Made by a program: the position numbers and the translations under genes. The notes under the pieces are model-generated. The model had not been told where the DNA came from. It worked only from the letters and a program-made list of their open reading frames with translations, and made no database searches. A DNA stretch of 64,000 nucleotides from an uncultured Brevinematales bacterium (GTDB taxonomy: Bacteria > Spirochaetota > Brevinematia > Brevinematales > JAOACQ01). Shown one piece after another: positions 1 to 64,000 of this stretch. Each line of letters begins with the position of its first letter. Positions within the stretch are counted from its first letter, which is position 1. The stretch spans positions 16,862 through 80,861 of the forward strand of contig CAZHNM010000002.1 in the NCBI GenBank assembly GCA_964533855.1, in the 5' to 3' direction.

Positions 1-17
1 AATTCATAGATGAAGCC

Positions 18-1118
18 ATGAAGGTTATAAACGATTATTCCATATCCTGCCTCGACATGGAAGGGATTGAAAGCCTGAAATCAATTGACCCTTTTGATCT
101 TTCCAGGAAAATGGAAACTTATGAGAAAAATGCTGAAACATTTTTAAACGCTGTTATCAATAACCAGGTTGTCTATAGCTCCTTTGTCGAAGATATCGTC
201 ACCGATCTGCTAAGCGATATCGGCTACAAATTATCTGTCGGGCTGCTCGCGATGGTTTTTGAGGAGGACTGCGGCAAAAAGGATTATTTATCGAGTCATT
301 CCCTGCGAGTGGCTATTATAGCGCTCATTACGGCAATTGAAATGACTAAAATGGTGCATGGAAAAACAGAGGTATTGAAGGATACCGATCTCGATACTTT
401 TCTGAAGCTGAGCAAAAAATTCTTTTCTCTCGAGGATCTGATAAATATTGGAATATCGGCTTTTCTTCATGATATAGGCCTTAAAAAAAATATACCCGAT
501 ATGACTTCTGAATTTAAATTCAATATCTCCAACCAGGCTTTGAACGATCTCCATACCAGCGAAGGATTTCATTTATCCAAGCGTCTAAATGTGGATTTCG
601 AGGTTCAGAATGCCGTTTATCAGCATAACGAGCGTTTTGACGGTTCGGGCAACCCGAACGGCACGCTTCCGCGCCTGTTTTCGAAGTATTCGGCCGTTCT
701 GATGTTTGCCGAATACTTTATCGAATCAACTACAATGAATCCATTTGTTGAAAAACCTCAAACCCCGAGGGTTTTCCTTCTGAACCTTTTGAATAAAGAG
801 AGAAGCAAATTTGACGGGGATGTGATATATTCTTTTATCAGGGCCGCTTCGATGTACCCGGTAGGAAGCTGGGTTTTCCTAAAGGATGAAAAAATCGCGC
901 TTGTTTCAGAGGTTAATAAAGCTTCCCTTGAAAAACCGGTGGTTATGGTATTTCTCGATAATAAATTGGAAAGGATTGCGCCATATAAGCTGAATTTGAA
1001 TGAAGATTCCAACGCTATAATAAGCCCGGTAAATTTTTCATCGATAAGGAGCAGTTTCAATGATCCCGTAAAAGAAATATGGCCTTATTTATCTGAAAAT
1101 CACGGGGTAAATGGTTGA
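18..1118 (+). CDS. HD-GYP-like (HD superfamily) c-di-GMP phosphodiesterase or sensor domain protein
   Basis: 366-aa ORF. It has the HD motif FLHDIGL and QHNERFDGSGNPNG, a variant of the HD-GYP signature HHExxDGxGYP. The frame stays open back to base 3, so the true start may lie upstream of the window. Confidence 0.75.
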   Translation: MKVINDYSISCLDMEGIESLKSIDPFDLSRKMETYEKNAETFLNAVINNQVVYSSFVEDIVTDLLSDIGYKLSVGLLAMVFEEDCGKKDYLSSHSLRVAIIALITAIEMTKMVHGKTEVLKDTDLDTFLKLSKKFFSLEDLINIGISAFLHDIGLKKNIPDMTSEFKFNISNQALNDLHTSEGFHLSKRLNVDFEVQNAVYQHNERFDGSGNPNGTLPRLFSKYSAVLMFAEYFIESTTMNPFVEKPQTPRVFLLNLLNKERSKFDGDVIYSFIRAASMYPVGSWVFLKDEKIALVSEVNKASLEKPVVMVFLDNKLERIAPYKLNLNEDSNAIISPVNFSSIRSSFNDPVKEIWPYLSENHGVNG

Positions 1119-2493
1119 AAAAAAGCTATCCGACTCTTATAATCTTGTCATGAATTTTAATAATTTGATTTCTGACAGGAAAAGGCTTTTCTGGCTGTGC
1201 GTTATGCTTTTCCCTATACTCGTGTTTTTTACCAATCTGGTAATTTTTTCCGTTAATATTCCGTACAATGACGATTATCCCACAATATACATTTTTATGG
1301 CACGTTTTCTCGACAGCAAATCATGGATTGATCATTTCAATCTTATTACGGGATTTTGGAACGATCACCGCGAGGCTTTCAACAAACTCATTACACTTCT
1401 TCAATATTATTTATTCGGAAATGTAAATGTAAGGCTGATGCAGTTCATCGGCAATGCCGGTCTTTTAATAATTACATGGGTCCTTTTCAGGATGTTCAAT
1501 CCAAAAACGGATAAAATAATGCTGTTCTCTCCTGCGGTTTTTCTTTTCTTCCAGACGGGATATGCTGAAAACAGCTTTTTCGGAATGGCGAGCCTTACTA
1601 ACTTTTATGTAATGGTTTTCGGCTATCTTTCCATATTTATCCTGTCCTGGAAATCACGAAGCACAGGCTGGATGCTTCTTGCCTTTTTCCTGAGCGTCCT
1701 GTCCTATTTTTCACAGGCAAACGGTGTTTTATTCCTGGGGATAGGATTTTTGTTCCTGCTATACAGGAAAGAATGGAAAAATTCAGTTTTATGGATAATC
1801 CTTTCATTGCCGGTCTTGATCTTTTATCAATATTATACCGGTGATTTTACTCGCTGGAATTTCAACGCCGGTCCTTCAGTTCCGCATAATATTAACCTGT
1901 TATACTTTTTTTATTTTATCGGCAACTGTTTCGGCGCGAGTTTCGGCAATTTCCTTTCAAGGATGGGGGGCGGATTTATAGATACAGTCAGCAGGATATT
2001 GCCTGTTATTGCCGGAATAATAATAAGCGCTTATTTTATTTTACTTGGAATAATCAGATATGACAGGAAAAATCCGGCCCTTTTCGCGGTTTTTATTTTT
2101 CTCATCCTTACCGCCTTCGGAGCGATGGTTCAAAGGGGAGGGGATTTAGGGGTGGATCAGGCAATTACTTCCCGGTACCGCGTTCTTACAATCCAATATA
2201 TAATTATCATCTATCTCAGTCTTGCTGAATTGCTCGAGGGAAAAGCATGGTTAAAATCCTTCTTCAAAGTTTCTCTCGTATGTTCGATAGTATATTGTTC
2301 ATTGATATACGTAATTAAATATGAACCTGTTGTCAAACACAGGGATAATTTGATAATAAGCCTTAAAAAATGGGAAGAAACCGGCCATGGTTTGTATCCT
2401 CTCGCCGATGAGTTTTCAAGTCAGTCCGATGAGACTCTTTCTGAAGCCGTAAAACGCGGGATTTACCTTATTCCCGGAATTAAAACCCGTTAA
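1111..2493 (+). CDS. polytopic membrane protein, putative GT-C-type glycosyltransferase (paralog A)
   Basis: 460-aa ORF that is hydrophobic throughout, with many predicted TM helices by eye. The acidic loop motif NIPYNDDYP follows TM1. It overlaps the upstream gene by 8 nt. It is clearly homologous to the 19071..20447 product. Confidence 0.6.
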   Translation: MVEKKLSDSYNLVMNFNNLISDRKRLFWLCVMLFPILVFFTNLVIFSVNIPYNDDYPTIYIFMARFLDSKSWIDHFNLITGFWNDHREAFNKLITLLQYYLFGNVNVRLMQFIGNAGLLIITWVLFRMFNPKTDKIMLFSPAVFLFFQTGYAENSFFGMASLTNFYVMVFGYLSIFILSWKSRSTGWMLLAFFLSVLSYFSQANGVLFLGIGFLFLLYRKEWKNSVLWIILSLPVLIFYQYYTGDFTRWNFNAGPSVPHNINLLYFFYFIGNCFGASFGNFLSRMGGGFIDTVSRILPVIAGIIISAYFILLGIIRYDRKNPALFAVFIFLILTAFGAMVQRGGDLGVDQAITSRYRVLTIQYIIIIYLSLAELLEGKAWLKSFFKVSLVCSIVYCSLIYVIKYEPVVKHRDNLIISLKKWEETGHGLYPLADEFSSQSDETLSEAVKRGIYLIPGIKTR

Positions 2494-2505
2494 CAGGAGC
2501 GCTCA

Positions 2506-4266
2506 ATGATCCTCACATTAATAATCTGGGTATGGATAGCTGTAGTTTGTTATATTTACGGTTATATGTCGATAAGGCTTTTCAGTAAGATTTTCAACCT
2601 GGAAAACCGGGATGTGCATGCCCCTGTTGTAATAATACTCGGTCTCTGCCTGATTGGAACGGCAGTTTCATATTTTTCAATTTTTATCAAAACAGGGCTT
2701 GCCGTTAATATCATACTTGTCCTGCCGGCTGCGATATATTCGGCTTTAGACTTTAAAAATATAAAAATAAGTTTAAAAGCCTTTTTTAACGAATTAATGG
2801 ATAAAAACATATATTTCTCGTTTTTTTTTCTGGTATTGTTTTTTATAATTCTCTTCGAGACTTCGATTTACATTCCAAAATTTTATGACTCGGCATTGTA
2901 TCATGCCCAGAGTATTCACTGGATAGAGAAATATAAAGCTGTTCCGGGCCTGGGGAATTTCGAGAAAAATCTCTCATATAACAACAGCTGGTTCCTGCCG
3001 TCTGCGTTTTTCAGCTTATCCTTCCTTGGCTTCAGATCTTTTCATGTCCTCAACGGCATATTCTTTTTGACAGGCGCTTTTTATTTCCTTGGAGCTGTGG
3101 ACGATTTTTTCAGGAAAAAGAAAAGAATATTCAGCGGATTGATATGCATGTTTGTAATACCGGCGGCATTTTATCTATATGCAAATTTTTCATCTTCACC
3201 GGGGACAGATATGCCGACATCGATATTAATATGGACTATCTTCATATTGTATATAGATAAGTTAGAGCTTAAAGGAACCTATGACTTTGATATCGCCAGC
3301 GTAGTCATTGTTGCTTTAGCGTCCTATCTTATTACAGTTAAACTTTCGGGGATTCCCGTGTTCTTAATCGCAGCATATATTATATTCCGGGAATTTGCAT
3401 CGAGGAAAATCATGGCCCTGAAGCTTGTTTTATTAAGCTGTCTGATTTTCATACCATGGATTATCAGAAGCTTTATTATTTCAGGTTACGGTGTATACCC
3501 GGTTATTCAAACAGGAATTTTCAATTTCGACTGGAAAGTCCCTGAAAAGAATCTTCTTGCCGATATCCAGGGTATAAGGAATTGGGCGTTTCCTGCAGGA
3601 AACCGGCCGTTCTTAAATTACCTGTTTTTATGGCTCAAAGGTCTTAATATACAATATAAATTTGTGATCTGGCCCCTGTTTTCATTTGCGGCTTTATCTC
3701 TCTTATACTATTTAGCCGGATTATTTTTTGAATTCAGAAAAATACCCCTTTTCTTAAAAAAGTATAAAGATTACATGATCTGCTATTTGACAGTGTTTTG
3801 CGGAGCCGCTTTCCTGTTTTACAGCGCCCCGGATGTCCGCTTCGGCGCCGCTATTTTTACTCTGCAATGCCTCCTGATTTTCATTCCCGCATTGATGCCT
3901 CTTTTAAAAAGAAGTCAGCAACCTCTCATGATTTCTAAATATTATCTGACAGTACTGCCTGTGTTAATGATCATTTTCGAAATTTTTCTTTTCAACAGGT
4001 ATTTTTATTCCGGCAGGCAGATGCTTTTTGCCAGGGACAGCATATCCGATATTGCCGGACGTATTTTAATCCCCGCTGATTATGGAAAAAGCCCCGAAGG
4101 AGTTTCAGAATATACCGCCGGTGATAAATTTCATTATTATATCCCCAATAAATTTACATCCGCCTGCTGGTACGATCCGTTCCCCTGCACTTCTGAACTT
4201 TTCGGAATTCTCGAAACGAGGGGAGAAAGCGCCCAGGACGGATTCAGGATAAGGATCGAAAATTGA
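2506..4266 (+). CDS. large polytopic membrane protein (possible glycan polymerase or glycosyltransferase; function unknown)
   Basis: 586-aa ORF with an AGGAG Shine-Dalgarno 6 nt upstream of the ATG. More than 10 hydrophobic segments are followed by a soluble C-terminal tail of about 90 aa. Confidence 0.55.
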   Translation: MILTLIIWVWIAVVCYIYGYMSIRLFSKIFNLENRDVHAPVVIILGLCLIGTAVSYFSIFIKTGLAVNIILVLPAAIYSALDFKNIKISLKAFFNELMDKNIYFSFFFLVLFFIILFETSIYIPKFYDSALYHAQSIHWIEKYKAVPGLGNFEKNLSYNNSWFLPSAFFSLSFLGFRSFHVLNGIFFLTGAFYFLGAVDDFFRKKKRIFSGLICMFVIPAAFYLYANFSSSPGTDMPTSILIWTIFILYIDKLELKGTYDFDIASVVIVALASYLITVKLSGIPVFLIAAYIIFREFASRKIMALKLVLLSCLIFIPWIIRSFIISGYGVYPVIQTGIFNFDWKVPEKNLLADIQGIRNWAFPAGNRPFLNYLFLWLKGLNIQYKFVIWPLFSFAALSLLYYLAGLFFEFRKIPLFLKKYKDYMICYLTVFCGAAFLFYSAPDVRFGAAIFTLQCLLIFIPALMPLLKRSQQPLMISKYYLTVLPVLMIIFEIFLFNRYFYSGRQMLFARDSISDIAGRILIPADYGKSPEGVSEYTAGDKFHYYIPNKFTSACWYDPFPCTSELFGILETRGESAQDGFRIRIEN

Positions 4267-4297
4267 AAAAAAACGCCCTTCTTCATATAATCTTTTC

Positions 4298-5521
4298 ATG
4301 AATTTTAATAAGGTCGTAATAAGAAAGGGAAATGACAGCGCCGGATTGATGAAAGATCTTTTAAAGGAGTTTCCGGCAAACAGCCTGGGAATAGGGGGCC
4401 GGCGCGTCCTTATTAAGCCCAATGCAGGCAGAATGGCGGGACCGGGGCTCGGAATAAACACAAGCCCGGATGTGATCGGATCAATACTGGATTATTTTCT
4501 GGAAAGCGGAATAAAAAACATTGCCGTCGGAGAAAGCCCGATAGTGGGCGTGAAGGCTCTCGAATCGCTGGAAATGAGCGGAATAGCCCGGGAAGCAGGG
4601 ATCAGAGGGGTCGAACTTATCGATTTCGACGCTTCAGGGTATCAAACTATCGATATTCCTGAGGGCAGAGTAATAAAAAAATTAAGAGTCTGCAAAGAAG
4701 TCCTTAAAAACAATTTTATAGTTTCCGTTCCGGTAATGAAAACCCATATGCATACCCAGGTTTCCCTGGGCCTTAAAAATATGAAGGGCTGTCTGCATGG
4801 AAGGGAAAAGGTAAAGCTGCACCAGCTTCCTCCGTTTGGTCTGGTCGAGGAACCAGGCAAACCTCTCGATTATGCAATAGCGGACATGGCAGGGATCCTC
4901 ATGCCGGATTTCACGATTATAGACGGGACAATAGCCCAGGAAGGGATGGGGCCAAGCGGCGGAAGCGCCAAAAATGCGGGCCTGGTCATTGCTTCCTTGA
5001 ACTGCCTTGCGGCCGATACTGCCGCTGTCATGCTCATGGGCTTTAAACCGGAGGAGGTGTTCCACCTCCGTGAGGCATGGAAGATCCTCGGTTCCAAAGA
5101 CAGCAGGTATTTGCACAAAGGCATGATAGAAGCCGAGCCTGCAGATTTTATGAAATGGGTATCCCCTTTCGAAGCTCCACCGAAAAAAATATCGCTTGAA
5201 TATTCCAATGTAATAGTTGAAGATAAAGATTCATGCAGCGCATGCCTCTCGACTGTACTGATGTTTCTGAAGAGATATTACTCCGACTTTGCAGACTATC
5301 TTGGGCCCGGAAAGCCGCTGCGGATAGCCCTTGGGAAATCCACAGGCAAACAGCCCCCGGGGACTCTGCTAATAGGAAACTGTGCGATCAGGGCCGGGGA
5401 TAAAGAAGGCGGCGTTTTAATCAAGGGCTGTCCCCCCGTTTCTTCCCAGATCATCGAAGAAGTGGAAAAGCTATTTCCAGAGCTGAAGAAGAAGGGATTG
5501 AAGATTAACGGTTCTTTGTAG
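4298..5521 (+). CDS. DUF362 domain-containing protein
   Basis: 407-aa ORF. VLIKPNAG and MKTHMHTQVSLGLKNMKGC are motifs I associate with DUF362. The C-terminal part is Cys-rich (CSAC, GNCA, GCPP). Confidence 0.65.
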   Translation: MNFNKVVIRKGNDSAGLMKDLLKEFPANSLGIGGRRVLIKPNAGRMAGPGLGINTSPDVIGSILDYFLESGIKNIAVGESPIVGVKALESLEMSGIAREAGIRGVELIDFDASGYQTIDIPEGRVIKKLRVCKEVLKNNFIVSVPVMKTHMHTQVSLGLKNMKGCLHGREKVKLHQLPPFGLVEEPGKPLDYAIADMAGILMPDFTIIDGTIAQEGMGPSGGSAKNAGLVIASLNCLAADTAAVMLMGFKPEEVFHLREAWKILGSKDSRYLHKGMIEAEPADFMKWVSPFEAPPKKISLEYSNVIVEDKDSCSACLSTVLMFLKRYYSDFADYLGPGKPLRIALGKSTGKQPPGTLLIGNCAIRAGDKEGGVLIKGCPPVSSQIIEEVEKLFPELKKKGLKINGSL

Positions 5522-5613
5522 AAAAAGGGGAATATCCACAGATTACGCAGATGATATAATATAACAATGGTTATGATTTCATATAATATTAAGATTCTTG
5601 TTTTTTAATTAAG

Positions 5614-5970
5614 CTATTTTATAAGTGTGTAATCCGTTATCCCCAGGCGGTTGCCGAATGGGTCATCGAATTCGGCTGCCAGTCCTGTCTTTATGGGGAA
5701 TGGTTCGGATATGAATTTAACACCCATGCCTGAGAGTTTTTTATACTCGGAAGCGACATCATCGACTACAAACCATATGGCCGGTTTAGCGCCGGGAAAT
5801 TTAGCGGTATCTTTTAATATTATTGCAGGCTCCTGCTCCCCGACATTGAATGCCACCATTCCCAGGGGTGAAAAATCGAATTTTATTTTCATTCCCAGGA
5901 CATCCCTGTAATAATTCGCTGCAGCGGTCATATTATCCACCGGAAGGAAAAAATTGTCATAATTATTCAT
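5614..5970 (-). CDS. VOC (glyoxalase/bleomycin-resistance) family protein
   Basis: The ORF track gives 5614..5988. The internal ATG at 5970 (MNNYDNFF) has GGGAGG 5 nt upstream and avoids overlapping the upstream gene. The sequence looks like a small VOC-fold protein (DPFGNRLGI near the C-terminus). Confidence 0.7.
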   Translation of the reverse strand: MNNYDNFFLPVDNMTAAANYYRDVLGMKIKFDFSPLGMVAFNVGEQEPAIILKDTAKFPGAKPAIWFVVDDVASEYKKLSGMGVKFISEPFPIKTGLAAEFDDPFGNRLGITDYTLIK

Positions 5971-5972
5971 GA

Positions 5973-6212
5973 TTACCTCCCGATCCATGCCGGCAATCTG
6001 CTCATCACAGTTTTTGCCGTTTCCCGTGCCGCCTTGAGATCGAACCCCTGTGTTTTGATTATGAATCCTGTCATGCTTTCAAGTTTTTCGTCGTAGCTCT
6101 GCATTGAACCGTCCGGCCTGGCACAGTGCGCGCAGTAGTCTTTCGAAATGTCGGCCATGGCGAAATCCTGCGGGGTGTTCATAGGCATTGCGCATGCTAT
6201 GCATTTTTTCAT
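5973..6212 (-). CDS. small zinc-ribbon protein
   Basis: 79 aa with two CxxC pairs (CIAC and CAHC). A strong AAGGAGG sits 7 nt upstream of the ATG. Confidence 0.6.
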   Translation of the reverse strand: MKKCIACAMPMNTPQDFAMADISKDYCAHCARPDGSMQSYDEKLESMTGFIIKTQGFDLKAARETAKTVMSRLPAWIGR

Positions 6213-6225
6213 AGTGACTCCTCCT

Positions 6226-6813
6226 TTACCTGCTTATTAATCCCATAAAAAAGTCTAAAAGTTCATCCCTGTACCTTTCCAGGACAGGGCCTCCTCCGGA
6301 GAACATGTCCCTGTTTACAAGGTAGTAATGTATAAGGCCTATCCATGTATTGAAAACAAGGTGAATGGGGACTCTTTTCAGCCGGCCGGCGGCTATATCT
6401 CTTTGGACCGCTCCGTTCAGGTGGTAGGAGACGGCGGACTGGATCATTAAGAGCTCCTGCCTTGCTTGAGCGGGAAGAAGAGGACCTTCGGTCACGAGCC
6501 TTGTATAAAAAGATTCAAAAAGTGAAAGCCCGCTGATATGGGCCTCGAGTATTTCGCGGGTGTTTCCGGCCATGGCTTCCAGCTCATGAATACGTTCGGT
6601 GATTTTTCGGCCGAAATCCTTTACAGCTTCTACAAGGAGGATTTCCCTTGTTGGAAAATGCACAAAAATAGTTCCATGCGCCAGGCCGGCCGCCGAAGCT
6701 ATGTCCGATGTTTTAGCTTTAATAATTCCGTCTTTGACAAACTGGGCCTGGGCGGTCTTAATAATCCTGAGCCGTGTAGCGTCTTTACGGCCGCTTCTTG
6801 TTAATGCCGGCAT
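6226..6813 (-). CDS. TetR/AcrR family transcriptional regulator
   Basis: 195 aa with an N-terminal HTH (KTSDIASAAGLAHGTIFVHFPTRE). A GGAG RBS and an operator-like palindrome lie upstream. Confidence 0.85.
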   Translation of the reverse strand: MPALTRSGRKDATRLRIIKTAQAQFVKDGIIKAKTSDIASAAGLAHGTIFVHFPTREILLVEAVKDFGRKITERIHELEAMAGNTREILEAHISGLSLFESFYTRLVTEGPLLPAQARQELLMIQSAVSYHLNGAVQRDIAAGRLKRVPIHLVFNTWIGLIHYYLVNRDMFSGGGPVLERYRDELLDFFMGLISR

Positions 6814-6828
6814 AATGACTCCATACTC

Positions 6829-6846
6829 AATGAGTATATACTCATT
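6829..6846. promoter_or_regulatory. perfect 18-bp palindrome, putative TetR operator
   Basis: AATGAGTATATACTCATT equals its own reverse complement. It lies 16-33 nt upstream of the TetR start codon and overlaps the -10 hexamer. Confidence 0.5.
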
Positions 6847-6872
6847 ATAATATTATACGGAGATAATGTCAA
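6844..6872 (-). promoter_or_regulatory. sigma-70 type promoter for the TetR gene
   Basis: The minus strand reads TTGACA-N17-TATAAT, an exact consensus. The -35 is at 6867-6872 and the -10 at 6844-6849. Confidence 0.6.
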
Positions 6873-7011
6873 TAGATAATTTAATTAAGCATTGATTTAA
6901 TTTAAAATATTGTTAAACTTAATCAGCAGGCAAAGCGTTTAATCAAGAAAATTGGGAATTTTCAATGAAATAATGTAAAATAAATAGCCGTTATATGAGG
7001 AGAAAGCCTTC

Positions 7012-9456
7012 GTGAAATGGAAGGAGTTTTATGATAAATCCATTGAAACCATATCGTTTACGGACGGTTCAATGGGAGTTCTGCTTCAGAAGTACGGGCT
7101 CACGGGCGGAGAATGCCCCGAATCCTGGAATATCACCCACAGCGATATAATTGAAAAGGTGCATGCCAGCTATATCGATGCCGGAAGCGACCTGATCATC
7201 ACGAACACCCTTGGCGGAAACTCTGTCAAGCTCGGTGAATATAAACTTGAAAATAAGCTCAGGGAACTTAACCAGGCAGCGGTCGTTATCGCAAAAAAGG
7301 CCGCAAAAGGCCGCGCGATTGTGGCCGGAGACGTGGGGCCTACAGGAAAATTCGTAAAGCCCCTGGGAAATATTTCATTTGACGAAATGAAGGATATTTA
7401 CAGGGAACAGATAGAAGTCCTCGCCAATGCCGGAGCGGACTGCATATTTTTTGAAACCCATATAGATATACTGGAGCTGAAGGCGGCGATACTCGCCTGC
7501 AGAGAGGTATGCGATCTTCCTATTATCGCAAGCGTTACATTCGAAGAAGACGGAAGGACTGTAACAGGAAGCCCGGCAGGTGCTGCAATAGTAATGCTCG
7601 AAGCCTTAGGTGTAGACATTGCCGGCACAAACTGCGGAACCGGACCGGATGATATGCTCAGAATTATCCATGAAATAGCACCCCTCGTCTCGATCCCCAT
7701 AATAGCCCAGGCAAATGCAGGCAAACCCTCGCTTGAAAACGGAAAAACCGTTTTCAGATCGGCTCCTGAAAGCTATACCGGCACCGCTTTGAGGATGATA
7801 GAATGCGGAGTAAACTCTGTGGGGGGATGCTGCGGGACAACGCCCGAATATATAAAGCTGCTTCATGACCGTGTCATGGAATTAAAGCCGTTCCTGAAGA
7901 GAAAAGCTTCGAATGTCGATTTTATGAAGCTCTCCAGCCGTTACGCTGTCAGGAAGATAGGGTTCAACCAGGCTTTTACTATAATCGGAGAACGGCTCAA
8001 CCCTACGGCCCGTAAAAAGCTATCGGACGATATAAGGGAAGGACGTTTCGAATTGTTCAGGGAAGAAGCAATTGCCCAGGAAAACTCGGGGGCGGATATT
8101 CTCGATTTGAATATGGGAATAGAAGGTATTTCCGAGAGCTCCTGTTTTGAGAAAGGAATAGAGATTCTCGGCAATCTCGTGAAAACCCCGGTTTCAATCG
8201 ATACCGCAAATCCTGAAGCAGCCGCTCTTGCCATGAAGTTATATCCGGGTAAACCTATCCTCAATTCCATATCAGCCGAGGGAAAACGCCTGGATCTTCT
8301 CAAAGATGTAAAAAAATACGGGGCGTCCTTTATAGCTCTTCCTATAGATGGACATGGAATTCCGAAAACCGCGTCCGAAAGGCTTGCTGTTATGAGAAAA
8401 ATAGTTGCTATGGCGGAGAAAGCCGGCATCGATAAAAGGAACATTCTCGCAGACCCGCTTGTCCTTACTGTTAGCGCCGAACAGAAAGGGGCGTCCGAAA
8501 CCTTGAAGACTATAAGATTATTCAGGGAAGAGCTGGGTCTTTTTACAACATTGGGACTTTCCAACATATCGTTCGGGCTGCCCGCGCGTCCTTACATAAA
8601 CCGGAATTTCCTGTCTATGGCCATATCGGCCGGTCTTACAAGCGCTATAGCAAACCCATTCGACGCCGAGATGATGGGGCTGGTCCGGGCTTCGGATGTT
8701 TTATTGTCAAAGGATATGAATGCAGCAGCATATATAGCCGCTTATGCTTCGGATAGTAAATCCGGAAAGACTGCCCGCGCGGGTACGGCCGGAACAGCGG
8801 TTTCGGAAGATAATTTATCGCCGGGCGAAAAGCTCTACAGGGCGGTTTTGAAGGGAAACAAGGATAATATAGAGGCTCTGATCGGGGAAGCTCTCAAAGC
8901 CGGCGATGAACCCGGCGCCATCCTTGACAGGCATCTCCTTCCCGCGGTGAACGAAGTAGGCAATCTTTATGAAAAAAAAATATATTTTCTCCCCCAATTG
9001 ATGCTCTCCGCTGAAACCATGAAAGCTGCTTTTTCGGTGATAGAGCCTTTGCTCAAGAAAGATGATACGAATGTCAGAGGCAGGATTGTTTTCGCCACAG
9101 TACAGGGGGATGTGCATGATATCGGCAAGAACATAGTCATCCTGCTCATGAAGAACTACGGTTTTGAAGTCCTTGACTTAGGCAAGGATGTTCCCAATGA
9201 GGTTATTCTTCAAAAAGCGGATGAAAATAATGCGGATATTATTGCCTTATCCGCTCTTATGACAACAACAATGCCGAAAATGAAGGAATTTATGGAACTT
9301 ATGAAGGCATCCGGCCGAAAATACAATGTACTTATCGGCGGAGCAGCCGTTACTCGCGAATTTGCCGCCGGCATAGGGGCCAAGTATTCTGTTAATGCTG
9401 TCGAAGCAGTAAAGACAGCTCTTGAAATGGCCGGGGAATTAAGCAGGAGGAAATGA
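7012..9456 (+). CDS. metH: cobalamin-dependent methionine synthase, short form without the AdoMet reactivation domain
   Basis: 814 aa with a GTG start after GAGGAG. It has a homocysteine S-methyltransferase domain (GGCCGTTPEYI), a pterin-binding domain and a B12-binding domain with DVHDIGKN (DxHxxG), SALMTT and GGAAVT. The ORF ends right after the B12 domain. Confidence 0.9.
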   Translation: MKWKEFYDKSIETISFTDGSMGVLLQKYGLTGGECPESWNITHSDIIEKVHASYIDAGSDLIITNTLGGNSVKLGEYKLENKLRELNQAAVVIAKKAAKGRAIVAGDVGPTGKFVKPLGNISFDEMKDIYREQIEVLANAGADCIFFETHIDILELKAAILACREVCDLPIIASVTFEEDGRTVTGSPAGAAIVMLEALGVDIAGTNCGTGPDDMLRIIHEIAPLVSIPIIAQANAGKPSLENGKTVFRSAPESYTGTALRMIECGVNSVGGCCGTTPEYIKLLHDRVMELKPFLKRKASNVDFMKLSSRYAVRKIGFNQAFTIIGERLNPTARKKLSDDIREGRFELFREEAIAQENSGADILDLNMGIEGISESSCFEKGIEILGNLVKTPVSIDTANPEAAALAMKLYPGKPILNSISAEGKRLDLLKDVKKYGASFIALPIDGHGIPKTASERLAVMRKIVAMAEKAGIDKRNILADPLVLTVSAEQKGASETLKTIRLFREELGLFTTLGLSNISFGLPARPYINRNFLSMAISAGLTSAIANPFDAEMMGLVRASDVLLSKDMNAAAYIAAYASDSKSGKTARAGTAGTAVSEDNLSPGEKLYRAVLKGNKDNIEALIGEALKAGDEPGAILDRHLLPAVNEVGNLYEKKIYFLPQLMLSAETMKAAFSVIEPLLKKDDTNVRGRIVFATVQGDVHDIGKNIVILLMKNYGFEVLDLGKDVPNEVILQKADENNADIIALSALMTTTMPKMKEFMELMKASGRKYNVLIGGAAVTREFAAGIGAKYSVNAVEAVKTALEMAGELSRRK

Positions 9457-10232
9457 TGAGAGTTAAAAAATCAAAAAACGGAGAAAGGGCCTTATCTGAA
9501 TTTCAGATCAGGAATATACAGCTTCTTACGCATCTTCTGAATTATGATGCGGTTACCGACGATATTGTTGAAGTAATCAGGCTTTCCGAGCTCGATTATT
9601 TTTCTTTGATCGACAAATATAATCTTCTTGAAAAGAAAATAAATATAGATGAAAAGACAAATCTACTCAAATACAGGGACGATTACCTTGTAACGATTAT
9701 TAAAACCGCTTCCAGGATATTTTTCGGCATGAAAGGGATTATTTATCCCATATCCTTCGTCCGGTTCGATATCGATGATTTTTCACGCTTTAACAATAAA
9801 TACGGCCATGATGTCGGCGATAAAGTCCTTATTGAAATAACATCCATCATCAGGGAAAATTCAAGGCCGACAGATTATGCTATCCGCTTCGGAGGCGAAG
9901 AGTTCGACGTAATATTGCCTTCGACCGACATAAAGGGTGCTTCCCTGTATTGTAAAAAGATCCTGGAAAGAGTCAGGAAGATAATTATTGAAGCAAGCGG
10001 AGATAAAATAAAGGTCGGAATTAGCGGCGGCATATCGTTTGTCGAATACCATTTTTCAGAGAAAAAAATTCTTGAAACGGAAGGCATCGACAAAATCTTT
10101 CAGCAGCTTCAGATCGAGGCTGATAATGCCTTATACGACGCCAAGTACCGGGGCAAAAACCAGATCTGCATTTATTCACCGGAAAAGAAAGACGAATATT
10201 TAAAGATCAGAAAATACTATATGAAAAAATAA
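9453..10232 (+). CDS. GGDEF domain diguanylate cyclase
   Basis: 259 aa with an RFGGEEFDV active site. An RxxD I-site (RPTD) lies 5 residues upstream. The start overlaps the metH stop as ATGA. Confidence 0.85.
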   Translation: MMRVKKSKNGERALSEFQIRNIQLLTHLLNYDAVTDDIVEVIRLSELDYFSLIDKYNLLEKKINIDEKTNLLKYRDDYLVTIIKTASRIFFGMKGIIYPISFVRFDIDDFSRFNNKYGHDVGDKVLIEITSIIRENSRPTDYAIRFGGEEFDVILPSTDIKGASLYCKKILERVRKIIIEASGDKIKVGISGGISFVEYHFSEKKILETEGIDKIFQQLQIEADNALYDAKYRGKNQICIYSPEKKDEYLKIRKYYMKK

Positions 10233-10251
10233 CGGGGGCGGTGGCTGATAA

Positions 10252-11676
10252 ATGATTAAAGAAGAATGCGGGGTATTCGGGATATTCGGATTAAGTGAAT
10301 CATCAAGGTACGTTTATCTCGGTTTGACTGTACTTCAGCACAGGGGGCAGGAATCCTGCGGCATTGTAAGTTCTGACGGTTCATTTTTATATAAACAGGT
10401 AGGCCTCGGCCGGGTAAGCGACTTTTTTGACGAGACAAAACTTTCCTATCTCCAGGGATACAGTTCAATAGGGCATGTAAGGTATTCAACTACCGGATCT
10501 CCGACCCTTGTAAACGCCCAGCCGATCACTGCATCGGTGTCAAAGGGGGCTATTGCGATAGCTCACAACGGCAATATTACAAACGCCAACACCATCAGGA
10601 ATGAGCTGATGGAAAAGGGCATGAGTTTTCAATCATCCAGCGACAGCGAGGTAATAATACAGCTCATTGCAGGGGCTCCATGCGATAACCTTGTTGAATC
10701 TGTAAAATGGGCTCTTGAAAAACTCGAGGGATCATTCTCGATACTCGTTCTGTCGAAAGATATGCTCATAGCGGCAAGGGATCCTATGGGATTCAGGCCT
10801 CTTTCAATGGGGAAAATCGGTACGAATATTCCAGAAATGGGCGACACGATAGTATTTGCATCCGAGGACAGCGCATTCGCAATAGCTGAAGCCGTGAAAA
10901 TAAGGGATGTAAATCCCAATGAGATAGTAGTTATAACCGAAAGAGGGACTCAAAGCCTGAAAATCACTGAAAAAACTGTAAAACAGAATCACTGCGTATT
11001 CGAACTGATATATTTTTCAAAACCCTCTTCAAAAGTTTTCGATAAGAGCGTATATAATTACAGGTTTGATATAGGAAGAAAACTTGCCAGGGAACACCCG
11101 GTCCAGGCCGATTATATTATACCTGTGCCGGATTCCGGAATGGTATCAGCCTTAGGTTATTCCCATGAATCGAAGATCCCCCTTGCCTTAGGTTTGATAA
11201 GAAGCCATTACATAGGCAGGACATTTATCGAGCCATCTCAAAAAATCAGGGATTTCGGCGTCAAGATGAAATTCATCCCCGTAAGGGAAATTATCGAGGG
11301 AAAGAGGGTCGTCCTGATCGACGATTCCATAGTCCGGGGAACTACTTCGCGTAAAATAGTCAGTCTTGTGAGAAGCTGTTCGCCTAAAGAGGTTCATTTC
11401 CGCGTCGCTTCGCCGCCAGTGCGTTATCCCTGCTATTACGGCATCGATTTTTCAACCTACGAGGAACTGTTAGCCAATAAAACCGGTTCGACCGAAGAAA
11501 TCGCGAAGTTTATAGGCGCCGAATCTGTCGGCTATATAAGCTCCGAAGGTCTTTTTGACGATGATGCTTTGAGCATTAATTACTGCAAGGCCTGTTTCGA
11601 CGGCGATTTTCCTACACCTATAAGCGCAATTACAAAAGGCGGTTTTGAAAATGAGATCAGACAAAACGCATTTTAA
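10252..11676 (+). CDS. purF: amidophosphoribosyltransferase
   Basis: 474 aa. The N-terminus reads MIKEE then CGVFGI (Ntn catalytic Cys after a short propeptide). It has the PRPP loop VVLIDDSIVRGTT and C-terminal Cys residues. Confidence 0.95.
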   Translation: MIKEECGVFGIFGLSESSRYVYLGLTVLQHRGQESCGIVSSDGSFLYKQVGLGRVSDFFDETKLSYLQGYSSIGHVRYSTTGSPTLVNAQPITASVSKGAIAIAHNGNITNANTIRNELMEKGMSFQSSSDSEVIIQLIAGAPCDNLVESVKWALEKLEGSFSILVLSKDMLIAARDPMGFRPLSMGKIGTNIPEMGDTIVFASEDSAFAIAEAVKIRDVNPNEIVVITERGTQSLKITEKTVKQNHCVFELIYFSKPSSKVFDKSVYNYRFDIGRKLAREHPVQADYIIPVPDSGMVSALGYSHESKIPLALGLIRSHYIGRTFIEPSQKIRDFGVKMKFIPVREIIEGKRVVLIDDSIVRGTTSRKIVSLVRSCSPKEVHFRVASPPVRYPCYYGIDFSTYEELLANKTGSTEEIAKFIGAESVGYISSEGLFDDDALSINYCKACFDGDFPTPISAITKGGFENEIRQNAF

Positions 11677-12217
11677 TGATCTGAAAGAGCAGATGCTCGA
11701 CAGCAGGATCGTATTCGAGGGCAGGTCGTTCAATTTTAAGTCCGATCTTGTCAGGCTTCCTGACGGCCGTGAGGCGCGGAAAAATTACGTGGCATATCCC
11801 CAGGCTGTCGGAATAGTCCCTTTTATAAACGATAGCGATATCCTTCTTGAACGCCAGTTCAGGTATCCAGCCGGCCATGTATTATACGAAATACCCGCCG
11901 GCAAACTCGACGATCCTTCTGAGGATTTAAAGTCGGCTGCGGCAAGGGAACTCCTCGAGGAAACAGGCTACAGGGCAGGCAGGCTCGAGCTATTCTGCTC
12001 GTATTTCCCGGCTCCCGCCTACAGCACCGAAAAGCTTCATATTTTCACCGGATCGGATCTCCAGGCCGGTTCGACGGACTTTGATGAAGACGAATTCATA
12101 GAAACAGAAATAGTGCCCTTCGAACGCGCTTTTGAAATGATAGCTGAAGGGAAGATCGAGGATTCCAAGACAATAATAGCACTGCAGTATCTGAAAATAC
12201 ATGGGGTGAAGTTTTAA
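11645..12217 (+). CDS. NUDIX hydrolase (ADP-ribose pyrophosphatase-like)
   Basis: Nudix box GKLDDPSEDLKSAAARELLEETGY. The start is ambiguous: 11645 overlaps purF by 32 nt, and an in-frame ATG at 11693 lies after the purF stop. Confidence 0.8.
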   Translation: MKMRSDKTHFNDLKEQMLDSRIVFEGRSFNFKSDLVRLPDGREARKNYVAYPQAVGIVPFINDSDILLERQFRYPAGHVLYEIPAGKLDDPSEDLKSAAARELLEETGYRAGRLELFCSYFPAPAYSTEKLHIFTGSDLQAGSTDFDEDEFIETEIVPFERAFEMIAEGKIEDSKTIIALQYLKIHGVKF

Positions 12218-12337
12218 AATTTACCGCAGAGCCGCAAAGAACTCGAAGCAGAAATTGAACTTTTCGGTGATGTTAATCCCTCCGCGTTATTTGAAATAAC
12301 CCCTGTTTAATATTATAATCTATCCGGGAGATAAAAC

Positions 12338-13420
12338 ATGCAGAAAGCTGTGCTTCTTCTGAAAAACGGCGAGGTATTCCGGGGCAGAAACTTCGGATTC
12401 GCCGGTGAAACCATGGGAGAAGTTGTATTCAACACTTCCATGACAGGGTACCAGGAAATACTTACAGATCCTTCCTATAAAGGCCAGATAGTTACCATGA
12501 CTTACCCGCTGATAGGCAATTACGGAGTAAACCCCGATAATATGGAATCCGAAAAAATCCAGGCGGCGGGATTTATTGTCAGGGAGGCTTCGAAAATAGC
12601 CTCGAACTGGACCAGCAGGGGAACGATCGGCTATATTCTTGAAGAGAACGGGATCGTCGGGATAGAGGGGATCGATACCAGGAAATTGACCAGGATACTG
12701 CGAATTACCGGCGCTATGAACGGGATACTTTCTGCTGTCGATTTCGACACTGACAGCCTGAAAAAGAAGCTTTCCTCGCTTCCCGATATGTCCGGGCTAG
12801 ATCTTGTCCCTTCAGTCACGATTGATAAACCTGCAAGGTGGAAGGAATTCGTAACCGGCAGGCCCCATATTGTAGCTGTTCAGACAGGCGTCAAGCATAA
12901 CATAATGAGGATCTTCGATTCGTTGGGAGCAAATATTACTCTTATTCCCGCCATATATTCGGACTCCCAGATCCTGAATCTCAAGCCTGACGGCGTATTC
13001 CTGGCAAACGGACCGGGAGACCCGAGGGAAGTAAAATACGCTATAAACGCCATAAAAGGCATCCTGGGTAAAATACCGATTTTCGGGATTTGCCTGGGGC
13101 ATCAGCTTTTAGGCCTGGCATCAGGGGCAAAGATCTACAAACTCAAGTTCGGCCACAGGGGCGCCAACCAGCCTGTAATGAATATGCTGACGGGGAATGT
13201 GGAAATAACTTCGCAGAACCACGGGTTTTCCATCGTGGAAGATTCTATACCGCCTGATATCGAAATCACACATGTAAATCTTAATGACAGGACAGTCGAG
13301 GGACTCAGACATAAAAAATTCAATGCCTTTTCAGTGCAGTACCATCCTGAAGCCTCGCCCGGGCCTCATGATTCGCGGTATCTTTTCAACGATTTCATGA
13401 GGATTGTGAAAAGTTATTAG
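12338..13420 (+). CDS. carA: carbamoyl-phosphate synthase small (glutaminase) subunit
   Basis: 360 aa with the GATase-1 motif GICLGHQ and HPE near the C-terminus. No carB gene is adjacent. Confidence 0.92.
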   Translation: MQKAVLLLKNGEVFRGRNFGFAGETMGEVVFNTSMTGYQEILTDPSYKGQIVTMTYPLIGNYGVNPDNMESEKIQAAGFIVREASKIASNWTSRGTIGYILEENGIVGIEGIDTRKLTRILRITGAMNGILSAVDFDTDSLKKKLSSLPDMSGLDLVPSVTIDKPARWKEFVTGRPHIVAVQTGVKHNIMRIFDSLGANITLIPAIYSDSQILNLKPDGVFLANGPGDPREVKYAINAIKGILGKIPIFGICLGHQLLGLASGAKIYKLKFGHRGANQPVMNMLTGNVEITSQNHGFSIVEDSIPPDIEITHVNLNDRTVEGLRHKKFNAFSVQYHPEASPGPHDSRYLFNDFMRIVKSY

Positions 13421-13446
13421 GCCGACTGGCACACAGGAGCTGATAA

Positions 13447-14715
13447 ATGGGGCTTTTCCTGAATACTAATCTGCCGCTTTCCAAAAGGCTAATGCCCAAA
13501 ACACTCGAAAGTTTCATAGGGCAGGAACACCTTACAGGAGAAGGCAAGCCCATTCGCGCCATGATCGATAACAAAACCATCTATTCAATGATATTTTACG
13601 GCCCTCCTGCGACAGGCAAGACCAGCCTTGCCGAGATCATCGCAGGCGAGCTTAAATGTTCCTTTATAAGGACAAACGCCCTGCAGCTGGATAACGACGG
13701 CATCAGGAAGATACTTGCTTCCGCTGAAGAAAGATCACTGGCCGGTGTGAGAACTATCGTATTTATCGATGAAATTCACAGGCTGATCAAACCAAAACAG
13801 GATGCATTTCTTTCATCCCTTGAAAACGGCGAAATCGCAGTTATAGGCGCTACTACTGAAAATCCCTATTTTGTGATGCAGCCGGCGCTGAGGTCACGCC
13901 TTTTTATTTATGAATTTAAACCGCATACGAGGGAAGATCTGGAAAAAATCCTCGATAACGCTATTTCTGATGATACCGTACTATCAAAGTTTAAAATTGA
14001 ATTCGGCAGCGGCGCCAGGGATCTCCTTATCGGCCTTTCAGGAGACGCCAGGAGACTTTTAAATATACTCGAGATGGCTGTTTTTTCAAGCGGAAACTCC
14101 GGCAGGGTTGCAATTACCAGGGATAAGATCTTTGAAATAACTCAATCCGCTGAGACTAAATATTCGGATAAAGAGGGGCATTACGACGCGATCTCCGCAT
14201 TTATTAAATCAGTCAGGGGGAGCGATCCGGATGCCTCTCTTTATTATCTGGCCATTATGCTCGAAGGCGGGGAAGACCCGCTATTTATTGCCAGAAGGCT
14301 TATAATTCTCTCTTCCGAGGATATCGGCCTGGCTTACCCCGAGGGGCTTACTGCCGCAGTCAGCTGTTACGAGGGAATAGAGAGGATCGGAATGCCCGAA
14401 GGCAGGATACTGCTCGCTTTTACAACAGTTCTCCTTGCCGGAGTGCCGAAGAGCAACACTGCTTATATGGCTCTTAATAAGGCCCAGGAAGATATAAAAA
14501 AGGGAAACATCATGAATGTTCCGGATTATCTGAGGAGTTCGAGCTTTTCCGGTGCGGAGGATCTGGGCAGAGGCATAGGATATAAATACCCCCATGATTT
14601 TGAAAATCATTATATTGATCAGAAATATACAGAAAATCCGGTATCGTATTATGAGGCGGGTTCTCTCGGCTTCGAGAAAAAGATCATGGAATGGCTCCGC
14701 AGGATAAAACCGTAA
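13447..14715 (+). CDS. rarA: replication-associated recombination protein A (AAA+ ATPase)
   Basis: 422 aa with Walker A GPPATGKTS, Walker B VFIDEIHR and an MgsA-type C-terminal domain (DPDASLYYLARM-like). Confidence 0.9.
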   Translation: MGLFLNTNLPLSKRLMPKTLESFIGQEHLTGEGKPIRAMIDNKTIYSMIFYGPPATGKTSLAEIIAGELKCSFIRTNALQLDNDGIRKILASAEERSLAGVRTIVFIDEIHRLIKPKQDAFLSSLENGEIAVIGATTENPYFVMQPALRSRLFIYEFKPHTREDLEKILDNAISDDTVLSKFKIEFGSGARDLLIGLSGDARRLLNILEMAVFSSGNSGRVAITRDKIFEITQSAETKYSDKEGHYDAISAFIKSVRGSDPDASLYYLAIMLEGGEDPLFIARRLIILSSEDIGLAYPEGLTAAVSCYEGIERIGMPEGRILLAFTTVLLAGVPKSNTAYMALNKAQEDIKKGNIMNVPDYLRSSSFSGAEDLGRGIGYKYPHDFENHYIDQKYTENPVSYYEAGSLGFEKKIMEWLRRIKP

Positions 14716-15488
14716 TGAATAATCTGATATTTCTTGGCACCGGAACCTCGAGCGGTGTTCCCGTTCCCGGCTGCAAGTGCGAGGTATGCACCTCTGCCGA
14801 TCCTAAGGATAAAAGGTTCAGGTCAAGCGCATTCATAGAAAGCGGAGCCGGTACAAAAGTGCTTATAGATATTGGACCGGATTTCAGGTCCCAGGCTCTC
14901 CTCTATGATATTGATTGGATCGACGGAATACTTATTACTCATTCACACCAGGACCATATAGGCGGCCTGGATGAAGTGCGGCAGTACAACTTCATTATGA
15001 AAAGAAATGTGGATATTTTCGGCAACGACACTGCGTTTGGCGAGATAAGGAAACGTTTCGGCTATATCTTCGAAAAGACCCAGGAAGGGGGAGGAAAACC
15101 GAAAATAAATCTCAAAAAAATTGATATAAATCCCTTCAAAATCAAGGAACTCGCCATAATTCCCATTCCTGTTATCCATGGCAAAATTCCCATTTTAGGG
15201 TACAGGATAGGAAGCCTTGCCTATATTACCGATGCCAGTTTTATTTCAGAACAAAGCATTGAACTAATCCGGGGGGTTAAGCATCTTGTGATCAATGCGC
15301 TCAGGCGAGAGCCCCATCCGACGCACTATAGCCTGGATGACGCATTAAGGCTGTCGGAAACAGTTAAACCTGAAAGCACATACCTCATTCATCTTACGCA
15401 TAATTTTCTTCATGCCAGGGACAGCAAGACTCTGCCGGCCGGGACAATATTTGCCTATGACGGGCTCAGAATAGACTTCGATCAGTAA
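14715..15488 (+). CDS. MBL-fold metallo-hydrolase
   Basis: HSHQDHIGG (HxHxDH) motif. The ATG at 14715 overlaps the rarA stop by 1 nt. The ORF track's longer start at 14691 lies inside rarA. Confidence 0.8.
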
Positions 15489-16789
15489 ACGTTTCTTTTA
15501 TCTATTACGCGTTTTGCCTTTCCGGTGCTTCTTTCGATAGTCCTGGGCTCTACGAGCTTAAGCTTGACCTTGATCCCGATTATTGCGTAAAGCCTGTCGA
15601 TGATCTGGGTTTCAATTTCCACGATCCTTTTCATTTCATCGAAAAACAGCCTGTCGGTGACTTCGACATGGACTTCAAGAATGTCTATGTTTTTCTGCCT
15701 GTCAACGATTATCTGGTAATGAGGCGCTATGCCATCGACTTCGAGCAGGGCTTCCTCGATCTGTGACGGAAAGACGTTTACGCCCCGGATGATAAGCATA
15801 TCATCAGTACGTCCCATTATCTTCATGATACGGGCAGTTGTCCTGCCGCAGCGGCACTGTCCGGTAGAAAATATCGAGAGATCCTTCGTACGGTAGCGGA
15901 GCAGGGGTAAAGCCTCTTTGTCGAGAGGAGTTATCACTAATTCCCCCTTTTCCCCTTCTATAAGGCACTCTCCCGATTTAGGGTCGATTATTTCCACGAG
16001 GAAAGAATCCTCGTTAATATGCATTCCATTTTTTTCAAGGCATTCGCCCGCCACGCCGGGGCCGATCAATTCTGAAAGTCCGTAATTATCAGTGGCTGTC
16101 AGGCACATTTTTTTTTCGATTTCCCTCCGTATGGATTCGCTCCATGGTTCGGCTCCGAAAAGGCCGTATTTGAGTTTCAGATCTCTTTTCGGATCGATTC
16201 CCATCTCTGCCATTACGTCGGCTATATGGAGGGCATATGAAGGGGTGCAGATAAGTACGGTAGTGCCGAAATCTTTCATGATCTGGACCTGCCGCTCGGT
16301 GTTCCCGCTTGAAGCGGGAATAACCGCGGCACCGATTTTTTCAAGGCCGTAATGATGCCCGAAGCCTCCCGTGAAAAGGCCGTAACCGAAAGAAATCTGG
16401 GCTATATCGTCATTTGTAACTCCGCCGGCGGAATGAATACGGGCCATCATTTCGCTCCAGAGTTCAAGGTCCTTTCGGGTGTATCCCACAACCGTTGCTT
16501 TGCCGGTAGTTCCGCTCGATGCATGTATCCTTACTACATTACGCATGGGAGTTGCGAAGAGATCAAAGGGGTAATTATCCCTGAGGTCGTCTTTCGTGGT
16601 AAAAGGCAGAAGCCTGATATCCTCGAGTTTTCTTATAGAATCCGGTGAGAGGCCCATAGAATCTAATTTATTTCTGTAAAAAGGGACATTATCGTAAGTA
16701 TACGAGACAAGCTTCCGAAGCTTGGCCAATTGCAGTTCCTTTAATTCCCTTCTCGGCATTGTTTCGATTTGATTATTCCAGATAGGCAT
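15482..16789 (-). CDS. phenylacetate-CoA ligase family (PaaK / F390 synthetase-like) adenylate-forming enzyme
   Basis: 435 aa with an SSGTTGK P-loop and length and sequence typical of the PaaK family. AAGGAG sits 6 nt upstream of the ATG. Confidence 0.8.
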
Positions 16790-16813
16790 GCCGCACTCCT
16801 TAAAAGTTCAATA

Positions 16814-16842
16814 ATCATACCATAAGGGAGCTTTTTTTTCAA
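16814..16842 (-). promoter_or_regulatory. candidate sigma-70 promoter for the PaaK-like gene
   Basis: The minus strand reads TTGAAA-N17-TATGAT, positioned about 25 nt upstream of the ATG. Confidence 0.4.
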
Positions 16843-16883
16843 ATTATGCTGTAAGGCTGGTGCGGTAGATAGTTTTCTCGGGA

Positions 16884-17189
16884 TCACCTGATTTTTGTCA
16901 GTGTGTCCCTTTCTTTTTTAAGCAGCTTGGCCAATTTTTCAATTGTAGCCGAATTTCCCTTGGAACTCATAAGGAAAAGCAGCTCCTTCATATAATAATC
17001 ATTCATATCTAAATCGGGGGTTTTGCTGCTTTCCTTTTTCGGTTTCTCAACCTGGGCAGCTTTTTCAAGCTTCTGCCTTTCTTCGCGAATTTCCTGCTCG
17101 AGCTCTTCTTTCTGGAGAAGATCGCGATCGGGTATTGCCGCTTTCGGCTCAACAATAGCCAGTCCCGGGCTTAATCCATTAACAATCAT
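16884..17189 (-). CDS. hypothetical small charged protein
   Basis: 101 aa with a strong AAGGAGGGA RBS before the ATG. The middle is Glu/Lys-rich and I recognise no motif. Confidence 0.5.
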   Translation of the reverse strand: MIVNGLSPGLAIVEPKAAIPDRDLLQKEELEQEIREERQKLEKAAQVEKPKKESSKTPDLDMNDYYMKELLFLMSSKGNSATIEKLAKLLKKERDTLTKIR

Positions 17190-17273
17190 AAATTCCCTCC
17201 TTGGAATTTATCAGGAAACCTTTACTGATTTCCCTAATTATATATATAATATCGTTATTAAGGCCCGGATACT

Positions 17274-17939
17274 TTATTTTTTTAACAGATTTTTATAATC
17301 TGAAATTGCCTTGATTCCTAATTTTCTTATCACAGGAGGGAGGGAAAGTTTATTCTGAAAAGAGTAAATAAGGAATTTTTCCAGAAAATCCGACAGGCTT
17401 TCACTGTTTTTATTTTTGATAAAGACATACAGGGCTTCCGATAATTCCTGTCCTTTCACATCAGGTATGGAAAGATCGGCCCTCCTCGCTTTTTCAAGAA
17501 CCTTATCGAAACGCTGAATTTCCGGCAGCCTTTTCGGAATGCCGTCAAACGGTGTTTTTCGATGGGCATTTTTCTTTTCAGCCGATTTGATTGTCTCCCA
17601 CTTTATTAGAATCTCTTTGATGTTTTTCACCTTCTTATCGCCGAATACATGGGGATGCCGTCTTACAAGTTTTTCAGATACTTCATCTATCACACCGGCT
17701 GTTGTAAAATCACCGTTTTCCTCGTACATCCTGCTGATGAACAGCACGAGGAACATGAGATCTCCGAGTTCCTCTTTTGCATCGGGAATTTTGTTATCCT
17801 CAATGGCCTCTATCGTTTCATAAACTTCTTCCACAAGATCCGAAGTGACGGTCCGCGGCGTCTGTTCCCTGTCCCATGGACAGCCTCCTTCCCCTCTCAG
17901 GGTCAAGACAATATCATAAAGCCTGTCGAATTCTTTCAT
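17274..17939 (-). CDS. mazG: MazG family nucleoside triphosphate pyrophosphohydrolase
   Basis: 221 aa with GGCPWDREQT and EELGDLMF motifs. An AAGGAG RBS is present. Confidence 0.85.
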   Translation of the reverse strand: MKEFDRLYDIVLTLRGEGGCPWDREQTPRTVTSDLVEEVYETIEAIEDNKIPDAKEELGDLMFLVLFISRMYEENGDFTTAGVIDEVSEKLVRRHPHVFGDKKVKNIKEILIKWETIKSAEKKNAHRKTPFDGIPKRLPEIQRFDKVLEKARRADLSIPDVKGQELSEALYVFIKNKNSESLSDFLEKFLIYSFQNKLSLPPVIRKLGIKAISDYKNLLKK

Positions 17940-18002
17940 ACTTTCTCCTTACTGGCGCTTAGCGAAGCCTTGCGAGCATAGCGGCAGTTGAGCTGCAATC
18001 AT

Positions 18003-18914
18003 TCAAGAAGCCGCACATTCTTTAGTGATATAATAACGGTTTTTACCATTTTCCTTGGATTTGTAAAGGGCCATATCCGCGCTTTTCATTAATTCTTCGG
18101 GGTTTTTTCCGTTTTCCGGATAAACAGCAACCCCTATGCTGAATTTAGGCTGTATGGAAACATTTTGAATAATAAGAGGGATTCTCGCAAATTTTAAAAG
18201 GCGTTCGGCAAGATTTTCGATCTGTTTTCTTCTTTCAATGTCGATCGCTAAAATTACGAATTCATCCCCGCCCATCCTCGAAACAGTGTCGTACTCCCTG
18301 ATGGCTGATTTTAGCCTGCTTGCTATTTCTATCAATACCTTATCGCCTGCAAGATGTCCGTATGTATCGTTGATTATTTTAAAATTATCCATATCTATTA
18401 TAAATACAGCGAGGATCTGGTGTTTCCTTTCAGCGACGGAAATTCCATTCTGGACCCTGTCATAAAGGAAGAGCCTGTTCGGCAGGCCGGTTAAAAAATC
18501 ATGCATCGCCATTTCTTCTGCTTTCTCTTTTGCCTGCTTGAGCTCCATCTCCGCTTTTTTCAAGTAGGTTATGTCGGAATAGTGGACTATTATCCCCTGG
18601 ATTTCTCCATCCCTGATATCGGGTATATAGGTTACGATAAACTGTTTAAATTTTCCATTCGGGAGTGAAATTTCACTTTCGAATGCCTCAGTCTTACCTT
18701 TGTATGCCTTTTCGAGATAAGGAAGGTTTTTTTTATAATTAGGACCTAATAATTCCTTGATCGTTAATTTGTCGATGCAGTCATCGGTTTTCAAGCCGAA
18801 ACAATTCAAATAGGCATTATTGGCGAATCTGCAGATCTGGTCTTTATCCCAGTAAGCAAGCATTGCCGATATCGAATCGGCAATTATATTGGTGTAATAA
18901 TCCTTATTTACCAT
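18003..18914 (-). CDS. PAS domain-containing diguanylate cyclase (GGDEF)
   Basis: SRMGGDEF active site with an RxxD I-site (REYD) 5 residues upstream, plus an N-terminal PAS-like region. I chose the start at MVNKDYY (18914) because GGGAAGGGG precedes it. The ORF track extends to 18980. Confidence 0.85.
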   Translation of the reverse strand: MVNKDYYTNIIADSISAMLAYWDKDQICRFANNAYLNCFGLKTDDCIDKLTIKELLGPNYKKNLPYLEKAYKGKTEAFESEISLPNGKFKQFIVTYIPDIRDGEIQGIIVHYSDITYLKKAEMELKQAKEKAEEMAMHDFLTGLPNRLFLYDRVQNGISVAERKHQILAVFIIDMDNFKIINDTYGHLAGDKVLIEIASRLKSAIREYDTVSRMGGDEFVILAIDIERRKQIENLAERLLKFARIPLIIQNVSIQPKFSIGVAVYPENGKNPEELMKSADMALYKSKENGKNRYYITKECAAS

Positions 18915-19070
18915 TGCCCCTTCCCTAAAAAATGATAATCTAAAAGCTGAAATAATACAAATTATTGCACAAGATGTCATAAAGTAATGATTGTAGACAC
19001 GGCTAGATTTTGCAAAAAATTTACTCTGATGATAGTATTTAGGTTATTTTTAACTGAAGGCGGGAAGAGA

Positions 19071-20447
19071 ATGGATAATCAAATAATCATCAAAAAAGAC
19101 AGCAAATTAAAATTATATGTTTTATTTTCTTTAATGATAATTTCAATTTCTTTATTTTTATTCATAATAATCAGATATACAGTCAATCTCCCTTTTAAGG
19201 ACGACTGGACTGCGACATTGGCCTTTTTAAACAAGTATACCGGAACAACAAGTATTCCGGCAAAATTTAATCTTATTATTGATTATGAATTCGGGCACAG
19301 GATCGCTTTAATAAGAATTGTGTCGCTGATAGTTTATAAAATACTGGGAATAGTCGATTTCAAGGTAATTAACTTCATTGGAACAGCTGCTATATTTTTA
19401 ATATTATCTTGTTTCTGGGCAAGTAATTTAAAAATTGAAAATTCAAAGGCGTTATACGGCAAGCTGTTGTGGTTTGCTCCAATAGTTTTGTTACTGCTTC
19501 AGCCGATGTACAGTGAAAGCCTGATTCAGGCGATGGTGTCAGTGTCGACATTTTATACGATTGGATTCGGAATATTGTCTCTTTTGATTCTTGATAAAAA
19601 ATCCGACGAAAACTGGCTATGGCTGTTGTTTTCTTTCGCAATAAGTTTATTAAGCTATTTTTCACACAGAGAAGGCCTGAGCTTTTTGATCTCCGGTATT
19701 ATTTTGTTATCTGTTAAAAGGCAATGGCTTAAAGTATCGATATGGGTTATATTGACCGCAACGGCCTTTATTTTTTATCAAAATTATATGACAAACACTA
19801 ATTATGAATATGCCTATAACAGCAATTTATATAACTATAATCTTAATTTTAAAACGTTATCGGCTTCTTTAAAATATTTTCTTATATTTGTCGGGAACAA
19901 TTTCGGAATAGTGCCGCAATCGGCTTATTTTAAAAATCTTCCGGCTGTATTAAAGGCCTTCTTCGATATATTACCCCTTTTATGCGGAATATTAATTTGC
20001 GGATATTTTATATTACTTATTATTAAAAGATATGATCAGAAAAATGCATTTATTTTTTCTCTTATGGCTGCAATATTTATAATTTCAATTGGTGCAGGAC
20101 TTTACAGATACACTATCGATTCCCCGATAGTTTCATACTACCGCTTTCCAACAATATTTTTAATTATAACTATTTATATTTCTCTGATTGAACTTGTAAA
20201 TAATCCTCAAAAAAGGAAATATATCCAGTTTGGGTTCCTGTTATTCGGGATAATATTTTCAATATTCGCCTATTCATTTAAAATTAATACAATAGCCGAA
20301 CACAAAAGAAGCATTGTTGACAGTTTTAAAACATATCAGACAACTGGTAAAGGTTTAATACACATCGGATGGGCATTTTCTGATCCCGAACCGATTTTAA
20401 AAGAATCTATCGCAAAAGGTATATGGAAAATACCCGACAAATATTAG
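19071..20447 (+). CDS. polytopic membrane protein, putative GT-C-type glycosyltransferase (paralog B)
   Basis: Homologous along its length to 1111..2493: NLPFKDDWT vs NIPYNDDYP, FNLIIDYEFGHR vs FNLITGFWNDHR, and KGIWKIPD vs RGIYLIPG at the C-terminus. I chose the start at MDNQ. The ORF track starts at 18987. Confidence 0.6.
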   Translation: MDNQIIIKKDSKLKLYVLFSLMIISISLFLFIIIRYTVNLPFKDDWTATLAFLNKYTGTTSIPAKFNLIIDYEFGHRIALIRIVSLIVYKILGIVDFKVINFIGTAAIFLILSCFWASNLKIENSKALYGKLLWFAPIVLLLLQPMYSESLIQAMVSVSTFYTIGFGILSLLILDKKSDENWLWLLFSFAISLLSYFSHREGLSFLISGIILLSVKRQWLKVSIWVILTATAFIFYQNYMTNTNYEYAYNSNLYNYNLNFKTLSASLKYFLIFVGNNFGIVPQSAYFKNLPAVLKAFFDILPLLCGILICGYFILLIIKRYDQKNAFIFSLMAAIFIISIGAGLYRYTIDSPIVSYYRFPTIFLIITIYISLIELVNNPQKRKYIQFGFLLFGIIFSIFAYSFKINTIAEHKRSIVDSFKTYQTTGKGLIHIGWAFSDPEPILKESIAKGIWKIPDKY

Positions 20448-20497
20448 AAATATTCAGCTTGACCCGATAATCGGGAGGTATTACAGGAGGAAGCCAT

Positions 20498-21292
20498 TTG
20501 TTTGAAAAAAATCTTTCAAAACTCATGGGTTTAGCTATTAACGATTATGATATGATAAAGAACGGAGACAGGATAGCCGTCGGGCTGTCAGGAGGAATGG
20601 ATAGTCTGGCCCTTCTTCTGCTTCTGCATGAAAGACTTGACAGGATACCTGCCGGATACGAACTATTTCCGGTTTTCGTTGATAACTTCAACGGCGAAAA
20701 CATGGAACATAATGCAAGGATAGAAAGTCTTAAAAACTGCGTATTAAAAAAGACAGGGCTTGAAATGGAAGTAATTAAAATTACAGCAGTTAAAACCCTG
20801 ACTGCTGAAAACTCAAAACGCGGAGATACCTGCTTCCTTTGCTCCCGCAAGAGACGGACGGAACTGATAAAATTCGCTTCGAATCATGGCTGCGTTTCCC
20901 TCGCGCTTGGTCATCATATGGACGATATTGTCGAGACAAGCCTCATGAATATGTTTTACGGAAGGGAGCTTTCATCAATGCTTCCAAGGCTCGATCTTTT
21001 CGGCGGAAAAATGTCCCTGATTAGGCCGCTGAGCTACATCAGCAAGGCGAGGATCGAGAGCTACATATTTGCCAGAGAGGAAACGCTTCCGGTTTTCGGC
21101 GAGGTCTGCCCCTCGAAAATGATAAGGAGAGACCTGAGAAGAGAGAAGGTCAGGGATCTGATCAAGACCCTGACCCCGAAGATCCCCGGCTTTACGAAAA
21201 ACATTTTCGCTGCGTTCAGGAACCCGAAAGCCGATTACCTGCTCAACAGCAATTTTTCACCTAAAACCTCCGGGCTTTTCAAGAGGCCTTGA
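20498..21292 (+). CDS. ttcA: tRNA 2-thiocytidine biosynthesis protein TtcA-like PP-loop ATPase
   Basis: 264 aa with a TTG start 7 nt after AGGAGGA. It has the PP-loop GLSGGMDS and CFLCSRKRR (CxxC). Confidence 0.75.
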   Translation: MFEKNLSKLMGLAINDYDMIKNGDRIAVGLSGGMDSLALLLLLHERLDRIPAGYELFPVFVDNFNGENMEHNARIESLKNCVLKKTGLEMEVIKITAVKTLTAENSKRGDTCFLCSRKRRTELIKFASNHGCVSLALGHHMDDIVETSLMNMFYGRELSSMLPRLDLFGGKMSLIRPLSYISKARIESYIFAREETLPVFGEVCPSKMIRRDLRREKVRDLIKTLTPKIPGFTKNIFAAFRNPKADYLLNSNFSPKTSGLFKRP

Positions 21293-21304
21293 ATTACCCT
21301 CTTT

Positions 21305-22477
21305 TTAAGATATCAGCTTCGTGCCCTTCGACAGGGGCAGGAAAATTGTAAAATCAGACCCTTCTCCTTTTTTGCTTTCGACCTTGATATTCCCCCCATG
21401 CTCCTGGATGATCTTGTAGACTATGGTCAGGCCCAGACCGGTCCCGTAGTCCTTGGTGGAATAATATGGCTCGAAAATTTTTTTAATCTTCTCGCTTTCG
21501 ATGCCCACGCCGTTGTCGGTTATAGAAATCCCGACAGAGTCTATCGAATTGTCATAAAATGTCCTTATTGTAAGTAGCCTTTTTTTCGCTGTTTCTCCTG
21601 ATCCCGGGATCTGGGCTTTCATCGATTCAATGGCATTTTTCAGAAGGTTGATTATAGCCTGTTTCAGATAATCCCTGTCGATAAAAATTTTCGGCACATC
21701 CTCATATTCTTCGGACAGAGTGATTTCATTCTTCTCGATTTCCGGTTTGATCAGGAACAATATATCCTTGAGATACTGGTTGATATTTTCAAATGTCATC
21801 TTCAGGTCGCGTTTTCTGGCGGCAGTCAGGAAATCGTTAACAATAAGCCCCAGCCTTCTCTGTTCCTCGTCTATTATATTAACATACTGAACCACTTCAG
21901 GCGGAACTTCAATAATTTTTTTATTTATTCCCTTTTTAAGGATTTGAGTATGAAGATCGATGGCCGTAAGCGGGTTCTTGATCTCATGGGCGATCCCTGC
22001 CGCAAGGGTGTTGAGTGCGGAAACAGATTCGAGATTCTTGAGCTGAAATTCCATCTGCTTATTCTCTGTTATATCCTTGATCTTGATTATGAAAATACTT
22101 TCCGATACAGTTATCCTTTCCACAAAATAGTACCTTGTTTCCCTCGTACTGTCCGTAAATTCCTTTTTAAAATCCTCCATGCCGACAGCCTCAAGAATGA
22201 AAGCGAAAAGGCCCTGGTTGCCAACCTGTTTTTTTAAATCATTGGGGTTAGCCGGAAGTTTGATGACATTCGGGGTGACAAGAAGTCTCTTGGCTTTCTG
22301 GTTGATAAAGAATATCCTGTTTTCATTGATGATTATAAGCGCTTCGTCCGAATATTCCATCGCATCCCTGTAGATGCGTTTTTCGCTTTCAAGGCTTTCC
22401 ATGAGAGATTTTATCTTGGCATCGTCAAGCCTCGACAGGTTTTCAAGAATCTTGTCGAAAAACTTATTTTCACTCAT
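21305..22477 (-). CDS. PAS-containing sensor histidine kinase
   Basis: H-box AHEIKNPL, N-box LLKNAIES, DNGVGI and GTGLGL. The start is probably MSENKFF (22477). The ORF track extends to 22603. Confidence 0.85.
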   Translation of the reverse strand: MSENKFFDKILENLSRLDDAKIKSLMESLESEKRIYRDAMEYSDEALIIINENRIFFINQKAKRLLVTPNVIKLPANPNDLKKQVGNQGLFAFILEAVGMEDFKKEFTDSTRETRYYFVERITVSESIFIIKIKDITENKQMEFQLKNLESVSALNTLAAGIAHEIKNPLTAIDLHTQILKKGINKKIIEVPPEVVQYVNIIDEEQRRLGLIVNDFLTAARKRDLKMTFENINQYLKDILFLIKPEIEKNEITLSEEYEDVPKIFIDRDYLKQAIINLLKNAIESMKAQIPGSGETAKKRLLTIRTFYDNSIDSVGISITDNGVGIESEKIKKIFEPYYSTKDYGTGLGLTIVYKIIQEHGGNIKVESKKGEGSDFTIFLPLSKGTKLIS

Positions 22478-22644
22478 ACGGGAAAACCCCTGTTCATATT
22501 TAACATCAAATGACCGATTATTATAAGGGCGGTTCCAATAACCAGCAATGTTGCTAACTAGGTGTTTTGTAATTATAATTAAATCGCCCGAGGGTCGCAA
22601 CAATAATAATAAAAATAAATTTAAAAGTCAGGGGTTATTAAAGA

Positions 22645-23496
22645 ATGGCGTTAAAGCAGATTCCAAAGGAAAAAAAAGAAGCCTATAACTTAACCGTCAA
22701 GGACTTGAAGGAAAAAGTCGACGTTATCCTGAAAAAAGCCCAGAAGTTCGAGCGAGAAGGCATGAGGGATAAGGAGACGAAATCTTTTTACAAGAGAATA
22801 GCGGCCAGCATAAATTACCTCGAAACCGTCCAGATTTTCAACAAGATGAATGAATACAGCATTCAGATCATGGATATGAAAAACGATCTCTATTTGACAA
22901 ACGCAAGGAAAAACATTTACCAGGCAATAAAAATGCTGGAAACCATCGTGGGGAATGTTATCGATTCCTCGCTTACCGATAATGCCGAAATTATAGAGAA
23001 ACTGTCCCTGTTAAATCCGAAAAGGGTTGTAAACCTGCTCAAGAAAATAGATTACTGCATTGCCAGCGTTCAGTTAGGCGAGGGGGAAACCTCGAAATGG
23101 AAATGGACTTTTGTCGAAATGTACGGCAAGCTCGCGGCGCTGACAAAAAATCTGATAAATTTCAAAGTGTATGCACAGCTTATTTATGATCCCGGCACTC
23201 CTTTCTACCAGGAGATTAACGAATTGTTTCAGCTTGCAAAAAGGCTGATTGAAAATGCGGCTCAGAAATACAGGGGGAAATACGAACTTTCCACCATGGA
23301 TGTCGCCGACATGAACAAGGGTGTCGAGTTTCTAAACCTTCTTCTCCGCATATATATTATTTTAAATGAACAGGCTCAGGCTCAGGAAACGAAAAAAACG
23401 ATCGAAAAATGGAAGGACAAGCTCGAACAGGATATCAGGAAAAAAGATGCAGAGGTCAAAAAACAGCAGAAGGAAGCCATTTCAAGGAAGAAGTGA
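22645..23496 (+). CDS. hypothetical alpha-helical protein
   Basis: 283 aa with a Lys/Glu-rich coiled-coil-like C-terminus. I recognise no motif. Confidence 0.5.
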   Translation: MALKQIPKEKKEAYNLTVKDLKEKVDVILKKAQKFEREGMRDKETKSFYKRIAASINYLETVQIFNKMNEYSIQIMDMKNDLYLTNARKNIYQAIKMLETIVGNVIDSSLTDNAEIIEKLSLLNPKRVVNLLKKIDYCIASVQLGEGETSKWKWTFVEMYGKLAALTKNLINFKVYAQLIYDPGTPFYQEINELFQLAKRLIENAAQKYRGKYELSTMDVADMNKGVEFLNLLLRIYIILNEQAQAQETKKTIEKWKDKLEQDIRKKDAEVKKQQKEAISRKK

Positions 23497-24756
23497 TTCC
23501 ATGCAAACGATCTGAACGCAGATGCATAGAAGATTTACGGCCTTTGCGAGTTCCTCTAACGGAGGGTAGGTAGGGGCGATCCTTATATTCCTGTCCCTCG
23601 GATCAAGTCCGTAGGGGAATGTAGCACCCGCTTTCGTGAATGTAACTCCGGCTTCCTGCGCCATTCCGACAATCTTTCCGGCGCAATTGTCCGGCACATC
23701 GAGGCTGATAAAATAGCCTCCCCCGGGCTTATTCCAGGAAGCAATTCCCTTGCCCCCCAATTCTTTTTCGAGGATAGAAATCACAAGGTCGAATTTAGGC
23801 TTCAATATCGCGGCATGTTTTTTCATGTGTTCATAAACGCCTGAAGCATTTTTGAAAAAAACCGCATGCCTGAGTTCGTTGAGCTTATCGGGACCGATGG
23901 TCTGAACAGAGGAGAGCTTTTTCAGGTATTTGATGTTTGCTGCGCTTGACGCGACCATGGCGATTCCGGCCCCTGCAAAAGTCATTTTCGAAGTGGATCC
24001 GAATATATACGCCCGGTCAGGGTTTCCTGATATTTTGCAGAGATCGAGAATGTTTTTTAGCTCCGCTGGCTTTCCGGCAGGGTTAAGGTGGTGGAAAGCA
24101 TAGGCGTTGTCCCAGAATATCCTGAAATCGCCGGCGGCGGTTTTCATTCCGGCGAGCCGGGTCACAGTTTTATCAGAATATACGACGCCCTCAGGGTTGC
24201 TGTAGATCGGGACGCACCATATCCCCTTGATTTTTTCATCGGAAGCTGCAAGCCTTTCAACAGCATCCATATCGGGGCCATCATCTTTCATATCTACCGG
24301 GATCATTTCAATGCCGTATAGTTCGCAAATTGCAAAATGCCTGTCATAACCGGGGCTCGGGCAGAGAAACTTGACCGCCCCCGAGGCGCTCCATGGCCGG
24401 CTGCCGCCGTCAACTCCGAGAAGGAGCGCCCTTGCTATAATATCATGCATGATATTGAGGCTCGAGTTTCCGCATAGTATTATTTCATCTTCTTTAACGC
24501 CTAGTAATTCTGCAAAAATCCTTTTTGCCTGAGGAAGGCCGTCGGGCATGCCGTAATTTCTGCAATCGGTCCCGTCTTCAGAAATATAATCCGTGATTTT
24601 CAGCATACCGGTTGACAGATCGAGCTGCTCCATGCAAGGTTTTCCGCGGGACATGTCCAGTTTAAGTCCACGGGATTTAAACTCAGTATACCTTTTCTTC
24701 AAAACATCGAGATTCTGAGGGCTTTGACTGCCTGGAACTTTATTAAATCCTGCCAT
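23482..24756 (-). CDS. PLP-dependent aminotransferase (class I/II fold)
   Basis: 424 aa. GSTSKMTFAGAG is a candidate PLP-lysine region and WDNAYAFHH also fits the fold. A CAGGAGAAG RBS is present. Confidence 0.75.
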   Translation of the reverse strand: MAGFNKVPGSQSPQNLDVLKKRYTEFKSRGLKLDMSRGKPCMEQLDLSTGMLKITDYISEDGTDCRNYGMPDGLPQAKRIFAELLGVKEDEIILCGNSSLNIMHDIIARALLLGVDGGSRPWSASGAVKFLCPSPGYDRHFAICELYGIEMIPVDMKDDGPDMDAVERLAASDEKIKGIWCVPIYSNPEGVVYSDKTVTRLAGMKTAAGDFRIFWDNAYAFHHLNPAGKPAELKNILDLCKISGNPDRAYIFGSTSKMTFAGAGIAMVASSAANIKYLKKLSSVQTIGPDKLNELRHAVFFKNASGVYEHMKKHAAILKPKFDLVISILEKELGGKGIASWNKPGGGYFISLDVPDNCAGKIVGMAQEAGVTFTKAGATFPYGLDPRDRNIRIAPTYPPLEELAKAVNLLCICVQIVCMESLLP

Positions 24757-24775
24757 TGATCTTCTCCTGTCCTTA

Positions 24776-26293
24776 TCAGATTAAAATCGGCATCTCATCG
24801 GAAATATTTTCCGACGGAAGCTTTTCCTTTAATGATTTCTCCCTGTTCTTTAAAAATTCCCCGCCGATTTCGTATAATTTATCTTTTTTGTTAAACTCCG
24901 GATTATCAAGGACCTTCTGCAGCATATATTCGAGAATTTCTCCTATAACTTTCGAGGGTCCGATATTAAACTTTTTCATGATTTCATTGCCGTTTATATC
25001 GAGATCGGTCACCTTCAGCGCGTTGTCCTCGTTTATGATGTTCCGGATCCTTGCCTTGAATTTTTCAATTATTTCGGCGTCTCCGGTTCTCATCCCGCTG
25101 CCGATCCTGTCGGCCTTGCGCAATTCGAAAAGTTCGTCTAATTCTATCGAATCATCCCTCAATTTTTTTAAAAAACGCCTCACAGCTCCGTCACTCCATT
25201 CTTCCGTGTAATAAAACATATGCAGTTTAACGAGTTTTTTTATTTTTTTCATGTCATTATTGCTGAATTTGAGGCGTTTCAGTATTTTTTCCGTCATTTT
25301 TTCGCCTATAACCTCGTGATTATAGAAGACATTTCCGTTCCCGTTTGTCGAAGCGTAATACTGAGCCCTCGGTTTCCCGATATCATGGAAAAGGCCGGCT
25401 AATCTTATCTGGGGCTTTTCAGGGTTGACGGCGTCGCATGTATAGAGGTTATGATAATAAACATCGTATTTATGGAATTCATTCTGGCTATGCCGGTATC
25501 CTTCAAGCAGTTCCGGAATGAATATTTCAAGGAGGCCTGTTTTCCTCAGGTATTCAATTCCGTCAGAGGGCTTATCCGAGCGCATAAGCTTTATCAGTTC
25601 ATCATGTATCCTTTCCATGGATACCATCTTTACGGTTTCCAGCACTGCCGGAATGGCTTCCATTGTCGCCTCGTCAATATGGAAATTCAGCTGGGCAGCG
25701 AAACGGCAGGCCCTTACCGGGCGCAATCCGTCTTCCATAAAGCGGGTGAGGGGATTCCCGACTGTTTTGATCAAGCCCCTTTTCAGGTCGCCGAGGCCCT
25801 GGAAGGGGTCGATGATGATTTTTTCCTGGATATCGTATGCGAGCGCGTTTATAGTAAAGTCTCTCCTGGCAAGGTCTTCCGTCAAAGAAGACGAAAAGCG
25901 GACCGATGAAGGATGCCGGCCGTCCTTGTAAACGCTGTCTATCCTGTATGTTGTAATTTCATAGCTTGAAGCTACATTATCCTTGGAGATTATTATCGAT
26001 ACGGTGCCATGTAAAAGGCCTGTCGGGACTGTAAAAACCCTTGTCCTCCCGTTTTTCCTGAAAAGAGAAATCACCTGTTCGGGCGTGGCGTTTGTCGTCA
26101 GGTCGAATTCCATACCGCCGTATGAATTTTCTGAGGCCGCGGCAGTTCCGCCGTAGAGGATAAGGTCCCTGACAGCTCCTCCTACAAGGTAAGCCTCAAA
26201 ACCTTCGGATTTCAGCTTTTCGGTGATAAAAACGAGATCTGCAGGTATCTCATAAGGGAAAAGATTGAAGGAAAATGAATCGGAATACGCCAT
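24776..26293 (-). CDS. cca: CCA tRNA nucleotidyltransferase / poly(A) polymerase family protein with HD domain
   Basis: 505 aa with the head motif LVGGAVRDLIL, DLTTNATPEQV and the HD motif FHDIGKP. Confidence 0.8.
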   Translation of the reverse strand: MAYSDSFSFNLFPYEIPADLVFITEKLKSEGFEAYLVGGAVRDLILYGGTAAASENSYGGMEFDLTTNATPEQVISLFRKNGRTRVFTVPTGLLHGTVSIIISKDNVASSYEITTYRIDSVYKDGRHPSSVRFSSSLTEDLARRDFTINALAYDIQEKIIIDPFQGLGDLKRGLIKTVGNPLTRFMEDGLRPVRACRFAAQLNFHIDEATMEAIPAVLETVKMVSMERIHDELIKLMRSDKPSDGIEYLRKTGLLEIFIPELLEGYRHSQNEFHKYDVYYHNLYTCDAVNPEKPQIRLAGLFHDIGKPRAQYYASTNGNGNVFYNHEVIGEKMTEKILKRLKFSNNDMKKIKKLVKLHMFYYTEEWSDGAVRRFLKKLRDDSIELDELFELRKADRIGSGMRTGDAEIIEKFKARIRNIINEDNALKVTDLDINGNEIMKKFNIGPSKVIGEILEYMLQKVLDNPEFNKKDKLYEIGGEFLKNREKSLKEKLPSENISDEMPILI

Positions 26294-26307
26294 TTTTTCT
26301 CCCAGTG

Positions 26308-26964
26308 CTATCTGTGCAATGCTTTCTTGATTATATCACGGGAATTCTGGAGAATTCCAGGCAGGAATTCAATGCCGACGCCGGTTCCCATCAGTATCTT
26401 TCCTGCAGTCTGGTCTGTTATAAAATCGTTATGCGAATGGGAATCGGTATCGATAACAAGGGGGCTTTTATATAAACATGCAAGGCGGGCTACATGGCCG
26501 TTTGTCAGGCTGTGGCCTCTTCTTGCGGTGATCTCGAGGTAAACTCCTTTAGCGCCTGCCAGCCTGACTTCATCTTCAGAGATAAGGCCGGGATGTGCTA
26601 ATATATCCACGCATGCGTTTATAGCTGCCAGGTTGGTTCCGGAACGGACAGGTTCGGCTATCGTTTCCCCATGAACAACGACAATCGAAACTCCTTTGCT
26701 CCTCGCCAGGTTCGTCAATTCAGCTATTTCCTCCGGCAGTATATGCGTCAGTTCAAGGCCTGAAAGGACTTTGATTTCATCCTGAAGCCTGTTCATTGTA
26801 GAGGCGAATTGGACCCCTTCCCTGCAGAGTTCCTCGATATTGGAACTGTCGGCATGATCTGTCAGAGCGATAGCCTCGTATCCGGCGTTTATCGCTCTTC
26901 TTACGTGTTCTGCGGGTATAAGTTCGCCGTCGCTCCAGAGTGTATGAGTATGCAGGTCAATCAT
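26308..26964 (-). CDS. PHP-domain (histidinol-phosphatase-like) metal-dependent phosphoesterase
   Basis: 218 aa with N-terminal IDLHTHTLWSDGE, plus TDH and DSHSH motifs. Confidence 0.75.
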   Translation of the reverse strand: MIDLHTHTLWSDGELIPAEHVRRAINAGYEAIALTDHADSSNIEELCREGVQFASTMNRLQDEIKVLSGLELTHILPEEIAELTNLARSKGVSIVVVHGETIAEPVRSGTNLAAINACVDILAHPGLISEDEVRLAGAKGVYLEITARRGHSLTNGHVARLACLYKSPLVIDTDSHSHNDFITDQTAGKILMGTGVGIEFLPGILQNSRDIIKKALHR

Positions 26965-27131
26965 TTTCGAATCCTTAATTTGTTATCTTTTGCCGGATTT
27001 ATCGCCGGACCGGTAATAATTTTAACCCTTAATGCTAAAAATGTAAACAGAACATTGCGACAATTTCACACCATGGATATAATTTTAGAGGGCGAATTGG
27101 TAATTTCATCTGGATAACCGGGGGGAAAAAA

Positions 27132-28880
27132 TTGGATCCATCAAAGACGATCCTTTTAGTAGAAGACGAACCTCTCATCGCAATGTCCGAATCGATGGTG
27201 ATAAAAGATTTCGGATATAATGTAATAATATCTTCTACAGGCGAGGACGCAGTCCGGCAGACCATTGACAATGAAAATATCAACCTCATTCTTATGGATA
27301 TTGACCTCGGGAATGGTATCGACGGGACCGCCGCGGCCAAGCTTATTCTCGAAAAGAGGAATATTCCCATTGTTTTCCTAACGTCGCATTTTGAAAAGGA
27401 GATGGTGGATAAGGTAAAGGGAATAACACGATACGGCTATGTCATTAAAAATTCGGGCGAGTTTGTAATCCGCACGTCTATTGAAATGGCTTTTGAGATG
27501 TTCGAAGCGTACAGGAAAATCACAGAAAGCGAGATTTTCAACAGGCGCATTGTTGAAACGGCAAACGAAGGAATAATTTCGCTCGATGAAAACAATGTGA
27601 TAGTATCTGGAAACCGGAAATTAGCCGAAATGCTTGGATACACCCTCGATGAATTGATAGGAATGAGCGCTCTTAAATTATCGTCGCCCGAAGAAGCGTT
27701 AAAGCACCGGCAGGTTATGTCGGACCGCAGAATGGATAAAAAAGGTTTCTATGAAAGGCGGCTTTTAAGAAAAGACGGTTCTGAAATTGTGGTTGTAATT
27801 TCATCTGCCCCCATCTTCAAACCCGGAGGCTCATTCGGCGGATCCTTCGGAATGATAACGGATATTACTCAGCGTTACAGGTCGGATCTATTATTGAAAG
27901 AGAGCGAAGAGAAGTACCGCGCGGCCTTCATTACAAGCCCCGATGCAATTAATATCAATTCGATGGACGGGACCTATATCGATATAAACGAGGGCTTCAC
28001 CAAATTAACGGGTTATTTGCGGCAGGATGTAATAGGGCTTAAATCGACCGAGCTTCTTATCTGGGCTGAACCTGAAGACCGGCTTAAACTTATTGCAGGG
28101 CTGCGAGAAAAAGGTCTTGTCGACAATCTGGAGGCAGTTTTCAGGTCTAAAGACGGCACATTGAAAACCGCCTTGATGTCGGCAAGGATAATTATGATAA
28201 ATAATGTTCCTCATATTTTATCCATTACAAGAGATATCACGGAACGCAAGAATTCCGAAGAAAAGATAAAGGCCCTTCTCAAGGAAAAGGAGCTGCTGAT
28301 CAAGGAAATGAACCACCGTATAAAAAACAATTTGAACACGATCCTCGCACTTCTCTCGCTCCAGTCCAGCAAGCTAAAAAACACAGAAGCTGTTAACGCC
28401 CTTATGGAAACAAAAACAAGGGTTCACAGCATGATGATACTTTATGATAAGATCTATATTTCCAAGAATTATTCCAGAATTTCGATCAGGGACTATGCAT
28501 CGCAGTTAGTTGATGAAATAACCTGTTTATTTCCGGGAGCGGGCAAGGTAAAGATAGAAAAATATATAGAGGATTTCGACATCGATACAAAAACCCTGTT
28601 CAATGTCGGGATCATCATTAATGAAATTATTACCAACTCCATGAAATACGCCTTTACAGGCAGGGAAGACGGCCGGTTATATATATCGATTTCTCAGAAA
28701 GACGGTAAAGTCATTATTGAAATAGGGGATAACGGGCCTGGTATTCCGGAATCGATAGATATCGATTCGTCCGGCTTCGGTCTCCAGCTTGTCAAGCTTC
28801 TCACCGGTCAGATCGGGGGAATATTAAAAATCGAAAGGCGGCAGGGCTGTAAATTTACAGTTGAATTCAAACTCGAATAA
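27132..28880 (+). CDS. hybrid sensor: receiver (REC) - PAS - PAS - HisKA_2/HWE-type histidine kinase
   Basis: 582 aa with a TTG start after GGGGGG. The REC domain shows ILLVEDEP and LILMDIDL. Two PAS-like segments follow. The H-box is HRIKNNLNTILALLSLQ, followed by DNGPGI and GFGLQL. Confidence 0.85.
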   Translation: MDPSKTILLVEDEPLIAMSESMVIKDFGYNVIISSTGEDAVRQTIDNENINLILMDIDLGNGIDGTAAAKLILEKRNIPIVFLTSHFEKEMVDKVKGITRYGYVIKNSGEFVIRTSIEMAFEMFEAYRKITESEIFNRRIVETANEGIISLDENNVIVSGNRKLAEMLGYTLDELIGMSALKLSSPEEALKHRQVMSDRRMDKKGFYERRLLRKDGSEIVVVISSAPIFKPGGSFGGSFGMITDITQRYRSDLLLKESEEKYRAAFITSPDAININSMDGTYIDINEGFTKLTGYLRQDVIGLKSTELLIWAEPEDRLKLIAGLREKGLVDNLEAVFRSKDGTLKTALMSARIIMINNVPHILSITRDITERKNSEEKIKALLKEKELLIKEMNHRIKNNLNTILALLSLQSSKLKNTEAVNALMETKTRVHSMMILYDKIYISKNYSRISIRDYASQLVDEITCLFPGAGKVKIEKYIEDFDIDTKTLFNVGIIINEIITNSMKYAFTGREDGRLYISISQKDGKVIIEIGDNGPGIPESIDIDSSGFGLQLVKLLTGQIGGILKIERRQGCKFTVEFKLE

Positions 28881-28925
28881 TAAAATTCCTGCGTGGTTTT
28901 CAGGATGATCAATATAAATATTCCT

Positions 28926-28954
28926 TTGCAATAAAAATAAAATGGTTTTATAAT
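28926..28954 (+). promoter_or_regulatory. candidate sigma-70 promoter of the V-ATPase operon
   Basis: TTGCAA-N17-TATAAT, located 30 nt upstream of the atpK ATG. Confidence 0.55.
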
Positions 28955-28983
28955 TAGCGGTAAATTACTTTGCGGAGGAAAAT

Positions 28984-29454
28984 ATGTTGTTTGTCGGTAT
29001 ATTGGTATTAGCTCTATTGACGGGCGGCACAGCCCTGATCTATTTCAGGTACAAAAAAGAAAATATAAGCGGCAAAATCAAAGGCGCATTTGTGAAGACG
29101 ATCGGGATTACCGGCCTGTTTTCAATCCTGATACTCAGCGTCGGGCTTCTCTCCATGACTGTGACGAAAGTGCATGCGCAGGCTGCTCAGACCTCAGGCC
29201 AGAGCGCTCCTGCCGCTGAAGTAAAATCTCCGGCCCAGAGCCAGCTTGGCCTCGGTCTCGTCGCTGCGGCGCTTGCATTCGGCCTGGGCGCTCTTGGGGC
29301 AGGTATCGCGGTAGGCATGTCAGGAGCTGCTGCAATCGGCGCAATATCGGAGAATCCTAAAATGTTCGGAAGCGCTATAGTCTTTGTAGGTCTTGCCGAA
29401 GGAATCGCCATTTACGGCATCGTTATGGCTATTCTCATTCTCGGGAGAGTATAA
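28984..29454 (+). CDS. atpK: V/A-type ATP synthase proteolipid subunit K (c) with an N-terminal extension
   Basis: 156 aa with a GGAGGA RBS. The C-terminal ~75 aa form a single Gly/Ala-rich c-subunit hairpin (GAGIAVGMSGAAAIGAISENP ... VGLAEGIAIYGIVMAIL, with the carboxylate Glu). The N-terminal ~80 aa are two unrelated hydrophobic helices plus an Ala/Gln/Ser-rich linker. Confidence 0.8.
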   Translation: MLFVGILVLALLTGGTALIYFRYKKENISGKIKGAFVKTIGITGLFSILILSVGLLSMTVTKVHAQAAQTSGQSAPAAEVKSPAQSQLGLGLVAAALAFGLGALGAGIAVGMSGAAAIGAISENPKMFGSAIVFVGLAEGIAIYGIVMAILILGRV

Positions 29455-29500
29455 ACCTATTACCGGTATTTTGAGTAAGTATTTTCAACAGGAATAACAG

Positions 29501-29806
29501 ATGAAATTGATCGTTCTTGGCGATAAGGAAACATCTCTTTTGTTCGGCCTTGCAGGTGTAGAAACCAGGATAATTGAGGATCAGGAATCCGCTATTAATG
29601 AAATCAAGAAAATCAGGAAATTAAAAAACTACGGGTTAATAGTTGTGACTGAAAGAGTGGCGCGGTGGTCCATGGATATCCTGAACACAATGCGCTTCTC
29701 TAAGGAACTTCCCCTGATCATCGATATTCCGGATTCGAAAGGCCATATCGAGGGCGCCAAGAACCTCGCGGAATTCATAAGGGAAGCTGTCGGAATAAGG
29801 ATATAG
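29501..29806 (+). CDS. atpF: V/A-type ATP synthase subunit F
   Basis: 101 aa. MKLIVLGDKETSLLFGLAGVE ... YGLIVVTERVA matches the typical subunit F pattern, and the gene sits in the operon. Confidence 0.75.
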   Translation: MKLIVLGDKETSLLFGLAGVETRIIEDQESAINEIKKIRKLKNYGLIVVTERVARWSMDILNTMRFSKELPLIIDIPDSKGHIEGAKNLAEFIREAVGIRI

Positions 29807-29816
29807 AAGGTGTCCT

Positions 29817-30398
29817 ATGGGTCTTAAGGAAATATTAGACGATATCAGCCGGGAATCGGAAGAGCTGAATAGTTTTACGTTCAGTTCCGCTAAAATAGAA
29901 TCTGAAAATAAAATGCTCCAGGCTGCCGAGGAAATCGAGAGGAAAAGAGAAGAAAAAAAAGATGAACTGGCCGCAGATATCAAGCGCAGGCGAATCAAAC
30001 TGACTGCAAAAGCCGAACTCGACGCATACAGGGAGAGGCAGAAGCTCGAGGTGAATCTCATTGACAATGTTCTTGATGAATCGTTCAAGGAATTGATTAA
30101 AGAGATAAATAAAAACAGGGAAAACTACCTTTCTTTTCTGAAAAAGTTAGTCAGTGCATCTGTAGCTTTGATAGGCACTTTGCCCGTGGAAGTTTCGCTA
30201 TCGAAGGATGACGCGGCGCTTTTCAATGAAATAGCTAAAGATTTTAAGCAGGGCGATCTCATCCTTGCCGGCAGCGCGAAGATGTCCGGGGGAGTAATTT
30301 GCTCTTCCGGCGGAAGTTATGTCGATAATTCGATAGAAAATATTTTCGAGAAACAGAGGCCTGCATTCCTGAAAATGATTTCCGAAGAATTGGCCTGA
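29817..30398 (+). CDS. atpE: V/A-type ATP synthase subunit E (peripheral stalk)
   Basis: 193 aa with a long charged N-terminal helix and a globular C-terminal domain (GGVICSSGGSYVDNSIE). The gene sits in the operon. Confidence 0.7.
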   Translation: MGLKEILDDISRESEELNSFTFSSAKIESENKMLQAAEEIERKREEKKDELAADIKRRRIKLTAKAELDAYRERQKLEVNLIDNVLDESFKELIKEINKNRENYLSFLKKLVSASVALIGTLPVEVSLSKDDAALFNEIAKDFKQGDLILAGSAKMSGGVICSSGGSYVDNSIENIFEKQRPAFLKMISEELA

Positions 30399-30412
30399 TT
30401 AAGGACGTTTGA

Positions 30413-31090
30413 ATGAAAGTTAAAAACCCTGAAATAGACGTCGGGGGTAAAAAGTTTCTGAGGATACCTGTTAAAACCCATGTGATTACAAGGGATGACA
30501 GGATTGTAGACGTTGTAAAAAAATATGCGCTTCCTGAACTTAAAGAAAATGACATTGTTTTTATTAGTGAAAAAGCCGTGGCAATAACCCAGGGAAGGGC
30601 TTTTCCCGTGAAAGACATTAAACCGGGCTGGCTTGCCGTGTTTTTATCAGGGCATGTTACGAAAACGCCCAATGGAATAGGGCTTGGAATACCGGAAACG
30701 ATGGAAATGGCTTTAAAAGAATGCGGTGTAATAAGGATTCTAATAGCTGCCGCTATCGGTTTTGCAGGCAAGCTTCTCGGAAGAAAGGGTGATTTCTACA
30801 GGGTAGCCGGTTATAAAGCGTCTTCGATTGACGGTCCGACGCCCAATACGCTTCCGCCCTATAATACATATGTAGTGCTTGGCCCTGCCAGGCCGGATTC
30901 TGTTGCAAGCGAAATTGCAGGTGCGATAAAAGAACGTACTGTTATAGCCGATCTTAACGACCTCGGCGGTAAAATCCTCGGAAGATCCGACAGGTCGCTC
31001 GACAAATACTGGCTTTTATCGGTCCTGAGGGATAACCCGCTTGGGCAGAGTTCCGAGCAGACCCCTATAGGAATTATCAGAGAAATTTAG
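30413..31090 (+). CDS. CofE-like (F420-0:gamma-glutamyl ligase fold) protein embedded in the V-ATPase operon
   Basis: 225 aa. By eye it aligns to archaeal CofE, which I am quoting from memory. NDIVFISEKAVAITQGRAFPVKDIKP aligns with GDVLVVCSTVISKAEGRIRRLEEFNP. ASSIDGP aligns with NAGIDAS, VIADLND with IITDTNG, and TPIGIIRE with IPAVVVRG. Confidence 0.5.
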   Translation: MKVKNPEIDVGGKKFLRIPVKTHVITRDDRIVDVVKKYALPELKENDIVFISEKAVAITQGRAFPVKDIKPGWLAVFLSGHVTKTPNGIGLGIPETMEMALKECGVIRILIAAAIGFAGKLLGRKGDFYRVAGYKASSIDGPTPNTLPPYNTYVVLGPARPDSVASEIAGAIKERTVIADLNDLGGKILGRSDRSLDKYWLLSVLRDNPLGQSSEQTPIGIIREI

Positions 31091-31117
31091 TCCCGAAGAA
31101 TTGTTTAGAGGAATATT

Positions 31118-32896
31118 ATGGATAGTAAAAAAGCGGGTGTAATTTTAAAAATCAACGGTCCCATTATTCATGCAAAGCTAACCGATATGCTGCAGATGAT
31201 GGAGCTTGTCGAAGTATCGGATTATCATCTTATAGCGGAAGTGCTCAGCATACGCGGTGATATAGCGATTATCCAGGTTTATGAGGATACCAGCGATATC
31301 AAGCCGGGAGATCCGGTATACAGCACAGGTCTTCCTCTGTCAGTAGACCTAGGGCCGGGGATTATCGGAAATATTTTCGACGGCATACAGAGACCGCTTG
31401 AGGAAATTGAAAAAAGATCCGGGATTTATATCGGCAGGGGTATAAATGTCCCTTCCCTCGACAGGGAGAAAAAGTGGCATTTCCAGCCCAGGGTTGCAGA
31501 AGGCGCAAGGCTGGCCGGGGGAGCAATAATCGGAACCGTCCAGGAAACGAGCGTTATCGAACACAGGATACTTATCAGGCCTGACGTTAAACCGGGTGTT
31601 CTTGTCAAAATGGTTCCCGAGGGGGAATATTCTCTTAACGATGTGATAGCCGTTTTAAAGACTGATGAAGATGAAGAAGTTGAAATAAAGCTTTACCACA
31701 GGTGGCCGGTAAAAGTTCCGAGGCCCGTAGTAGACAGGTCGAAACCCGTTATACCTCTCATAACGGGGCAGAGGATCGTCGACATGTTTTTCCCTATAAC
31801 AAAGGGGGGTACGGCAGGAATACCGGGAGGTTTCGGTACCGGGAAGACCATAACCCAGCACCAGCTTGCTAAATGGGCCGACGCCCAGGTTATTGTCTAT
31901 ATCGGATGCGGTGAAAGGGGAAACGAGATGACGGAAGTGCTCGAAGACTTCCCGAAGCTTATAGACCCGAGAACCGGCAAACCCTTGATGGAAAGGACTA
32001 TTCTTATTGCTAATACATCCAATATGCCTGTAACAGCCAGGGAAGCATCCATTTATACAGGTATTACACTGGGCGAGTATTACAGGGATATGGGTTACGA
32101 TGTCGCTATCATGGCTGATTCGACTTCCCGCTGGGCGGAAGCCCTCAGGGAACTTTCCGGAAGACTCGAAGAAATGCCGGCCGAAGAAGGATTTCCCGCA
32201 TACCTCGGCTCGAGGCTTGCCGCGTTTTACGAGAGGGCGGGATATGTCAAAACCAAATCCGGATCTTTCGGCTCAATCAGCGTTATAGGCGCGGTTTCTC
32301 CTCCGGGAGGTGATTTCTCGGAGCCTGTGACGCAGAATACAAAGAGATTTGTGAGATGTTTCTGGGAGCTCGATAAAAACCTCGCGAGCAGCCGCCACTA
32401 TCCGGCTATAAACTGGATGAGAAGCTACAGCCAGTATGTCGATGACGTCCGCCCATGGTGGGATGAGCATGTCGCCACAGATTACCGTGAAGTCAGGATT
32501 AAAACTTTCGAAATCCTTCAAAAAGAGGACCAGCTGCAGAGGATAGTTAAATTGATAGGCCCGGATGCGCTGCCCGACAGCGAAAGGCTTTACCTTGAGG
32601 TCGCAAGGCTTATCAAACTCGGCTTCCTCCAGCAGGGAGCTTTCGATGAAATAGATACTTATTCAACACCCGAAAAACAGTTGAAAATATTGAGGATCTT
32701 TCTTAAATTCCTTGAAAGGGCTGAGGAGATCATCAAGCTCGGGGCGCCGATCCTGACTATAAGGGAAATGAAGTGCATACCGGATATGATCCGTATCAAG
32801 CTCACTGTTCCTAACAACAAGCTAAGCGATATCGACGATATAGAAAAGATAATGCATAAGGAATTCGATGTATTGAAGGAAGAGTATAAAGACTAA
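31118..32896 (+). CDS. atpA: V/A-type ATP synthase catalytic subunit A
   Basis: 592 aa with the Walker A GGFGTGKT. The sequence is typical of subunit A, including the non-homologous insert region and [14 protein letters not shown]. Confidence 0.95.
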
Positions 32897-32925
32897 TAGC
32901 CTCATTAAGTTCATTGGAGTTTAAA

Positions 32926-34320
32926 ATGGCCGTGGAAATGAGAAAAGAATATGTTGGAATTGCCGGCTTAAAAGGGCCTCTGGCAATAGTTGAAGGCATC
33001 AAGGGCATCGGTTATGACGAAATGGTCGAAATGAAGCTTCCGGACGGCTCCGTGAGAAACGGCAAAGTCCTGGAGTCATCGGACGATGCCGTTTTAATAC
33101 AGATATTCGAGGGTTCCAGCGGTATAAATCCTCGGAATGTAAGGGTGTCCTTCAAGGGCAAGCCTTTTGAAATAGGTCTGTCGGATAAAATACTCGGAAG
33201 GGTATTTAACGGCATGGGCAAGCAGATAGACGGGCTTGCAGAAATTATTCCCGATGTGATTAAAAATGCGAACGGGGAACCTCTCAACCCTGTTGTCAGA
33301 GCATACCCCCGCGAATATATAGAATCAGGTATAACGACAATAGATCTTATGAATACCCTCGTCCGGGGTCAAAAACTGCCTATATTTTCTGCGGCAGGTC
33401 TTCCCCATAATGAGTTAGCCGCCCAGATAGCCGCTCAGGCAAAACTTCCCGGTGAACAGTCCGGAAATTTTGCGGTTATTTTCGCCGCAATGGGTATCAA
33501 ACATGATGACGCTTTTTTCTTCAGAAGCAATTTTGAAGAAACGGGAGCCTTGAAAAACGTTGCAATGTTTTTAAATTTAGCAGACGATCCGCCTATAGAA
33601 AGGATCATTACCCCCAGAGTTGCCCTGACGGCAGCCGAATACCTGGCTTACGAAAAGGACATGCACGTTCTCGTCATCCTGACAGATATGACCAGTTATT
33701 GCGAAGCTCTCAGGGAGATCGCGAATGCAAGGGGTGAAGTTCCAGCCAGGAAAGGTTTTCCTGGATATATGTACAGCGACCTGTCAACTATTTATGAAAG
33801 GGCCGGAAGGGTCCAGAATAAAAAGGGCAGTATTACGCAGGTGCCGATCCTCACGATGCCTAACGACGATATAACGCACCCGGTGCCCGATCTGACCGGC
33901 TATATTACAGAGGGGCAGATAGTTTTAGGAAGAGATCTTAACGGAAAGGGAATATATCCTCCCGTCGATATTCTTCCTTCTCTTTCAAGGCTTATGAAGG
34001 ATAGTATCGGCAAAGGTTATACCAGGGATGATCATCCCCACCTTTTCATGCAGCTTTACGCAAGCTACGCCAGGGTTAAAGAGGTAAGGTCCATAGCGTC
34101 GATCGTAGGTGAAGAGGAACTCGGCGCAATTGAGCAGAGCTACCTCAAATTCGGAAACAGGTTCGAGCATGAATTTATAGGGCAGGGATTCAACGAAGAC
34201 AGATCTCTTGAACAAAGCCTGGCCCTCGGCTGGAAAATGCTGTCTCTTCTGCCTAAGACAGAACTGACAGGCCTGCGCGAGGAAGAAATCAAGATGTATT
34301 ATACAGAGGAAGAAAAGTAG
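32926..34320 (+). CDS. atpB: V/A-type ATP synthase subunit B
   Basis: About 464 aa with typical B-subunit sequence (ILTDMTSYCEALREI, GSITQVPILTMPNDDITHP). The ATG at 32926 follows TGGAG. The ORF track starts at TTG 32914. Confidence 0.95.
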   Translation: MAVEMRKEYVGIAGLKGPLAIVEGIKGIGYDEMVEMKLPDGSVRNGKVLESSDDAVLIQIFEGSSGINPRNVRVSFKGKPFEIGLSDKILGRVFNGMGKQIDGLAEIIPDVIKNANGEPLNPVVRAYPREYIESGITTIDLMNTLVRGQKLPIFSAAGLPHNELAAQIAAQAKLPGEQSGNFAVIFAAMGIKHDDAFFFRSNFEETGALKNVAMFLNLADDPPIERIITPRVALTAAEYLAYEKDMHVLVILTDMTSYCEALREIANARGEVPARKGFPGYMYSDLSTIYERAGRVQNKKGSITQVPILTMPNDDITHPVPDLTGYITEGQIVLGRDLNGKGIYPPVDILPSLSRLMKDSIGKGYTRDDHPHLFMQLYASYARVKEVRSIASIVGEEELGAIEQSYLKFGNRFEHEFIGQGFNEDRSLEQSLALGWKMLSLLPKTELTGLREEEIKMYYTEEEK

Positions 34321-34329
34321 GATAATTAT

Positions 34330-34965
34330 ATGAATATTTCCGAAGTAGCACCTACTAAAACAAACCTCCTGGATTTTAAATCGCAGCTGGGGTTTTCGAT
34401 AGACGGCCATGCACTGCTTGAAGAAAAGCGGGAAATTCTTGTCATGCAGCTTGTCGATATTGTCTCGAAAATCAAGGAAGTGAGGGAAAGCATCAATAAT
34501 CTTCTTGCCCGAAGTTATGAACTGCTTCAGATTGTTTCCCTTGAAATCGGAGAACTCGAATTAAGAAACATTTCCGATACGCAGAAAGAATTGCCGGAAA
34601 TTGAAATACATGAAAAAAGAGTAATGGGTGTAAGCATACCCTCGATAAAATATAAAGAAGAGATAAAAACTTCAGCAAGACCCGATATTTCCTTCTCTTC
34701 TTCCACGATAAATTTCGATATGCTGTCGAAGCAGGTCAAGGAAATTGTCAAGCTTATCATTGTTGTAGCGCAGGTTGAAGATTCGGCATGGAAACTTGCA
34801 TACGAGATAAAAAAAACTCAGAGGCGCGTCAACGCCCTCGAGAATATCTTTATACCTGAATTCAGGGAAATTATTAAATTTATCCAGGATACGCTCGAGG
34901 AAAGGGAAAGAGAAACATTTTTCCAGCTCAAGAGGATAAAAAACAATCAGGACGCTTCCGTTTAA
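34330..34965 (+). CDS. atpD: V/A-type ATP synthase subunit D (central stalk)
   Basis: 211 aa. The N-terminal PTKTNLLDFKSQLGFSIDGHALLEEKREIL pattern is typical of subunit D. Confidence 0.85.
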   Translation: MNISEVAPTKTNLLDFKSQLGFSIDGHALLEEKREILVMQLVDIVSKIKEVRESINNLLARSYELLQIVSLEIGELELRNISDTQKELPEIEIHEKRVMGVSIPSIKYKEEIKTSARPDISFSSSTINFDMLSKQVKEIVKLIIVVAQVEDSAWKLAYEIKKTQRRVNALENIFIPEFREIIKFIQDTLEERERETFFQLKRIKNNQDASV

Positions 34966-34983
34966 CTGGCGGGGAGGTTTACT

Positions 34984-35436
34984 ATGAGCAGAATTTATTT
35001 TCCTTTAACTGGCTCAGCAGAGAACAGGAAGGCTATCGCGAAAGTCATATCTTTTGCAGGGTCCTTTAATATGAAATTAACCGCAATTTCTGTCGTCAAC
35101 AATGAATTACTCTTTAAAATGGAAAGATATAAGATTTTCATTAAGGAAGAAACCACGATTATCAAAAATGGAATGACTAAAGACGCCGAGAATTATCTCA
35201 ACCATGTAAAAAAGCTCGGCAGCGAGGGAGGAGTCGAAGTAACTCCTGTTCTTCTCGAAGGCGACCCCTATTCCTGTATTATGGATTACATAAAGCACGA
35301 TAAGGAAGATAATAAGATCGTCTGCGTGGCAAAAAAATGCGGGGGAGAATTTTTAAAAGACATTTTTTCGGCAGTTGAAAGAAAAATACTGCTGAATACG
35401 ACTTTCGACACTTTTGTTATCGGGGAGAATGTATGA
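34984..35436 (+). CDS. universal stress protein (USP)-like protein embedded in the V-ATPase operon
   Basis: 150 aa with a GGGGAGG RBS. It has a USP-like layout: IYFPL start, GDPYSCIMDYIK, and a C-terminal FSAVERKILLNTTFDTFVIG resembling the USP GSV..VL....PVLVV tail. The ATP-binding G-x2-G-x9-GS motif looks degenerate. Confidence 0.5.
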   Translation: MSRIYFPLTGSAENRKAIAKVISFAGSFNMKLTAISVVNNELLFKMERYKIFIKEETTIIKNGMTKDAENYLNHVKKLGSEGGVEVTPVLLEGDPYSCIMDYIKHDKEDNKIVCVAKKCGGEFLKDIFSAVERKILLNTTFDTFVIGENV

Positions 35437-35741
35437 AGGAACTAATATCCGCCGTGCTCGACGCCGAGGAAAATCTGCAGAAGAAGGCAAAATCGGTTGA
35501 TGAAAAAATTCAGGACTTGAATATTCAGGCGGAAGGAAAAATAAGCCGGATGAACAATGAACTTGAAGATGAGATTATAAAGGAAAAGAATGAAAAAACC
35601 AATAGCCTCGATATTGAAATAAGGGTTTACAGCGATAAACTGCATAATGAAATAGAGCGCGATATGAAAGCAAAAACAGAAAAGCTGAATGCCAAGAAGC
35701 CTGCAATTTTCTCCAGGATTATTAATTCGATAATCGGTTAA
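35433..35741 (+). CDS. small coiled-coil protein, candidate V/A-ATPase peripheral-stalk subunit G/H
   Basis: 102 aa that looks almost entirely charged helix. It overlaps the upstream gene as ATGA. Its size and composition match the G (archaeal H) subunit, which is otherwise missing from the operon. Confidence 0.4.
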   Translation: MKELISAVLDAEENLQKKAKSVDEKIQDLNIQAEGKISRMNNELEDEIIKEKNEKTNSLDIEIRVYSDKLHNEIERDMKAKTEKLNAKKPAIFSRIINSIIG

Positions 35742-35758
35742 GACAAAAGAGGATAATT

Positions 35759-36763
35759 ATGTTTGGTGAAGAATACGCCTCGGTTTATCCGAAGGTTAAA
35801 AGCTGGGCCGGAACATTAGTGCTGACTAAGGATAAATGCTCCGAGATGCTTTCGATGAATTTAGCCGATTATAAGCAGTATCTAAAATCGCTGTCGAAAA
35901 AGATAAGTTTGAATACCGAAGATAATGTTCAGCTCGAAGGCCAGCTCAAGCAGGAAGGCTATTATTTTATCGAGAGTATAAGCCGTTATCTCATGGGTTA
36001 CACCAAAGATTTTGTAAACTACCTGGGTAAAATGCTCGAGATTGAGAACCTGAAATTAGTAACAAGGGCTCTGCTGAATAAGAGGCCCGTTAATTTCCTG
36101 TATAAACTAAAAAAAATGAGCCGTATCCAGATGGAATTTGTAAAGGATATCAAAACCCTCGAAGAATTCCATGAACTGCTCAGCGGCACTGAATATTACA
36201 GACTGGCAACGGACGCAATACCGAGGATAGAGAGCGAAAACACAACATTTTATTTTGAAATGAACCTCGATAATTACTATGCAAATAACATCAAAAAGAA
36301 GGTTTCAAAATTAGGGCCTGATGAGAAGCAGCAGGTTAAAAATATATTTTATTATTACATGAATGTAAACCGGCTGTTATGGATTTACAGAGCCAAATTC
36401 AATTATTCGATGTCTAATGAGGAAATAATAGCAATAGTCCCGAATATACAGGTGATCTTCAACAAGGCGCAGTACCAGGCCCTTCTAGACTCGGAAACCA
36501 AAGAGGATTATATCGAGAATTTAAAAAAATCCGGTTTCCTCGAGATTAGAAACCCGGATCATTTCGATCTTGAAAGGGAGATGCATTATCAGCTTCTGAT
36601 CAAGGGGAAGTCCTGTCTTTCGGGATACCCGTTCAGCCTCGGTGTTTTTCTCGGATTTTTCGTTTTGAATATAATACATGTGAAAAATCTTATTACTGTT
36701 TTAGAAGCAAAAAAACTTGATATTGATCCCGCTAGGGTTATGGATCTGCTGATTTATTATTAA
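35759..36763 (+). CDS. atpC: V/A-type ATP synthase subunit C (eukaryotic d / AC39 family)
   Basis: 334 aa with an AAGAGGA RBS. The EIENLKLVTRALLNKRP pattern recurs in the C/d family, and the gene sits in the operon. Confidence 0.6.
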   Translation: MFGEEYASVYPKVKSWAGTLVLTKDKCSEMLSMNLADYKQYLKSLSKKISLNTEDNVQLEGQLKQEGYYFIESISRYLMGYTKDFVNYLGKMLEIENLKLVTRALLNKRPVNFLYKLKKMSRIQMEFVKDIKTLEEFHELLSGTEYYRLATDAIPRIESENTTFYFEMNLDNYYANNIKKKVSKLGPDEKQQVKNIFYYYMNVNRLLWIYRAKFNYSMSNEEIIAIVPNIQVIFNKAQYQALLDSETKEDYIENLKKSGFLEIRNPDHFDLEREMHYQLLIKGKSCLSGYPFSLGVFLGFFVLNIIHVKNLITVLEAKKLDIDPARVMDLLIYY

Positions 36764-36773
36764 GGATTAACCG

Positions 36774-38729
36774 ATGTTTATAGCGCAGAGAATGAAGAAA
36801 ATCGACATGCTGATCGTGAAGAAGCTGGCCGATGAAGTATCCAGGGAAATTGTCAAATTCGGAGATTTCCAGTCTATTGAAATAAACGGTGAAAAAGCGA
36901 AAAGCCTGATGCTTTCAAAGAATGCCACCGATGCAGGCGTTGCGCGTTTTACAGATCTCGATAAAAGAATCAATTATCTCATGACAACCTTCGAAAGCAT
37001 AATGGAAAACATCGGATTGTGGAAAAACGAGGAGATCACGGAATCCGGGATGACTGATGTCGAAACCCTTGAAATAAATGTAAAGTCTATAGAAACAGAA
37101 TTGAATTTTCATAACAGCGACCTTGAAAGGCTCCGGAACGACCAGAAAGACGCTAAAATCAGGATCAAGAAAATCAATTACTTTTCAGAGCAGGATATAG
37201 ACTGGGCAAGGGCCGAAAATCTAAGGTTTTTCGATATCGGATTCGGAAGCATCCCCATGACCGGCTACGAAGGATTTGAAAGCGCAATGCAGACTCTTCC
37301 TTCAATTGTAGAAAAAATCGACACGGTAGGCGACGTAGTTATCGTGTTTTATATGGCTCCCGCTTCGATAAAAGACAAGGTCTTACAGATCCTGAAAAGC
37401 GTTTACTTCAAGGACTACGGGATTCCCAGGTCGACTGTCGAAGCCGGCAAGTCGGCACTTGTGCATTACGCGTTCGAATTATCGGCGGCTTATGATGAGG
37501 AATTATGGCAGGAAAAACAGTTTAAAAAAAGTGTTCTTGACTACAGGACCCTGCTGAAGACTCTTAAAAACAGCGCCCAGTATTATATTGCGATGGAGCG
37601 CCTGAAGGGTGAAATGGTTTATTCAGATAAAGTCTGCGTTTTTTCAGGATGGGTGCCTTCGAAGATTGTTCATAAATTAGAAAAGAAAATGGAGCAGGTT
37701 TCCGGGAATAGATGCGTATTTTTAGAGCAGAGCGCATCTAAAGTCATGGATGAAGAGGGCATGATGCCTCCTACAAAGTTCAATAATCCGTTCTTTATAA
37801 AACCTTTTGAAATGCTGACATCGACTTTCGGTACTCCGAATTACAGGGAAATCGATCCCACCCCCATAATGGCGGTGACTTTTATCCTCATGTATGGCGC
37901 CATGTTCGGGGACGCCGGCCAGGGCCTGGTCATCGTGCTTCTCGGCATTCTCGTGTTTTTGGTAAAGAAGCTCAAATCGTTCAGGGCGTTCGGGGCGATA
38001 TTGATCTATGCCGGGCTTTCCGCGTCGTTTTTCGGCGTTATGTACGGGGCTATATTCGGTTTTGAAAATGTTTTGAAACCTGTCTGGATAAATCCCATGG
38101 AACATATAAACGATATTCTAATGATTTCAGTGGGTTACGGCTCTTTGGTGATTTTATGCGCCATGCTGCTTAACATTATAAACAGCATAATGGAAAGAAA
38201 TTACGGCCGGCTTCTCTTTTCGACAAACGGTGCCGCAGGACTAGGATTTTACGGTTCTCTGATATTTGTGGCTTTGTGCGCTATTAGAGGAATTCATTAC
38301 CCGAATTATGTGTTTATAATAACAGGCGCCTGCGCCATTCTCATCGCACTGGAAAAGAACCTTGAAAGATGGTTTTTCGGCCATCATGGCAAGGGGGCGG
38401 ATGATGAAAAACCTAGCATCGGATTGGGTTTAATTGAAATGTATGAATCCATGATGGGTTTCCTCAGCAACACCATTTCTTATATCAGGGTAGGCGCCTT
38501 TGCGCTGAACCATATCGCCCTGATGAGCGTGGGTTTTATTTTTGCTTATTCCTCAAAAGAACCGGCCGTTCAATGGATCGTGCTTCTCCTATGGAATCTC
38601 TTTATTATTGGTTTCGAAGGATTCATAGTCTTCATACAGGTTATAAGGCTCGAATACTACGAATTCTTCACGCGCTTCTTCCGCGCGGACGGCAAGGCCT
38701 TCGAAGGAATAGGGATCTACAAACCGTAG
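36774..38729 (+). CDS. atpI: V/A-type ATP synthase subunit I (a)
   Basis: 651 aa with a soluble N-terminal half and a polytopic C-terminal half. It has SYIRVGAFALNH (essential Arg region) and RLEYYEFFTRFF. Confidence 0.85.
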   Translation: MFIAQRMKKIDMLIVKKLADEVSREIVKFGDFQSIEINGEKAKSLMLSKNATDAGVARFTDLDKRINYLMTTFESIMENIGLWKNEEITESGMTDVETLEINVKSIETELNFHNSDLERLRNDQKDAKIRIKKINYFSEQDIDWARAENLRFFDIGFGSIPMTGYEGFESAMQTLPSIVEKIDTVGDVVIVFYMAPASIKDKVLQILKSVYFKDYGIPRSTVEAGKSALVHYAFELSAAYDEELWQEKQFKKSVLDYRTLLKTLKNSAQYYIAMERLKGEMVYSDKVCVFSGWVPSKIVHKLEKKMEQVSGNRCVFLEQSASKVMDEEGMMPPTKFNNPFFIKPFEMLTSTFGTPNYREIDPTPIMAVTFILMYGAMFGDAGQGLVIVLLGILVFLVKKLKSFRAFGAILIYAGLSASFFGVMYGAIFGFENVLKPVWINPMEHINDILMISVGYGSLVILCAMLLNIINSIMERNYGRLLFSTNGAAGLGFYGSLIFVALCAIRGIHYPNYVFIITGACAILIALEKNLERWFFGHHGKGADDEKPSIGLGLIEMYESMMGFLSNTISYIRVGAFALNHIALMSVGFIFAYSSKEPAVQWIVLLLWNLFIIGFEGFIVFIQVIRLEYYEFFTRFFRADGKAFEGIGIYKP

Positions 38730-38882
38730 GTAACGAGGAACGAATTTAATGTACTCTCCTCTTCTCTGTGTTTCCCTGTGAAAATATCCCTGCTCTTTTT
38801 CTTTACATTGATGCTTCTCAATCGAGTATTAGGCGGGAGACGAACTTCCGCCTGCCGACTATTATGATAAAAGGACTCTGAG

Positions 38883-40214
38883 ATGCCGTATTTTGATAAA
38901 TATTACCAGAGAATGCCCGATGGAACAATAAAGCAGATAAATCCGTATAACGGTACGGAAGTATGGTGCGTTGAAGAAAGGAAAAGAGGGCCGATCCTGA
39001 ATGCCGTTCCCAGGAACCCTGTCCCTCTGAGGGTTTCAATACCTGAAAATTACTGTGATTTCTGCTGTTCAAAGTACGAGTTATGCACGCCTGAAAAGGC
39101 AAGGGTCGTCAGGGAAGCTGATGGAAAATGGAGAAAATACTACCGGGTAGAGTCTGAAAAACCTGGAGGATGTTCTGCGGATTTCAGGCTTGTCGGCAAT
39201 CTCTTTGAAATTGTGACATATGATTACTGGGCCAAGAATTATCATTATAAAATGAATAAAACGAACAGGGACTGGAAAGAAAAATATCTGAGCAGCCCTA
39301 AGGGCTATAATCATGCGATGAAGATGCTCGAAATAAAATTAAACAGGATGGGAGCCGATTTTTCTTCGATGCCTGAGGATGAAAAGATTGAAAAATTGAA
39401 TCCGTTCTTCGGCGGCTCTCATGACCTTATAATCGGGAAGCGCCATTACCGTGAAGGAGCGAAATTTACCCATGAGCTGTGCTCATCGGGAGAGATGACA
39501 GTCGAAGAACATTTCCAGTATATTCTTTTTACGGCTGAAAGCGTAAAAGATCTTTTCGATCAAAATCATTTTATCAGGTATATAATCGTGTTCCAGAACT
39601 GGCTCAGACCCGCCGGGGCTTCATTCGACCATCTTCACAAGCAGCTCGTAGGACTCGACGAATGGGGTGTCCAGATGGAAAGAGAAATGGCCGAGCTGAA
39701 CAGGAATCAGAACCTCTATAATGAATTTTCAATTAATTTCGGGATTTATCACTCAATGATACTTGCAGAAAATGATTATGCTATTGCCGTAACGGAGATA
39801 GGCCACCGTTTTCCGACAGTGGTGGTTTATTCAAAAAGCGAAACCAGCAGGCCTTTCGAGCAGACAAGGGAAGAGATAAAGGGAATGAGCGATCTTGTGC
39901 ATGCGGTCCATTGCGTTACGACAAGCCAGACAACATGCAATGAGGAGTGGTATTATTCTCCCTTCGACTCTGTTTACAGCATGCCATGGCGCATATGTAT
40001 CAAACTGCGAATACATACTCCGGCAGGATTCGAAGGAAACACCGAGATTTATATAAATCCTGTGCATCCCAGGAAGCTTGCCTCCGAACTGGCAAAACTT
40101 CTCGAAATAAAAAGGGATGAAGGTCTTATCTGCCCGGATATAAGAATCGGCGGAGAAGTGAAAAGGGAGCCGAATGTTTTGAAATACTACAAAAATAAAT
40201 TGAAGAGACTGTAG
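38883..40214 (+). CDS. GalT/HIT-superfamily nucleotidyltransferase-like protein (DUF4921-like)
   Basis: 443 aa with the FDHLHKQL (HxHxQ) active-site motif of galactose-1-phosphate uridylyltransferase-type enzymes. An N-terminal CDFCC motif could bind zinc. Confidence 0.55.
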   Translation: MPYFDKYYQRMPDGTIKQINPYNGTEVWCVEERKRGPILNAVPRNPVPLRVSIPENYCDFCCSKYELCTPEKARVVREADGKWRKYYRVESEKPGGCSADFRLVGNLFEIVTYDYWAKNYHYKMNKTNRDWKEKYLSSPKGYNHAMKMLEIKLNRMGADFSSMPEDEKIEKLNPFFGGSHDLIIGKRHYREGAKFTHELCSSGEMTVEEHFQYILFTAESVKDLFDQNHFIRYIIVFQNWLRPAGASFDHLHKQLVGLDEWGVQMEREMAELNRNQNLYNEFSINFGIYHSMILAENDYAIAVTEIGHRFPTVVVYSKSETSRPFEQTREEIKGMSDLVHAVHCVTTSQTTCNEEWYYSPFDSVYSMPWRICIKLRIHTPAGFEGNTEIYINPVHPRKLASELAKLLEIKRDEGLICPDIRIGGEVKREPNVLKYYKNKLKRL

Positions 40215-40217
40215 CGG

Positions 40218-41132
40218 ATGTTTGAGGTTTTTTATCAGGTTCTTCTGCCTGTTGTCCTGATTTTTGCCGCCGGTTTTCTCATAGGCAGGCTCTTTCCGAT
40301 AAACAGGAAATCTTTTTCAATAATATCCCTGTACCTCCTGACGCCGGCTCTGGTATTTTCCTCGATTTACGGATACAGGGATTTTTTTTCAGGGACTACC
40401 CTTAATATTTTCATTGTCATTTCATTAATTATCTTGTTAACAATTGCGGCAGTCGAGATATTGGATCTGATCTTTCGTTTTGAAAAGAGTTTTAAGACGG
40501 TGCTCCTGCTATCGCTGATCCTGACAAATTCAGGGAATTTCGGACTTCCCGTCACACAATACGCCTTCGGAATACAGGGCCTTCTAACAGGAACCCTCGC
40601 TATGGTTTTTTATATATTTTATACTCACACAGCAGGAGTTATTATAGCCGCTTCCGATAAAAGCTCCGTTAAAGAATCTTTCTTCAAGATGCTTCAAATA
40701 CCTGTTTTTTATGCCTTTGCAGCCGCTATGGCCCTGAATTATTTTAAAGTACCTATACCAGCCCAGATTTCGGGCAGCATTCGGGACTTAGGCTACAGCG
40801 GAATAACCCTGAATCTTCTTTTCGTTGGCATTACGCTCTCGGATATAAAAATAAACAGGAATATACTTGGCGTTTCACTGATAAGCATAGTGAAATTGGT
40901 TGTAATACCTCTCGCGGCTTTTCCTATTCTCGTATTATCAGGCTTAAAAGGACTTGATTTGAAAGTAACATTGACCCAGATTGCCATGCCCTCGGCGATT
41001 TACTGCACGATTCTGGCAAGCCATTTCGAAAGCGATGTCAAATTAGCAAGCGAAATCGTCCTGGCGTCTCTTCTTCTAAGTATTGTAAGCCTTTCGGGTC
41101 TTATATATTTGCTTAACTTATTTATAAAATAA
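40218..41132 (+). CDS. AEC (auxin efflux carrier) family transporter
   Basis: 304 aa with about 10 hydrophobic helices. The N-terminus MFEVFYQVLLPVVLIFAAGFLIGR is typical of the family. Confidence 0.7.
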   Translation: MFEVFYQVLLPVVLIFAAGFLIGRLFPINRKSFSIISLYLLTPALVFSSIYGYRDFFSGTTLNIFIVISLIILLTIAAVEILDLIFRFEKSFKTVLLLSLILTNSGNFGLPVTQYAFGIQGLLTGTLAMVFYIFYTHTAGVIIAASDKSSVKESFFKMLQIPVFYAFAAAMALNYFKVPIPAQISGSIRDLGYSGITLNLLFVGITLSDIKINRNILGVSLISIVKLVVIPLAAFPILVLSGLKGLDLKVTLTQIAMPSAIYCTILASHFESDVKLASEIVLASLLLSIVSLSGLIYLLNLFIK

Positions 41133-41140
41133 ATACTACC

Positions 41141-41251
41141 GGGCACTTCTAATAACTGCCCCTCTGGGGCAGCAAGGTAGTGCCCATTGGGCGGAATTAT
41201 TAGATTTATTACTAAGTTTGTTTTCAAAAATCCAGTTTTTGGAACCGCCCT
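41141..41251 (+). repeat. copy 1 (compact, 111 nt) of a two-copy structured intergenic module
   Basis: Four segments are identical to copy 2: GGGCACTTCTAATAACTGCCCC, GGTAGTGC, CATTGGGCGGAATTATTAGAT and AGTTTTTGGAACCGCCCT. Internal complementarities are GGGCACT/AGTGCCC, CTGCCCC/GGGGCAG, TCTAATAA/TTATTAGA and GGGCGG/CCGCCC. Confidence 0.85.
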
Positions 41252-41328
41252 ACCGATAATCAGATATTAGTACTTGTGCTAAGCCTCTGTTCTATGATAA
41301 AATACTGTATTGAGAAGGGAGTTTCTTA

Positions 41329-42471
41329 ATGGCTTCAATTGAATTCCAGATTCCTACGAATATTATCTGCGGCGCGGACAGTCTGCAGAAATTATCAGAA
41401 ATAGCATGCCCCAATAATGAAAAAGTTGTTATGGTCTGTGAAAAAAAATATTCCGAAACCGGGGTAACCCAGAGGATAAAGAGGCTTATAGAAGGTTATG
41501 CCTACGATATAATAATTTATGAAATTCCATCATTTGCGAATACAAAAGACTTATTTGAAGGCGTCAATATAGCTAAATCCAGCCGTACCGATGTCGTTAT
41601 CGGAGTAGGCGGAGAAAACGTGCTTTCCGTAGCCAAATGCATAGCCCAGTTCAGCACTCAGGAAGTATCGAAAACGGATCAGAAGGGTTCAAGGGTGAAT
41701 GTTAAAAAGGTCCGTTATATAGAAGTGCCTGCCATCCAGGTTGTTACCTGGGGCATTATCCCTATAACCTATGTGATCGATGAAACCGACAGCGTACGCA
41801 AGCCGTATTCGGATAAAGCTTCTTATGCCGAAGCACTGATTATTGATCCTCTTATAACCGAGGATGTCCCGCTCAACGATTTAATATACTCGAGCCTTGA
41901 GGGCATATCATATTCTTTCGATGCATATATTTCAAAAAAGTCGAATCCTATTTCCGATTCCCTGAGCCTTAAGGCAATAGAATATCTCAGCGTTAATCTA
42001 AAGAGGCTTGCGCTGGAGCCGGCAAATACAAAGATCAAGGGAAACCTTTCCATAGGTACACTGTTAGCGTCGATGGCAGTTTACGGGTCATCTCCCGGCC
42101 TGTCGGCGGCTTGCGCAATGGGCCTTTCAGCTTCATCAAGCACTTCTCAGCAGATAGGATCGGGTGTGATCCTTCCCCATGTTATGGAATTCAATCTTAC
42201 AGCTGCCGCTAACAAGTTTATACAGATAGCGATGGCCCTGGGAGAAAAGGTGGCCGATATCACGGTTATCGAAGCCGCTATTATGGCGATAGAATCTATC
42301 AGGAGACTGATGATGGATCTTCATATACCCCAGCGTCTTATGGAATATAAAATCGATCAGGAAATGATAAACAAAGCGTCCCAGACCGCCTCGGAATATG
42401 ACTTTTTATCTTATTCTCCCAGGCCCGCCGGACGAAGCGAAATACATGAAATATTTTCAGCGGCGCTTTAA
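41329..42471 (+). CDS. iron-containing alcohol dehydrogenase family protein, apparently lacking the canonical metal ligands
   Basis: 380 aa with family-typical motifs (QIPTNIICGADSL, GVGGENVLSVAK, ILPHVMEFN). GGGS is replaced by GGEN, the DxxxH region reads EGISYSFD, and no His pair precedes LPHVMEFN. Confidence 0.65.
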   Translation: MASIEFQIPTNIICGADSLQKLSEIACPNNEKVVMVCEKKYSETGVTQRIKRLIEGYAYDIIIYEIPSFANTKDLFEGVNIAKSSRTDVVIGVGGENVLSVAKCIAQFSTQEVSKTDQKGSRVNVKKVRYIEVPAIQVVTWGIIPITYVIDETDSVRKPYSDKASYAEALIIDPLITEDVPLNDLIYSSLEGISYSFDAYISKKSNPISDSLSLKAIEYLSVNLKRLALEPANTKIKGNLSIGTLLASMAVYGSSPGLSAACAMGLSASSSTSQQIGSGVILPHVMEFNLTAAANKFIQIAMALGEKVADITVIEAAIMAIESIRRLMMDLHIPQRLMEYKIDQEMINKASQTASEYDFLSYSPRPAGRSEIHEIFSAAL

Positions 42472-42488
42472 ACGGAGAGGAGAGAAAT

Positions 42489-44243
42489 ATGGCTTTGAAA
42501 ATAGACGACTTGCAGGCAGTCCTTGATATTAATAGAAAGATAAATTCCATAGAAGATGTTAGAAGCATTCTTAACGATATTTCACATTATGCCGGAGAGC
42601 TTCTGAAAGCCGAGGGGGCTTCCATCCTTCTTGTCGATCCTGAAACAGGCAACCTGTTTTTTGAAGTCGCTTTCGGTGAAAATGCCGACGCCCTGAGCAA
42701 TGTTATTGTTCCAAAGGGCAAGGGTATTGCCGGATATGCCGCCCAGAAAAAAGAACATGTTATTGTATACGATGCTGAAAATGACGACAGGTTTTATAAA
42801 GAGGTGGACCAGAAGACCAATCTCAAAACGAAAAGCCTCCTTGCAATGCCGCTCATCCATAATGATAATGCGATAGGGGTGATAGAAGTCATAAATCCGG
42901 CCCGAAAGGTTTTCACGGATGACGATGTGATACTTTTGAAGCAGTTTGCCGAACAGGCGGCAACCGCGATCGCCAATGCCCTTCTTTATAAAGCCGCACA
43001 GATGAGGTCCAAGGAGCTGGAATATCTATACCAGATTTCAAATCTCACCAATCTTACATATGACAGGAAAGTCCTTTTTGCAAAGATAGTTGAACTTCTT
43101 TCGAAAATCTTTAATTCACACCGCGTTTCGATAATGTTCATCAATGAAAAAACAGGAAACCTTTATATAGAGAGCGCAATTGGAATGCCTCAGGACGTAG
43201 TTGATAAGATGGAACACAGCCTTGATATAGATAAAATTTCAAGCAGGGCAATCAAGCAGGGTAAAACATTTTATTCAAACGATATTGAAAAGACAGGGCT
43301 CGGCAGAAATAAAAGGTTCAGATATAAAAACACAAGCTTTATAAGCTGCCCCATCAAAATAAAGAATATATGCGTCGGCGTGATTAACATTTCCGAACCG
43401 AAGAAATGGGCCCGGTATACGCCAGAAATGATTAAAACCTTAAGAACAATAGCAAACCAGGTCGGGTATACCTATGAAAGCATGCTCAGTTACATCAAGC
43501 AGCTCGAACATGAAAAAATAAAGAAAGAAATCGAAATCATGAAGACCCTCCAGAATGCACTTTTGATAAGCGATTTCAATTCGTTTAAAACCGTATCGGT
43601 TTTTGCAAAGATGCTGACTGCAGAGATCGTCGGCGGTGATTTTTACGATATTTACAATCTGACTCCCAACAGGATCGGCTTCGTAATCGGAGACGTTTCA
43701 GGCAAGGGGCTTCCCGCCTCCCTTTACATGGCGGTATCGAGGAGCGTGGTGAAAGCATATGCCTTTCATACAAAGGAGCCGCACAGGCTGCTTGAGTATT
43801 CGAACGATATTCTCGTTGAAGATTCGAGAGTAGGTATGTTTGTTACCATGTTTTACGGGTGCATAGACCTCAACAGGATGGCTCTTGAATATTCCAATGC
43901 GGGCCATAATCTTCAATACCTTTACAAACCTGATGAGGGGCTATTCATATCCCTGTCGAGCAAAGGGATACCTTTAGGCATATCAAAATCTGAAAATTAT
44001 GTCTCGACGACAACCCAGCTTGAACATGGGGATATAATTTTCTGTTTTACCGACGGGATTATCGACGCCGTTAATGATAAAGGAACGGATTTCGGCCTGG
44101 ACAGGCTTAAGAGGATTTTCAGGGAATATTCTTCACTGAACGCTTCTGCAATCGTAAACATCATTTTCAGGGAACTCGATCTGTGGTCGAACGGCGCGCC
44201 GCAGTGGGACGACATGACATTGCTTGTATTCAAGATACCTTAA
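42489..44243 (+). CDS. GAF-GAF-PP2C (SpoIIE-type) serine/threonine phosphatase
   Basis: 584 aa with two GAF-like regions. The SpoIIE/PP2C motifs are GGDFYDIY, IGDVSGKGLPASLYM, TDGIIDA and DDMTLLVFK. Confidence 0.8.
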   Translation: MALKIDDLQAVLDINRKINSIEDVRSILNDISHYAGELLKAEGASILLVDPETGNLFFEVAFGENADALSNVIVPKGKGIAGYAAQKKEHVIVYDAENDDRFYKEVDQKTNLKTKSLLAMPLIHNDNAIGVIEVINPARKVFTDDDVILLKQFAEQAATAIANALLYKAAQMRSKELEYLYQISNLTNLTYDRKVLFAKIVELLSKIFNSHRVSIMFINEKTGNLYIESAIGMPQDVVDKMEHSLDIDKISSRAIKQGKTFYSNDIEKTGLGRNKRFRYKNTSFISCPIKIKNICVGVINISEPKKWARYTPEMIKTLRTIANQVGYTYESMLSYIKQLEHEKIKKEIEIMKTLQNALLISDFNSFKTVSVFAKMLTAEIVGGDFYDIYNLTPNRIGFVIGDVSGKGLPASLYMAVSRSVVKAYAFHTKEPHRLLEYSNDILVEDSRVGMFVTMFYGCIDLNRMALEYSNAGHNLQYLYKPDEGLFISLSSKGIPLGISKSENYVSTTTQLEHGDIIFCFTDGIIDAVNDKGTDFGLDRLKRIFREYSSLNASAIVNIIFRELDLWSNGAPQWDDMTLLVFKIP

Positions 44244-44917
44244 TGTCCGGCATATTGACCTATCCTGACTTTTTTACCGGAAATATCATATCGGGAACCA
44301 CCCTGAGGGGAACGGATTTCTCGCTAATCCCCGGGGAGGGTTTTGCCGGGCCCGTCGTGCTTAACCAGGTCCATTCAGACAGGATCCATTATATCGATCC
44401 CTTCAATATAAAGAAATACTTAGAAGAGCCCTTTATTGAAGGAGACGGACTTTTTACTGCCTACTCGGGACTGCTTCTCGCTGTCCGGACCGCCGATTGC
44501 GTCCCCCTGTTTTACACGGACAGTCAGGCCGGAATAGCGGGCATTGTGCATGCAGGGTGGAGGGGAATAAAAAAAGGCATCCATTTAAAAATGATCGATG
44601 AGATAAAAAATAAACTCTTTATAGTGGCAGGAGACATTTTTGTGATGTTAGGGCCGCATATCCGCAAATGCTGCTATGAAGTAGGGAAAGATATGATTAA
44701 AGAGTTTGGAAATGATAATTTTGAAAACAGGGACGGCAGGCTTTATTTCGGTCTCGAGGCCCGGATTACTGCCGACCTGATTAAAAAAGGGGTTCCTGCC
44801 GGGAACATATCCTCGGCCGGAAAATGCACAATGTGCTCCGCCGATTTGCGCTTTTATTCATACCGCAGCGGGGACAGGGAAGAGAGGATGCTTTCGTTTA
44901 TAGGGATGAATTCTTAG
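44243..44917 (+). CDS. pgeF: peptidoglycan editing factor PgeF (YfiH / DUF152 laccase-domain protein)
   Basis: Motifs QVHSDRI, RTADCVPL, HAGWRG and CTMC. The ATG overlaps the upstream stop by 1 nt. The ORF track's earlier start at 44183 lies inside the phosphatase gene. Confidence 0.85.
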   Translation: MSGILTYPDFFTGNIISGTTLRGTDFSLIPGEGFAGPVVLNQVHSDRIHYIDPFNIKKYLEEPFIEGDGLFTAYSGLLLAVRTADCVPLFYTDSQAGIAGIVHAGWRGIKKGIHLKMIDEIKNKLFIVAGDIFVMLGPHIRKCCYEVGKDMIKEFGNDNFENRDGRLYFGLEARITADLIKKGVPAGNISSAGKCTMCSADLRFYSYRSGDREERMLSFIGMNS

Positions 44918-44926
44918 TTTTCAAGC

Positions 44927-47002
44927 CTACATTTTAATATTATACTCTTCCATCTTGCTGCGGAGAGTATTCCTGTTTATGCCCAGGAATTCCGAGGTTT
45001 TAACCTTGTTGCGGTTGTTGAACATCAGGGATCTTGTTATCAATTCCTTTTCAATATGCCCGATGATCCTCTCATAAAGTTTCCCGTCGCCGGAAGAATT
45101 TTTAACAAAACCTTCTATCCATTTGCTGATATGTATATCCGGAACCTCTTCGATATCCATCAGGAAAGAAGGAAGATTAGCTACTTCTATTGTCTGGGTC
45201 TGGCAGAGAAGGACTGCGCGTTCTATTACGTTCTCGAGCTCCCTGATATTGCCGGGCCAGTTGTAGGACTGCAGAAGCCTCAGGGATTCCTGTGAAATCC
45301 CATGAACGTTCTTGCTGTCGCGCGACGAATATTTTTTAATAAAATGATTCACAAGCAGGGGAATGTCGTCTTTCCTGTTGCGGAGAGGGGGGACCTTGAC
45401 CTCGATGACATCGAGGCGGTAATAAAGGTCTTCCCTGAATTTCCCGTCTTTTATCAGTTTATCGAGCTCTTTATTCGTTGCGGAAATTATCCTGATGTCG
45501 ATCTTGATTTTAATCTCGCTTCCAAGAGGTTCAATTTCCCTTTCCTGGATCGCCCTTAAAAGCTTTGCCTGGAGATAAAGAGGCATATCTCCGATTTCAT
45601 CGAGAAATATTGTCCCGCCGTTAGCGAGCTGGAATTTTCCCTTCTTATCGGCGGAGGCTCCTGTAAAAGCGCCTTTTTTATATCCGAAGAGCTCGCTTTC
45701 GAGAAGATTTTCAGGGATTGATGCGCAATTTATGCTGATAAACGGGGCGTCCCTTCTGCTGCTTCCCACATGGAGAGCCTGGGCGACAAGTTCCTTGCCT
45801 GTTCCGCTTTCACCAAGGATCATTATCGATGAACTGCTGTCGGATACTGTCCTGATAAGTTCAAAAACCGCGATCATCAGCTTGTTTTTACCTATGATAT
45901 TGTCGACAGCGAAATTTTTGAAAAGCTCTTTTTTCAGACTGAGGTTTTCAGCGATAAGGTTCTCTTTATCTTTGTATATCCTCTCCCAGGATTTAACCTT
46001 GTTAGCTATAATATTGGCAACGAGAGTCATCAGGTCTTCTTCATCAAGGAGCATCGAGTCACTTTCATAATATTTTTCAACAGCTAACACACCGACAACT
46101 ATACCCTCGATCTTTATCGGTACCGCGATAAAAGATATAGGGATGTTTTTGTCTCTCTTGATCTGAAGCCTGTTCAGATAGGAATCATCCTTGTTGATGT
46201 CCTTCACCGTGACTGCCTTTCCCGTTTCAACAACCCTTCCTACCACTCCTTCGCCTACCTTGTAAATGCCTCTTGACATTTCTTCATCAGTAATATTATA
46301 AGCATTATAAATAGACAATTTATTAGGTTCGTCTTTTTCGAAAAGAACTAGCATGCCCCTGTAGATTCCGAAACTGTCAGCTAATTTTTTCATCACGATC
46401 TCAAATGAATCGGACAGTTCGAATATTTTTTCTATGCTCTGCGAAATATCCAGAAGGATGTCTTTTAATTTTATCTTGCTTTCTAATTGGTGGTTAAGAT
46501 TTGTCCTGACAAGTATCTGTGCCGCCTGATTTGAAATAGTCTGGAGAAATTCCATATCGTCTTCTGTGAAAGCGCCGGTTTTAGCGCTGTCGACATTGAC
46601 CACGCCGATGATTTTACCCTGGACCGACAGGGGCACAGCAAGTTCGGCTTTTATATCCTTACGAACGGGTAAATAAAACGGATCGATGCTTACATCATTG
46701 ACAAGCCTGGGTATGCCGTCCTGGAATACGGTTCCTGTAAGCCCTTCGCCGACCTCAATAGGAGTATTGAAAACCATGTCCTCATCCAGCCCCTTGAAAG
46801 CCTCGTACCTGAGATGTCTTGAACCGGGGTCTTTTATCATGATCGAACCGCTGTCCGCTCCAGTGATAGAAATACATTTATCGAGCATAATCTTCAGGAG
46901 TTCCTGGGAATCGGATGTCTCATTCATGGCTATTGTGAGGTATTGGATAAGCTTCAGCCTTTTGATTTTTTCTTCAAGTTCTTTGGTATAATTACCTTCC
47001 AT
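44927..47002 (-). CDS. sigma-54-dependent transcriptional activator (GAF-GAF-AAA+-HTH, no receiver domain)
   Basis: About 691 aa with Walker A GESGTGKE, GAFTGA, ELFGYKKGAFTGA and a C-terminal Fis-type HTH. I chose the ATG at 47002 (MEGNYT). The ORF track uses TTG at 47014. Confidence 0.9.
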   Translation of the reverse strand: MEGNYTKELEEKIKRLKLIQYLTIAMNETSDSQELLKIMLDKCISITGADSGSIMIKDPGSRHLRYEAFKGLDEDMVFNTPIEVGEGLTGTVFQDGIPRLVNDVSIDPFYLPVRKDIKAELAVPLSVQGKIIGVVNVDSAKTGAFTEDDMEFLQTISNQAAQILVRTNLNHQLESKIKLKDILLDISQSIEKIFELSDSFEIVMKKLADSFGIYRGMLVLFEKDEPNKLSIYNAYNITDEEMSRGIYKVGEGVVGRVVETGKAVTVKDINKDDSYLNRLQIKRDKNIPISFIAVPIKIEGIVVGVLAVEKYYESDSMLLDEEDLMTLVANIIANKVKSWERIYKDKENLIAENLSLKKELFKNFAVDNIIGKNKLMIAVFELIRTVSDSSSSIMILGESGTGKELVAQALHVGSSRRDAPFISINCASIPENLLESELFGYKKGAFTGASADKKGKFQLANGGTIFLDEIGDMPLYLQAKLLRAIQEREIEPLGSEIKIKIDIRIISATNKELDKLIKDGKFREDLYYRLDVIEVKVPPLRNRKDDIPLLVNHFIKKYSSRDSKNVHGISQESLRLLQSYNWPGNIRELENVIERAVLLCQTQTIEVANLPSFLMDIEEVPDIHISKWIEGFVKNSSGDGKLYERIIGHIEKELITRSLMFNNRNKVKTSEFLGINRNTLRSKMEEYNIKM

Positions 47003-47182
47003 TCCAGACCTCAATATGTCTATTATTTAACCACTATTATAATAGGTGAGTAATTTATAAGCAAATAATTTTTTAAGATCAGAATAATAATTAATAAAAG
47101 TTGTAATTTAATTTTAATTAATTATAATTAAACATTGAAGAAAACAGAGAGATAAAGACAGGGTTGTTTCGGAATTTCGTTA

Positions 47183-47197
47183 TGGAACAATAATTGC
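47183..47197 (+). promoter_or_regulatory. sigma-54 (-24/-12) promoter upstream of glnA
   Basis: TGGAAC-AATAA-TTGCC matches TGGCAC-N5-TTGCW with correct GG-N10-GC spacing. It lies about 40 nt upstream of the glnA ATG and is divergent from a sigma-54 activator gene. Confidence 0.65.
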
Positions 47198-47238
47198 CGT
47201 AAACGATTAGCATAATTAAAATAAATTTGGAGGTATAT

Positions 47239-48657
47239 ATGGACGCTAAGGGTGTATTAGACCTGATAAAGAAAGAAGGCATAGTTCAGGTCGATTTACG
47301 TTTTATGGATTTTCCGGGAATGTGGCAGCACTGTACTTATCCTGTTTCAGAATTTAAGGATGACAGCCCTTTTACAGAAGGTTTGGGATTCGACGGTTCT
47401 TCAATCCGCGGCTGGCAGGGCATTAACGAATCAGATATGCTCCTGATGCCTGATCCGAGCACAGCAGTTATCGATCCTTTTACCCAGTATCCCACTCTTA
47501 TCATGATTGCGGATATCAAGGATCCTATCACACACCAGGAATACTCAAGAGACCCCAGGCATATCGCTAAAAAATCAGTTGATTATTTAAAAAGCACAGG
47601 CATCGGCGATATGATCTACTTCGGGCCTGAACTCGAGTTCTTCATATTCGATGATATAAGATACGGCCAGAACACCAAAGAAGGATTTTATCACATAGAT
47701 TCAGACGAAGGCGTCTGGAATACCGGAAGGGAAGAAGAATGCGGCAACAAGGGTTATAAGATCAGGCATAAAGAGGGATATTTCCCGGTACCCCCTTCAG
47801 ATTCTCTTATGGACCTCCGCAGTGAAATGGTCCAGATGCTTGAAAAAGTCGGCATCAGGGTCGAAGCTCACCATCATGAAGTTGCAACCGCGGGCCAGAC
47901 TGAAATCGACATGCGTTTCGACGAACTTGTCAGGATGGCCGACAAGGTCCTGATGTATAAATATGTAACAAAGCAAGTCGCTGTCAATAATTGCAAGACA
48001 GTTACCTTCATGCCCAAACCACTCTTCGGCGATAACGGAAGCGGCATGCATTGCCACCAGAGTATCTGGAAGAACGGCAAGAACCTCTTCGCCGGCAACA
48101 AATATGCAGGCTTCTCCCAGGAAGGCCTCTGGTATATCGGCGGTATTTTAAAGCATGCAAATGCTCTCGTCGCTATTACATGCCCGACTATGAATTCCTA
48201 CAAGCGGCTTGTGCCGGGCTTCGAAGCCCCTATTAAGCTTGCTTATTCGGCAAGGAACAGAAGCGCTGCTGTAAGAATACCTATGTATTCATCAAAAGAG
48301 AGCGCAAAGCGTCTTGAATTCAGGACACCCGATCCGAGCTGCAATCCTTACTTAGCTTTTGCCGCAATGACAATGGCAGGACTGGACGGCATCCAGAATA
48401 AAATTGACCCGGGCGAACCTATGGATAAAAATATTTACGACCTCCCGCCCGAAGAACAGGCTAAAGTCGGAAATATCCCTGGTTCTCTTGAAGAAGCACT
48501 GAACAACCTCAAGAACGACCATGAATTCCTCCTCAAGGGAGACGTCTTCACAAAAGATGTTATCGAAACATGGATCGACTACAAGATGGTGAATGAAGTA
48601 AGGGCTATCCAGCAGAGGCCGCATCCTTATGAATTCTTCCTGTACTATGACATTTAA
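47239..48657 (+). CDS. glnA: glutamine synthetase, type I
   Basis: About 472 aa with typical GSI sequence. NIYDLPPEE contains the adenylylation-site Tyr context. The ATG at 47239 follows GGAGG. Confidence 0.95.
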
Positions 48658-48679
48658 ACAACAACCATATTAAAACAAG

Positions 48680-48709
48680 GCCCGTTCCGAAAGGAGCGGG
48701 CTTTTTTTT
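48680..48709 (+). terminator. Rho-independent terminator after glnA
   Basis: GCCCGTTCC-GAAA-GGAGCGGGC stem-loop followed by T8. Confidence 0.8.
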
Positions 48710-48769
48710 AGATTGAAATGTTGTTTCGGCAAAAAAAGCATGGTATGCTACGAAAAAAGGAAATTCAAA

Positions 48770-51142
48770 ATGAAAATAATATTCATATCGATTATCATGT
48801 TTTTTGCGGCAGCCGGTTTATCTTTTTCCGCGAACCTGACGGTGAAAGTTACCGACGGCAGGATAGGCCTGGAAGATGCGGAACTGACTTTTCCGGAAAT
48901 CAAGGCCGACTTCCTCTCTGACGATAAAGGGATTTGTGTGTTTAAGAACATTAAGCCCGGAAAATACACAATTTATGCAATGCTGCCGGGGTATGAAAAA
49001 TATTCAAATTCGATTGAAATTAAAAATGAAAATCAGGAAATGGTAATCCTCTTAAAACAGGCGGTTTATTCCCTTGGAGAGATCAGTGTCGAATCAAAGC
49101 GCAACAAGGGAAAAGTGGACAGCAGGACTACTGTAAACCAGGGGGATCTCAGCGCCAACTCCCAGGGATTAATAAATGATTCATTTAAAACCCTCCAGCT
49201 TATGCCAGGTGTTTCATCGGGCGGGAGCGCGCTTGACAGCACCATGTACATCCAGGGAGGAAACGCTAACGAATGGATCGCTTCTATGGACGGTATAATG
49301 ATAGCAAATCCCACGAGATGGGATGTTTTAGGAGTATCAATATCCATGTTCAATCCGTCTTTTGTCGAAAGCATAGATCTTTATACGGCAGCTTACCCTG
49401 CAATGTACGGGCAGGGCCTTTCCGGAATAGTGGTTGTCGATACGATAAACGGAAGCTCGGCCAGGTGGAAAGGATTCATAGACTTATCCCTGATAAATGC
49501 GGAAATACTTGTAGATGGCCCGTTAACTTCTAACCTGACTGTCGCACTGGATCTGAGAGCGACTTCTTATGCTATAATCGGTCCGATTATAATCCAGCTT
49601 GTCGAACCGGGTTTAGCGGGAGATTTAGTACAATGGCCTTACCTCTACGACGGTATCATGAAAGTAAGCTGGGACATCACACCTGACGATAAGCTCGTCT
49701 TCGATGCTTACAGTTCCATAGAGGGTGTTCAGCTCAATCTCGGCGCTTCTACCAACACCATGCAGAACAGCTATAGCCCCGGGGCTGACTATCAATACCA
49801 TATACTCAATGTCATAGGCAGTGCGAGATATACCCGAGAGGTTAATTCCCAGGATTCTTTCGATATCTCTGCGGGAGTTACGCCTACTATAATTAATGAA
49901 CTGTTCAGCCAGGGTTCAATCTTACAGGCAAATATATCCAACGGCCAGTACATATACCAGATTATTCCGAATTATTATTTGAATTCCATCCCGGGCCATA
50001 AAATCCAGGCCGGGGGTATGGTTCTCTACTGCAACCCCCTGTACGGAAACATGGATATCAGCGAATATGCGCTGAACCCCCAGGGAGTATGGACAAATAT
50101 TGTAAGCATAAATTACAATCCAAACCCGATTCAGGCCACATATTGTGCAGCCTACCTGATGGATAACTGGGAATTCATACAGTCCCTTATACTTGAATTA
50201 GGGGGAAGGGAGGAATACTGGTCTCTCAATAACGAATACAATTTCAATCCCCAGGCCGGGATCAAATGGGAAGCGGCAAGGGATCTCGACTTCTACATAA
50301 GGGGCGGGCGTTATTCATTATTTCCCTTTAACTATTTCGATTTGAACAGCGTAAACGGAAACCCTGACCTTCAAAGCGAGAAGGTCTACCACGCGATAAC
50401 AGGAGCGGAATATTCCGACCCCGATTATATGTTCAAGATCGAGGGATTTTACAAATATTATTACGATCTTGACGAAAGCGATTCCGTTATCAATATAAAT
50501 AATAACGGGATCAGGAACATTTTCGGAGGGGATATCTACCTGCAGAAAAAGCAGAAGAAAGGTGACTGGCTGTCGGGATGGGTCTCATATACATATGTAA
50601 ACGGCCTCGAGGAAATAACGGACCGCTCGCCAGATAACCCTGCCAATCCGTATTCCCAGCCCCTGGACCAGTACTTTGTACCCGGTTATCTAAGGACCCA
50701 CACCATATCCGCGGTTGCGGAACTCACATATTATAAAAACCCCGACAAACCGTTGTTTCTGGATTTTATTCATCAATGGAAGTTTTCGATGACACTGACG
50801 GCAATGAGCGGCCTGCCGTATACCCCTGTCACGAATTATGTAGCCGCCACTGTAAACGGGTGGAGCCAGTATTATTATTTAAACGGCGATTACGACAGCA
50901 TGTACACGCCATGGTATGTCAGGCTTGATTTGAAATTAACTATTCCTTTCGGCGATTGGGCATGGCTTAAATGGATGTTCGGCCCTGACGCAGGAGGCTA
51001 TTTCTATGTAGAAGTCCTGAATGCCTTAGATAATGCCAATATCCTCGGATACTCATATTCGGTAAATAACGGACAGCTGACGCAAACCCCGGAGAATGAT
51101 ATTCCCATCCTGCCGGTGCTTGGTTTAAGGATCGAATTTTAA
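48770..51142 (+). CDS. outer-membrane beta-barrel protein with an N-terminal carboxypeptidase-regulatory-like domain (TonB-dependent receptor-like)
   Basis: The start at MKIIFISIIMFFAAAGLSFSA gives a signal peptide. A CarbopepD_reg-like segment is present (LTVKVTD...KPGKYTIYAMLPGYEKY). The C-terminal region is long and rich in aromatic beta-strand patterns, and the protein ends in ...GLRIEF. Confidence 0.7.
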   Translation: MKIIFISIIMFFAAAGLSFSANLTVKVTDGRIGLEDAELTFPEIKADFLSDDKGICVFKNIKPGKYTIYAMLPGYEKYSNSIEIKNENQEMVILLKQAVYSLGEISVESKRNKGKVDSRTTVNQGDLSANSQGLINDSFKTLQLMPGVSSGGSALDSTMYIQGGNANEWIASMDGIMIANPTRWDVLGVSISMFNPSFVESIDLYTAAYPAMYGQGLSGIVVVDTINGSSARWKGFIDLSLINAEILVDGPLTSNLTVALDLRATSYAIIGPIIIQLVEPGLAGDLVQWPYLYDGIMKVSWDITPDDKLVFDAYSSIEGVQLNLGASTNTMQNSYSPGADYQYHILNVIGSARYTREVNSQDSFDISAGVTPTIINELFSQGSILQANISNGQYIYQIIPNYYLNSIPGHKIQAGGMVLYCNPLYGNMDISEYALNPQGVWTNIVSINYNPNPIQATYCAAYLMDNWEFIQSLILELGGREEYWSLNNEYNFNPQAGIKWEAARDLDFYIRGGRYSLFPFNYFDLNSVNGNPDLQSEKVYHAITGAEYSDPDYMFKIEGFYKYYYDLDESDSVININNNGIRNIFGGDIYLQKKQKKGDWLSGWVSYTYVNGLEEITDRSPDNPANPYSQPLDQYFVPGYLRTHTISAVAELTYYKNPDKPLFLDFIHQWKFSMTLTAMSGLPYTPVTNYVAATVNGWSQYYYLNGDYDSMYTPWYVRLDLKLTIPFGDWAWLKWMFGPDAGGYFYVEVLNALDNANILGYSYSVNNGQLTQTPENDIPILPVLGLRIEF

Positions 51143-51259
51143 CCGGAAATTCTTTCAATCCTGATAAATTAATTGACACTTTATACAAAGCATATCAAAA
51201 TTATATCAGGCCGGGGGTGATCTATTAAAGCATCAATAATTCTATTATTTCTCGGAATC

Positions 51260-51688
51260 ATGATCCTTGTTTTCGGCTGCGCAGTTCCGGATACCGTCAG
51301 GCCTGAAGATATGTCCGTCAGGTATATTCTTGACGTCACGATGAATGAAAAAGCCCTCTATAACAATATCCTCGCATGGCTTGCCGAAAACGGAAACTCT
51401 TCCAGGAGTGTCCTGAAAGAGCGGCTGGAAAAGCCAACTGCCCCTTTGGGGGCCGGAAAAATTACAGGCAGAGGATACCTTGACATAACTCTGGATGGAA
51501 CTGAGGTAAAAACCGTTAATTACACTATAAAATTTTTGACTGAAGAAAACAGGTGCACGATGATCTTTGATAATTTCAAATACAACGGAAGCGGCGCCCC
51601 CGTATCGTCAAAAGAGCATTTCACGGTGATTAAATACGAAACCCGGAAAATAGCCGACAGCCTTCTCGAATTCCTGCAGAAGCGTTAA
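51260..51688 (+). CDS. putative lipoprotein (start probably upstream at a non-ATG codon)
   Basis: The lipobox LVFGC is only 7 residues from the annotated Met. The in-frame upstream codons after the TGA stop at 51218-51220 encode S-I-KASIILLFLGI, and from the ATT codon at 51224 this completes a signal peptide. GGGGG lies 6 nt before that ATT. Confidence 0.5.
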   Translation: MILVFGCAVPDTVRPEDMSVRYILDVTMNEKALYNNILAWLAENGNSSRSVLKERLEKPTAPLGAGKITGRGYLDITLDGTEVKTVNYTIKFLTEENRCTMIFDNFKYNGSGAPVSSKEHFTVIKYETRKIADSLLEFLQKR

Positions 51689-51693
51689 AGCTC

Positions 51694-54600
51694 TTATAGC
51701 TGCAGCTTCCTGATCTCATTCTCAAAAACAGAAGAGACATCCTGCCTGTGTTTGTCAATTGTGTTTTTTAGAAGGACAGGTGATTTTTCATCGATAATGC
51801 CGACAAAATAGCTCCTTTTAACGAGGTAGTCGTATTCGGCCGAATCCTGAGGATAGACGCTCAGATCTTTCGCGTTTCCCTTGACCATCCTGAGGATATT
51901 GATGAGATTCCTGAAAAATAGATAGCCGTTATTTAAAATTCCCCATGAATTTTCATCAATTACGCCGGTTTTGAAAAGGGCTTCTATGGAGTCGAGCGTG
52001 GATTCGCACCTGACGGCCGGGATATCTTTACCGCAGGCTATCTGGAGGGTCTGTACGAGGTATTCGATATCCACAAGGCATCCTTTCGAGTATTTAATAT
52101 TGGTCAGGCCCGGCTTTTTTATATACGAGCCGATCTGTTTTTCCCTGAGTTTATACAGCGCGTTGATATCGGGTTTTATACCGCTGTAGACAAAAAGGTC
52201 GCGACCTGAAATGATATCTTTTATCAGGCTTTCGGGCGCGTTACCCCCGCATATAGGGCGGAGCTTGACCATGGCCTGCTTTTCGAAATAATAAGCCTTG
52301 CCTTCACGGAAATATTCAAGAAAGACTGATTTCGAAACCGGAATTCGGGATGATTTGCCGTAAGGCCTGAGGTTTAAATCAATCTCGAAAATCCCCTCTC
52401 TTTTTGAACGAATGATCTTAAGAAGGTCCTGCATATATTTTTCGTAATAGGTAACCATGTCATTATTGCCGCGGGTACTTTCCTCCGGATCATCATCATA
52501 GATGAACATTATTTCTATATCCGAGGCGTAGCCGAGTTCCCTGCCCCCGAGTTTTCCGAGTCCGAAAACCGCCCAGGCCGGTACTTTTTTCATACCGCCT
52601 GTCTTCTGCATCTCTTTATCAATTTTCTTCATTGCAATATCTATGACCGATTCGGCAAGATCGGTCAGTTCCAGGGAGAATTCTGCCATACCGGTCATCT
52701 TCAGTATCTGCCTGATATCTATCCTGAACATTTCCCTGTCCTTCCAGTCATTCAGAAGGATGCTGAAATTTCCCTCCCGAACCTTCCCTGTTTGTCCGGA
52801 TAATTCACTTAAAAATAATTCGGTAAGCTGTTCCCTGGTGAAATGCTGCTTAAGGACAGGATCGCTCAACACCGGCAGCATATCAGTATACTGCAGCCTT
52901 ATCAGGTCCTCCCAGAAATAATCGCCGATCCCGAATACGGCCGCCAATTTTTCCTGGACATCCTTCTGCCCTAAAATCGGAAGCTCTTTTTTATCTCCGC
53001 TTTCCAGAACCCTCATGAGAAGTTCGTCAAAATACAGGAGCGCTTTATCGGGGTTGACGGCATTCTGGAGTAAAGTCGAATACTGCTTTATCAGGGCTGC
53101 GGCTATTTTAAGATTTTCAATTTCCCTTGTTTCCAGTATCTTTTTTCCGTCCCTTGTGAGAATAAACAGCCTGTCGAAGACCCTCTCACCGGAGGTATCT
53201 ATCTCGATTTTAAATATATAATAATTATAAAGGGCAAGAACGTTCGTAAATGTGTACAGGAAAGCGAAACTGTCCCCGGAACTTATGTTCAAAATCGTAT
53301 ACCGGCTGCTTGAAACATTGTCGACGCCTATTTCAACCGGAGCTATAGACGGAGTTTCGCCGGATTGAATCAATGAAATAAGACCGAGGATCTTGTTATT
53401 GAGGAATTCCTCGGCTTCCCTTGCCCTGTTGTTTTCAAGAAGACTCAGGATAAAGGACAGCTCTTTCCTGAAATTATCCCAGTCCGGTTCATGATGATTT
53501 TCAAACTCTTCGACGGTTAGAAAACATACAATCTTTCTCCTGTAGATCAGCCCCCCGGTTTCCGCGGGAGGGGAATATGGGTATATCCTCTTTTCCTGTC
53601 TCCTGTAAAATGCGCCGGAATCTCCGCCGTATGTGAATGATTCGCCGCTGATGATTTTCAGGTAATAGGCTGAAACCAGTCCTGCGATTTTCGAAAATTC
53701 ATAATAATAATCAAAAGCTACGATTGTAAGCTCCCACCTTCCGGGCCCTGTTTTTTCAGCTTTAATGAGGGCGGGGTTCCGGATATCGAGTTTTGAAATC
53801 ATCATTAAATGAGAATAGATATTATCTTCGCTGAAGGACAGGAAATACTCGCTGTCCATCCTCAGAAAATGATCCGAAAGGAGTTCCCTGTCGATATCGG
53901 GGTGACCGGCGAGAAGATTATCCTTCAATTCCAGGTAATGGATGGTTTCATCGAAAAGGTATGTGAATATTTCCCTGACTTCTTTCATGATATTTTGAAG
54001 CCTTGCCTTAAACTCCATGCTGTAATTATCTGTGCCGGAATCGAATCCGTCTATCCTCCAGGGGCGGAACAGCGTTTCGATATCCTTGTCATCAGCAGGC
54101 AGGGAATGTTCGGGAGTATTGTTTTTCAGCTGTATGATGTTTTCTATTTTACGCAAGGTTATATAGCTCGAATGCAGAATCGAGAATTCTCCGGGGGTTA
54201 TAATATGGAATGTACTGAGAAGCGAAAGAGCCGTGAGCGAATTGGGATTTTTAAATTCAGGATACCTTATTCCATGGATAAGCTGGAGAAACTGGATAAT
54301 AAATTCTATATCCCTTATTCCGCCAGGGGACTGCTTTATTTCGAATAAAAGGTTTCTGCTGCGAATATTGGTTTCGATAAGATCCTTGGTCCTTTTAATG
54401 TCGTATAAAATGGCATGCGGCTGGTGATGGCTGTATATAATATCGTCAAGCCGGGTGGAAAATTCATCGAAAAGAACTGCGCTTCCCCAGACAAGCCTTT
54501 TTTTTATCATTGCCTGGAGCTCCCATTTTCTTGCCCTGTCTCTGTAATAGTCAAGAGCATCGGCGGCTCTCATAAAGAGCGGACCGTTGCCGCCTTCCGG

Positions 54601-55182
54601 ACGCAGCCTCATATCCACCCTGTATAAAAAGCCTTCGCTTGTCGTGGAGCTTATAAAATCAAGAAGGCCTGTCAGTAATGCCCCTGTATAATCGTCGGAA
54701 TCCCCTACAAGAAAAACCAGGTCGATATCTGAACTGATATTAAGCTCGTTCCCGCCTAATTTCCCCATTCCGATAATAATAAGGTTTTCCACGAGGGATT
54801 TATAACGCAGCAGATCATTACCGCTTCCGGCTAAAAGGCTTTTGACCGAGTAATCTATGCAGAAATCAGCGAGCCTTGAAAGACTTTCGATGGTATCCTT
54901 GACGGTGTAAATTTTAAGAAAATCCTTGAGGGCGATAAGAGCAAGCTCCCTGTTTTTTATTTCCCTTGACCGGAGCTTGAGGCTTTCCGGCGCGGCATCC
55001 TCAGGCGGGAAAGGGTATTTCAAAGAATACGGATCCTCTATTACTCCTTCCAGGGTCCCATTGTTAAAACCCTCGATAATATTATACATTTCCAGTCTCA
55101 GCGCTTCATTCCTGGAAAGGAGCATTGATATGTAGGGACTGGAAAGCTCAAGGCTTCTTATGGATTCTTCAGGATTGATCAT
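51694..55182 (-). CDS. glnE: bifunctional glutamine synthetase adenylyltransferase/adenylyl-removing enzyme with a central ACT-ACT insertion
   Basis: 1162 aa with two GlnE nucleotidyltransferase cores (GMGKLGGNELNISSDIDLVF with MRLRPEGGNGPL, and GLGKLGGRELGYASDIEIMF with LNLRPYGKS). Residues ~435-700 between them contain two ACT-like beta-alpha-beta-beta-alpha-beta segments. Confidence 0.85.
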   Translation of the reverse strand: MINPEESIRSLELSSPYISMLLSRNEALRLEMYNIIEGFNNGTLEGVIEDPYSLKYPFPPEDAAPESLKLRSREIKNRELALIALKDFLKIYTVKDTIESLSRLADFCIDYSVKSLLAGSGNDLLRYKSLVENLIIIGMGKLGGNELNISSDIDLVFLVGDSDDYTGALLTGLLDFISSTTSEGFLYRVDMRLRPEGGNGPLFMRAADALDYYRDRARKWELQAMIKKRLVWGSAVLFDEFSTRLDDIIYSHHQPHAILYDIKRTKDLIETNIRSRNLLFEIKQSPGGIRDIEFIIQFLQLIHGIRYPEFKNPNSLTALSLLSTFHIITPGEFSILHSSYITLRKIENIIQLKNNTPEHSLPADDKDIETLFRPWRIDGFDSGTDNYSMEFKARLQNIMKEVREIFTYLFDETIHYLELKDNLLAGHPDIDRELLSDHFLRMDSEYFLSFSEDNIYSHLMMISKLDIRNPALIKAEKTGPGRWELTIVAFDYYYEFSKIAGLVSAYYLKIISGESFTYGGDSGAFYRRQEKRIYPYSPPAETGGLIYRRKIVCFLTVEEFENHHEPDWDNFRKELSFILSLLENNRAREAEEFLNNKILGLISLIQSGETPSIAPVEIGVDNVSSSRYTILNISSGDSFAFLYTFTNVLALYNYYIFKIEIDTSGERVFDRLFILTRDGKKILETREIENLKIAAALIKQYSTLLQNAVNPDKALLYFDELLMRVLESGDKKELPILGQKDVQEKLAAVFGIGDYFWEDLIRLQYTDMLPVLSDPVLKQHFTREQLTELFLSELSGQTGKVREGNFSILLNDWKDREMFRIDIRQILKMTGMAEFSLELTDLAESVIDIAMKKIDKEMQKTGGMKKVPAWAVFGLGKLGGRELGYASDIEIMFIYDDDPEESTRGNNDMVTYYEKYMQDLLKIIRSKREGIFEIDLNLRPYGKSSRIPVSKSVFLEYFREGKAYYFEKQAMVKLRPICGGNAPESLIKDIISGRDLFVYSGIKPDINALYKLREKQIGSYIKKPGLTNIKYSKGCLVDIEYLVQTLQIACGKDIPAVRCESTLDSIEALFKTGVIDENSWGILNNGYLFFRNLINILRMVKGNAKDLSVYPQDSAEYDYLVKRSYFVGIIDEKSPVLLKNTIDKHRQDVSSVFENEIRKLQL

Positions 55183-55323
55183 GAAATAGTATAGTCAGCC
55201 CCGTGAAAATTTTCAAACCTGGAAGGAGGAGTCGATATCAAATTCTTGAGTTTTTAATCCCGAATAAATATAATATTACCCTGTAATGGGCACTTCTAAT
55301 AACTGCCCCCCCCTTACGGGGAC

Positions 55324-55338
55324 CTTCGCTTCGCTTCG
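55324..55338 (+). repeat. (CTTCG)x3 pentanucleotide tandem repeat inside module copy 2
   Basis: CTTCGCTTCGCTTCG is read directly from the sequence. It is flanked by a direct repeat of GGGGACCT (55318-55325 and 55345-55352); the first copy overlaps the first two bases of the tandem repeat. Confidence 0.85.
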
Positions 55339-55365
55339 GCCTTTGGGGACCTGCTTGGTAGTGCT

Positions 55366-55434
55366 TGTCCTGGGGCCAGTTAGGCACCAGGGCCCACCTG
55401 TCCTGGGGACTGGCGCCAGGCCAGGCACCAGGGC
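55366..55434 (+). repeat. imperfect tandem duplication inside module copy 2
   Basis: Two units start with TGTCCTGGGG (55366, 55399) and end with AGGCACCAGGGC (55382-55393, 55423-55434). Each unit contains complementary CCTGG/CCAGG. Confidence 0.8.
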
Positions 55435-55524
55435 ATTGGGCGGAATTATTAGATCCATTAATATTGATTGTTTTTCAAGAACAAGTTTTTGGAACCGCCC
55501 TAAAAGTTATCGAGAGGTATAAAA

Positions 55525-56619
55525 ATGACTCGTAATTACGCTCTTACCAGCCCATACGGCGAAAAGGATATCTCGGGATGCGGCCTTATCGGATTTATTA
55601 ACAGGGACGGGATAAAATCAACAGGAACCGATGCTATAAAAGGCATTGAACATATGAAAGACAGGGGAAACGGCCTGGGCGGAGGTTTCGCCGTTTACGG
55701 CCTTTACGATACATACAAGGATTATTATGCTCTGCATGTGATGTATGACGATAACGCTTCGATGGAAGCCGGAAAGGATTATATAAAAAAATATTTCGAT
55801 ATCGTATATGAAGACCAGATCCCGACAAGGAAGAACAAAACGATCAGCAAACCCCCCATTTTTTACAGGTATTTCTGCCGTGTAACGGACGCCCAGCTTG
55901 GAAATGAAAAAGAGGACGATTACGTCGTTTCGCAAGTGCTGTTTATAAACAAGAATATCGACGGAGTTTTTGTAGTTTCGAGCGGCAAGAATATGGGAGC
56001 GTTCAAAGGAGTAGGCGAAGCTCATGAGATCGGAGATTTTTTCAGGCTTGACGAATACCGGGCCCATACATGGATCGCTCACAGCAGGTTTCCGACCAAC
56101 ACTCCAGGCTGGTGGGGAGGCGCTCACCCGTTCACTATTCTTAATTATTCCGTTGTCCACAACGGCGAAATTTCATCTTACGGAATTAACAGAAGATACC
56201 TTGAGAGTTTCGGTTACGAATGCACAATGAGGACCGATACCGAAGTCGTCGCTTATGCCGTCGATCTCCTGAAAAGGAAGCATAACCTTTCCTGGGATCA
56301 GATAGCCAAAGTTTTTGCGGCGCCGTTCTGGAAAGATATTGACGCAATGGATGAGAAATCGAAGGCTCTTTACAAGGAGATAAGGATTGTATACGGGAGC
56401 CTGCTTCTCAACGGGCCCTTTGCTTTCATAATCGGCTTCGACGGCGGGTTTATGGCACTCTCCGACAGGGTGAAGCTACGGCCCCTCGTAGCTGCCGAGA
56501 GCGGCAAAACCCTCTATGTATCGAGCGAGGAGGGGGCGATAAGGCGCATTAACGGCAAACTTGACCGGGTATGGCACCCTGAAGCCGGCGAGCCCGTTTT
56601 CGGCTACCTGGAGAATTGA
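55525..56619 (+). CDS. class-II (Ntn) glutamine amidotransferase, stand-alone glutamate synthase GltB domain-1-like protein
   Basis: 364 aa with a GAGAGG RBS. The candidate catalytic Cys lies in DISG-CGLIGFI, after an 18-residue leader. HSRFPTNT and VHNGEISSYG motifs are typical of GltB/PurF-type amidotransferases. Confidence 0.7.
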   Translation: MTRNYALTSPYGEKDISGCGLIGFINRDGIKSTGTDAIKGIEHMKDRGNGLGGGFAVYGLYDTYKDYYALHVMYDDNASMEAGKDYIKKYFDIVYEDQIPTRKNKTISKPPIFYRYFCRVTDAQLGNEKEDDYVVSQVLFINKNIDGVFVVSSGKNMGAFKGVGEAHEIGDFFRLDEYRAHTWIAHSRFPTNTPGWWGGAHPFTILNYSVVHNGEISSYGINRRYLESFGYECTMRTDTEVVAYAVDLLKRKHNLSWDQIAKVFAAPFWKDIDAMDEKSKALYKEIRIVYGSLLLNGPFAFIIGFDGGFMALSDRVKLRPLVAAESGKTLYVSSEEGAIRRINGKLDRVWHPEAGEPVFGYLEN

Positions 56620-56622
56620 CTC

Positions 56623-58266
56623 TTGAAGGGCCCTGGTTTTCTCTCTCTCTTTTTGTTTATAGCAACCCCTCTTTTTTCTACTGAGATTTTTACAAAAGGG
56701 ATCAATCTGACTGAATGGTTCCAGGAACCTGCGGTCAGATCAATACAGGCAAACAAATACACGAAAAAGGATTTTGAGGATATCAAAAGTCTCGGATGCG
56801 ATGTCATCCGCCTTCCGATCAACCTTCATGCAATGACAGGCGGAGCTCCCGATTATATAATAGATCCCATGTTATTTAAATTCCTCGACAGGGCTGTGGA
56901 TATATGCGAAGAGCTCAATATTTCGCTTATCCTTGACAATCATTCAGATTCCGATAAAATGACCGATCCTTCTGTCGGAGATATTTTATCAAAGATATGG
57001 ACACAGATAGCCGGCCATTATAAAAGCCGGGGCAGTTTACTCTATTACGAAATACTCAACGAGCCGCATGGGATCAGTCCGGCAGCCTGGGGCATGATCG
57101 AGAAAAATGTTATAAATAAAATAAGGCAGATCGATAAAAAACATACTATAATAGCAGGCGGAGCGGGCTGGAACGATATTGATTCGCTCTCGAAACTTCC
57201 CGATTTCGATGACGATAATATCATCTACACATTTCACTTCTACGACCCTATGCTTTTTACACACCAGGGAGCCGCATGGTTAAAACCGCCTCAGACATCC
57301 CTTAAAGGCATCCCTTATCCCTACGACAAAAAGAGGATGCCTCCCTGTCCTTCCGATTTGTTGAATACATGGGTGCAGAAAAAATTAAGCATGGAATATC
57401 CCTCTGAAGCCAATAACGGAGCGCTTGAAAAGACAATCCTTAAGGCAGTAGATTTCAGGGCTAAAACAGGCAAAATAGTTTATTGCGGTGAATTCGGCGT
57501 TTTAAATAAAAATGCGCAGGATGGAGACAGGTTTTACTGGTATGATTCTGTAAGAAAGATCCTAGAGAAGTATTCGATCCCCAGGACTTCCTGGGATTAC
57601 AGAAGCTCTTTCGGGTTATTCAAAAAGGATTCGGATGAAGTATTCGATTACGACCTGGATATTCCCATAGTCATGGCTCTCGGCCTTAACCCGCCCTCCT
57701 TTAACGAGCTCAAAATAAAACCTGAAACTAACGGTTTTTATATATTCGACAATTACCCGGCCCCGGGATTAGCAGTAGCATCCTATACTATCAACGGCTC
57801 TATCGGCCTGTATGACACAGAATCCCCTGAAAACGGTAAATATTCAATAGATATGGATAACCTTGACCGTTACGACCGGCTTAATTTTTCCTTCAAACCG
57901 GCGAAGGATCTATCGGAACTGCTTGAAAGAAAATGCAGCGTTGTGATAAAATTGAAATTGAAGCCGGGGTTTAAAAATGTTGATATCAGGTTTCTCTCCG
58001 TCAGGAAAGACGATCCCGTTTCAAGGCCCTGGAGAATCAGATACACACTTGATGATAAGACCCTTAAAAAAAGCGGAGACTGGCAGACTGTTTATGTCGG
58101 CCTCGATAAATTCACCGAACAGGGCGCATGGAAAGACAAATGGTATAATCCGGAGGGGCTTTTCGACTGGCGCAGCATAACAGGTTTCGAAGTTGTTTCT
58201 GAGAATGAAAAATGGCAGAACACGGGTCTTCTCATAGCACAGATCAGCCTTTCACTGATAGAATAG
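56623..58266 (+). CDS. secreted glycoside hydrolase family 5 (cellulase/mannanase-like) with a C-terminal beta-rich domain
   Basis: 547 aa with a TTG start 7 nt after GGAGAA and a signal-like N-terminus. The GH5 acid/base motif is YEILNEPHG and the nucleophile motif is YCGEFGV. Confidence 0.8.
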   Translation: MKGPGFLSLFLFIATPLFSTEIFTKGINLTEWFQEPAVRSIQANKYTKKDFEDIKSLGCDVIRLPINLHAMTGGAPDYIIDPMLFKFLDRAVDICEELNISLILDNHSDSDKMTDPSVGDILSKIWTQIAGHYKSRGSLLYYEILNEPHGISPAAWGMIEKNVINKIRQIDKKHTIIAGGAGWNDIDSLSKLPDFDDDNIIYTFHFYDPMLFTHQGAAWLKPPQTSLKGIPYPYDKKRMPPCPSDLLNTWVQKKLSMEYPSEANNGALEKTILKAVDFRAKTGKIVYCGEFGVLNKNAQDGDRFYWYDSVRKILEKYSIPRTSWDYRSSFGLFKKDSDEVFDYDLDIPIVMALGLNPPSFNELKIKPETNGFYIFDNYPAPGLAVASYTINGSIGLYDTESPENGKYSIDMDNLDRYDRLNFSFKPAKDLSELLERKCSVVIKLKLKPGFKNVDIRFLSVRKDDPVSRPWRIRYTLDDKTLKKSGDWQTVYVGLDKFTEQGAWKDKWYNPEGLFDWRSITGFEVVSENEKWQNTGLLIAQISLSLIE

Positions 58267-58310
58267 AGCATTACGCCCGGCCTATAAAAAAATGATTTAT
58301 TTTCTTACTA

Positions 58311-58339
58311 TTGACAACCAGTCAAATTTTTAATATAAT
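58311..58339 (+). promoter_or_regulatory. sigma-70 promoter of the TetR/efflux operon
   Basis: TTGACA-N17-TATAAT, an exact consensus. The -35 is part of the palindrome TTGACaaccaGTCAA (58311-58325). Confidence 0.6.
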
Positions 58340-58370
58340 TATACCGACGGTTAAAACAACGAGTTCATAC

Positions 58371-58387
58371 TTACTGTAAAACAGTAA
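58371..58387. promoter_or_regulatory. inverted repeat, putative TetR operator
   Basis: TTACTGT-AAA-ACAGTAA is a perfect 7-bp inverted repeat between the promoter and the TetR start codon. Confidence 0.5.
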
Positions 58388-58428
58388 ATTTAACTGTAAG
58401 TTTGGGCTTGCAAAAAAAGGGGCGGTAT

Positions 58429-59034
58429 ATGAATAATAAGCGGGATTCCGGGGATACCAAGGAAGCCATACTCGGGGCTGCAAAGGAGATCATGATAAAA
58501 AAGGGCTATGACGAGGCTAAGATGGAAGAGATCGCCCGCAAGGCCGGGGTCAGCAAGGTCATGCTGTATTACCATTTTCAGAGCAAGGAAAACATCCTTA
58601 AAGAGCTGATAGGCAGGATTATAGGTTCGGCAAAGCTGCACCTCTCGGAAATTATTTCCGGTCTTAAAAAACTCGAGGAATTGAAAGTTGAATTGATACT
58701 TTCGAAATTGAGGCCTGTCTTCGGGAGAGAAGCCGCTTTTCTCCGCATAATTATTTCCGAAGTTCTGAGGGGTAAATTAGATTATGAGATCGTTTTATCC
58801 CTTCTGAAAGATTTTTATTTCGAGATTTATGATATGACTAATAAAGACGGGAACCAGGGGGACAGGGATTCCTATATAACAAAGATGCTTTTTTTTCAGG
58901 GATTGCCGCTTATTATGTATTACTGTATTTCGGAAGATGTCAGCAGGGTTTACGGGATAGGGATCGATAAAATTGAGAAGGCGTTTTCTGATAAATTTAC
59001 GGACAGCCTGATGAGGACATTAAAACTCAATTAA
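58429..59034 (+). CDS. TetR/AcrR family transcriptional regulator
   Basis: About 201 aa with the HTH MEEIARKAGVSKVMLYYHFQSKE. The ATG at 58429 follows AAGGGG. The ORF track starts at 58402. Confidence 0.85.
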   Translation: MNNKRDSGDTKEAILGAAKEIMIKKGYDEAKMEEIARKAGVSKVMLYYHFQSKENILKELIGRIIGSAKLHLSEIISGLKKLEELKVELILSKLRPVFGREAAFLRIIISEVLRGKLDYEIVLSLLKDFYFEIYDMTNKDGNQGDRDSYITKMLFFQGLPLIMYYCISEDVSRVYGIGIDKIEKAFSDKFTDSLMRTLKLN

Positions 59035-59056
59035 AGCGTATCAAGAGGAGGATCTG

Positions 59057-59860
59057 ATGAAAACAAAGGCCATCATACCTATAGCGGGAGTTATTATAGT
59101 TCTTCTAGCAGCCACTCTGTATTTTGAAGTATTCAGGAATATAAGCAATAACGTAAGGACCTTCGAAGGGTCCGGAACGATAGAGGCCACGGAGATAGAG
59201 ATAAGCTCCACCATTTCAGGCAGGATAGCCGAACTTCCCGTCGATGAAGGGGTGGAAGTCAAAAGAAACCAGCTCCTGGTGAAGCTCGTCCATGACGAGC
59301 TTGCGGCGGAAAGGAATTCGGCAGCCGCGAGTTTTGAAAACGCCGATATTAACCTGAAAAGGGTCTCAAGCCTTTACAGCTCCGGCTCGGCGTCAAAAAA
59401 GGAGTTTGATGACGCCCAGGCCTTCTACAGGGTGAGCAAGGCGGCTCTGGAGCAGATCACCGCAAATATAGAGAACGCGGTCATCTTAGCTCCGATCGAC
59501 GGCACCGTGCTGGTAAAGAACCTCGAGATCGGTGAAACCGCTTTTCCGGGTTCCGCCATTTTGACCATGGCTGACCTCAGGCATTTATATATCAAGATAT
59601 ATGTTGATGAAAAGAAGCTCGGCCTTGTTAAGCTCGGGATGAAGGCTGCCGTCCATGTAGACAGTTATCCCGGCAGGGATTTCAGGGGAGTCGTATCCAC
59701 GATTTCCGAGGAAGCCGAATTTACGCCAAAAACGATAGAAACCAGGGATGAAAGGGTGAAGCTTATGTTTGCAGTCAAGATCAACCTTGATAATCCTGAT
59801 GAGGCCCTTAAGCCGGGAATGCCTGCCGATGCGGTCATCTACCTGGACGGTGCGCATTGA
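59057..59860 (+). CDS. HlyD-family / efflux periplasmic adaptor protein
   Basis: 267 aa with a GAGGAGGA RBS. It has an N-terminal TM anchor, a lipoyl-like ISSTISGRIAELPVDEGVEV segment and a C-terminal LKPGMPADAVI. Confidence 0.8.
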   Translation: MKTKAIIPIAGVIIVLLAATLYFEVFRNISNNVRTFEGSGTIEATEIEISSTISGRIAELPVDEGVEVKRNQLLVKLVHDELAAERNSAAASFENADINLKRVSSLYSSGSASKKEFDDAQAFYRVSKAALEQITANIENAVILAPIDGTVLVKNLEIGETAFPGSAILTMADLRHLYIKIYVDEKKLGLVKLGMKAAVHVDSYPGRDFRGVVSTISEEAEFTPKTIETRDERVKLMFAVKINLDNPDEALKPGMPADAVIYLDGAH

Positions 59861-60783
59861 TAGAAATAAAAGGTATAAGCAAATCTTACAGGACCCTTCA
59901 GGCTCCCGCTTTAAGCGATGTCTCCTTCGAGGTCGGAAAAGGTGAGATTTTCGGCATCGTAGGCCCTGACGGTGCCGGAAAGAGCACGCTGCTCAGGATC
60001 CTCGCAGGAATACTGCATCCCGGGGCAGGCTCTGTTATTATGAATGGAAAAGACCTTTTCAAAAATATTTATGATGTAAAAGACAATCTTGCTTATATGC
60101 CCCAGAAATTCGGCCTTTACGAAGACCTCACAGTAGAAGAAAACATCTTCTTCTTCGGCAATCTCTTCGGAATGTCGAACCGGGAAATAAGAGCTAATTT
60201 AGGCGTTCTGTATTCCTTCAGCCGGCTTGAACCGTTTAAAAACAGGCTATCGGGAAAATTATCGGGAGGCATGAAACAGAAATTAGGGCTGGCCTGCTGC
60301 CTTGTCCATAATCCGGATATAATACTTCTTGATGAGCCGACAAACGGGGTCGATCCTGTTTCAAGAAGGGAGTTCTGGAAGATACTATACGACCTGCTTT
60401 CCGAAGGCAAAACCATAGTAATAAGCACGGCCTATCTTGACGAGGCCGAACGCGCCAACAGGATGGCCCTGATGCACAGGGGAAAGATTATCGCCCTGGG
60501 CACACCCGGAGAGATCAAAAAACTCATACCCCTGAAATTTTTAGAAGTCATTGTATCGGACCCCCGGAAAGCTGAAAGGGTGCTGAAAGCCTATAATGAA
60601 TTCAAATCCGTAATCCTTACCGGCTCTACTTTGAAAATCTTCCTGCCAGGCGATGCCGTATCGGAAGAAAAGCTTAAAGCTGTCCTCGGCAAAGATGGCA
60701 TTAAAATAGTCTCCATCCGGGCAAACATACCGGGGCTTGAAGATTGTTTCGTAGAGATACTTGCGATGAGGCAAGCATCATGA
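59857..60783 (+). CDS. ABC transporter ATP-binding protein
   Basis: Walker A GPDGAGKST, signature LSGGMKQK and Walker B IILLDEPT. It overlaps the upstream gene by 4 nt. Confidence 0.9.
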   Translation: MIEIKGISKSYRTLQAPALSDVSFEVGKGEIFGIVGPDGAGKSTLLRILAGILHPGAGSVIMNGKDLFKNIYDVKDNLAYMPQKFGLYEDLTVEENIFFFGNLFGMSNREIRANLGVLYSFSRLEPFKNRLSGKLSGGMKQKLGLACCLVHNPDIILLDEPTNGVDPVSRREFWKILYDLLSEGKTIVISTAYLDEAERANRMALMHRGKIIALGTPGEIKKLIPLKFLEVIVSDPRKAERVLKAYNEFKSVILTGSTLKIFLPGDAVSEEKLKAVLGKDGIKIVSIRANIPGLEDCFVEILAMRQAS

Positions 60784-61934
60784 AAAATTTAATAAAATCT
60801 CTGCGCAGGATCAGGGCGATCGCGGGTAAGGAATGGATCCAGATCAGGAGGGACCTCAGGAGCATGGCCCTTTCACTGGCGCTTCCCATTATTCTGATCC
60901 TTCTTTTCGGTTACGCCCTTTCGATGGATGTAAAGCATGTGAATTTTGCGATACTCGACCAGGATAAAACACCTTTATCAAGAAATTTTCTCGATAATTT
61001 CTTCCATTCGGAGTACTTTTCCACTTACAAATATTTATCGGACAGCAGGGAGATAGACCCGCTTATAAGAACCGGCGCGATTGTCATGGCAATTGTTATT
61101 CCCGAGAACTTCGAAAAGAAATATAAAACGGGTAAAAGCCCGGACTTCCAGGTGATTATTGACGGTTCGGATTCAACCTCGGCGACTGTCGCCCTCGGGT
61201 ATGTAAACACAATTCTCTACAATTTCAACAATAAAAACAAGGTTGCCGAGATGAACGGTTACGGGCTTTCTTCCTTAACGCTTCCGATCGATATCAGGAC
61301 AAGGATCTGGTATAACGCCGAGCTGAAAAGCCAGAATTACATAGTGCCGGGGATCATTGTCATCATAATGGCCATAATATCGGCCCTAATAACCAGCCTT
61401 ACGATTTCAAGGGAGTGGGAAAGGGGAACAATGGAAAGCCTGATAACAACCCCGCTGCGGAGGCATGAAATTTTCTTTGGAAAACTCTTCCCTTATGTAT
61501 TCATCGCGTTTTTCGACCTTATCATAGCTGTCTGCATCGGTTATTTCGTGTTCCAGGCGCCCATAAGGGGAAGTTTTATCGAGCTTTACCTTGTCGCTCT
61601 CCTTTTCCTGATAGGGGCGTCGAGCATGGGGATTTTCATTTCATCCGCAACGAAATCGCAGGTTCTCTCGGTCCAGATGTCTGTGATTTTGACATATCTT
61701 CCGTCATTCATACTCTCCGGGTACATATTTCCGGTTAAAAACATGCCTTTTATAGTCCAGATTATTACATATTTAATCCCGGCCAAGTACCTGATAGTTT
61801 ACATGAAGGGCATAGCCCTTAAAGGCATAGGTTATATGCTTATGTGGGAGCAGATATTATTCCTTTTCCTGTTTGCCGTCGTAATGAGTTTTATCTGCCT
61901 TAGAAACATTGTAATGAAATTACCGGAGGGGTGA
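60780..61934 (+). CDS. ABC-2 type transporter permease
   Basis: The start at MKNLIKS overlaps the upstream stop as ATGA. It has an N-terminal TM, a large periplasmic loop and a C-terminal 5-TM bundle, as in the YbhS/YbhR family. Confidence 0.8.
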   Translation: MKNLIKSLRRIRAIAGKEWIQIRRDLRSMALSLALPIILILLFGYALSMDVKHVNFAILDQDKTPLSRNFLDNFFHSEYFSTYKYLSDSREIDPLIRTGAIVMAIVIPENFEKKYKTGKSPDFQVIIDGSDSTSATVALGYVNTILYNFNNKNKVAEMNGYGLSSLTLPIDIRTRIWYNAELKSQNYIVPGIIVIIMAIISALITSLTISREWERGTMESLITTPLRRHEIFFGKLFPYVFIAFFDLIIAVCIGYFVFQAPIRGSFIELYLVALLFLIGASSMGIFISSATKSQVLSVQMSVILTYLPSFILSGYIFPVKNMPFIVQIITYLIPAKYLIVYMKGIALKGIGYMLMWEQILFLFLFAVVMSFICLRNIVMKLPEG

Positions 61935-63091
61935 TCATAATGGCTCCTTTTGCGGCACTTCGTCCTTTCCTGATAAAGGAATTCAAACAGATGTTCCGGG
62001 ACCCCAGGATGAGGCTCGTGATATTCGCGGCTCCCATAATGAGCCTCCTGATACTTGGATACGCTGTTAACACCGATGTTAAAAATGTGAGGGTTGTGGT
62101 ATTCGACGAGGACAGGACAAGCATGAGCAGGGAGCTTATCGAAAAATTCACAGGTTCGGGTTATTTCGAGGTTTACAGGGACCTCGATTCTTCGTCGGAA
62201 CTTGACGGCATCCTCGATAAAGGCGATTCCGAGGTTTATATCCACATAGAAAAGGATTTTTCGAAAAAGATAAGGGGGGGGAAAATCACAAAGGTCCAGA
62301 TTATCGTTGACGGTACGGATTCAAGCAGGGCTGCTGTTATTGTCTCCTATGTAAATCAGATAACCGCAGGTTATTCTTTTGATTATTTCAACAAGAGGAT
62401 AAAGCTTTTTATTCTAAACAAGGGCATCAGGGGCGTGAAGTTCCGGCAGAACATAGTGATGAAACAGAGAGTGCTCTTCAACCCCGACCTGTCGAGCAGG
62501 AATTTTTTCCTGCCTGTGGTACTCGGGCTTGTGGTTTCTTTGATAACTATTGTACTGACGGCGATGTCGATCGTCAAGGAGAGGGAAACAGGGACTATCG
62601 ACCAGCTTATTGTTTCGCCGATCCATCCGTACGAGCTGATAGCCGGCAAGACCATCCCGTTTATACTGGTTAGTTTTTTAGACGTTATTATTGTGACTAC
62701 TATTACCATTTTCTGGTTTGGAGTGCCTTTCAACGGCAATATCTTCTTCCTCCTTTTCGCATGTCTGCTTTTCATAATTTCAACGGTCTCCATAGGCCTG
62801 TATATTTCGACAATCTCAAAAAGCCAGCAGGAGGCCCTGCTTTCGACATTTCTATACTTTATACCTTCGATGCTGCTTTCCGGATTTATTTTCCCGGTAT
62901 ATTCCATGCCGGCCCCTGTCCGTCCGGTTACCCTGATAAATCCCATGCTGTATTTTGTAAATATTATCAGGGGCGTATTTCTGAGAGGGACCTCTTTGCC
63001 TGAATTATGGAAAGATCTGCTTGCTCTCTTCCTGATAGGAAGCATATTGTTTTACCTTAGCGCCAGAAGGTTCAGAAGGAGGCTTGAATAA
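61931..63091 (+). CDS. ABC-2 type transporter permease (paralog)
   Basis: 386 aa with a GTG start overlapping the upstream stop. It has the same architecture as the preceding permease. Confidence 0.8.
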   Translation: MIIMAPFAALRPFLIKEFKQMFRDPRMRLVIFAAPIMSLLILGYAVNTDVKNVRVVVFDEDRTSMSRELIEKFTGSGYFEVYRDLDSSSELDGILDKGDSEVYIHIEKDFSKKIRGGKITKVQIIVDGTDSSRAAVIVSYVNQITAGYSFDYFNKRIKLFILNKGIRGVKFRQNIVMKQRVLFNPDLSSRNFFLPVVLGLVVSLITIVLTAMSIVKERETGTIDQLIVSPIHPYELIAGKTIPFILVSFLDVIIVTTITIFWFGVPFNGNIFFLLFACLLFIISTVSIGLYISTISKSQQEALLSTFLYFIPSMLLSGFIFPVYSMPAPVRPVTLINPMLYFVNIIRGVFLRGTSLPELWKDLLALFLIGSILFYLSARRFRRRLE

Positions 63092-64000
63092 TGGATTCCG
63101 GGAAAAATTCGGCCGTCGATGTTCTTGAACTTACAAAAAAATTCGATAAATTTACAGCCGTTGATAAAATCAGCTTCCGCGTTAAAAAGGGGGAAATCTT
63201 CGGATTTCTCGGCCCTAACGGGGCAGGTAAAAGCACCACTATAAAAATGCTCTGCGGAATCATCACTCCGAGTTCGGGGGCAGGGCATGTAAACGGCTTC
63301 GATATTGTCAATGAACAGTTCAATATAAAGAAAAGCATAGGCTATATGTCGCAGAAGTTTTCCATGTACGACGATCTGACTGTCGTTGAAAACCTCGAGT
63401 TTTTCGGCTCCATTTACGGACTTTCCGGGGACAAGCTCTCCATGAGGATAGAAGAGATAACAGGACAGATGGAAATGGGGGACATGAAAAAGAAGCTGAT
63501 GAGGGACCTTCCTCTTGGAGTAAAGCAGAGGCTGGCTCTTGGAGGGGCAATCATACATAACCCGGGAATACTCTTTCTTGACGAGCCTACGTCGGGAGTC
63601 GACCCCATCATGAGGAGGAATTTCTGGGACCTCATTTACGGGTTTTCAGAAGAAGGAAAAACCATATTTGTTACAACCCATTATATGGATGAGGCCGAGC
63701 ACTGCGACAGGATCGCGCTTATCATCGGAGGAAAGATAATTGCCCTCGATTCCCCCGGGGGGTTGAAAGAATCTCTGGGCTTTGACGTTTATAAAATCAC
63801 GACGGATAACCTTATCGAGGCTTTTAACGCCCTTTCCGGGCAGGATTTTGTCAGGGAAGCCGCCATATTCGGGGCTGATATCCATATTCTCTGCGAGAAA
63901 GGAATAAATGCAGTACCGGGAATAAAAGCTGTATTTAAAAATATGAAATCCGGAAACTTATGCATTGATAAAATATATCCATCCCTCGAGGATGTTTTCG
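63091..64000 (+). CDS. ABC transporter ATP-binding protein (3' end truncated by the window)
   Basis: This ORF is absent from the ORF track because no stop codon lies in the window. My manual translation from ATG 63091 gives MDSGKNSAVDVLELTKKF... with Walker A GPNGAGKST, signature-like LPLGVKQR and Walker B ILFLDEPTSGVD. The frame stays open to base 64000. Confidence 0.85.
   Translation, partial: MDSGKNSAVDVLELTKKFDKFTAVDKISFRVKKGEIFGFLGPNGAGKSTTIKMLCGIITPSSGAGHVNGFDIVNEQFNIKKSIGYMSQKFSMYDDLTVVENLEFFGSIYGLSGDKLSMRIEEITGQMEMGDMKKKLMRDLPLGVKQRLALGGAIIHNPGILFLDEPTSGVDPIMRRNFWDLIYGFSEEGKTIFVTTHYMDEAEHCDRIALIIGGKIIALDSPGGLKESLGFDVYKITTDNLIEAFNALSGQDFVREAAIFGADIHILCEKGINAVPGIKAVFKNMKSGNLCIDKIYPSLEDVF

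Follow-up and report, generated by a model that had tools for sequence, protein, structure and literature searches.

The nine-subunit V/A-type ATPase of Thermus thermophilus is encoded by the operon atpGILEXFABD, which specifies the subunits G, I, L, E, C, F, A, B and D in that order, with G first, with the genes for I and for the proteolipid L (c) adjacent, and with a proteolipid that is a single hairpin. In Enterococcus hirae, the ntpFIKECGABDHJ operon for the Na+-V-ATPase ends with two non-structural genes, ntpH and ntpJ (a K+ transporter component). We analysed a 64,000-nucleotide stretch of DNA from an uncultured Brevinematales bacterium (GCA_964533855.1, CAZHNM010000002.1:16862-80861), hereafter the window, and found a V/A-type ATPase operon that resembles both systems in part. 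Its subunit inventory is that of Thermus, but the gene order differs and the Thermus operon has neither the gene for a universal stress protein (USP) nor the CofE-like gene seen here. Like the E. hirae operon, it is a bacterial V-type operon with passenger genes, whereas the E. hirae passengers belong to other families, its I and K genes are adjacent, and its K is a duplicated four-helix protein. The placement of K and I at opposite ends of the window operon, pointed out in an earlier note on this DNA, is upheld by our annotation.

Subunit inventory of the operon

An ORF check of the window identified eleven co-directional ORFs on the + strand at 28984-38729, in the order K-F-E-[CofE-like]-A-B-D-[USP]-[102-aa coiled coil]-C-I. 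The intergenic gaps, from K to I, are 46, 10, 14, 27, 17, 9, 18, -4, 17 and 10 nt, in agreement with the tight spacing described earlier: the measured gaps run from 9 to 46 nt, and the negative value is an ATGA overlap of 4 nt between the stop of the USP gene and the start of the next. The eleven genes probably share a single transcript. A sigma-70-like promoter candidate, TTGCAA-N17-TATAAT (28926..28954, +; 10/12 consensus matches), lies within the 103-nt gap upstream of K, and a GGAGG ribosome-binding site precedes the K start codon (ATG 28984). The motif proposed in the earlier note as the promoter is thus present upstream of K, but it is a consensus-level match that is not statistically above background (25 promoter-type matches in the region vs 19 +/- 5 in shuffles), and it is plausible because of its position rather than its statistics. 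Rfam and tRNA scans of the window returned no matches.

Eight of the eleven products were assigned to canonical subunits by Pfam matches, with NCBIfam matches for four of them. Subunit K (c; 28984..29454, +) matches ATP-synt_C (E = 1.3e-16, residues 94-152) and the NCBIfam model for V-type subunit K; the protein is a single-hairpin proteolipid that also carries a hydrophobic extension at its N-terminus and a linker rich in A, Q and S, and its ion-binding carboxylate, E139, is invariant across 13 aligned K subunits. It is followed by the central-stalk subunit F (29501..29806, +; ATP-synt_F, E = 4.3e-16) and the peripheral-stalk subunit E (29817..30398, +; vATP-synt_E, E = 7.3e-8, 32.5 bits vs a cut-off of 24.2, and NCBIfam subunit E). 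The catalytic subunit A (31118..32896, +) and the non-catalytic subunit B (32914..34320, +) match ATP-synt_ab and its associated domains (E = 1.1e-73 and 2.9e-78) and score above the cut-offs of the NCBIfam models NF003220 (879.6 bits) and NF003235 (728.6 bits), respectively, and the V/A-specific Pfam domains ATP-synt_ab, ATP-synt_ab_Xtn and ATP-synt_VA_C were all matched in A/B. The true start of subunit B is most likely ATG 32926, which follows a GGAG at 32916-32919, rather than TTG 32914. The central-stalk subunit D (34330..34965, +; ATP-synt_D, E = 9.8e-51), subunit C (d, AC39; 35759..36763, +; vATP-synt_AC39, E = 2.6e-32), which couples rotor to stalk, and the membrane stator subunit I (a; 36774..38729, +; V_ATPase_I, E = 7.5e-30) complete this set.

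The 102-aa coiled-coil ORF (35433..35741, +), which the earlier note had guessed to be subunit G, matched no Pfam family. A profile of the Brevinematales proteins aligned end to end with the G-family profile of relatives in hhalign (95.5% probability, E = 1.5e-8), and the relatives' profile in turn matches V-ATPase subunit G structures, including those of Thermus (3v6i, 5y5x), with E-values of 1e-8 to 8e-7. This intermediate profile was needed because the Brevinematales profile alone found no subunit G in the PDB and gave only apolipoprotein-type coiled-coil noise; all of these are coiled-coil profiles, which are prone to spurious alignment. The ORF also lies directly upstream of C, as G does in about 50 relatives among the matches listed. 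On this profile comparison and synteny we assign the ORF as the predicted peripheral-stalk subunit G, which bears out the guess, and therefore nine canonical subunits are present and two genes, not the three counted earlier, are extra. The locus is thus predicted to be one operon for a complete prokaryotic V/A-type rotary ATPase, as first proposed, with all nine canonical subunits encoded; the enzyme would have an A3B3 catalytic head, a D-F-C central stalk, E-G peripheral stalks, subunit I as its stator and a ring built from single-hairpin K.

Gene order in the window and in related operons

Gene order was surveyed in at least 80 loci anchored on subunit A from a genome scan, a sample without the window's own clade. 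Every bacterial operon long enough to judge among the matches listed for 80 loci has the order G-C-I-K-F-(E)-A-B-D, and about 65 related operons of other bacterial phyla among these matches use G-C-I-K-F-E-A-B-D, often with a USP gene behind it; the full G-C-I-K-F-E-A-B-D-USP order is seen with Pfam labels in L087 and L090. The window operon has this arrangement in exactly and cyclically rotated form, with G-C-I shifted to the 3' end and one further gene inserted. The relatives (L006-L090; Spirochaetota, PVC phyla, Chloroflexota, Clostridia) have the same subunit families as the window and the same local adjacencies K-F-E, A-B-D-USP and G-C-I. They differ in that their G-C-I block is 5' and, among the matches listed, in that none has the CofE-like gene and their subunit A is merely 55-60% identical to that of the window. 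The non-canonical order reported in the earlier note is therefore real, but it is a rotation of the relatives' order and not an arbitrary scramble.

As the subunit A scan returned none of the window's clade, close relatives were reached through the CofE-like and USP proteins, and a metagenome scan with subunit C gave two close relatives. The rotated 11-gene order was found in at least six further independent contigs (L001/L002, L005, L088, L086, L093, L094), whose flanking genes differ, and in partial form in L091/L092. The A and B subunits of the rotated operons are monophyletic in 100/100 neighbor-joining (NJ) bootstraps. Given this recurrence in independent contigs and the A+B clade, the rotated order is a lineage trait with a single origin, not an accident or a misassembly; the gene-order survey that the earlier note had proposed thus finds both the order and the two inserts conserved within a clade. 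The window does come from a metagenome-assembled genome, and the terminator and promoter evidence is not decisive, so that one could suspect an error of assembly or binning, or two adjoining transcription units in place of one operon. We regard this as very remote, however, as the same order recurs in at least eight contigs of different samples and assemblers, among them contigs of 1.8, 2.0 and 2.7 Mb, the proteins of same-order operons differ by roughly 10-70%, and the USP/G junction created by the rotation is itself the 4-nt overlap.

We consider it probable that the locus is one complete V/A-ATPase operon in rotated order, in which the USP gene is an inherited accessory and the CofE-like gene a co-transcribed housekeeping ligase. 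In the ancestor of one Brevinematales lineage, G-C-I-K-F-E-A-B-D-USP would have been rotated such that G-C-I moved behind USP, perhaps through a tandem duplication followed by the loss of both outer halves, or through transposition of one block, and the CofE-fold ligase gene would have been inserted between E and A. The ancestral order is taken from the outgroup majority because the Clostridia type reaches just 52/100 NJ bootstraps on A+B as sister group of the clade. The locus is a real, conserved variant and not a new kind of machine. As a clean natural cyclic permutation of a multi-subunit operon, in which the three local adjacencies are kept and the ends swapped, and which has been stably inherited across a whole lineage, it bears on the idea that operon order reflects assembly order.

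The universal stress protein gene downstream of atpD

The gene directly after atpD (34984..35436, +) encodes a divergent USP with a degenerate ATP-binding motif, as identified by a subfamily HMM, profile A1 and AF2/Foldseek. On its own, the protein falls under the cut-off of Pfam Usp (PF00582; E = 0.0028, 18.6 bits vs 24); 17 of the 20 aligned members of the post-atpD USP subfamily match that family, and a subfamily HMM built without Brevinematales sequences scores the window protein at 73.8 bits. The profile of post-atpD USPs matches USP structures with E-values down to 4e-22, and the AF2 model of the window protein (pLDDT 71.6) has the USPs TTHA0350, MJ0577, UspA and TeaD as its best Foldseek matches (TM 0.67-0.69), which indicates that the predicted structure has the USP alpha/beta fold. 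In our alignments, the ATP-binding motif G-x2-G-x9-G-(S/T) of the MJ0577 class is not in the window USP, which has AKKCGGEFLKDIFSAV at that position, and only the L045, L049 and L057 members of the subfamily carry it in intact form. The missing motif therefore excludes the ATP-binding subclass for the window protein but not the USP family.

This gene, one of the two embedded genes of the earlier note, is not peculiar to the operon. A USP of the same subfamily directly follows atpD in at least 17 operons of the sample, which span about 8 phylum-level groups, and it often overlaps the stop codon of D. The placement is seen in Spirochaetota, Planctomycetota, Verrucomicrobiota, Omnitrophota, Lentisphaerota (Victivallales), some Chloroflexota and Bathyarchaeia. 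The window USP and the post-atpD USPs of its relatives have in common an 'IFV..E...Y' insertion. A word-seeded search with the window USP on its own had given just 8 close relatives, as if the gene were clade-restricted, and this view was abandoned when phmmer labelling of the loci and the profile showed the wider subfamily. One high-scoring USP, P0140, is not visibly beside an ATPase, and the profile therefore also collects generic USPs. In some relatives, an EIIA-Ntr-like gene has been added behind the USP gene.

TeaD, a USP that binds ATP, offers a parallel, whereas the window USP is without the ATP-binding motif and its partnership with the ATPase is putative. TeaD (PDB 3hgm) is a single-domain USP whose gene accompanies those of the TRAP transporter TeaABC in Halomonas elongata (PDB entry title), and the window USP is likewise encoded alongside a membrane transport machine; the profile of post-atpD USPs matches TeaD at E = 3.8e-18, and the window model shares the TeaD fold. 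By this analogy, the window USP, as an inherited accessory, would most likely modulate the ATPase or aid its assembly, as TeaD does for its transporter.

The CofE-like gene and the roles of the two extra genes

The gene between E and A (30413..31090, +), here called X, encodes a putative nucleotide-dependent amide-bond ligase of the CofE fold and F420_ligase family (PF01996; E = 2.5e-12, 47.2 bits, cut-off 25). Its AF2 model (pLDDT 86.5) matches only CofE structures in Foldseek (2phn, 2g9i and 7uld; E = 1.7e-8, TM 0.6), to which it is 13-14% identical; neither a single-sequence (phmmer) nor a profile (hmmsearch) search recovered CofE chains in the PDB, and only the structure model with Foldseek did so. 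Thus, X shares its unusual fold and Pfam family with CofE and FolC2/CT611 (COG1478) but lies far below their equivalog cut-offs, scoring 21.6 bits against the CofE models (cut-offs 180.65 for TIGR01916 and 274 for NF009809) and 17.9 bits against the FolC2 model TIGR04132 (cut-off 350). Because the TIGR04132 and CofE scores are this low and about equal, we place X in a third subfamily, and no cof genes were found beside any examined copy of the operon. That the family also has roles beyond F420 synthesis is shown by FolC2 (PMC1971073). X is found in none of the 80 other ATPase loci among the matches listed and was seen within an ATPase operon only in this clade. The two inserts described in the earlier note as having no known ATPase role are both conserved in the clade, but only the CofE-like gene is lineage-specific, and structure and profile comparisons, which give a CofE fold for X and a USP for the other, do not make either a divergent canonical subunit. 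We had also considered X as a divergent C/d subunit, by comparison with the DUF2764 gene that chlamydial and spirochaetal operons have at the E-x-A position, and rejected this because the operon encodes a normal C and the fold of X is that of CofE.

In our preferred reading, given above, X would most likely be a housekeeping ligase that is co-transcribed with the ATPase genes and takes no structural part in the enzyme. A related but improbable view takes X for a FolC2-like gamma-glutamyl ligase that acts on folate or another cofactor and whose gene rides on an operon with strong expression, without any functional relation to the ATPase. The CofE-family protein CT611/FolC2 (COG1478) replaces FolC in Chlamydia (PMC1971073, PMC4161248), FolC is listed among the genes predicted to be missing from Borrelia and Treponema (PMC1971073), X matches TIGR04132, if weakly, and in L094 folB-folK-folE lie directly upstream of K. 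However, that match is far under its cut-off and equalled by the CofE models, the folate neighborhood occurs in only one operon copy, and the homolog in Lutispora has genes of cell-envelope and regulatory function (murB, rapZ, yvcK) as its neighbors, and no folate genes.

More tentatively, the USP and possibly X may be true accessory or regulatory partners of the ATPase, with the USP binding the enzyme and adjusting how active it is or how it assembles in response to a nucleotide or stress signal, and X modifying a ligand or subunit that the enzyme needs. The placement of one USP subfamily behind atpD in so many groups speaks for this possibility, as do the 4-nt USP/G overlap, which is consistent with translational coupling, the EIIA-Ntr-like addition in some relatives and the profile match to TeaD; X, for its part, is conserved like a core subunit and holds its position clade-wide. 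Against it stand the degenerate motif of the window USP and, among the matches listed, the lack of a USP after D in Clostridia/Bacillota-labelled and thaumarchaeal operons, where the USP is therefore dispensable. X is absent from the 80 other operons listed and its Lutispora homologs are unlinked to the ATPase, and literature searches (USP with V-ATPase; Brevinematales with ATPase) returned nothing relevant and no paper on an atpD-USP link. A stronger proposal goes further: the USP gene behind atpD in many bacterial and some archaeal phyla would encode a partner of V/A-type ATPases, for their regulation or assembly, that has so far gone undescribed; in Brevinematales the rotation would have fixed this gene between D and G, and the CofE-fold ligase would have been recruited there as a second dedicated partner. 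This seems unlikely to us. The recurrent atpD-USP linkage across phyla does make the USP a candidate for a regulator of prokaryotic V/A-ATPases, one absent from the literature searched.

In conservation, X ranks third among the genes of the operon, behind A and B, and its slot is constant across operons just 47-49% identical in K, C and I; this persistence exceeds what one might expect of a pure hitchhiker and counts against the view of X as a housekeeping passenger. The homolog in Lutispora (Clostridia) is about 70-72% identical and adjoins murB-PHP-rapZ-yvcK-whiA. X thereby flags a very highly conserved, uncharacterised family of CofE-fold enzymes that is abundant in Clostridia and about 70% identical across phyla.

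Gene order and conservation of the Brevinematales ATPase operon

The eleven-gene V/A-ATPase operon described in the earlier note was confirmed as 11 ORFs on the + strand of the window (28984-38729), with successive intergenic gaps of 46, 10, 14, 27, 17, 9, 18, -4, 17 and 10 nt. The 103-nt region 5' of the first ORF holds a GGAGG ribosome-binding site and a candidate promoter, TTGCAA-N17-TATAAT (28926-28954, + strand), although this is a consensus-level match only, with 25 such matches in the 10-kb region versus 19 +/- 5 in shuffles. Subunit B was called mechanically from a TTG at 32914 but probably starts at the ATG at 32926 on the + strand, behind a GGAG at 32916-32919. No clear terminator was found 3' of subunit I. 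Directly 5' of the operon and co-directional with it lies a hybrid sensor gene (REC - 2x PAS - HisKA_2 - HATPase_c; window 27132-28880), a neighbour that is not conserved beside the other operon copies.

A genome scan anchored on subunit A, with ORFs labelled by phmmer and HMMs, gave 80 loci among the matches listed (55-60% identity), spanning Chloroflexota, Spirochaetota, Clostridia, PVC phyla, Thaumarchaeota and others. Every bacterial operon among these that was long enough to judge has the order G-C-I-K-F-(E)-A-B-D, and the full G-C-I-K-F-E-A-B-D-USP, ending in a universal stress protein (USP) gene, is seen in Pfam-labelled gene calls at two loci (L087 and L090). In the window, K-F-E-[X]-A-B-D-USP-G-C-I, the order of the relatives is rotated so that the G-C-I block comes last, and the CofE-like gene X (ORF4) is added; the blocks K-F-E, A-B-D-USP and G-C-I are each intact. 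The earlier note had not recognised this order as a simple rotation of the one in the sampled relatives. The rotation could have arisen through a tandem duplication whose outer halves were later lost, or through one block being transposed, as either route would yield the window order. The USP-G junction, which is new in the rotated order, is a 4-nt overlap, which speaks for a single unit with coupled translation.

The rotated order might instead reflect misassembly, and this we reject. The same 11-gene order recurs in related contigs L001/L002, L005, L088, L086, L093 and L094, and its 3' part in L091/L092, with identity to the window across L001, L005, L088 and L086 lying between 30% (G) and 91% (A). 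Nearly all of these contigs have different flanking genes, the exception being L092, which shares the window's DUF4921 and Mem_trans-family genes. A neighbor-joining (NJ) tree built on A+B recovers the full rotated operons, seven in all, as monophyletic in 100/100 bootstraps, but the Clostridia-type group as their sister in only 52/100. The recurrence together with this monophyly excludes misassembly and shows that inserts and order are conserved in a clade, the question that the earlier note had posed; a single origin of the rotated order is the simplest reading. The operon encodes a known kind of machine and is set apart by its rotated order and the lineage-specific X. Its USP gene is widely shared, a breadth that the earlier interpretation missed even though its outline was right. 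Of greater interest are two leads: the linkage of atpD to a USP gene across phyla, and the extremely conserved, uncharacterised CofE-fold family to which X belongs.

Several local features were also observed. Subunit I is followed (window 38883-41132) by genes for a 443-aa DUF4921 protein (Pfam E 1.5e-163) and a 304-aa Mem_trans-family protein, and ORFs of these two lengths likewise lie 3' of subunit I in L092 (4023-6270), a related metagenome contig. In L086, a frameshift or assembly error divides subunit E between two ORFs (7298-7880), and Mrp/Mbh-like genes (Proton_antipo_M, Complex1_49kDa, Oxidored_q6; 1-3215) are found a few kb 5' of the operon. Several Chloroflexota loci (L006, L008, L011 and L012, about 3740-4140) have, upstream of G, an extra short c-subunit-like ORF of about 79 aa and another ORF of 244 aa, and parts of a second rotary ATPase occur nearby in L016, L024 and L048.

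Subunit G and the enzyme complement

Subunits K(c), F, E, A, B, D, C(d) and I(a) score above curated Pfam and NCBIfam thresholds; ORF9 has no family match. ORF9 lies directly upstream of C, where about 50 of the 80 related operons listed have an ORF of roughly 103 aa. An alignment of 30 such upstream-of-C ORFs has solved V-ATPase G subunits, including that of Thermus thermophilus, as full-length matches (E 1e-8 to 8e-7), and the ORF9 proteins of five Brevinematales-type operons, taken as a family, align with it end to end (hhalign probability 95.5%, E 1.5e-8). The ORF9-family alignment alone did not match subunit G in the PDB. An HMM of the upstream-of-C ORFs picked ORF9 as the sole window ORF (E 5.5e-5), with the caveat that these are coiled coils and the HMM also weakly touches E subunits. 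By sequence and position, we assign ORF9 as subunit G. The operon therefore holds two extra genes rather than the three claimed earlier, and all nine canonical subunits are present.

Rotary ATPases of this family have the architecture A3B3-DF-C-(EG)2-I-K(n), and the nine subunits should form this standard enzyme. In subunit K (28984-29454), one invariant carboxylate, E139, lies in a single c-hairpin (residues about 94-152). Judging by other rotary ATPases, a ring of such single-hairpin subunits should allow ATP synthesis. The hairpin is preceded by two hydrophobic segments and then an A/Q/S/T-rich linker ending in the AxA-like 'VHAQA'; relatives have N-terminal hydrophobic segments and an A/Q/S-rich linker in shorter form. 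This N-terminal extension may be a cleaved pro-sequence or a signal-like extension.

The universal stress protein gene after atpD

An identical copy of ORF8 is annotated by NCBI as 'MAG: universal stress protein [Brevinematales bacterium]', Brevinematales being an order of Spirochaetota, and ORF8 itself matches Pfam Usp weakly (18.6 bits, cut-off 24). We surveyed the 80 listed loci with phmmer from the window USP and then with an HMM, and found a USP homologue directly after atpD in 17: seven Spirochaetota-labelled loci (Spirochaetaceae, Spirochaetales, 'Spirochaetes'), two each from Planctomycetota, Anaerolineae and Bathyarchaeia, and one each from Verrucomicrobiota, Omnitrophota, Victivallales and a 'delta proteobacterium'. 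Among the 80, it was absent from Clostridia, other Bacillota-labelled and thaumarchaeal loci. The window USP scores 73.8 bits against an HMM built without Brevinematales sequences, and 17 of 20 aligned subfamily members match Pfam Usp. The subfamily profile matches the structures MJ0577, TeaD and TTHA0350 (E 4e-22 to 4e-18), and all database matches listed for it carry PF00582. The best Foldseek matches of the window USP model (AF2, pLDDT 71.6) are also USPs, with TM up to 0.69. On profile and predicted-structure evidence, ORF8 is a member of this post-atpD subfamily and of the USP family.

Members from Bathyarchaeia and the 'delta' locus keep the canonical ATP motif G-x2-G-x9-G-S/T; in those from spirochaetes, PVC phyla and Brevinematales it is degenerate. 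We found no literature linking USPs to V/A-ATPase operons; judging by TeaD, its most likely function would be in regulation or assembly of the enzyme. Several Spirochaetota and Omnitrophota operons have, next after the USP gene, one for a PTS_EIIA_2 (EIIA-Ntr-like) protein (Pfam E 1e-27 to 1e-39; L087 10502-10951, L059 14307-14762, L070 14340-14789, L058 14277-14735), which is absent from the window. This pairing hints that the ATPase operon ends there in a regulatory tail of two genes.

The CofE-like gene X

X matches Pfam F420_ligase (47.2 bits, cut-off 25) and falls far short of the NCBIfam equivalog cut-offs for CofE and FolC2. It has more than 4,800 database relatives, with a mean column identity of 72% over 40 sequences, and those of its closest relatives that carry a name come almost entirely from Clostridia (66-74% identity). 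None of the 80 other ATPase loci listed has an X homologue. In Lutispora thermophila, a 72%-identical homologue lies in a murB - PHP - rapZ - yvcK (CofD family) - whiA neighbourhood (L003/L004 10001-14399), with no ATPase genes among these neighbours. CofE-like and CofD-like proteins are thus co-located in this organism, which is not known to make F420.

All seven operon-embedded X copies fall, with 21 other database proteins, in one subtree of an NJ tree (midpoint-rooted, short stem), and the three of its proteins whose context was checked after the tree was built (P0007, P0025 and P0118) all sit within a rotated operon. Among the operon genes, X ranks third in conservation (85/75/77/69% identity, against 91/83/83/76% for A), and its GC content is unremarkable. 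Sequence searches with X against PDB chains found nothing. Its AF2 model (pLDDT 86.5) matched only A. fulgidus CofE (2phn, 2g9i, 7uld; E 1.7e-8, TM about 0.6), to which sequence identity is 13-14%. CofE-family enzymes are GTP-dependent gamma-glutamyl ligases (PMC10861534), and in Chlamydia one of them, FolC2/CT611, takes the place of FolC (PMC1971073, PMC4161248). Given the modelled fold and the family chemistry, X is best described as a putative nucleotide-dependent amide-bond ligase. It is most likely co-transcribed without a structural role in the ATPase, though its tenacious position makes a functional link possible. In L094, alone among the copies of the rotated operon, subunit K is directly preceded, in the same orientation, by folB, folK (HPPK) and folE (GTP cyclohydrolase I) (5999-7437), which may bear on a FolC2-like role of X.

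Follow-up and report, generated by a model that had tools for sequence, protein, structure and literature searches.

A CofE-superfamily gene between the subunit E and subunit A genes of a Brevinematales V/A-ATPase operon

The 64-kb window (the whole stretch of DNA analysed here) carries a gene that we call X (30413..31090, + strand), placed between the V/A-ATPase genes atpE and atpA and encoding a soluble 225-aa protein of an uncharacterised branch of the CofE/FbiB-N (PF01996) superfamily. The reading that we favor, and to which we give about an even chance, is that X is an uncharacterised enzyme of this superfamily that rides as a co-transcribed passenger in the V/A-ATPase operon of Brevinematales. 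By analogy with its relatives the enzyme is possibly an NTP-dependent amide ligase. It is probably a passenger rather than an ATPase subunit, because only in one spirochaete order does it lie in an ATPase operon.

Fold and superfamily of the X protein

The X reading frame opens at ATG 30413, the first start downstream of an in-frame stop, and closes with the stop codon at 31088-31090. Its product matched Pfam PF01996 (F420_ligase) at 47.2 bits (cut-off 25; E 2.5e-12), and all 120 homologues among the matches listed carry the same domain. When the AF2 model of X (pLDDT 82.3, pTM 0.81) was compared with the PDB using Foldseek, the only significant matches were the A. fulgidus CofE structures 2phn, 2g9i and 7uld (E 2e-8 to 1e-6, TM about 0.59; next match E 0.4). 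Sequence searches of the PDB with the single X protein or with a profile of its close homologues (A1) did not reach CofE; a broader profile was needed, and one built from 50%-identity representatives of the X family reached 2phn at E 1.9e-5. We also compared the X family, using hhalign, with a set of 53 full-length CofE/FbiB-type proteins from a metagenome scan (the CofE set), and found the two collinear over 186 columns (99.4% probability, E 2e-20).

The CofE fold and superfamily membership of X are thereby confirmed. A sequence-only reading of this DNA had proposed a CofE-like fold and had named profile and AlphaFold plus Foldseek comparison with CofE as ways to check it; these were run, and all four lines of evidence agree with it. 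Each of the four segments that it had paired with CofE was reproduced in the profile alignment of the X family to CofE, as were the two residue changes that it had pointed out (Thr to Leu and Glu to Gln). Loss of the Thr/Ser is seen throughout the X family; the 'Glu' position is not diagnostic, because it already varies (K/Q/E) in the CofE set.

The V/A-ATPase operon and the range of its linkage to X

The operon consists of 11 genes, all on the + strand, which by Pfam run K, F, E, X, A, B, D, a Usp-like gene, a small coiled-coil protein, C/d and I. Just upstream of the first of these lies a sigma-70-like promoter match (28925..28954, + strand; a consensus match only, at 10/12) with the elements TTGCAA/TTTGCA and TATAAT separated by a spacer of 17-18 nt. 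The genes preceding X encode the proteolipid subunit K/c (28984..29454; PF00137, E 1.3e-16), subunit F (29501..29806; PF01990) and subunit E (29817..30398; PF01991, 32.5 bits), the last a lineage-specific, fast-evolving version that as a query found only 8 homologues among 5.8 billion proteins. Those following X encode the catalytic subunit A (31118..32896; PF00006, PF16886, PF22919 and PF02874), subunit B (32914..34320; by Pfam), subunit D (34330..34965; PF01813), the Usp-like protein (34984..35436; PF00582 at 18.6 bits, below the cut-off of 24), a 102-aa protein with no Pfam match (35433..35741), subunit C/d (AC39; 35759..36763; PF01992) and subunit I/a (36774..38729; PF01496). Lying between D and C/d, the 102-aa protein may be a subunit of G/H type from the peripheral stalk. 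The Usp-like gene, the second in the operon that encodes no subunit, is kept at the same position in those Brevinematales operons whose flank extends that far, and in one related operon (L171, described below) the called gene carries PF00582. All canonical V/A-ATPase subunits have their own genes in the operon, separate from X, and X showed no similarity to the V-ATPase subunit families (A, B, C/d, D, E, F, G/H, I/a, K/c), its sole Pfam match being PF01996.

Co-transcription of X with the ATPase genes is very probable, because the gaps on both sides are tiny and neither spacer gave a promoter- or terminator-like match in a consensus scan; the co-expression proposed in the sequence-only reading holds to that extent. 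With atpE ending at 30398 and atpA starting at 31118, the downstream spacer (31091..31117, + strand) has the 27 nt reported there, and the upstream spacer (30399..30412, + strand), given as 15 nt, is really 14 nt long, with a predicted ribosome-binding site (AAGGA) at 30401-30405.

We surveyed the 80 best genomic loci of X for ATPase genes within 6 kb. X lay in a V-ATPase operon only in Brevinematales/Spirochaetota loci, with the full E-X-A order in L001-3, L011, L016, L019, L021 and L024, and with the order K-F-E-X in L015, where the locus then ends. None of the other ~70 loci (Clostridia, Erysipelotrichales, Calditrichales) had a V-ATPase gene within 6 kb of X. Since the window X is 70-74% identical to orthologues that are unlinked to ATPase genes, we presume the same molecular function for linked and unlinked copies. 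Through one of the 8 subunit E homologues we traced a further operon, L171 (contig 7 kb), whose gene order (K-F-E-A-B-D-Usp-small ORF) follows the same unusual plan, with subunits A and B 73% and 76% identical. Its atpE overlaps atpA and leaves no gene between them, so X is absent at that locus; in a tree of A+B L171 nests inside the X-bearing operons. On the other hand, the E-X-A order persists where identity between operons has fallen to 66-67% for subunit A and to 25-30% for subunit E; this could reflect selection for co-expression and counts against the passenger view. The sequence-only reading had considered X a possible accessory, assembly or modifying factor of the ATPase, an idea that was to fall if no other genome linked a homologue to V-ATPase genes. 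Among the loci surveyed the link is absent outside one order and present inside it; this confinement of the linkage, together with L171, speaks against such a role. A literature search for V-ATPase operons with a CofE-like gene, or for CofE together with asparagine synthase, turned up no report.

Residues, conservation and partners of the X family

CofE proper carries out the GTP- and Mn2+-dependent gamma-glutamylation of F420-0, and individual CofE residues have reportedly been assigned to metal or GTP binding by Nocek et al. in 2007. The conserved residues of X include D47, Q60, R62, D140, D180, N182, D183, N208-P209, G211-Q212 and T217-P218, among which D47, D140 and D180 align with three invariant CofE Asp (Asp33, Asp108 and Asp149, in the numbering of the metagenomic CofE L081). 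Other invariant polar residues of CofE are replaced in X (Lys44, Glu46, Ser110, Asn111, Thr/Ser150, Arg153 and Arg156), as are CofE D180, D195 and E196, all in the same L081 numbering; the Lys and Glu of the CofE SKAEGR motif have become Ile and Gln, and the D-[T/S] hydroxyl is gone. X has an invariant motif set of its own, namely NPxGQ...TP, GxFY and ND.

The F420-binding elements of CofE are a domain-swapped beta-hairpin, the G153-C155 stretch and Arg234 of the dimer partner, and its GRC stretch faces the isoalloxazine (PMC10861534). The hairpin region spans L081 residues 158-196, 8 of them invariant; X has a short loop in its place, with ~30 residues deleted. The C-terminal tail that carries Arg234 (~28 residues) is missing from X, and GRC is replaced by D183-L184-G185. 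Judged by its sequences, the X family is without F420-binding determinants.

The family is large (over 4,800 90%-identity clusters, mostly Firmicutes) and well conserved, with identities of 60-74% across phyla, a mean column identity of 72% across phyla in the A1 alignment of X homologues, and, in 105 representatives clustered at 50% identity, 30 positions with conservation of 85% or more. Family-wide purifying selection is shown at the level of the aligned sequences, and the conservation points to a defined site for catalysis or ligand binding. Among 150 divergent representatives, 31 have an AsnB-like amidotransferase module N-terminal to the X domain, and in several of these the MCG nucleophile and the SGGxDS PP-loop are intact; 5 have the X domain fused to Amidase_3; there are other fusions too, and the divergent AsnB-fused members occur in Actinobacteria and CPR bacteria. 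Pfam scanning of 20 X-family fusion proteins revealed no nitroreductase domain. The tightest partners in Firmicutes, unrelated to ATPase, are a YnbB-like PLP enzyme (PF06838; 13 loci, with gaps near 0) and murB (10 loci), and the neighbourhoods of the 80 loci are mixed (murB/PHP/rapZ/yvcK, YnbB-like PLP enzyme, recR, ACT protein, HIT, ComEC, SBP). No consistent partner or pathway emerged from the AsnB, Amidase_3 and TM fusions, the stand-alone divergent members and the 80 loci, and no AsnB, Amidase_3, GNAT or M20 homologues lie near X in the window or in those loci. A phage or defence role was considered and rejected (no PHROG or PADLOC match and no viral-contig match).

We keep as a sub-hypothesis, and a rather unlikely one, that X takes part in peptidoglycan modification. 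The hints are the Amidase_3 fusions, the murB adjacency, a PBP near a CPR fusion and the analogy of AsnB to mDAP and D-Asp amidation; it goes no further than a sub-hypothesis because no locus gives a decisive link.

Candidate functions and known systems

X retains the CofE core fold with the three aligned Asp; it has lost the hairpin region and tail, and most other invariant polar residues of CofE have given way to invariant residues of its own. In the scheme that we favor, if the analogy to CofE chemistry extends this far, it would activate a substrate carboxylate in a metal- and nucleotide-dependent manner and then form an amide bond with an amine or amino acid. The substrate would be neither F420 nor demonstrably folate; the recurrent fusion of the X domain to AsnB-type glutamine amidotransferases suggests that substrate or product may carry an Asp/Glu-like carboxylate as the target of a subsequent amidation. 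In Brevinematales the gene would have become lodged between atpE and atpA as a passenger, like the Usp-like gene downstream, and would serve as neither a subunit nor an obligatory assembly factor of the V/A-ATPase.

The active site is so heavily remodelled that nucleotide-dependent ligase chemistry is not assured, and a minority share of our belief goes to X being no ligase at all, its CofE scaffold turned into a hydrolase, phosphotransferase, nucleotidyl-transferase or small-molecule-binding regulator. Such a change would fit the replacement of most invariant CofE polar residues, the shortening of the hairpin region by about 30 residues, the new motif set, and the company in the operon of a Usp-like protein, whose family is annotated as nucleotide-binding. 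It fits less well with the retention of the three core Asp, with the carboxylate-amidating AsnB-type fusion partners, which suit amide chemistry, and with the fact that the only characterised relatives, CofE, FbiB-N and FolC2, are all carboxylate-amine ligases (PMC8498797, PMC1971073). That X should be a dedicated factor of the Brevinematales V/A-ATPase (an assembly chaperone, a regulatory subunit or a subunit modifier, e.g. by glutamate addition) we consider improbable. The tight 14- and 27-nt gaps free of promoter- or terminator-like sites, the E-X-A order in every Brevinematales/Spirochaetota locus with enough flank, at A divergence down to 66%, and the unusually fast evolution of the adjacent subunit E with its few detectable homologues would all be expected of such a factor; against it stand the close Clostridia orthologues (70-74% identical) with no ATPase gene within 6 kb, the divergent AsnB fusions in Actinobacteria and CPR bacteria, the L171 operon lacking X among X-bearing relatives, and the dissimilarity of X to any V-ATPase subunit family. 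A more elaborate version, in which X acts on the Brevinematales V/A-ATPase or makes a small-molecule effector and together with the Usp-like protein tunes assembly or coupling, is a long shot. In that version X might ligate glutamate or another amino acid to a subunit carboxylate, with the acidic C-termini of A ('...EEYKD') and B ('...TEEEK') or the fast-evolving stalk subunit E as putative targets.

Orthologues are annotated by NCBI and JGI under such names as 'coenzyme F420-0:L-glutamate ligase', and X does match PF01996; a genuine F420-0:L-glutamate ligase (CofE) is nonetheless effectively refuted, and X is, on sequence evidence, probably no F420 ligase, as the sequence-only reading had suspected. 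It scores 21.6 bits against the CofE equivalogs, far below their cut-offs of 180.65 (TIGR01916) and 274 (NF009809), and the beta-hairpin region, the Arg234-bearing tail and the GRC stretch (DLG in X) that make the F420 contacts (PMC10861534) are missing or replaced. We scanned 50 other ORFs of the window with Pfam (the 10 other operon genes and 40 more) and found none of cofC, cofD, cofG, cofH and fbiC, so that the earlier remark that the window holds no other F420 gene stands for these ORFs. The hosts of X are mainly Clostridia and spirochaetes, which are not, to our knowledge, F420 producers. A FolC2-type role, with X as an alternative folylpolyglutamate or dihydrofolate synthase, is likewise very improbable. 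It has a precedent in the CofE-family FolC2 (CT611), which complements an E. coli folC mutant (PMC1971073), and X gives a weak match to the FolC2 equivalog TIGR04132; that match is 17.9 bits for a cut-off of 350, neither the window nor the 80 loci have a folB/folK/folP/folA cluster next to X, and no folate-cluster genes were found among the 50 other Pfam-scanned ORFs.

The label 'coenzyme F420-0:L-glutamate ligase' is carried by thousands of proteins from Clostridia, spirochaetes, Actinobacteria and CPR bacteria that lack the F420-binding apparatus, and this mislabelling can lead to F420 pathways being wrongly called in metagenomes from the gut and the environment. As an orphan enzyme family X is conserved to an unusual degree and recurrently fused to AsnB-type amidotransferases; its substrate could point to an amide-forming step of wide occurrence, perhaps one of cell-envelope or peptide metabolism, and the family could bear on the origin of CofE, called 'unclear' in a review (PMC8498797). 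For the V-ATPase the lesson is mostly cautionary: the tight operon placement is here specific to one lineage, and at least one related operon does without it. With its two non-subunit genes, X and the Usp-like gene, the Brevinematales operon is an odd case; were X to modify the ATPase after all, it would give prokaryotic rotary-ATPase operons their first example of an enzymatic post-translational modifier.

Non-subunit passengers among V-ATPase genes are known from the ntp operon of Enterococcus hirae, where ntpJ encodes a K+ transporter component that is co-transcribed with the V-ATPase subunits and is not part of the enzyme; X, and likewise the Usp-like gene, would resemble ntpJ in this respect, although ntpJ has an ion-transport rationale and none is evident for the CofE-fold X. 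With CofE itself (A. fulgidus AF2256; PDB 2PHN, 2G9I, 7ULD; TIGR01916) X has in common the fold, the N-terminal strand-helix motif (xxSEKxVAxxQGR in X, xxSTVxSKAEGR in CofE), the three invariant Asp and a C-terminal G-x(5)-[TI]-P...R motif; it differs in being only 14% identical to the solved CofE structure, in a helical insert of its own at about residues 80-135, and in having no F420 gene context. The Chlamydia FolC2/CT611 is a CofE homologue recruited to another, non-F420 carboxylate substrate in a host without other cof genes (PMC1971073, PMC4161248), and so gives a precedent for X, although FolC2 sits in a strictly conserved folate operon and X does not. FbiB, the mycobacterial F420 gamma-glutamyl ligase, is fused to a nitroreductase-like domain, whereas the window X is stand-alone; its N-terminal domain belongs with X to the PF01996 superfamily, and in both the domain can be fused to others (PMC8498797).

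The gene and its ATPase operon

The CofE-like gene X (30413-31090, + strand) is a real ORF: its ATG is the first start past an in-frame stop, with the ribosome-binding site AAGGA 7 nt upstream of the ATG, and the product has 225 aa. It belongs to a co-directional, tightly packed block of 11 genes that Pfam identifies as a V/A-type ATPase operon, all on the + strand: proteolipid K (28984-29454), F (29501-29806), E (29817-30398), X itself (PF01996), A (31118-32896), B (32914-34320), D (34330-34965), a Usp-like protein (34984-35436), a 102-aa protein without Pfam match (35433-35741), C/d (35759-36763) and I/a (36774-38729). By consensus scan, good promoter-like matches occur only upstream of K; neither gap flanking X (14 nt on the E side, 27 nt on the A side) contains a match to a promoter or terminator. 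Because these gaps are tiny and free of such sites, X is very likely co-transcribed with the ATPase genes.

Other features of the operon and its surroundings deserve mention. Proteolipid K (156 aa) matches ATP-synt_C only over residues 94-152 (one hairpin), its N-terminal ~90 aa adding further hydrophobic segments and a linker rich in Ala, Gln and Ser. The Usp-like gene is the second non-subunit gene of the Brevinematales operon, between atpD and C/d; the ~100-aa ORF without Pfam match that overlaps its end directly downstream (34984-35741 for both) may encode a G/H stalk subunit, and both recur at loci L001-L003, L011, L016, L019, L021 and L024, and on the X-less contig L171. A DUF4921 protein (545 bits; 38883-40214) follows the operon directly on the same strand. 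Glutamine synthetase (47227-48657) and a 1,162-aa GlnE/GlnD-like adenylyl/uridylyl-transferase (51694-55182), 9-17 kb downstream, form with a GATase_2 protein (55525-56619) a nitrogen-metabolism neighbourhood without evident link to X. Elsewhere in the window are a MetH-like methionine synthase (7012-9456, 814 aa) with S-methyl_trans, Pterin_bind and B12-binding domains but no detectable C-terminal reactivation domain, and five sizeable ORFs (168-586 aa) without Pfam match at E ≤ 1e-4: 1111-2493, 2506-4266, 18987-20447, 22645-23496 and 63052-63558.

A CofE fold with a different active site

The sequence-only reading had proposed a CofE-like fold from segment pairings, and both the fold and every pairing are upheld. 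Pfam PF01996 (F420_ligase) matches X at 47.2 bits (gathering score 25, E = 2.5e-12). With an AlphaFold2 model built from 32 homologues (mean pLDDT 82.3, pTM 0.81), Foldseek retrieved from the PDB only the three Archaeoglobus fulgidus CofE entries 2phn, 2g9i and 7uld (E = 2e-8 to 1e-6, TM ~0.59), the next match standing at E = 0.4. At the sequence level, a profile of divergent X-family members matches 2phn (E = 1.9e-5), and profile-profile alignment of the X family with 53 full-length CofE/FbiB-type proteins from metagenomes, which reproduced all the pairings, gave 99.4% probability (E = 2e-20, 186 columns). We are confident that X is a member of the CofE superfamily.

It is nonetheless almost certainly not a CofE. 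With the NCBIfam CofE equivalogs X reaches 21.6 bits, where 180.65 and 274 are required. A comparison of conservation in 105 X-family sequences with that in the 53 CofE sequences (CofE numbering that of L081, a metagenomic CofE) showed three invariant aspartates kept (X D47, D140 and D180 for CofE D33, D108 and D149) and the other invariant polar residues of CofE replaced: in the SKAEGR motif Lys44 gives way to Ile and Glu46 to Gln60, Ser110 and Asn111 have gone, and Leu stands in place of Arg153 and Ile or Val in place of Arg156. The 100% conserved Thr/Ser after Asp149 is Ala, Val, Ile or Leu in the X family; the Thr-to-Leu change pointed out in the sequence-only reading is thus informative and family-wide, whereas the accompanying change of the Glu of GEGG is uninformative, because that position varies (K/Q/E) within CofE/FbiB itself. 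CofE residues 158-196, taken to be a beta-hairpin that is long and domain-swapped, with eight Gly, Asp and Glu residues invariant, shrink to a short loop, and the final ~28 CofE residues are missing. In ligand complexes of CofE described in 2024, F420 is held by the hairpin, the G153-C155 stretch and Arg234 of the dimer partner (PMC10861534); by alignment, Arg234 would fall within the tail that X lacks. Peculiar to X are a helical insert at about residues 80-135 and the invariant motifs G126-x-F-Y, N182-D183, N208-P-x-G-Q212 and T217-P218. Purifying selection on X is strong and acts on a polar pocket of its own, and the F420-binding apparatus is absent.

With scores far below the equivalog cut-offs and the F420-holding elements missing, a true CofE is exceedingly improbable. 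A folate glutamylase like FolC2 is very unlikely as well, X scoring 17.9 bits against the FolC2-type model (cut-off 350). Among the 50 further window ORFs that were scanned with Pfam there is no gene for F420 biosynthesis and none of a folate cluster, in agreement with the earlier remark that the window holds no further F420 gene. Relatives of X number 4,832 among 90%-identity clusters and 1,229 among 50%-identity clusters, and conservation is unusually high, the window protein sharing 84-85% identity with other Brevinematales/Spirochaetota proteins and still 70-74% with those of Clostridia such as Lutispora. Their source name, 'coenzyme F420-0:L-glutamate ligase', is an over-annotation, because neither the scores nor the residues of X are those of a CofE.

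Linkage to the V-ATPase across genomes

The sequence-only reading had tied X to the V-ATPase, which holds within one lineage only. Taking one genome per GTDB species we obtained at least 586 X loci, and among the best 80 the full E-X-A order occurs in eight Brevinematales/Spirochaetota loci from MAGs and genomes (L001-3, L011, L016, L019, L021, L024); at L015, K-F-E-X is followed by the end of the sequence. The other ~70 (Clostridia, Oscillospiraceae, Acidaminobacteraceae, Erysipelotrichales, Calditrichales) lack any V-ATPase gene within 6 kb of X. Among the best 80, the very likely co-transcription with the V-ATPase, itself predicted from gene layout, is thus confined to Brevinematales. The tightest conserved pairing outside that order is with a function-unassigned PLP enzyme (PF06838, 'Met_gamma_lyase'/YnbB-like), directly 3' of X with start/stop overlap or a few nt between in 13 loci of Oscillospiraceae-type genomes (L020, L027-L029, L034, L040, L042, L048, L059, L061, L062, L069, L070). 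In ten unlinked loci the partner is murB, in the setting uvrC...SBP-X-murB-PHP-rapZ-yvcK. Because Brevinematales form a grade in an NJ tree of X, with the murB-linked Clostridia/Calditrichales group nested inside, X is a long-standing resident of Brevinematales that has moved horizontally.

Three settings place a PHP-domain phosphoesterase close to X, which could be coincidence: two genes upstream of the window operon (26308-26964, - strand), four genes upstream of X in L001, and as one or two copies adjoining or flanking X-murB in Lutispora-type Clostridia (L004-L014, at positions -2 and +2 relative to X). The Brevinematales MAG of L016 has, ~4 kb upstream of its X-bearing operon, a second ATPase B-like coding region (731-1849) that may be part of a different rotary or flagellar ATPase.

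Subunit E (29817-30398), which also gives a sub-threshold FliH match, has diverged to an extreme degree: among 5.8 billion proteins only eight homologues were detected (E ≤ 1e-3), and operons that share 66-76% identity in subunit A share 25-37% in subunit E. The farthest homologue of E lies on the 7-kb contig L171, in an operon of the same unusual type (K-F-E-A-B-D-Usp-small ORF) where atpE and atpA overlap by 11 nt with no gene between. The L171 subunits are about as close to those of the window (A 73%, B 76%, D 59%) as are those of X-bearing operons, and an NJ tree of A+B nests L171 among the latter; loss or relocation of X in this lineage would explain this most simply. X is thus not needed in cis for the Brevinematales-type V/A-ATPase.

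Function of the family

That X is a dedicated accessory factor or modifier of the V-ATPase, as the stable E-X-A order within Brevinematales would allow, is improbable given the ~70 unlinked loci and L171; X is probably an operon passenger. It would be a soluble enzyme working through its conserved acidic site, probably with a divalent metal and a nucleotide as in the acyl-phosphate mechanism of CofE (PMC8498797, PMC10861534), and would activate a carboxylate and then form an amide. Such ligase chemistry, argued by analogy, has in our estimate slightly less than an even chance; use of the CofE scaffold for an activity other than ligation, or as a ligand-binding regulator, with which the remodelled active site is consistent, is rather unlikely. 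Taken as a whole, a superfamily member that is not a CofE, rides in the operon as a passenger and performs ligase chemistry is an evenly balanced proposition.

Fusions bear on the substrate. Among the 150 best divergent X-family representatives, 31 have an AsnB-like module at the N-terminus (GATase_7 with Asn_synthase; e.g. P0152, P0164, P0166, P0172, P0187, P0213, P0257), several with an intact Cys2 (MCG) nucleophile and SGGxDS PP-loop and others degenerate; those named come from Actinobacteria and CPR bacteria (Nomurabacteria). This recurrence suggests a two-step logic, 'ligate, then amidate', or a common Asp/Glu-type substrate. Five of the 150 are fused to Amidase_3, an N-acetylmuramoyl-L-alanine amidase (P0226, P0240, P0243, P0248, P0268); the three read (P0226, P0240, P0243) show no obvious signal peptide. 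Together with the murB adjacency and the CPR context, these Amidase_3 fusions are a weak hint of cell-envelope peptide chemistry, to which no decisive link was found. Seven representatives (P0218, P0231, P0254 and others) have an N-terminal transmembrane helix and a ~170-aa domain without known identity, and single cases join X to GNAT, M20 peptidase, adenylate kinase, PlsY, CDP-alcohol phosphatidyltransferase, HD or TPR. The divergent member P0255 (L170, 6001-6882) sits among ~25 short, overlapping, co-directional ORFs, including a DNA methylase and an HTH_17/MerR-type protein, in what looks like a prophage or phage; PHROG gave no matches and IMG/VR scans were negative.

Our literature search found no paper that connects a V-ATPase operon with a CofE-like gene, and none on the X subfamily. 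The main value of the analysis is the correction of a widespread mis-annotation, and it further draws attention to an orphan enzyme family whose conservation is high and whose AsnB fusion signal is strong. Set against known systems, X is a new variant inside a known superfamily, and its operon placement is a lineage-specific curiosity.

Follow-up and report, generated by a model that had tools for sequence, protein, structure and literature searches.

Small non-coding elements whose terminal inverted repeats (TIRs) match those of an IS5-family insertion sequence (IS) are represented by BrickBuilt, MITE293 and MITE700 of Porphyromonas gingivalis and by ATR of Neisseria, whose parent is ISNme1. 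All of them are intergenic and occur in multiple copies. Within the IS5 group, for which a 4-bp target duplication is typical (ISfinder classifications), IS1169 and IS1168 of Bacteroides fragilis encode one DDE transposase in about 1.3 kb, have short imperfect TIRs and use a 4-bp AT-rich, TTAA-like target. BrickBuilt contains an internal repeat array of variable number (PMC4596501). Chunjie, a MITE of Geobacter uraniireducens, was recently active, has size variants and was inserted into an operon that it did not disrupt (PMC10969869, citing Chen et al. 2008). The Correia (CREE/NEMIS) elements of Neisseria and the ERIC elements of enterobacteria are small inverted-repeat elements, which are often part of mRNAs, with hairpins that serve as RNase III or RNase E substrates, or which supply promoters (PMC10969869).

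The 64-kb stretch of DNA analysed here (the window) contains a structured intergenic module in two copies, and comparison with related sequences identifies both as copies of a 110-bp MITE derived from an IS5-family IS, i.e. as mobile DNA. Like BrickBuilt and its counterparts, this MITE is non-coding (its copies, 76 to 213 bp long, contain no ORF), intergenic and multi-copy, with TIRs matching those of an IS5-family IS. Its variable GC-rich hairpin units parallel the BrickBuilt array, but they are hairpins present 0-3 times, whereas the array is a long 23-nt minisatellite, and there is no sequence similarity between the TIRs (GGGCACTTC... in the window MITE, GAGACCTTTGCA in BrickBuilt). The window family has clean 4-bp duplications and a parent IS with identical ends, whereas in BrickBuilt the duplications are irregular and the resemblance to IS elements stops at the TIRs. 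Chunjie resembles copy 1 of the window, which lies in the 80-nt spacer of a DUF4921-transporter-ADH-phosphatase gene string that is probably co-transcribed; it differs in sequence, host and size (178-235 bp). Correia elements duplicate TA and have no known autonomous parent of the IS5-family type.

The two copies in the window

Copy 1 is the compact, 110-bp form of the MITE (GGGCAC...CCGCCC) and occupies positions 41141-41250 of the plus strand (nhmmer E 5e-35 against the family core). It is flanked by the target-site duplication TACC at 41137-41140 and 41251-41254, as had been noticed in the preliminary description. That description had placed the module at 41128-41254; the true borders are slightly narrower. 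Copy 2, an expanded form of 213 bp with the same ends, occupies 55288-55500 (plus strand) between TAAT at 55284-55287 and TAAA at 55501-55504, a target-site duplication with one mismatch. The TAA/TAAT ambiguity at this copy led to consideration of a duplication-free insertion of the IS200/IS605 type, which was ruled out by the family-wide 4-bp duplications.

The four segments reported to be common to the two copies were found to be exact. They are a 22-mer (41141-41162 and 55288-55309; no chance match in 100 shuffles), GGTAGTGC (41176-41183 and 55357-55364, read directly), a 21-mer (41185-41205 and 55434-55454) and an 18-mer (41234-41251 and 55484-55501), and they exceed chance by far. These segments are 100% identical, and the sequence between them has diverged; in principle, the identity could reflect selection beyond transposase-binding sites.

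The 18-mer has a third copy in the window, with two mismatches, at 22526-22543 on the minus strand. It belongs to an element at 22527-22603 (minus strand), which ends in TTGGAACCGCCC, is flanked by TTAT on both sides and matches the right end of the MITE at 16 of 18 positions; its nhmmer match to core positions 37-111 is weak (E 0.16). The element is present in a 94% relative (L030) and absent from an 80% relative (L031). Tentatively, it is probably an old, 5'-truncated relative of the MITE. Neither a transposase gene nor a full-length IS was found in the 64-kb window, which carries only the miniature derivative.

Empty sites, dispersed copies and the parent insertion sequence

Both window sites are polymorphic for the insertion, being filled in the window and empty, with a single target, in relatives. 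At the transporter-ADH site, three relatives (L023, L024 and L025) read ...AAATAC-TACC-GATAATCA... in place of the TACC-(110 bp)-TACC of the window. At the amidotransferase site, L006 and L007 read CCCTG-TAAA-AGTTATCG as against TAAT-(213 bp)-TAAA in the window; the amidotransferase encoded there is 98% identical to the window protein, yet the MITE is lacking. It is also absent upstream of the amidotransferase gene in L003 and L001, so that the element is missing upstream of the ADH or amidotransferase orthologues in seven related loci. The empty sites in close relatives indicate ordinary mobile DNA rather than a dedicated regulatory RNA.

Searches outside the window revealed many more copies. 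The 22-nt left end gave 15 exact matches, on both strands, in two Spirochaetota MAGs and four in metagenome contigs, and further diverged copies were detected by nhmmer. At least nine copies were found in MAG bin.1.3, and three MITEs plus three IS copies in bin.1.133, again on both strands. A perfect 4-bp duplication flanked 13 of the 16 complete copies: TTAA six times, TTTA twice, and ATTA, ATAT, TATG, TCAA and TACC once each. Among the metagenome copies, TTAT was seen at L026 (IS) and L027 (MITE) and TTAA at the L029 IS. Every copy is intergenic; three are sense and five antisense to tandem flanking genes, and three lie between convergent genes. The adjoining genes are unrelated and include those for GH3, ABC ATPase, cysteine protease, ECF sigma factor, HydF, GNAT, GT2, TetR and SerRS.

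These results bear directly on the reading favoured in the preliminary description, according to which the module is a cis-regulatory RNA (a riboswitch or a protein-binding leader) controlling the ADH-like and the amidotransferase genes, possibly by nitrogen status. Each of the two window copies immediately precedes a plus-strand gene and points the same way, copy 2 has a predicted promoter before it and the start codon after it, genes for GlnE and an NtrB-like kinase are nearby, and the folds of the two copies are more stable than those of shuffled sequences (z -3.4 and -2.6). However, orthologous genes in relatives, with proteins 80-98% identical, lack the element, other copies are antisense, between convergent genes or beside functionally unrelated genes, and perfect 4-bp target-site duplications are present. 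Furthermore, the ends of an IS that encodes a transposase consist of this same sequence, and in up to half of the copies helix 1 is disrupted with no compensating change. With Rfam 15 there was no hit in the whole window at gathering thresholds, and searching both copies at permissive E-values returned only miRNA/snoRNA noise far below threshold, i.e. no meaningful match. In the covariation analysis 90.6% of the cells were paired as compared to 90.2% in shuffled controls, a weak test with sequences as similar as these; the compensatory cells were three, all of them in the small hairpin of L016b. The copy count, which had been named beforehand as a check that could refute a riboregulator, gave many copies in mixed orientation with target-site duplications, as for mobile DNA, and so went against that reading. 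We regard a dedicated regulatory RNA as extremely improbable, and it was the alternative offered in the same description, a MITE recognized by its TACC flanks and imperfect inverted-repeat arms, that proved right.

Two related candidates were rejected. An NtrC/NrpR-type operator or a nitrogen regulon, suggested by the neighbouring GlnE, NtrB-like kinase and amidotransferase genes, was dismissed because other copies flank unrelated genes. As a sigma-54 -24/-12 promoter, TGGAACCGCCCT was discarded by inspection, the GC dinucleotide 10 nt after GG being missing at all three window sites.

Full-length IS copies were found at L001 (4955-6234, 1280 bp, TTAA duplication) and L026 (242-1544, 1303 bp, TTAT duplication), each with one ORF of 350 amino acids. 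The transposase scored 248.3 bits against NF033581 (IS5 family transposase; cut-off 140), remained below the cut-offs of the IS1182 and IS982 models, and contained the Pfam domains DUF772 and DDE_Tnp_1. By these matches the parent element is assigned to the IS5 family. Its closest named elements are IS1169 and IS1168, which it resembles in organization, size, TIRs and target; amino acid identity of about 48% to their transposases indicates that the IS is undescribed. Positions 41141-41240 of copy 1 are 92% identical to IS positions 1-99, and the MITE is made up of this stretch of the IS and its final 17-18 nt, joined across an AGTTTTT microhomology. From this structure the MITE is almost certainly a non-coding internal-deletion derivative of the 1.28-1.30 kb IS5-family IS found in related uncultured (Brevinematia-like) Spirochaetota.

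IS200/IS605 elements and REPs are not known to make a target duplication. An IS200/IS605-derived PATE, or a REP/BIME moved by a Y1/RAYT tyrosine transposase, would share with the window element the subterminal hairpins, the GC-rich palindromic interior and the intergenic site. Against this origin, the copies are flanked by 4-bp duplications that vary in sequence, TIRs are present, and the full-length relatives encode a DDE transposase of the IS5 family, not a Y1 enzyme, which leaves it with next to no probability.

Internal architecture of the element

The left TIR, GGGCACTTCTAATAACTG (41141-41158, plus strand), and the reverse-complemented right end, GGGCGGTTCCAAAAACTG, have 13 of 18 positions in common. 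The first 12 positions of the left TIR (GGGCACTTCTAA) showed no variation in all 16 aligned copies. Both full-length IS copies finish in 18 nt that are 100% identical to the right TIR, CAGTTTTTGGAACCGCCC (41233-41250, plus strand), which includes the AGTTTTT microhomology, the joint of the MITE-forming internal deletion.

A subterminal hairpin, CTGCCCC-TCT-GGGGCAG (41156-41172, plus strand), is shared with the full-length IS, from whose end immediately 3' of the transposase gene it is inherited. In the diverged L016b copy the hairpin is retained via compensatory changes (CCGCCTT/AAGGCGG). These changes in one diverged copy indicate that some structural constraint exists on the hairpin, at the DNA or the RNA level. 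The hairpin could plausibly be the transcription terminator of the parent transposase gene: the L016b copy has TTTTT after it on the transposase-sense strand. It was not flagged by a simple terminator scan.

The subterminal sequence recurs inside the element as an inverted copy, GGGCGGAATTATTAGA, at 41189-41204 (plus strand, read directly), which occurs also within the IS end in L001 and L026. The complementarities proposed for copy 1 are present, and their 'nested and pseudoknot-type' arrangement is that of the IS end, with its TIRs and subterminal palindromes, the inverted copy GGGCGGAATTATTAGA being the source of the 'pseudoknot-like' pairing.

Copy 2 owes its additional 103 nt to GC-rich hairpin units, the number of which differs between copies. 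The variable region (55310-55433, plus strand) comprises CCCCTTACGGGGAC, (CTTCG)3 at 55324-55338 (detected by TRF) and two CCTGTCCTGGGG...GGCACCAGGGC-type units, each about 39 nt long. These units recur in other MITE copies, 0 to 3 times. Outside MITEs none of the longer units was found; the sole 13-mer match there, with one mismatch, is at window position 11275 on the minus strand. At the other extreme, the minimal copy, L014 (76 bp), consists of part of the left half, an extra GC-rich unit and the right terminus, and has a perfect TTAA duplication, which fits a requirement for the ends and not for the fold.

Of the IS end on the 3' side of the transposase gene, the MITE retains the first ~99 nt, with the terminal repeat, the GC hairpin and the inverted subterminal repeat. 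If provided in trans, a DDE transposase of the IS5 family would bind the GGGCnnTTCnAAnAACTG termini and excise the element or copy it; insertion at AT-rich, TTAA-like 4-bp targets would follow, with duplication of the target. For such mobilisation the polymorphic insertions are indirect evidence. Copy 1, in the intercistronic spacer between the transporter and ADH genes, and copy 2, in front of the amidotransferase gene, would both be passengers, probably co-transcribed with the host genes, and a regulatory effect, if any, would be a by-product of insertion.

Copy 2 and expression of the amidotransferase gene

For the amidotransferase gene a sigma-70-type promoter, TTGAGT-17-TATAAT (10/12 in a consensus scan), was predicted at 55246-55274 (plus strand), upstream of the insertion, and the predicted promoter sequence occurs also in relatives without the MITE. 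Some 6 nt lie between the predicted transcription start and copy 2, whose end is separated from the ATG at 55525 by 23 nt, as originally described. This position between the predicted promoter and the start codon makes an incidental effect of copy 2 on expression possible.

Secondary co-option of the MITE would go further. Its hairpins could alter mRNA stability, processing or translation, in the 5' UTR (copy 2) or in the spacer (copy 1), as is reported of Correia and ERIC elements, which are a plausible model, by analogy, for side effects of copy 2 in the predicted 5' UTR; or else the TTGGAA terminus could provide the -35 box of a hybrid outward promoter. Apart from the location of copy 2, such a role is favoured by the minimum-free-energy fold, in which the left end of the MITE (CUUCU) pairs with the GAGAGG Shine-Dalgarno region, and by a hybrid promoter-like site (TTGGAA-18-AATAAT) formed at L016b. 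Other MITE families are documented to affect expression by way of promoters and of RNase III/E processing (PMC10969869). However, the scans called no outward promoter-like or terminator-like site in either window copy, and the insertions are polymorphic among close relatives, which argues that they are recent and not conserved. Co-option is considered unlikely. A more specific version, in which copy 2 has become fixed in the strain within the 5' UTR of the glutamine-amidotransferase gene next to glnE and was co-opted as a structured leader for translation or mRNA decay, and in which, separately, the hairpin units (0-3 copies) arise by an undescribed amplification process that tunes the effect, would be more doubtful still and is put forward only as speculation.

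The main value of the analysis is a correction: a highly structured, exactly repeated intergenic module directly upstream of genes resembles a novel riboswitch, but the comparative data identify it as mobile DNA. Neither the MITE family nor the IS5-family element from which it derives, both from uncultured Brevinematia-like Spirochaetota, had been described before. The family is now defined by its ends, the TTAA-like 4-bp target duplication, the deletion junction and the variable internal hairpin units, a definition useful for annotating Brevinematia-like MAGs and for masking false-positive ncRNA predictions. The polymorphic insertions provide strain markers, and copy 2, in the predicted 5' UTR, offers a natural experiment on MITE insertion and the expression of a nitrogen-metabolism gene.

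Insertions at two orthologous sites

The 22-mer GGGCACTTCTAATAACTGCCCC occurs exactly twice in the window, at 41141 and 55288 (chance expectation none). The 21-mer CATTGGGCGGAATTATTAGAT also occurs exactly twice, and the 18-mer AGTTTTTGGAACCGCCCT has two exact occurrences plus a third with two mismatches on the minus strand (22526-22543). Copy 1 (110 bp, 41141-41250) is bordered by TACC on either side, and an ATG at 55525 lies 23 nt past the end of copy 2 (213 bp, 55288-55500). The repeated segments, the TACC flanks and the distance to the ATG noted in the preliminary description were all found in the sequence.

That description favoured a cis-regulatory RNA, possibly a riboswitch, and named a MITE (a short non-coding transposable element) as the alternative. 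The RNA folds of both copy regions were more stable than shuffled controls (z -3.4 and -2.6). The proposed Rfam check yielded no RNA family: the whole window had no match in Rfam 15 at gathering thresholds, and permissive E-values around either copy gave just sub-threshold miRNA and snoRNA noise. Copy 1 separates a membrane transporter gene (Mem_trans) from the Fe-ADH gene, in a plus-strand string of DUF4921, transporter, ADH and GAF-SpoIIE phosphatase genes; copy 2 has a divergent GlnE-like gene on one side and, on the other, the gene of a 364-aa class-II glutamine amidotransferase. A weak third site is upstream of a histidine kinase gene, whose homologues are annotated as NtrB in Brevinematia. 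Because of these nitrogen-related neighbours (GlnE-like, amidotransferase, NtrB-like kinase) a regulatory element was initially attractive. A sigma-54 promoter was rejected, the -12 GC being absent from all three window sites.

Relatives of the amidotransferase and ADH genes were fetched with their flanks, and the orthologous sites were compared. In the related loci L006 and L007 (protein 98% identical) the amidotransferase site reads ...ATATAATATTACCCTG-TAAA-AGTTATCGAGAGGTATAAAAATG with no element, as against ...ACCCTG-TAAT-[213 bp]-TAAA-AGTTATCGAGAGG... in the window; the 88% and 85% relatives likewise lack the element. At the ADH site three relatives (protein identity 88-91%) have an 80-81 nt spacer, ...AAATAC-TACC-GATAATCA..., where the window has TACC-[110 bp]-TACC. 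The empty sites with a single 4-bp target indicate that each module was inserted precisely and that its target was duplicated. Gene content beside the copy 2 site also varies among close relatives: in the window as in L006/L007 the next gene after that of the amidotransferase encodes a GH5 cellulase (56623-58266), and in the related locus L003 a TetR gene takes its place.

A dispersed family and its IS5-type parent

In a species-representative genome collection the 22-nt left end had 15 exact matches, all in two uncultured Spirochaetota MAGs of one sample series (MFD03726.bin.1.133 and bin.1.3), and four further matches were found in JGI metagenome contigs. Since a profile made from the compact copies picked up additional diverged members in the fetched loci (e.g. 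L016 6601-6711, E 2e-17), the exact-match copy count is a lower bound. Every copy extracted that was complete (76-213 bp) started with GGGCAC and ended with AACCGCCC. The flanking 4-bp repeats were identical in 13 of 16 complete copies (TTAA six times, TTTA twice, ATTA, ATAT, TATG, TCAA and TACC once each), the remaining three mismatching at one or two positions. All copies were intergenic; between tandem genes three were sense and five antisense, and three more lay between convergent genes. The adjoining genes code for a GH3 hydrolase, ABC ATPase, cysteine protease, ECF sigma factor, HydF, GNAT, GT2, TetR regulator and seryl-tRNA synthetase. Locus L016 carries two inverted copies 195 bp apart, 6295-6405 (minus) and 6601-6711 (plus); the latter (L016b) is strongly diverged, yet retains both termini and, through compensatory substitutions, the subterminal hairpin.

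Dispersed copies, mixed orientation, unrelated neighbours and 4-bp duplications form the very pattern that the preliminary description had set against its riboregulator, which was rejected; for both window copies a riboswitch is ruled out by the empty orthologous sites and this mobile-element copy pattern.

Four left-end matches extend into long elements. Full-length insertion sequences are present in the related loci L001 (4955-6234, 1280 bp, ends GGGCACTTC... and ...GGAACCGCCC, TTAA/TTAA duplication) and L026 (242-1544, 1303 bp, TTAT/TTAT duplication), and L029 contains the same element as L026 with a TTAA/TTAA duplication. The L001 and L026 elements each encode, on the opposite strand, one 350-aa protein, the two being 80% identical. 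The protein scored 248 bits (cut-off 140) with the IS5 family transposase model NF033581 of NCBIfam, fell under the cut-offs of the IS1182 and IS982 models, and has the Pfam domains DUF772 and DDE_Tnp_1. The nearest annotated elements in a plasmid collection were IS1169 and IS1168 of Bacteroides fragilis (~48% identity). Copy 1 aligns with positions 1-99 of the L026 element at 92% identity, the final 18 nt of copy 1 and of the IS are the same, and (C)AGTTTTT belongs to both matches. It follows that the MITE arose by internal deletion across 7-8 bp of microhomology, with loss of the transposase gene. The window itself contains neither a transposase gene nor a full IS. The MITE alternative was thus borne out by empty sites, 4-bp duplications, dispersed copies and a parent IS; sequence comparison confirmed, as additions to it, the IS5-family parent, the TTAA-like 4-bp duplication and the deletion junction.

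In bin.1.133 (L001) only ~860 bp separate the orthologous amidotransferase gene from the full-length IS downstream of it, in the same neighbourhood where the window has a MITE. In another locus, L021, the flank ~40 nt left of the GGGCAC end of a full-length IS holds short repeated CCTAAGGGACC / CCCTAAGGGAAC units resembling the GC-rich hairpin units inside the MITEs.

Internal structure and a probable degenerate relative

The terminal inverted repeats GGGCACTTCTAATAACTG and GGGCGGTTCCAAAAACTG agree in 13 of their 18 positions. The predicted GGGCGG/CCGCCC and TCTAATAA/TTATTAGA pairings both stem from a stretch at 41189-41204 that repeats the terminal sequence internally in inverted orientation and that the IS end has as well. 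In the IS, the CTGCCCC/GGGGCAG hairpin closely follows the transposase stop codon on its 3' side. When the four proposed helices were counted on a 16-copy alignment, 90.6% of cells were paired vs 90.2% after shuffling, and helix 1 was disrupted without compensation in as many as half of the copies. Compensatory changes numbered just three, all of them in L016b, where the small hairpin is CCGCCTT/AAGGCGG. Because L016b preserves the pairing by such changes, the hairpin appears to be under some structural constraint. As it is followed by TTTTT on the transposase-sense strand of L016b, we infer it to be the terminator of the transposase gene; a basic terminator search gave no call at this hairpin. 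The 76-bp copy of L014 (part of the left half, an extra GC-rich unit and the right terminus, with a perfect TTAA duplication) is consistent with the ends being needed and a global fold not.

In the alignment of all copies, size differences stem from GC-rich hairpin units, which sit at fixed places within the element and are present 0-3 times per copy. One unit type (~17 nt, CCCCTTACGGGGACAAG) resembles a tandem duplicate, since diverged, of the CCCCTTTGGGGCAGCAAG hairpin unit that belongs to the element itself, and the other is ~39 nt, CCTGTCCTGGGGACTGGCACCAGTCCAGGCACCAGGGC (CCTGTCCTGGGG...GGCACCAGGGC). Such units account for the 103 nt by which copy 2 exceeds copy 1; the interior of copy 2 (55310-55433) has one CCCCTTACGGGGACAAG-type unit, a (CTTCG)3 run and two ~39-nt units; they also occur in L010, L012, L013, L018, L020, L022 and L027. 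In the ~190 kb sampled they were essentially confined to MITEs, the exception being a one-mismatch 13-mer at window 11275 (minus strand). BrickBuilt of Porphyromonas gingivalis is an earlier example of an IS5-type MITE with a variable array of repeats in its interior (PMC4596501).

The third site (22527-22603, minus strand, 77 bp), upstream of the NtrB-like kinase gene, ends in the MITE right terminus TTGGAACCGCCC, has TTAT/TTAT flanks and matches the MITE core weakly (E 0.16). It is indel-polymorphic, present in a 94% relative (L030) and absent from an 80% relative (L031), and is tentatively regarded as probably an old, 5'-truncated, degenerate relative of the MITE. A separate 49-nt direct repeat (1115-1163 and 4263-4311, identity 80%) includes the promoter-like module TTGAAA-17-TATAAT with ATGAATTTTAATAA 6 nt further on, and precedes two unrelated genes, 1150-2493 (no Pfam match) and 4298-5521 (DUF362). 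The arrangement suggests promoter duplication, with leaderless starts and a common N-terminus, MNFNK/MNFNN.

Possible effects on host genes

A sigma-70-type promoter is predicted at 55246-55274 (TTGAGT-17-TATAAT, 10/12 match) and is conserved in relatives without the insertion. Transcription of the amidotransferase gene from it is inferred to start near 55281; in that case copy 2 would lie within the 5' UTR and be transcribed as ~217 extra, structured nt. The minimum-free-energy fold pairs the left end of copy 2 with the GAGAGG ribosome-binding region. At the position of copy 1, relatives have an 80-nt spacer between cistrons, and a scan called neither a promoter nor a terminator there; the situation resembles that of Chunjie in Geobacter (PMC10969869). 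Correia and ERIC elements are known to affect mRNA stability or translation (PMC10969869), and by analogy the window MITEs may possibly do so. Since the insertions are polymorphic, they cannot, on the comparison with relatives, be a conserved regulatory device.

MITEs are a kind of element already well known, and the family member described here is new. The finding is of use for annotation, and it cautions that structured repeats should not be called novel RNAs.

Follow-up and report, generated by a model that had tools for sequence, protein, structure and literature searches.

A GlnD-type module between the two catalytic halves of long GlnE proteins in Spirochaetota and other phyla

The glnE gene of the window, i.e., the 64-kb stretch of DNA from an uncultured Brevinematales bacterium that was analyzed here, encodes a GlnE whose two nucleotidyltransferase (NT) halves are separated by an insert of approximately 270 residues (~432–705), and this insert is homologous, far beyond chance, to the post-HD linker and the ACT1-ACT2 region of GlnD. 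A likeness of residues ~435–700 (window 53083–53880, minus strand) to the C-terminal part of GlnD had been suggested in an earlier note made from the DNA alone, and the product length given there, 1162 amino acids, agrees with the open reading frame (Table 1). Every protein string quoted in that note was found in the translation, in which DHFLRMDSEYF lies at residue 437, WELTIVAF at 483 and YTILNISS at 628; an identical protein is present in databases under the name ‘glutamate-ammonia-ligase adenylyltransferase’. The ACT-bearing GlnE is a trait of a widespread family and no peculiarity of the window gene. We hypothesize, and consider somewhat probable, that the GlnD-type module of this long GlnE subfamily is an intramolecular sensor placed between an AR-like N-half and a C-type half.

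Table 1. Positions of the long glnE, its parts and neighboring features in the window.
Feature	Position	Strand	Basis
glnE, long form, 1162 aa (N-half, GlnD-type module, C-half)	51694..55182	-	ORF; PF03710 x2, PF08335 x2
N-terminal NT half, AR-like, DxD motif (residues 1–425)	53908..55182	-	hhalign to E. coli AR; SSDIDL
N-half catalytic motif GMGKLGGNELNISSDIDLVF (residues 138–157)	54712..54771	-	homologue conservation
Helical lead-in of the module, DHFLRMDSEYFLSFSEDNIYSHLMMISKL (residues 432–463)	53794..53889	-	aligns with GlnD post-HD linker
First ACT-like unit (residues 471–602)	53377..53772	-	AF2; colinear with GlnD ACT1
Basic loop inside ACT1, low-confidence, length-variable (residues ~518–549)	53536..53631	-	pLDDT <50; alignment lengths
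Second ACT domain (residues 617–705)	53068..53334	-	PF24931; aligned to GlnD ACT2
C-terminal NT half, divergent ‘C-type’, presumed adenylyltransferase (residues 706–1162)	51694..53067	-	second PF03710/PF08335 stretches
C-half catalytic motif GLGKLGGRELGYASDIEIMF, DxE replacing DxD (residues 874–893)	52504..52563	-	homologue alignment
glnA, type I glutamine synthetase; adenylylation-site Tyr at 48436–48438	47227..48657	+	PF00120, PF03951; motif
Sigma-54-type -24/-12 element TGGAACAATAATTGC upstream of glnA	47183..47197	+	pattern scan
GAF-GAF-sigma54 AAA+ HTH activator, divergent from glnA	44927..47014	-	Pfam
Stand-alone class-II glutamine amidotransferase-like gene, divergent from glnE	55525..56619	+	PF00310

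Homology, predicted fold and conservation of the insert

The whole protein matches PF03710 (GlnE; E = 1e-75) and PF08335 (GlnD_UR_UTase; E = 7.7e-29) in two stretches each, giving the tandem arrangement of PF03710, each followed by PF08335, that marks the GlnE family. It scores below the curated NCBIfam equivalog cut-offs for GlnE (PRK11072, 370.1 vs. 487; PRK14109, 318.5 vs. 625; PRK14108, 297 vs. 724), and therefore represents a distinct subfamily rather than an equivalog of the characterized enzymes. The equivalog cut-off for GlnD is not reached either (TIGR01693, 58.4 bits vs. 519.4), and Pfam found no HD domain (PF01966) in the window GlnE.

The earlier note had called for a domain scan of the insert and for a structural model. 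Searched alone against NCBIfam, the insert matched GlnD models exclusively, including PRK05092 (E = 5.8e-12) and TIGR01693 (E = 4.7e-11, model positions 624–842 of 850). Its profile is colinear with residues 654–869 of the 890-residue E. coli GlnD (hhalign 89.5%, E = 1.9e-6) and aligns with residues 656–885 of the GlnD of a Spirochaetales MAG, locus L040 (84.3%), so that the C-terminal linker, ACT1 and ACT2 of GlnD are all represented in the window GlnE. The identity is only 17–19% by hhalign, even for the GlnD of a genome that holds both proteins. No counterpart of the insert profile was found in E. coli GlnE (hhalign 0.1%); a MAFFT alignment placing E. coli GlnE 446–554 across the insert was rejected as forced, since the profile comparison finds no homology. 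Sequence searches of the PDB with the insert alone and with its profile returned no significant match, hence no solved close relative was found by sequence.

The AlphaFold model of the insert (pLDDT 85.6, pTM 0.85) comprises a helical lead-in and two beta-alpha-beta-beta-alpha units, a fold that was reproduced in the model of full-length GlnE. The lead-in is predicted as three helices and aligns with E. coli GlnD 654–700, and the first unit is predicted to run beta-beta-alpha-beta, variable loop, beta-alpha-alpha, with pLDDT >90 outside the loop. Foldseek matched the module to ACT-like structures with a probability of 0.99–1.0; the best matches were ACT-repeat regulatory regions, namely those of L-GDH180 (7jsr, E = 3.9e-6), IlvA (9d2r), SerB2 and plant ACT-like domains, and the whole-module matches include tandem-ACT proteins.

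Two ACT-like domains had been read from the translation, and the second (residues 617–705) is recognized as an ACT domain by both sequence match and fold, whereas the first had no ACT match in Pfam. Residues 618–691 of the window GlnE match PF24931 (E = 3e-5) with 24.4 bits, just below the gathering score of 27; across long-GlnE family members PF24931 is matched in 22 of 23 and PF01842 in 11 of 23 (best E = 7.6e-11). The first unit is only ‘ACT-like’, as judged from its colinear alignment with GlnD and its predicted fold. An internal-repeat argument for the two units was dropped, since their profiles showed no significant similarity (hhalign 0.2%).

Among 40 homologues, conservation of the insert equals that of the catalytic cores, with H438, Y446, H458, D491, G501, G513, T517, N622, T629, D670 and K681 invariant. 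The glycines of the beta1-alpha1 loops, present in most of the family, are replaced in the window's clade by Y494 and A640 (DYxGEL to DYYYEF and DTxGFLY to DSFAFLY), and the aspartate of ‘IVDVF’ in ACT1 is a cysteine there. The window GlnE thus lacks the loop glycine that is taken as a sign of ligand competence, and ACT1 at least may be degenerate in this clade. In AMA2 of Chlamydomonas, substitutions of the loop glycine and Asp of the ACT domain barely altered the glutamine response; since this response survives loop-Gly substitution, the weight of the glycine loss in the window's clade is uncertain.

ACT domains commonly mediate oligomerization, and the module could be purely structural, serving ACT-ACT dimerization or acting as a spacer that fixes how the two halves are arranged on the GS dodecamer, with no ligand being sensed. 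The lost loop glycines and the long, variable, disordered basic loop in ACT1 would suit such a role. We nevertheless regard it as quite improbable, since conservation equal to that of the catalytic cores, including the polar residues H438, H458, D491, N622, T629, D670 and K681, exceeds the needs of a spacer, the homologous region of GlnD is sensory, and the module stays bound to one half throughout gene splitting and permutation (see below).

The catalytic halves and the glnA neighborhood

Both catalytic cores had been described as normal, and their motifs are present in the window GlnE at the expected places (Table 1), although the G-x-G-K-x-G-G...D-x-D motif reads DxD in the N-half and DxE in the C-half, unlike E. 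coli. The N-half is closer to E. coli AR (residues 1–440; hhalign 469.8) than to AT (441–946; 374.7), has 31% identity to E. coli GlnE (169 bits), and its SSDIDL is kept in 40 of 40 homologues. The C-half is equidistant from AR (260.5) and AT (256.9), and an assignment as AT by similarity was rejected for this reason; it is presumed to be the adenylylating half from its position and by elimination. The C-half motif, placed at 874–893 by the numbering of its invariant residues (L875...E890), reads SDIE in 38 homologues and SDVE or SDLE in the remaining two, so that the DxE pattern (D888 and E890) is invariant in all 40, and it may still bind metal. The AF2 model of full-length GlnE (pTM 0.60) has a low-confidence linker at 720–780, and the docking geometry of the domains is not predicted.

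Compared with the canonical GlnE of E. coli (ATase, 946 aa), the long form likewise consists of two tandem NT + PF08335 halves with an AR-like N-half, and its gene is likewise linked to a glnA whose product bears the adenylylation tyrosine. By contrast, the E. coli enzyme lacks the ~270-residue linker and ACT-ACT module, and has DxD where the C-half of long GlnE has DxE. Structures exist for the AR and AT domains of canonical GlnE.

The type I GS partner is encoded about 3 kb from glnE in the window, and 37 of 80 related loci have glnA no farther than 10 kb from the long glnE. The glnA of the window probably begins at the ATG at 47239 (RBS + ATG), and the translation keeps the adenylylation-site context NIYDLP that had been pointed out before. 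The sigma-54-type element, some 40 bp ahead of where glnA starts, is the sole match in the window, with a count not above chance (at least one match in 87 of 100 shuffles). The activator flanking glnA is of the GAF type, with no NtrC-type receiver protein, and it is conserved beside glnA/glnE in the five closest relatives in which glnA adjoins glnE (L004, L005, L007, L008, and L011). The class-II glutamine amidotransferase-like gene is also kept near glnE in close relatives.

Distribution of the module and its association with the C-type half

A survey of GlnE architecture in related taxa, as the earlier note had proposed, found the ACT-bearing long form in at least 530 species genomes of Spirochaetota, Chloroflexota, Nitrospirales and others, which makes it a family trait rather than a single-gene oddity. 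The 80 loci listed among these genomes are all from MAGs. Among 50%-identity representatives, a threshold of E ≤ 1e-30 gives 288 clusters and one of E ≤ 1e-10 gives 2157. Databases carry long GlnEs under automatic names only, e.g., ‘ACT domain-containing protein’, and our literature search found no paper that joins GlnE with ACT domains and no prior description. The long GlnE forms a large, uncharacterized subfamily of a known enzyme, apparently undescribed and unstudied.

In 267 collected proteins, the module (M) occurs as N-M-C (152), M-C (49) and M-C-N (15); where a full-length protein among them has two halves, the module never adjoins an N-type half. The half that follows the module in the other architectures scores 193–270 bits to the C-half of the window GlnE vs. 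76–107 bits to its N-half. In one locus (L084) the gene is split into N (512 aa) and M-C (746 aa), with a gap of 44 bp exactly at the module boundary, and a permuted M-C-N form (L085) is also linked to glnA. The module thus stands directly before the C-type half in fused, split and permuted forms of the gene, most likely for allosteric control of that half.

The same data bear on the origin of the long form. It might be ancestral, with no insertion having taken place: N-half plus module would then correspond to GlnD minus its HD domain, and the GlnE of proteobacteria and actinobacteria would have lost the ACT module later. NT and PF08335 are common to GlnE and GlnD, GlnD shows the same series of NT, PF08335, linker, ACT and ACT, many phyla carry long GlnE, and at 17–19% identity the module has diverged deeply from that of GlnD. 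On the other hand, it is the C-half, not the N-half, with which the module is functionally linked, and we hold an ancestral long form to be possible but rather unlikely. This alternative is about where the long form came from rather than how it works, and it can be true together with the sensor-module explanation.

As for mechanism, under the sensor hypothesis the module would be an allosteric sensor of a small metabolite of nitrogen status, most probably glutamine as in GlnD, and its target would be the C-type half next to it, which is presumed to be adenylylating. High glutamine would favor GS adenylylation, whereas at low glutamine deadenylylation by the N-half would dominate. Glutamine is probably the ligand by analogy with known systems, although it is not confirmable from sequence, since no validated glutamine signature of GlnD-type ACT domains is known and the AMA2 substitutions are near-silent. 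GlnD needs its ACT domains to respond to glutamine, as stated in a passage of PMC11190351 that cites Zhang et al. (2010). GlnD differs in having an HD domain, where long GlnE has none and carries a second NT half, and in its substrate, which is PII rather than, as is likely for long GlnE, GS. Of the Pfam ACT families, the one that matches the module best is PF24931, which is like ACR9 of the plant ACR proteins, and in AMA2 a GlnD-type ACT domain was shown to give glutamine responsiveness to an unrelated catalytic domain, although the catalytic partners and kingdom of these proteins differ from those of long GlnE.

Direct glutamine sensing by GlnE is not a new idea. In E. coli and H. seropedicae, canonical GlnE, which has no ACT module, senses glutamine via its C-terminal domain, and PII-independent GlnE has been reported for Streptomyces and H. 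seropedicae (10.64898/2026.09.02.748916). The enzymes of S. coelicolor and H. seropedicae thus provide a precedent for control of GS adenylylation without unmodified PII and through glutamine sensed directly by the C-terminal part of GlnE; the glutamine site is assigned to the AT domain at the C-terminus, and no ACT module is described (10.64898/2026.09.02.748916). A site in that domain fits a sensor placed against the C-half.

A different effector, such as another amino acid, 2-oxoglutarate or a nucleotide, or effectors specific to each clade, would agree with the Foldseek matches to isoleucine-binding IlvA and to SerB2. ACT domains bind many different ligands, and in the spirochaete clade the loop positions of the two ACT units have changed although conservation inside the clade is strong, which is the pattern that a specificity change would give. 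However, the nearest sequence relatives of the module are GlnD and plant ACR-type ACT repeats, both tied to glutamine signaling, and glutamine is a known direct effector of GlnE (10.64898/2026.09.02.748916); we consider a ligand other than glutamine unlikely.

Relation to the GlnD-PII relay

That the nitrogen island holds no glnB or glnD, as the earlier note had observed, holds for a wider region: no match to PII or the GlnD HD domain was found in the 64-kb window, including by tblastn with the HD region of E. coli GlnD, nor any PII or GlnD in about 15 kb of added flank, which together cover ~80 kb of the 379-kb contig. In the five closest relatives with glnA adjoining glnE, the DNA up to 10 kb from glnE likewise gave no match to PII or GlnD-HD. 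It is conceivable that the GlnE with its ACT module works as a glutamine switch on its own and takes the place of the GlnD-PII relay, with the relay missing from the genome. In addition to these absences, such a replacement would accord with the GAF-type sigma-54 activator, conserved in the clade, that stands at glnA instead of an NtrC-type receiver, and with the precedent of PII-independent GlnE (10.64898/2026.09.02.748916).

Other members of the family speak against it. The Spirochaetales MAG (L040) carries glnD-glnB-amtB-glnA-long glnE in one cluster, with a full-length, genuine GlnD and a GlnE of 1217 aa with ACT, and retains GlnD and PII despite a GAF-type activator (41.6% identity). In another locus (L072), tblastn gave matches next to the long glnE for glnA, for two PII genes and, at the edge of the contig, for a GlnD-type HD domain, and PII genes occur within 10 kb of the long glnE in four further loci. 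Moreover, PII genes are usually located with amtB elsewhere, and the inspected DNA is ~80 kb of the 379-kb contig. Replacement of the relay in this genome is therefore doubtful. Since L040 encodes GlnD, PII and long GlnE side by side, the ACT module is no general substitute for PII/GlnD. Of the earlier suggestion that GlnE senses glutamine directly and bypasses PII/GlnD, the local absence of both and the precedent stand, whereas L040 has both and L072 has tblastn matches to both, canonical GlnE already senses glutamine without an ACT module, and the loop glycines of the ACT units are lost in the window's clade; the suggestion is thus supported in part. The sensor hypothesis does not require replacement, as module, PII and GlnD coexist in some genomes; the module would be an extra sensor dedicated to GlnE.

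Adenylylation of GS is a textbook regulatory cascade. In the spirochaete lineage, GS control might be free of PII and GlnD, with a one-protein sensor-effector, a GAF-driven glnA in place of NtrBC, and a long form linking the evolution of GlnD and GlnE; this combination is rather unlikely, and if it is true, the three-protein GlnD-PII-GlnE cascade would be collapsed into one polypeptide. For the family as a whole, the long GlnE supplies a delimited candidate for the sensor domain that is locked to a single catalytic half, probably bridges GlnD and GlnE in evolution, and opens up nitrogen control in the poorly studied Spirochaetota, Chloroflexota and Nitrospirota.

The inserted module and the two catalytic halves

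The earlier note described a GlnE of 1162 amino acids with a GlnD-like segment between its nucleotidyltransferase halves. This observation is confirmed: the ORF has that length, all sequence strings quoted occur in its translation, and PF03710 (GlnE nucleotidyltransferase, E = 1e-75) and PF08335 each match in two stretches, while residues 618–691 match the ACT-like PF24931 at 24.4 bits, below its gathering score of 27. Searched alone, the 266-residue insert matched only GlnD models among NCBIfam (PRK05092, E = 5.8e-12; TIGR01693, E = 4.7e-11), the latter at model positions 624–842 of 850, which is the whole GlnD part after the HD domain. E. coli glnD and glnE served for comparison: hhalign placed a profile of 23 insert sequences colinear with residues 654–869 of the 890 in E. 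coli GlnD (89.5%, E = 1.9e-6, 215 columns), spanning the post-HD linker (Y-F...H motif), ACT1 and ACT2, and aligned it with residues 656–885 of a spirochaetal GlnD (84.3%). By contrast, this profile has no detectable homology to E. coli GlnE (0.1%), where the insert has no counterpart, and BLASTP alignment of the whole window GlnE with E. coli GlnE is limited to the two catalytic halves. A MAFFT alignment that spread the short central region of E. coli GlnE across the insert was forced, and was disregarded. These comparisons establish that a GlnD-type, putatively sensory module is inserted in GlnE.

AlphaFold2 applied to the insert alignment (mean pLDDT 85.6, pTM 0.85) predicts three lead-in helices and two units, the first with a beta-beta-alpha-beta/disordered loop/beta-alpha-alpha topology and the second beta-beta-alpha-beta-beta-alpha; these elements reappear in the full-length GlnE model. 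In a Foldseek search of the PDB, ACT-repeat regulatory regions rank first, with matches to the 180-kDa glutamate dehydrogenase of mycobacteria (7jsr, E = 3.9e-6; its N-terminal ACT-like part), the regulatory domain of E. coli threonine dehydratase (9d2r), SerB2 and plant ACT-like domains. Of the two ACT-like domains claimed earlier, the second is supported by its fold and by Pfam, since PF24931 matches in 22 of the 23 family inserts and PF01842 in 11 (best E = 7.6e-11), all within this unit. The first unit has neither a Pfam match nor any similarity to the second detectable by profile comparison, and is therefore termed 'ACT-like' on the basis of GlnD colinearity and predicted topology.

In an alignment of 40 long GlnEs, the N-half retains DxD, and by profile comparison it is nearer the adenylyl-removing (AR) half of E. 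coli GlnE (469.8) than the adenylyltransferase (AT) half (374.7). The C-type half carries DxE in all 40 (SDIE 38, SDVE 1, SDLE 1), whereas E. coli AT has DxD, and DxE is, at the sequence level, a signature of the long-GlnE subfamily. Because the C-half is equidistant from AR (260.5) and AT (256.9), we infer from position and by elimination that it is the adenylylating half.

Coordinates of features (window positions unless a related locus is named)
Feature	Position	Strand	Remark
glnE, long form	51694..55182	minus	ORF, 1162 aa
Insert region of the earlier note	53083-53880	minus	residues 435-700 of long GlnE
C-half catalytic motif, DxE pattern	52504-52563	minus	40-sequence alignment
A640	53263-53265	minus	loop-glycine replacement, spirochaete-type clade
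C555	53518-53520	minus	ACT1 'IVDVF' aspartate replaced, spirochaete-type clade
Y494	53701-53703	minus	loop-glycine replacement, spirochaete-type clade
glnA, type I GS	47227..48657		probable start ATG at 47239, preceded by GGAGG
Sigma-54-like -24/-12 element	47183-47197	plus	TGGAACAATAATTGC
GAF-GAF-sigma54 AAA+ HTH activator	44927-47014	minus	divergent from glnA
GAF-GAF-SpoIIE (PP2C) phosphatase	42489-44243	plus	adjoins activator
TonB-dependent-receptor-like gene	48713-51142	plus	CarbopepD_reg_2, Plug, beta-barrel; between glnA and glnE
DUF4468 gene	51260-51688	plus	between glnA and glnE
GATase_2 gene, 364 aa	55525-56619	plus	divergent from glnE
Co-oriented ORFs (592, 468, 211, 651 aa, others)	~29500-38730	plus	V/A-type ATPase operon-like, by eye
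Split glnE pair	L084 4419-8241		512-aa N-half; 746-aa module + C-half
Circularly permuted glnE	L085 4409-9825		1274-aa module-C-N; directly downstream of glnA
glnD-glnB-amtB-glnA-long glnE cluster	L040 836-12118		Spirochaetales MAG

Distribution of the long form and coupling to the C-type half

A search of 5.8 billion proteins gave 7319 matches at E ≤ 1e-10. The best 120 of these are all 1153–1325 amino acids long except two fragments; many carry precomputed ACT matches, under names such as 'glutamine synthetase adenylyltransferase', 'ACT domain-containing protein' and '[protein-PII] uridylyltransferase family protein'. When 1.84 billion representatives were searched exhaustively with a profile, the number of matching clusters rose from 288 at E ≤ 1e-30 to 2157 at E ≤ 1e-10 and 5242 at E ≤ 1e-3. 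Scanning one genome per species, we found the module encoded in at least 530 genomes; the matches listed include Spirochaetota/Brevinematales, which are closest (50–71% identity), many Chloroflexota, Nitrospirales, Syntrophales, Thermoanaerobaculia, Verrucomicrobia and Calditrichaeota, and the 80 loci listed are all from MAGs. The module in GlnE is a family trait. FlaA genes in the window's flank fit a spirochaete. Many proteins of ~275–340 amino acids consist of the module alone (P0128, P0139, P0145, P0157, P0169, P0210, P0237 and others) and may represent either independent ACT-ACT proteins of the GlnD type or fragments from contig edges.

Two further architectures appeared in the representative search: a ~740-aa form that begins with the module, followed by one GlnE half, and a ~1250-aa form with the module before two halves, the final one N/AR-like. 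In both, the half right after the module is always of the window C-type (193–270 bits against 76–107 to the N-half, BLASTP). The ~740-aa form reflects a split of the gene: in one locus (L084) the N-half gene ends 44 bp before the module + C-half gene. When 267 collected proteins were sorted with N-half, C-half and module (M) profiles, 152 were N-M-C, 49 M-C and 15 M-C-N; the others (36 module-only, 13 N-M, 2 M-N) are too short for full-length proteins and likely fragments. None of the 267 is a two-half protein with the module directly before an N-type half, and in evolution the module has stayed locked to the divergent C-type half. Conservation across the 40 long GlnEs is as high in the insert as in the catalytic cores, and a purely structural role for it appears improbable. 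As to origin rather than mechanism, the long form might be an ancestral architecture bridging GlnD and GlnE, which we regard as somewhat doubtful.

Gene neighborhood and the PII/GlnD relay

The earlier note also pointed to the adenylylation-site context of GlnA, which a motif check bears out, and in 37 of 80 related loci glnA and long glnE are no more than 10 kb apart; long glnE is linked to a GS that, judged by this motif, can be adenylylated. The sigma-54-like element, which precedes the probable start of glnA by ~40 bp, is the sole match in the window, but chance alone predicts one per 64 kb. The neighboring sigma54 activator lacks a receiver domain and is therefore not NtrC-type. The five closest relatives retain both it and the phosphatase beside glnA/glnE, and L040 too has such an activator (41.6% identical); together, this suggests metabolite-sensing transcription control of glnA. 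The stand-alone class-II glutamine amidotransferase-like gene (GATase_2), which has no other glutamate synthase parts adjacent, is kept near glnE in L004, L005, L008 and L011, and partially in L007.

The interpretation that an ACT-bearing GlnE bypasses PII and GlnD is partly supported. Neither was detectable in the 64-kb window or ~15 kb of extra flank, nor, among the closest relatives, within 10 kb of glnE. As a general rule, the bypass does not hold. In L040, a long GlnE of 1217 aa, which has a GlnD-like module of its own, shares a cluster with PII, AmtB, GlnA and a full-length GlnD (890 aa, matched by TIGR01693 along its entire length at E = 8.5e-114, HD and ACT present), the two module copies being deeply diverged; in L072, tblastn finds a GlnD-type HD domain (at a contig edge), two PII genes and glnA, all adjoining long glnE; and PII lies near long glnE in four more loci. 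Therefore, the module does not generally stand in for the PII/GlnD relay. Complete replacement in the window's own lineage, where the local absence would fit, is unlikely.

Putative glutamine sensing

A 2026 preprint (10.64898/2026.09.02.748916) summarizes that E. coli GlnE senses glutamine directly, reports that H. seropedicae GlnE does so via its C-terminal domain (IC50 about 87 uM) independently of unmodified GlnB, and mentions an S. coelicolor GlnE that does not depend on PII or GlnD. The glutamine response of GlnD needs its ACT domains (Zhang et al., 2010, as cited in PMC11190351). We found no literature linking GlnE with ACT domains.

In both ACT units of the spirochaete-type clade (15 of the 40 aligned sequences), the glycines of the beta1-alpha1 loop are replaced (G to Y, G to A), as is the ACT1 'IVDVF' aspartate (by Cys in the window and in most relatives, by Thr or Phe in others), and these positions are strongly conserved within the clade. 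These replacements weigh less, because loop-glycine and Asp substitutions in the AMA2 ACT domain hardly changed its glutamine response and no residue-level glutamine signature is established for GlnD-type ACT domains. A different effector is conceivable, albeit rather improbable.

Taken together, we hypothesize, and on balance consider probable, that the module is an intramolecular allosteric sensor within GlnE, most likely of glutamine, which would gate the adjoining C-type half, the presumed AT, and thereby set its balance against the N-terminal AR half, working with PII or without it according to the genome. Rather than a new kind of system, the long GlnE is a hitherto undescribed variant within a known enzyme family; its interest lies mainly in the large size of the family, the clean module-to-half coupling and a directly testable hypothesis.
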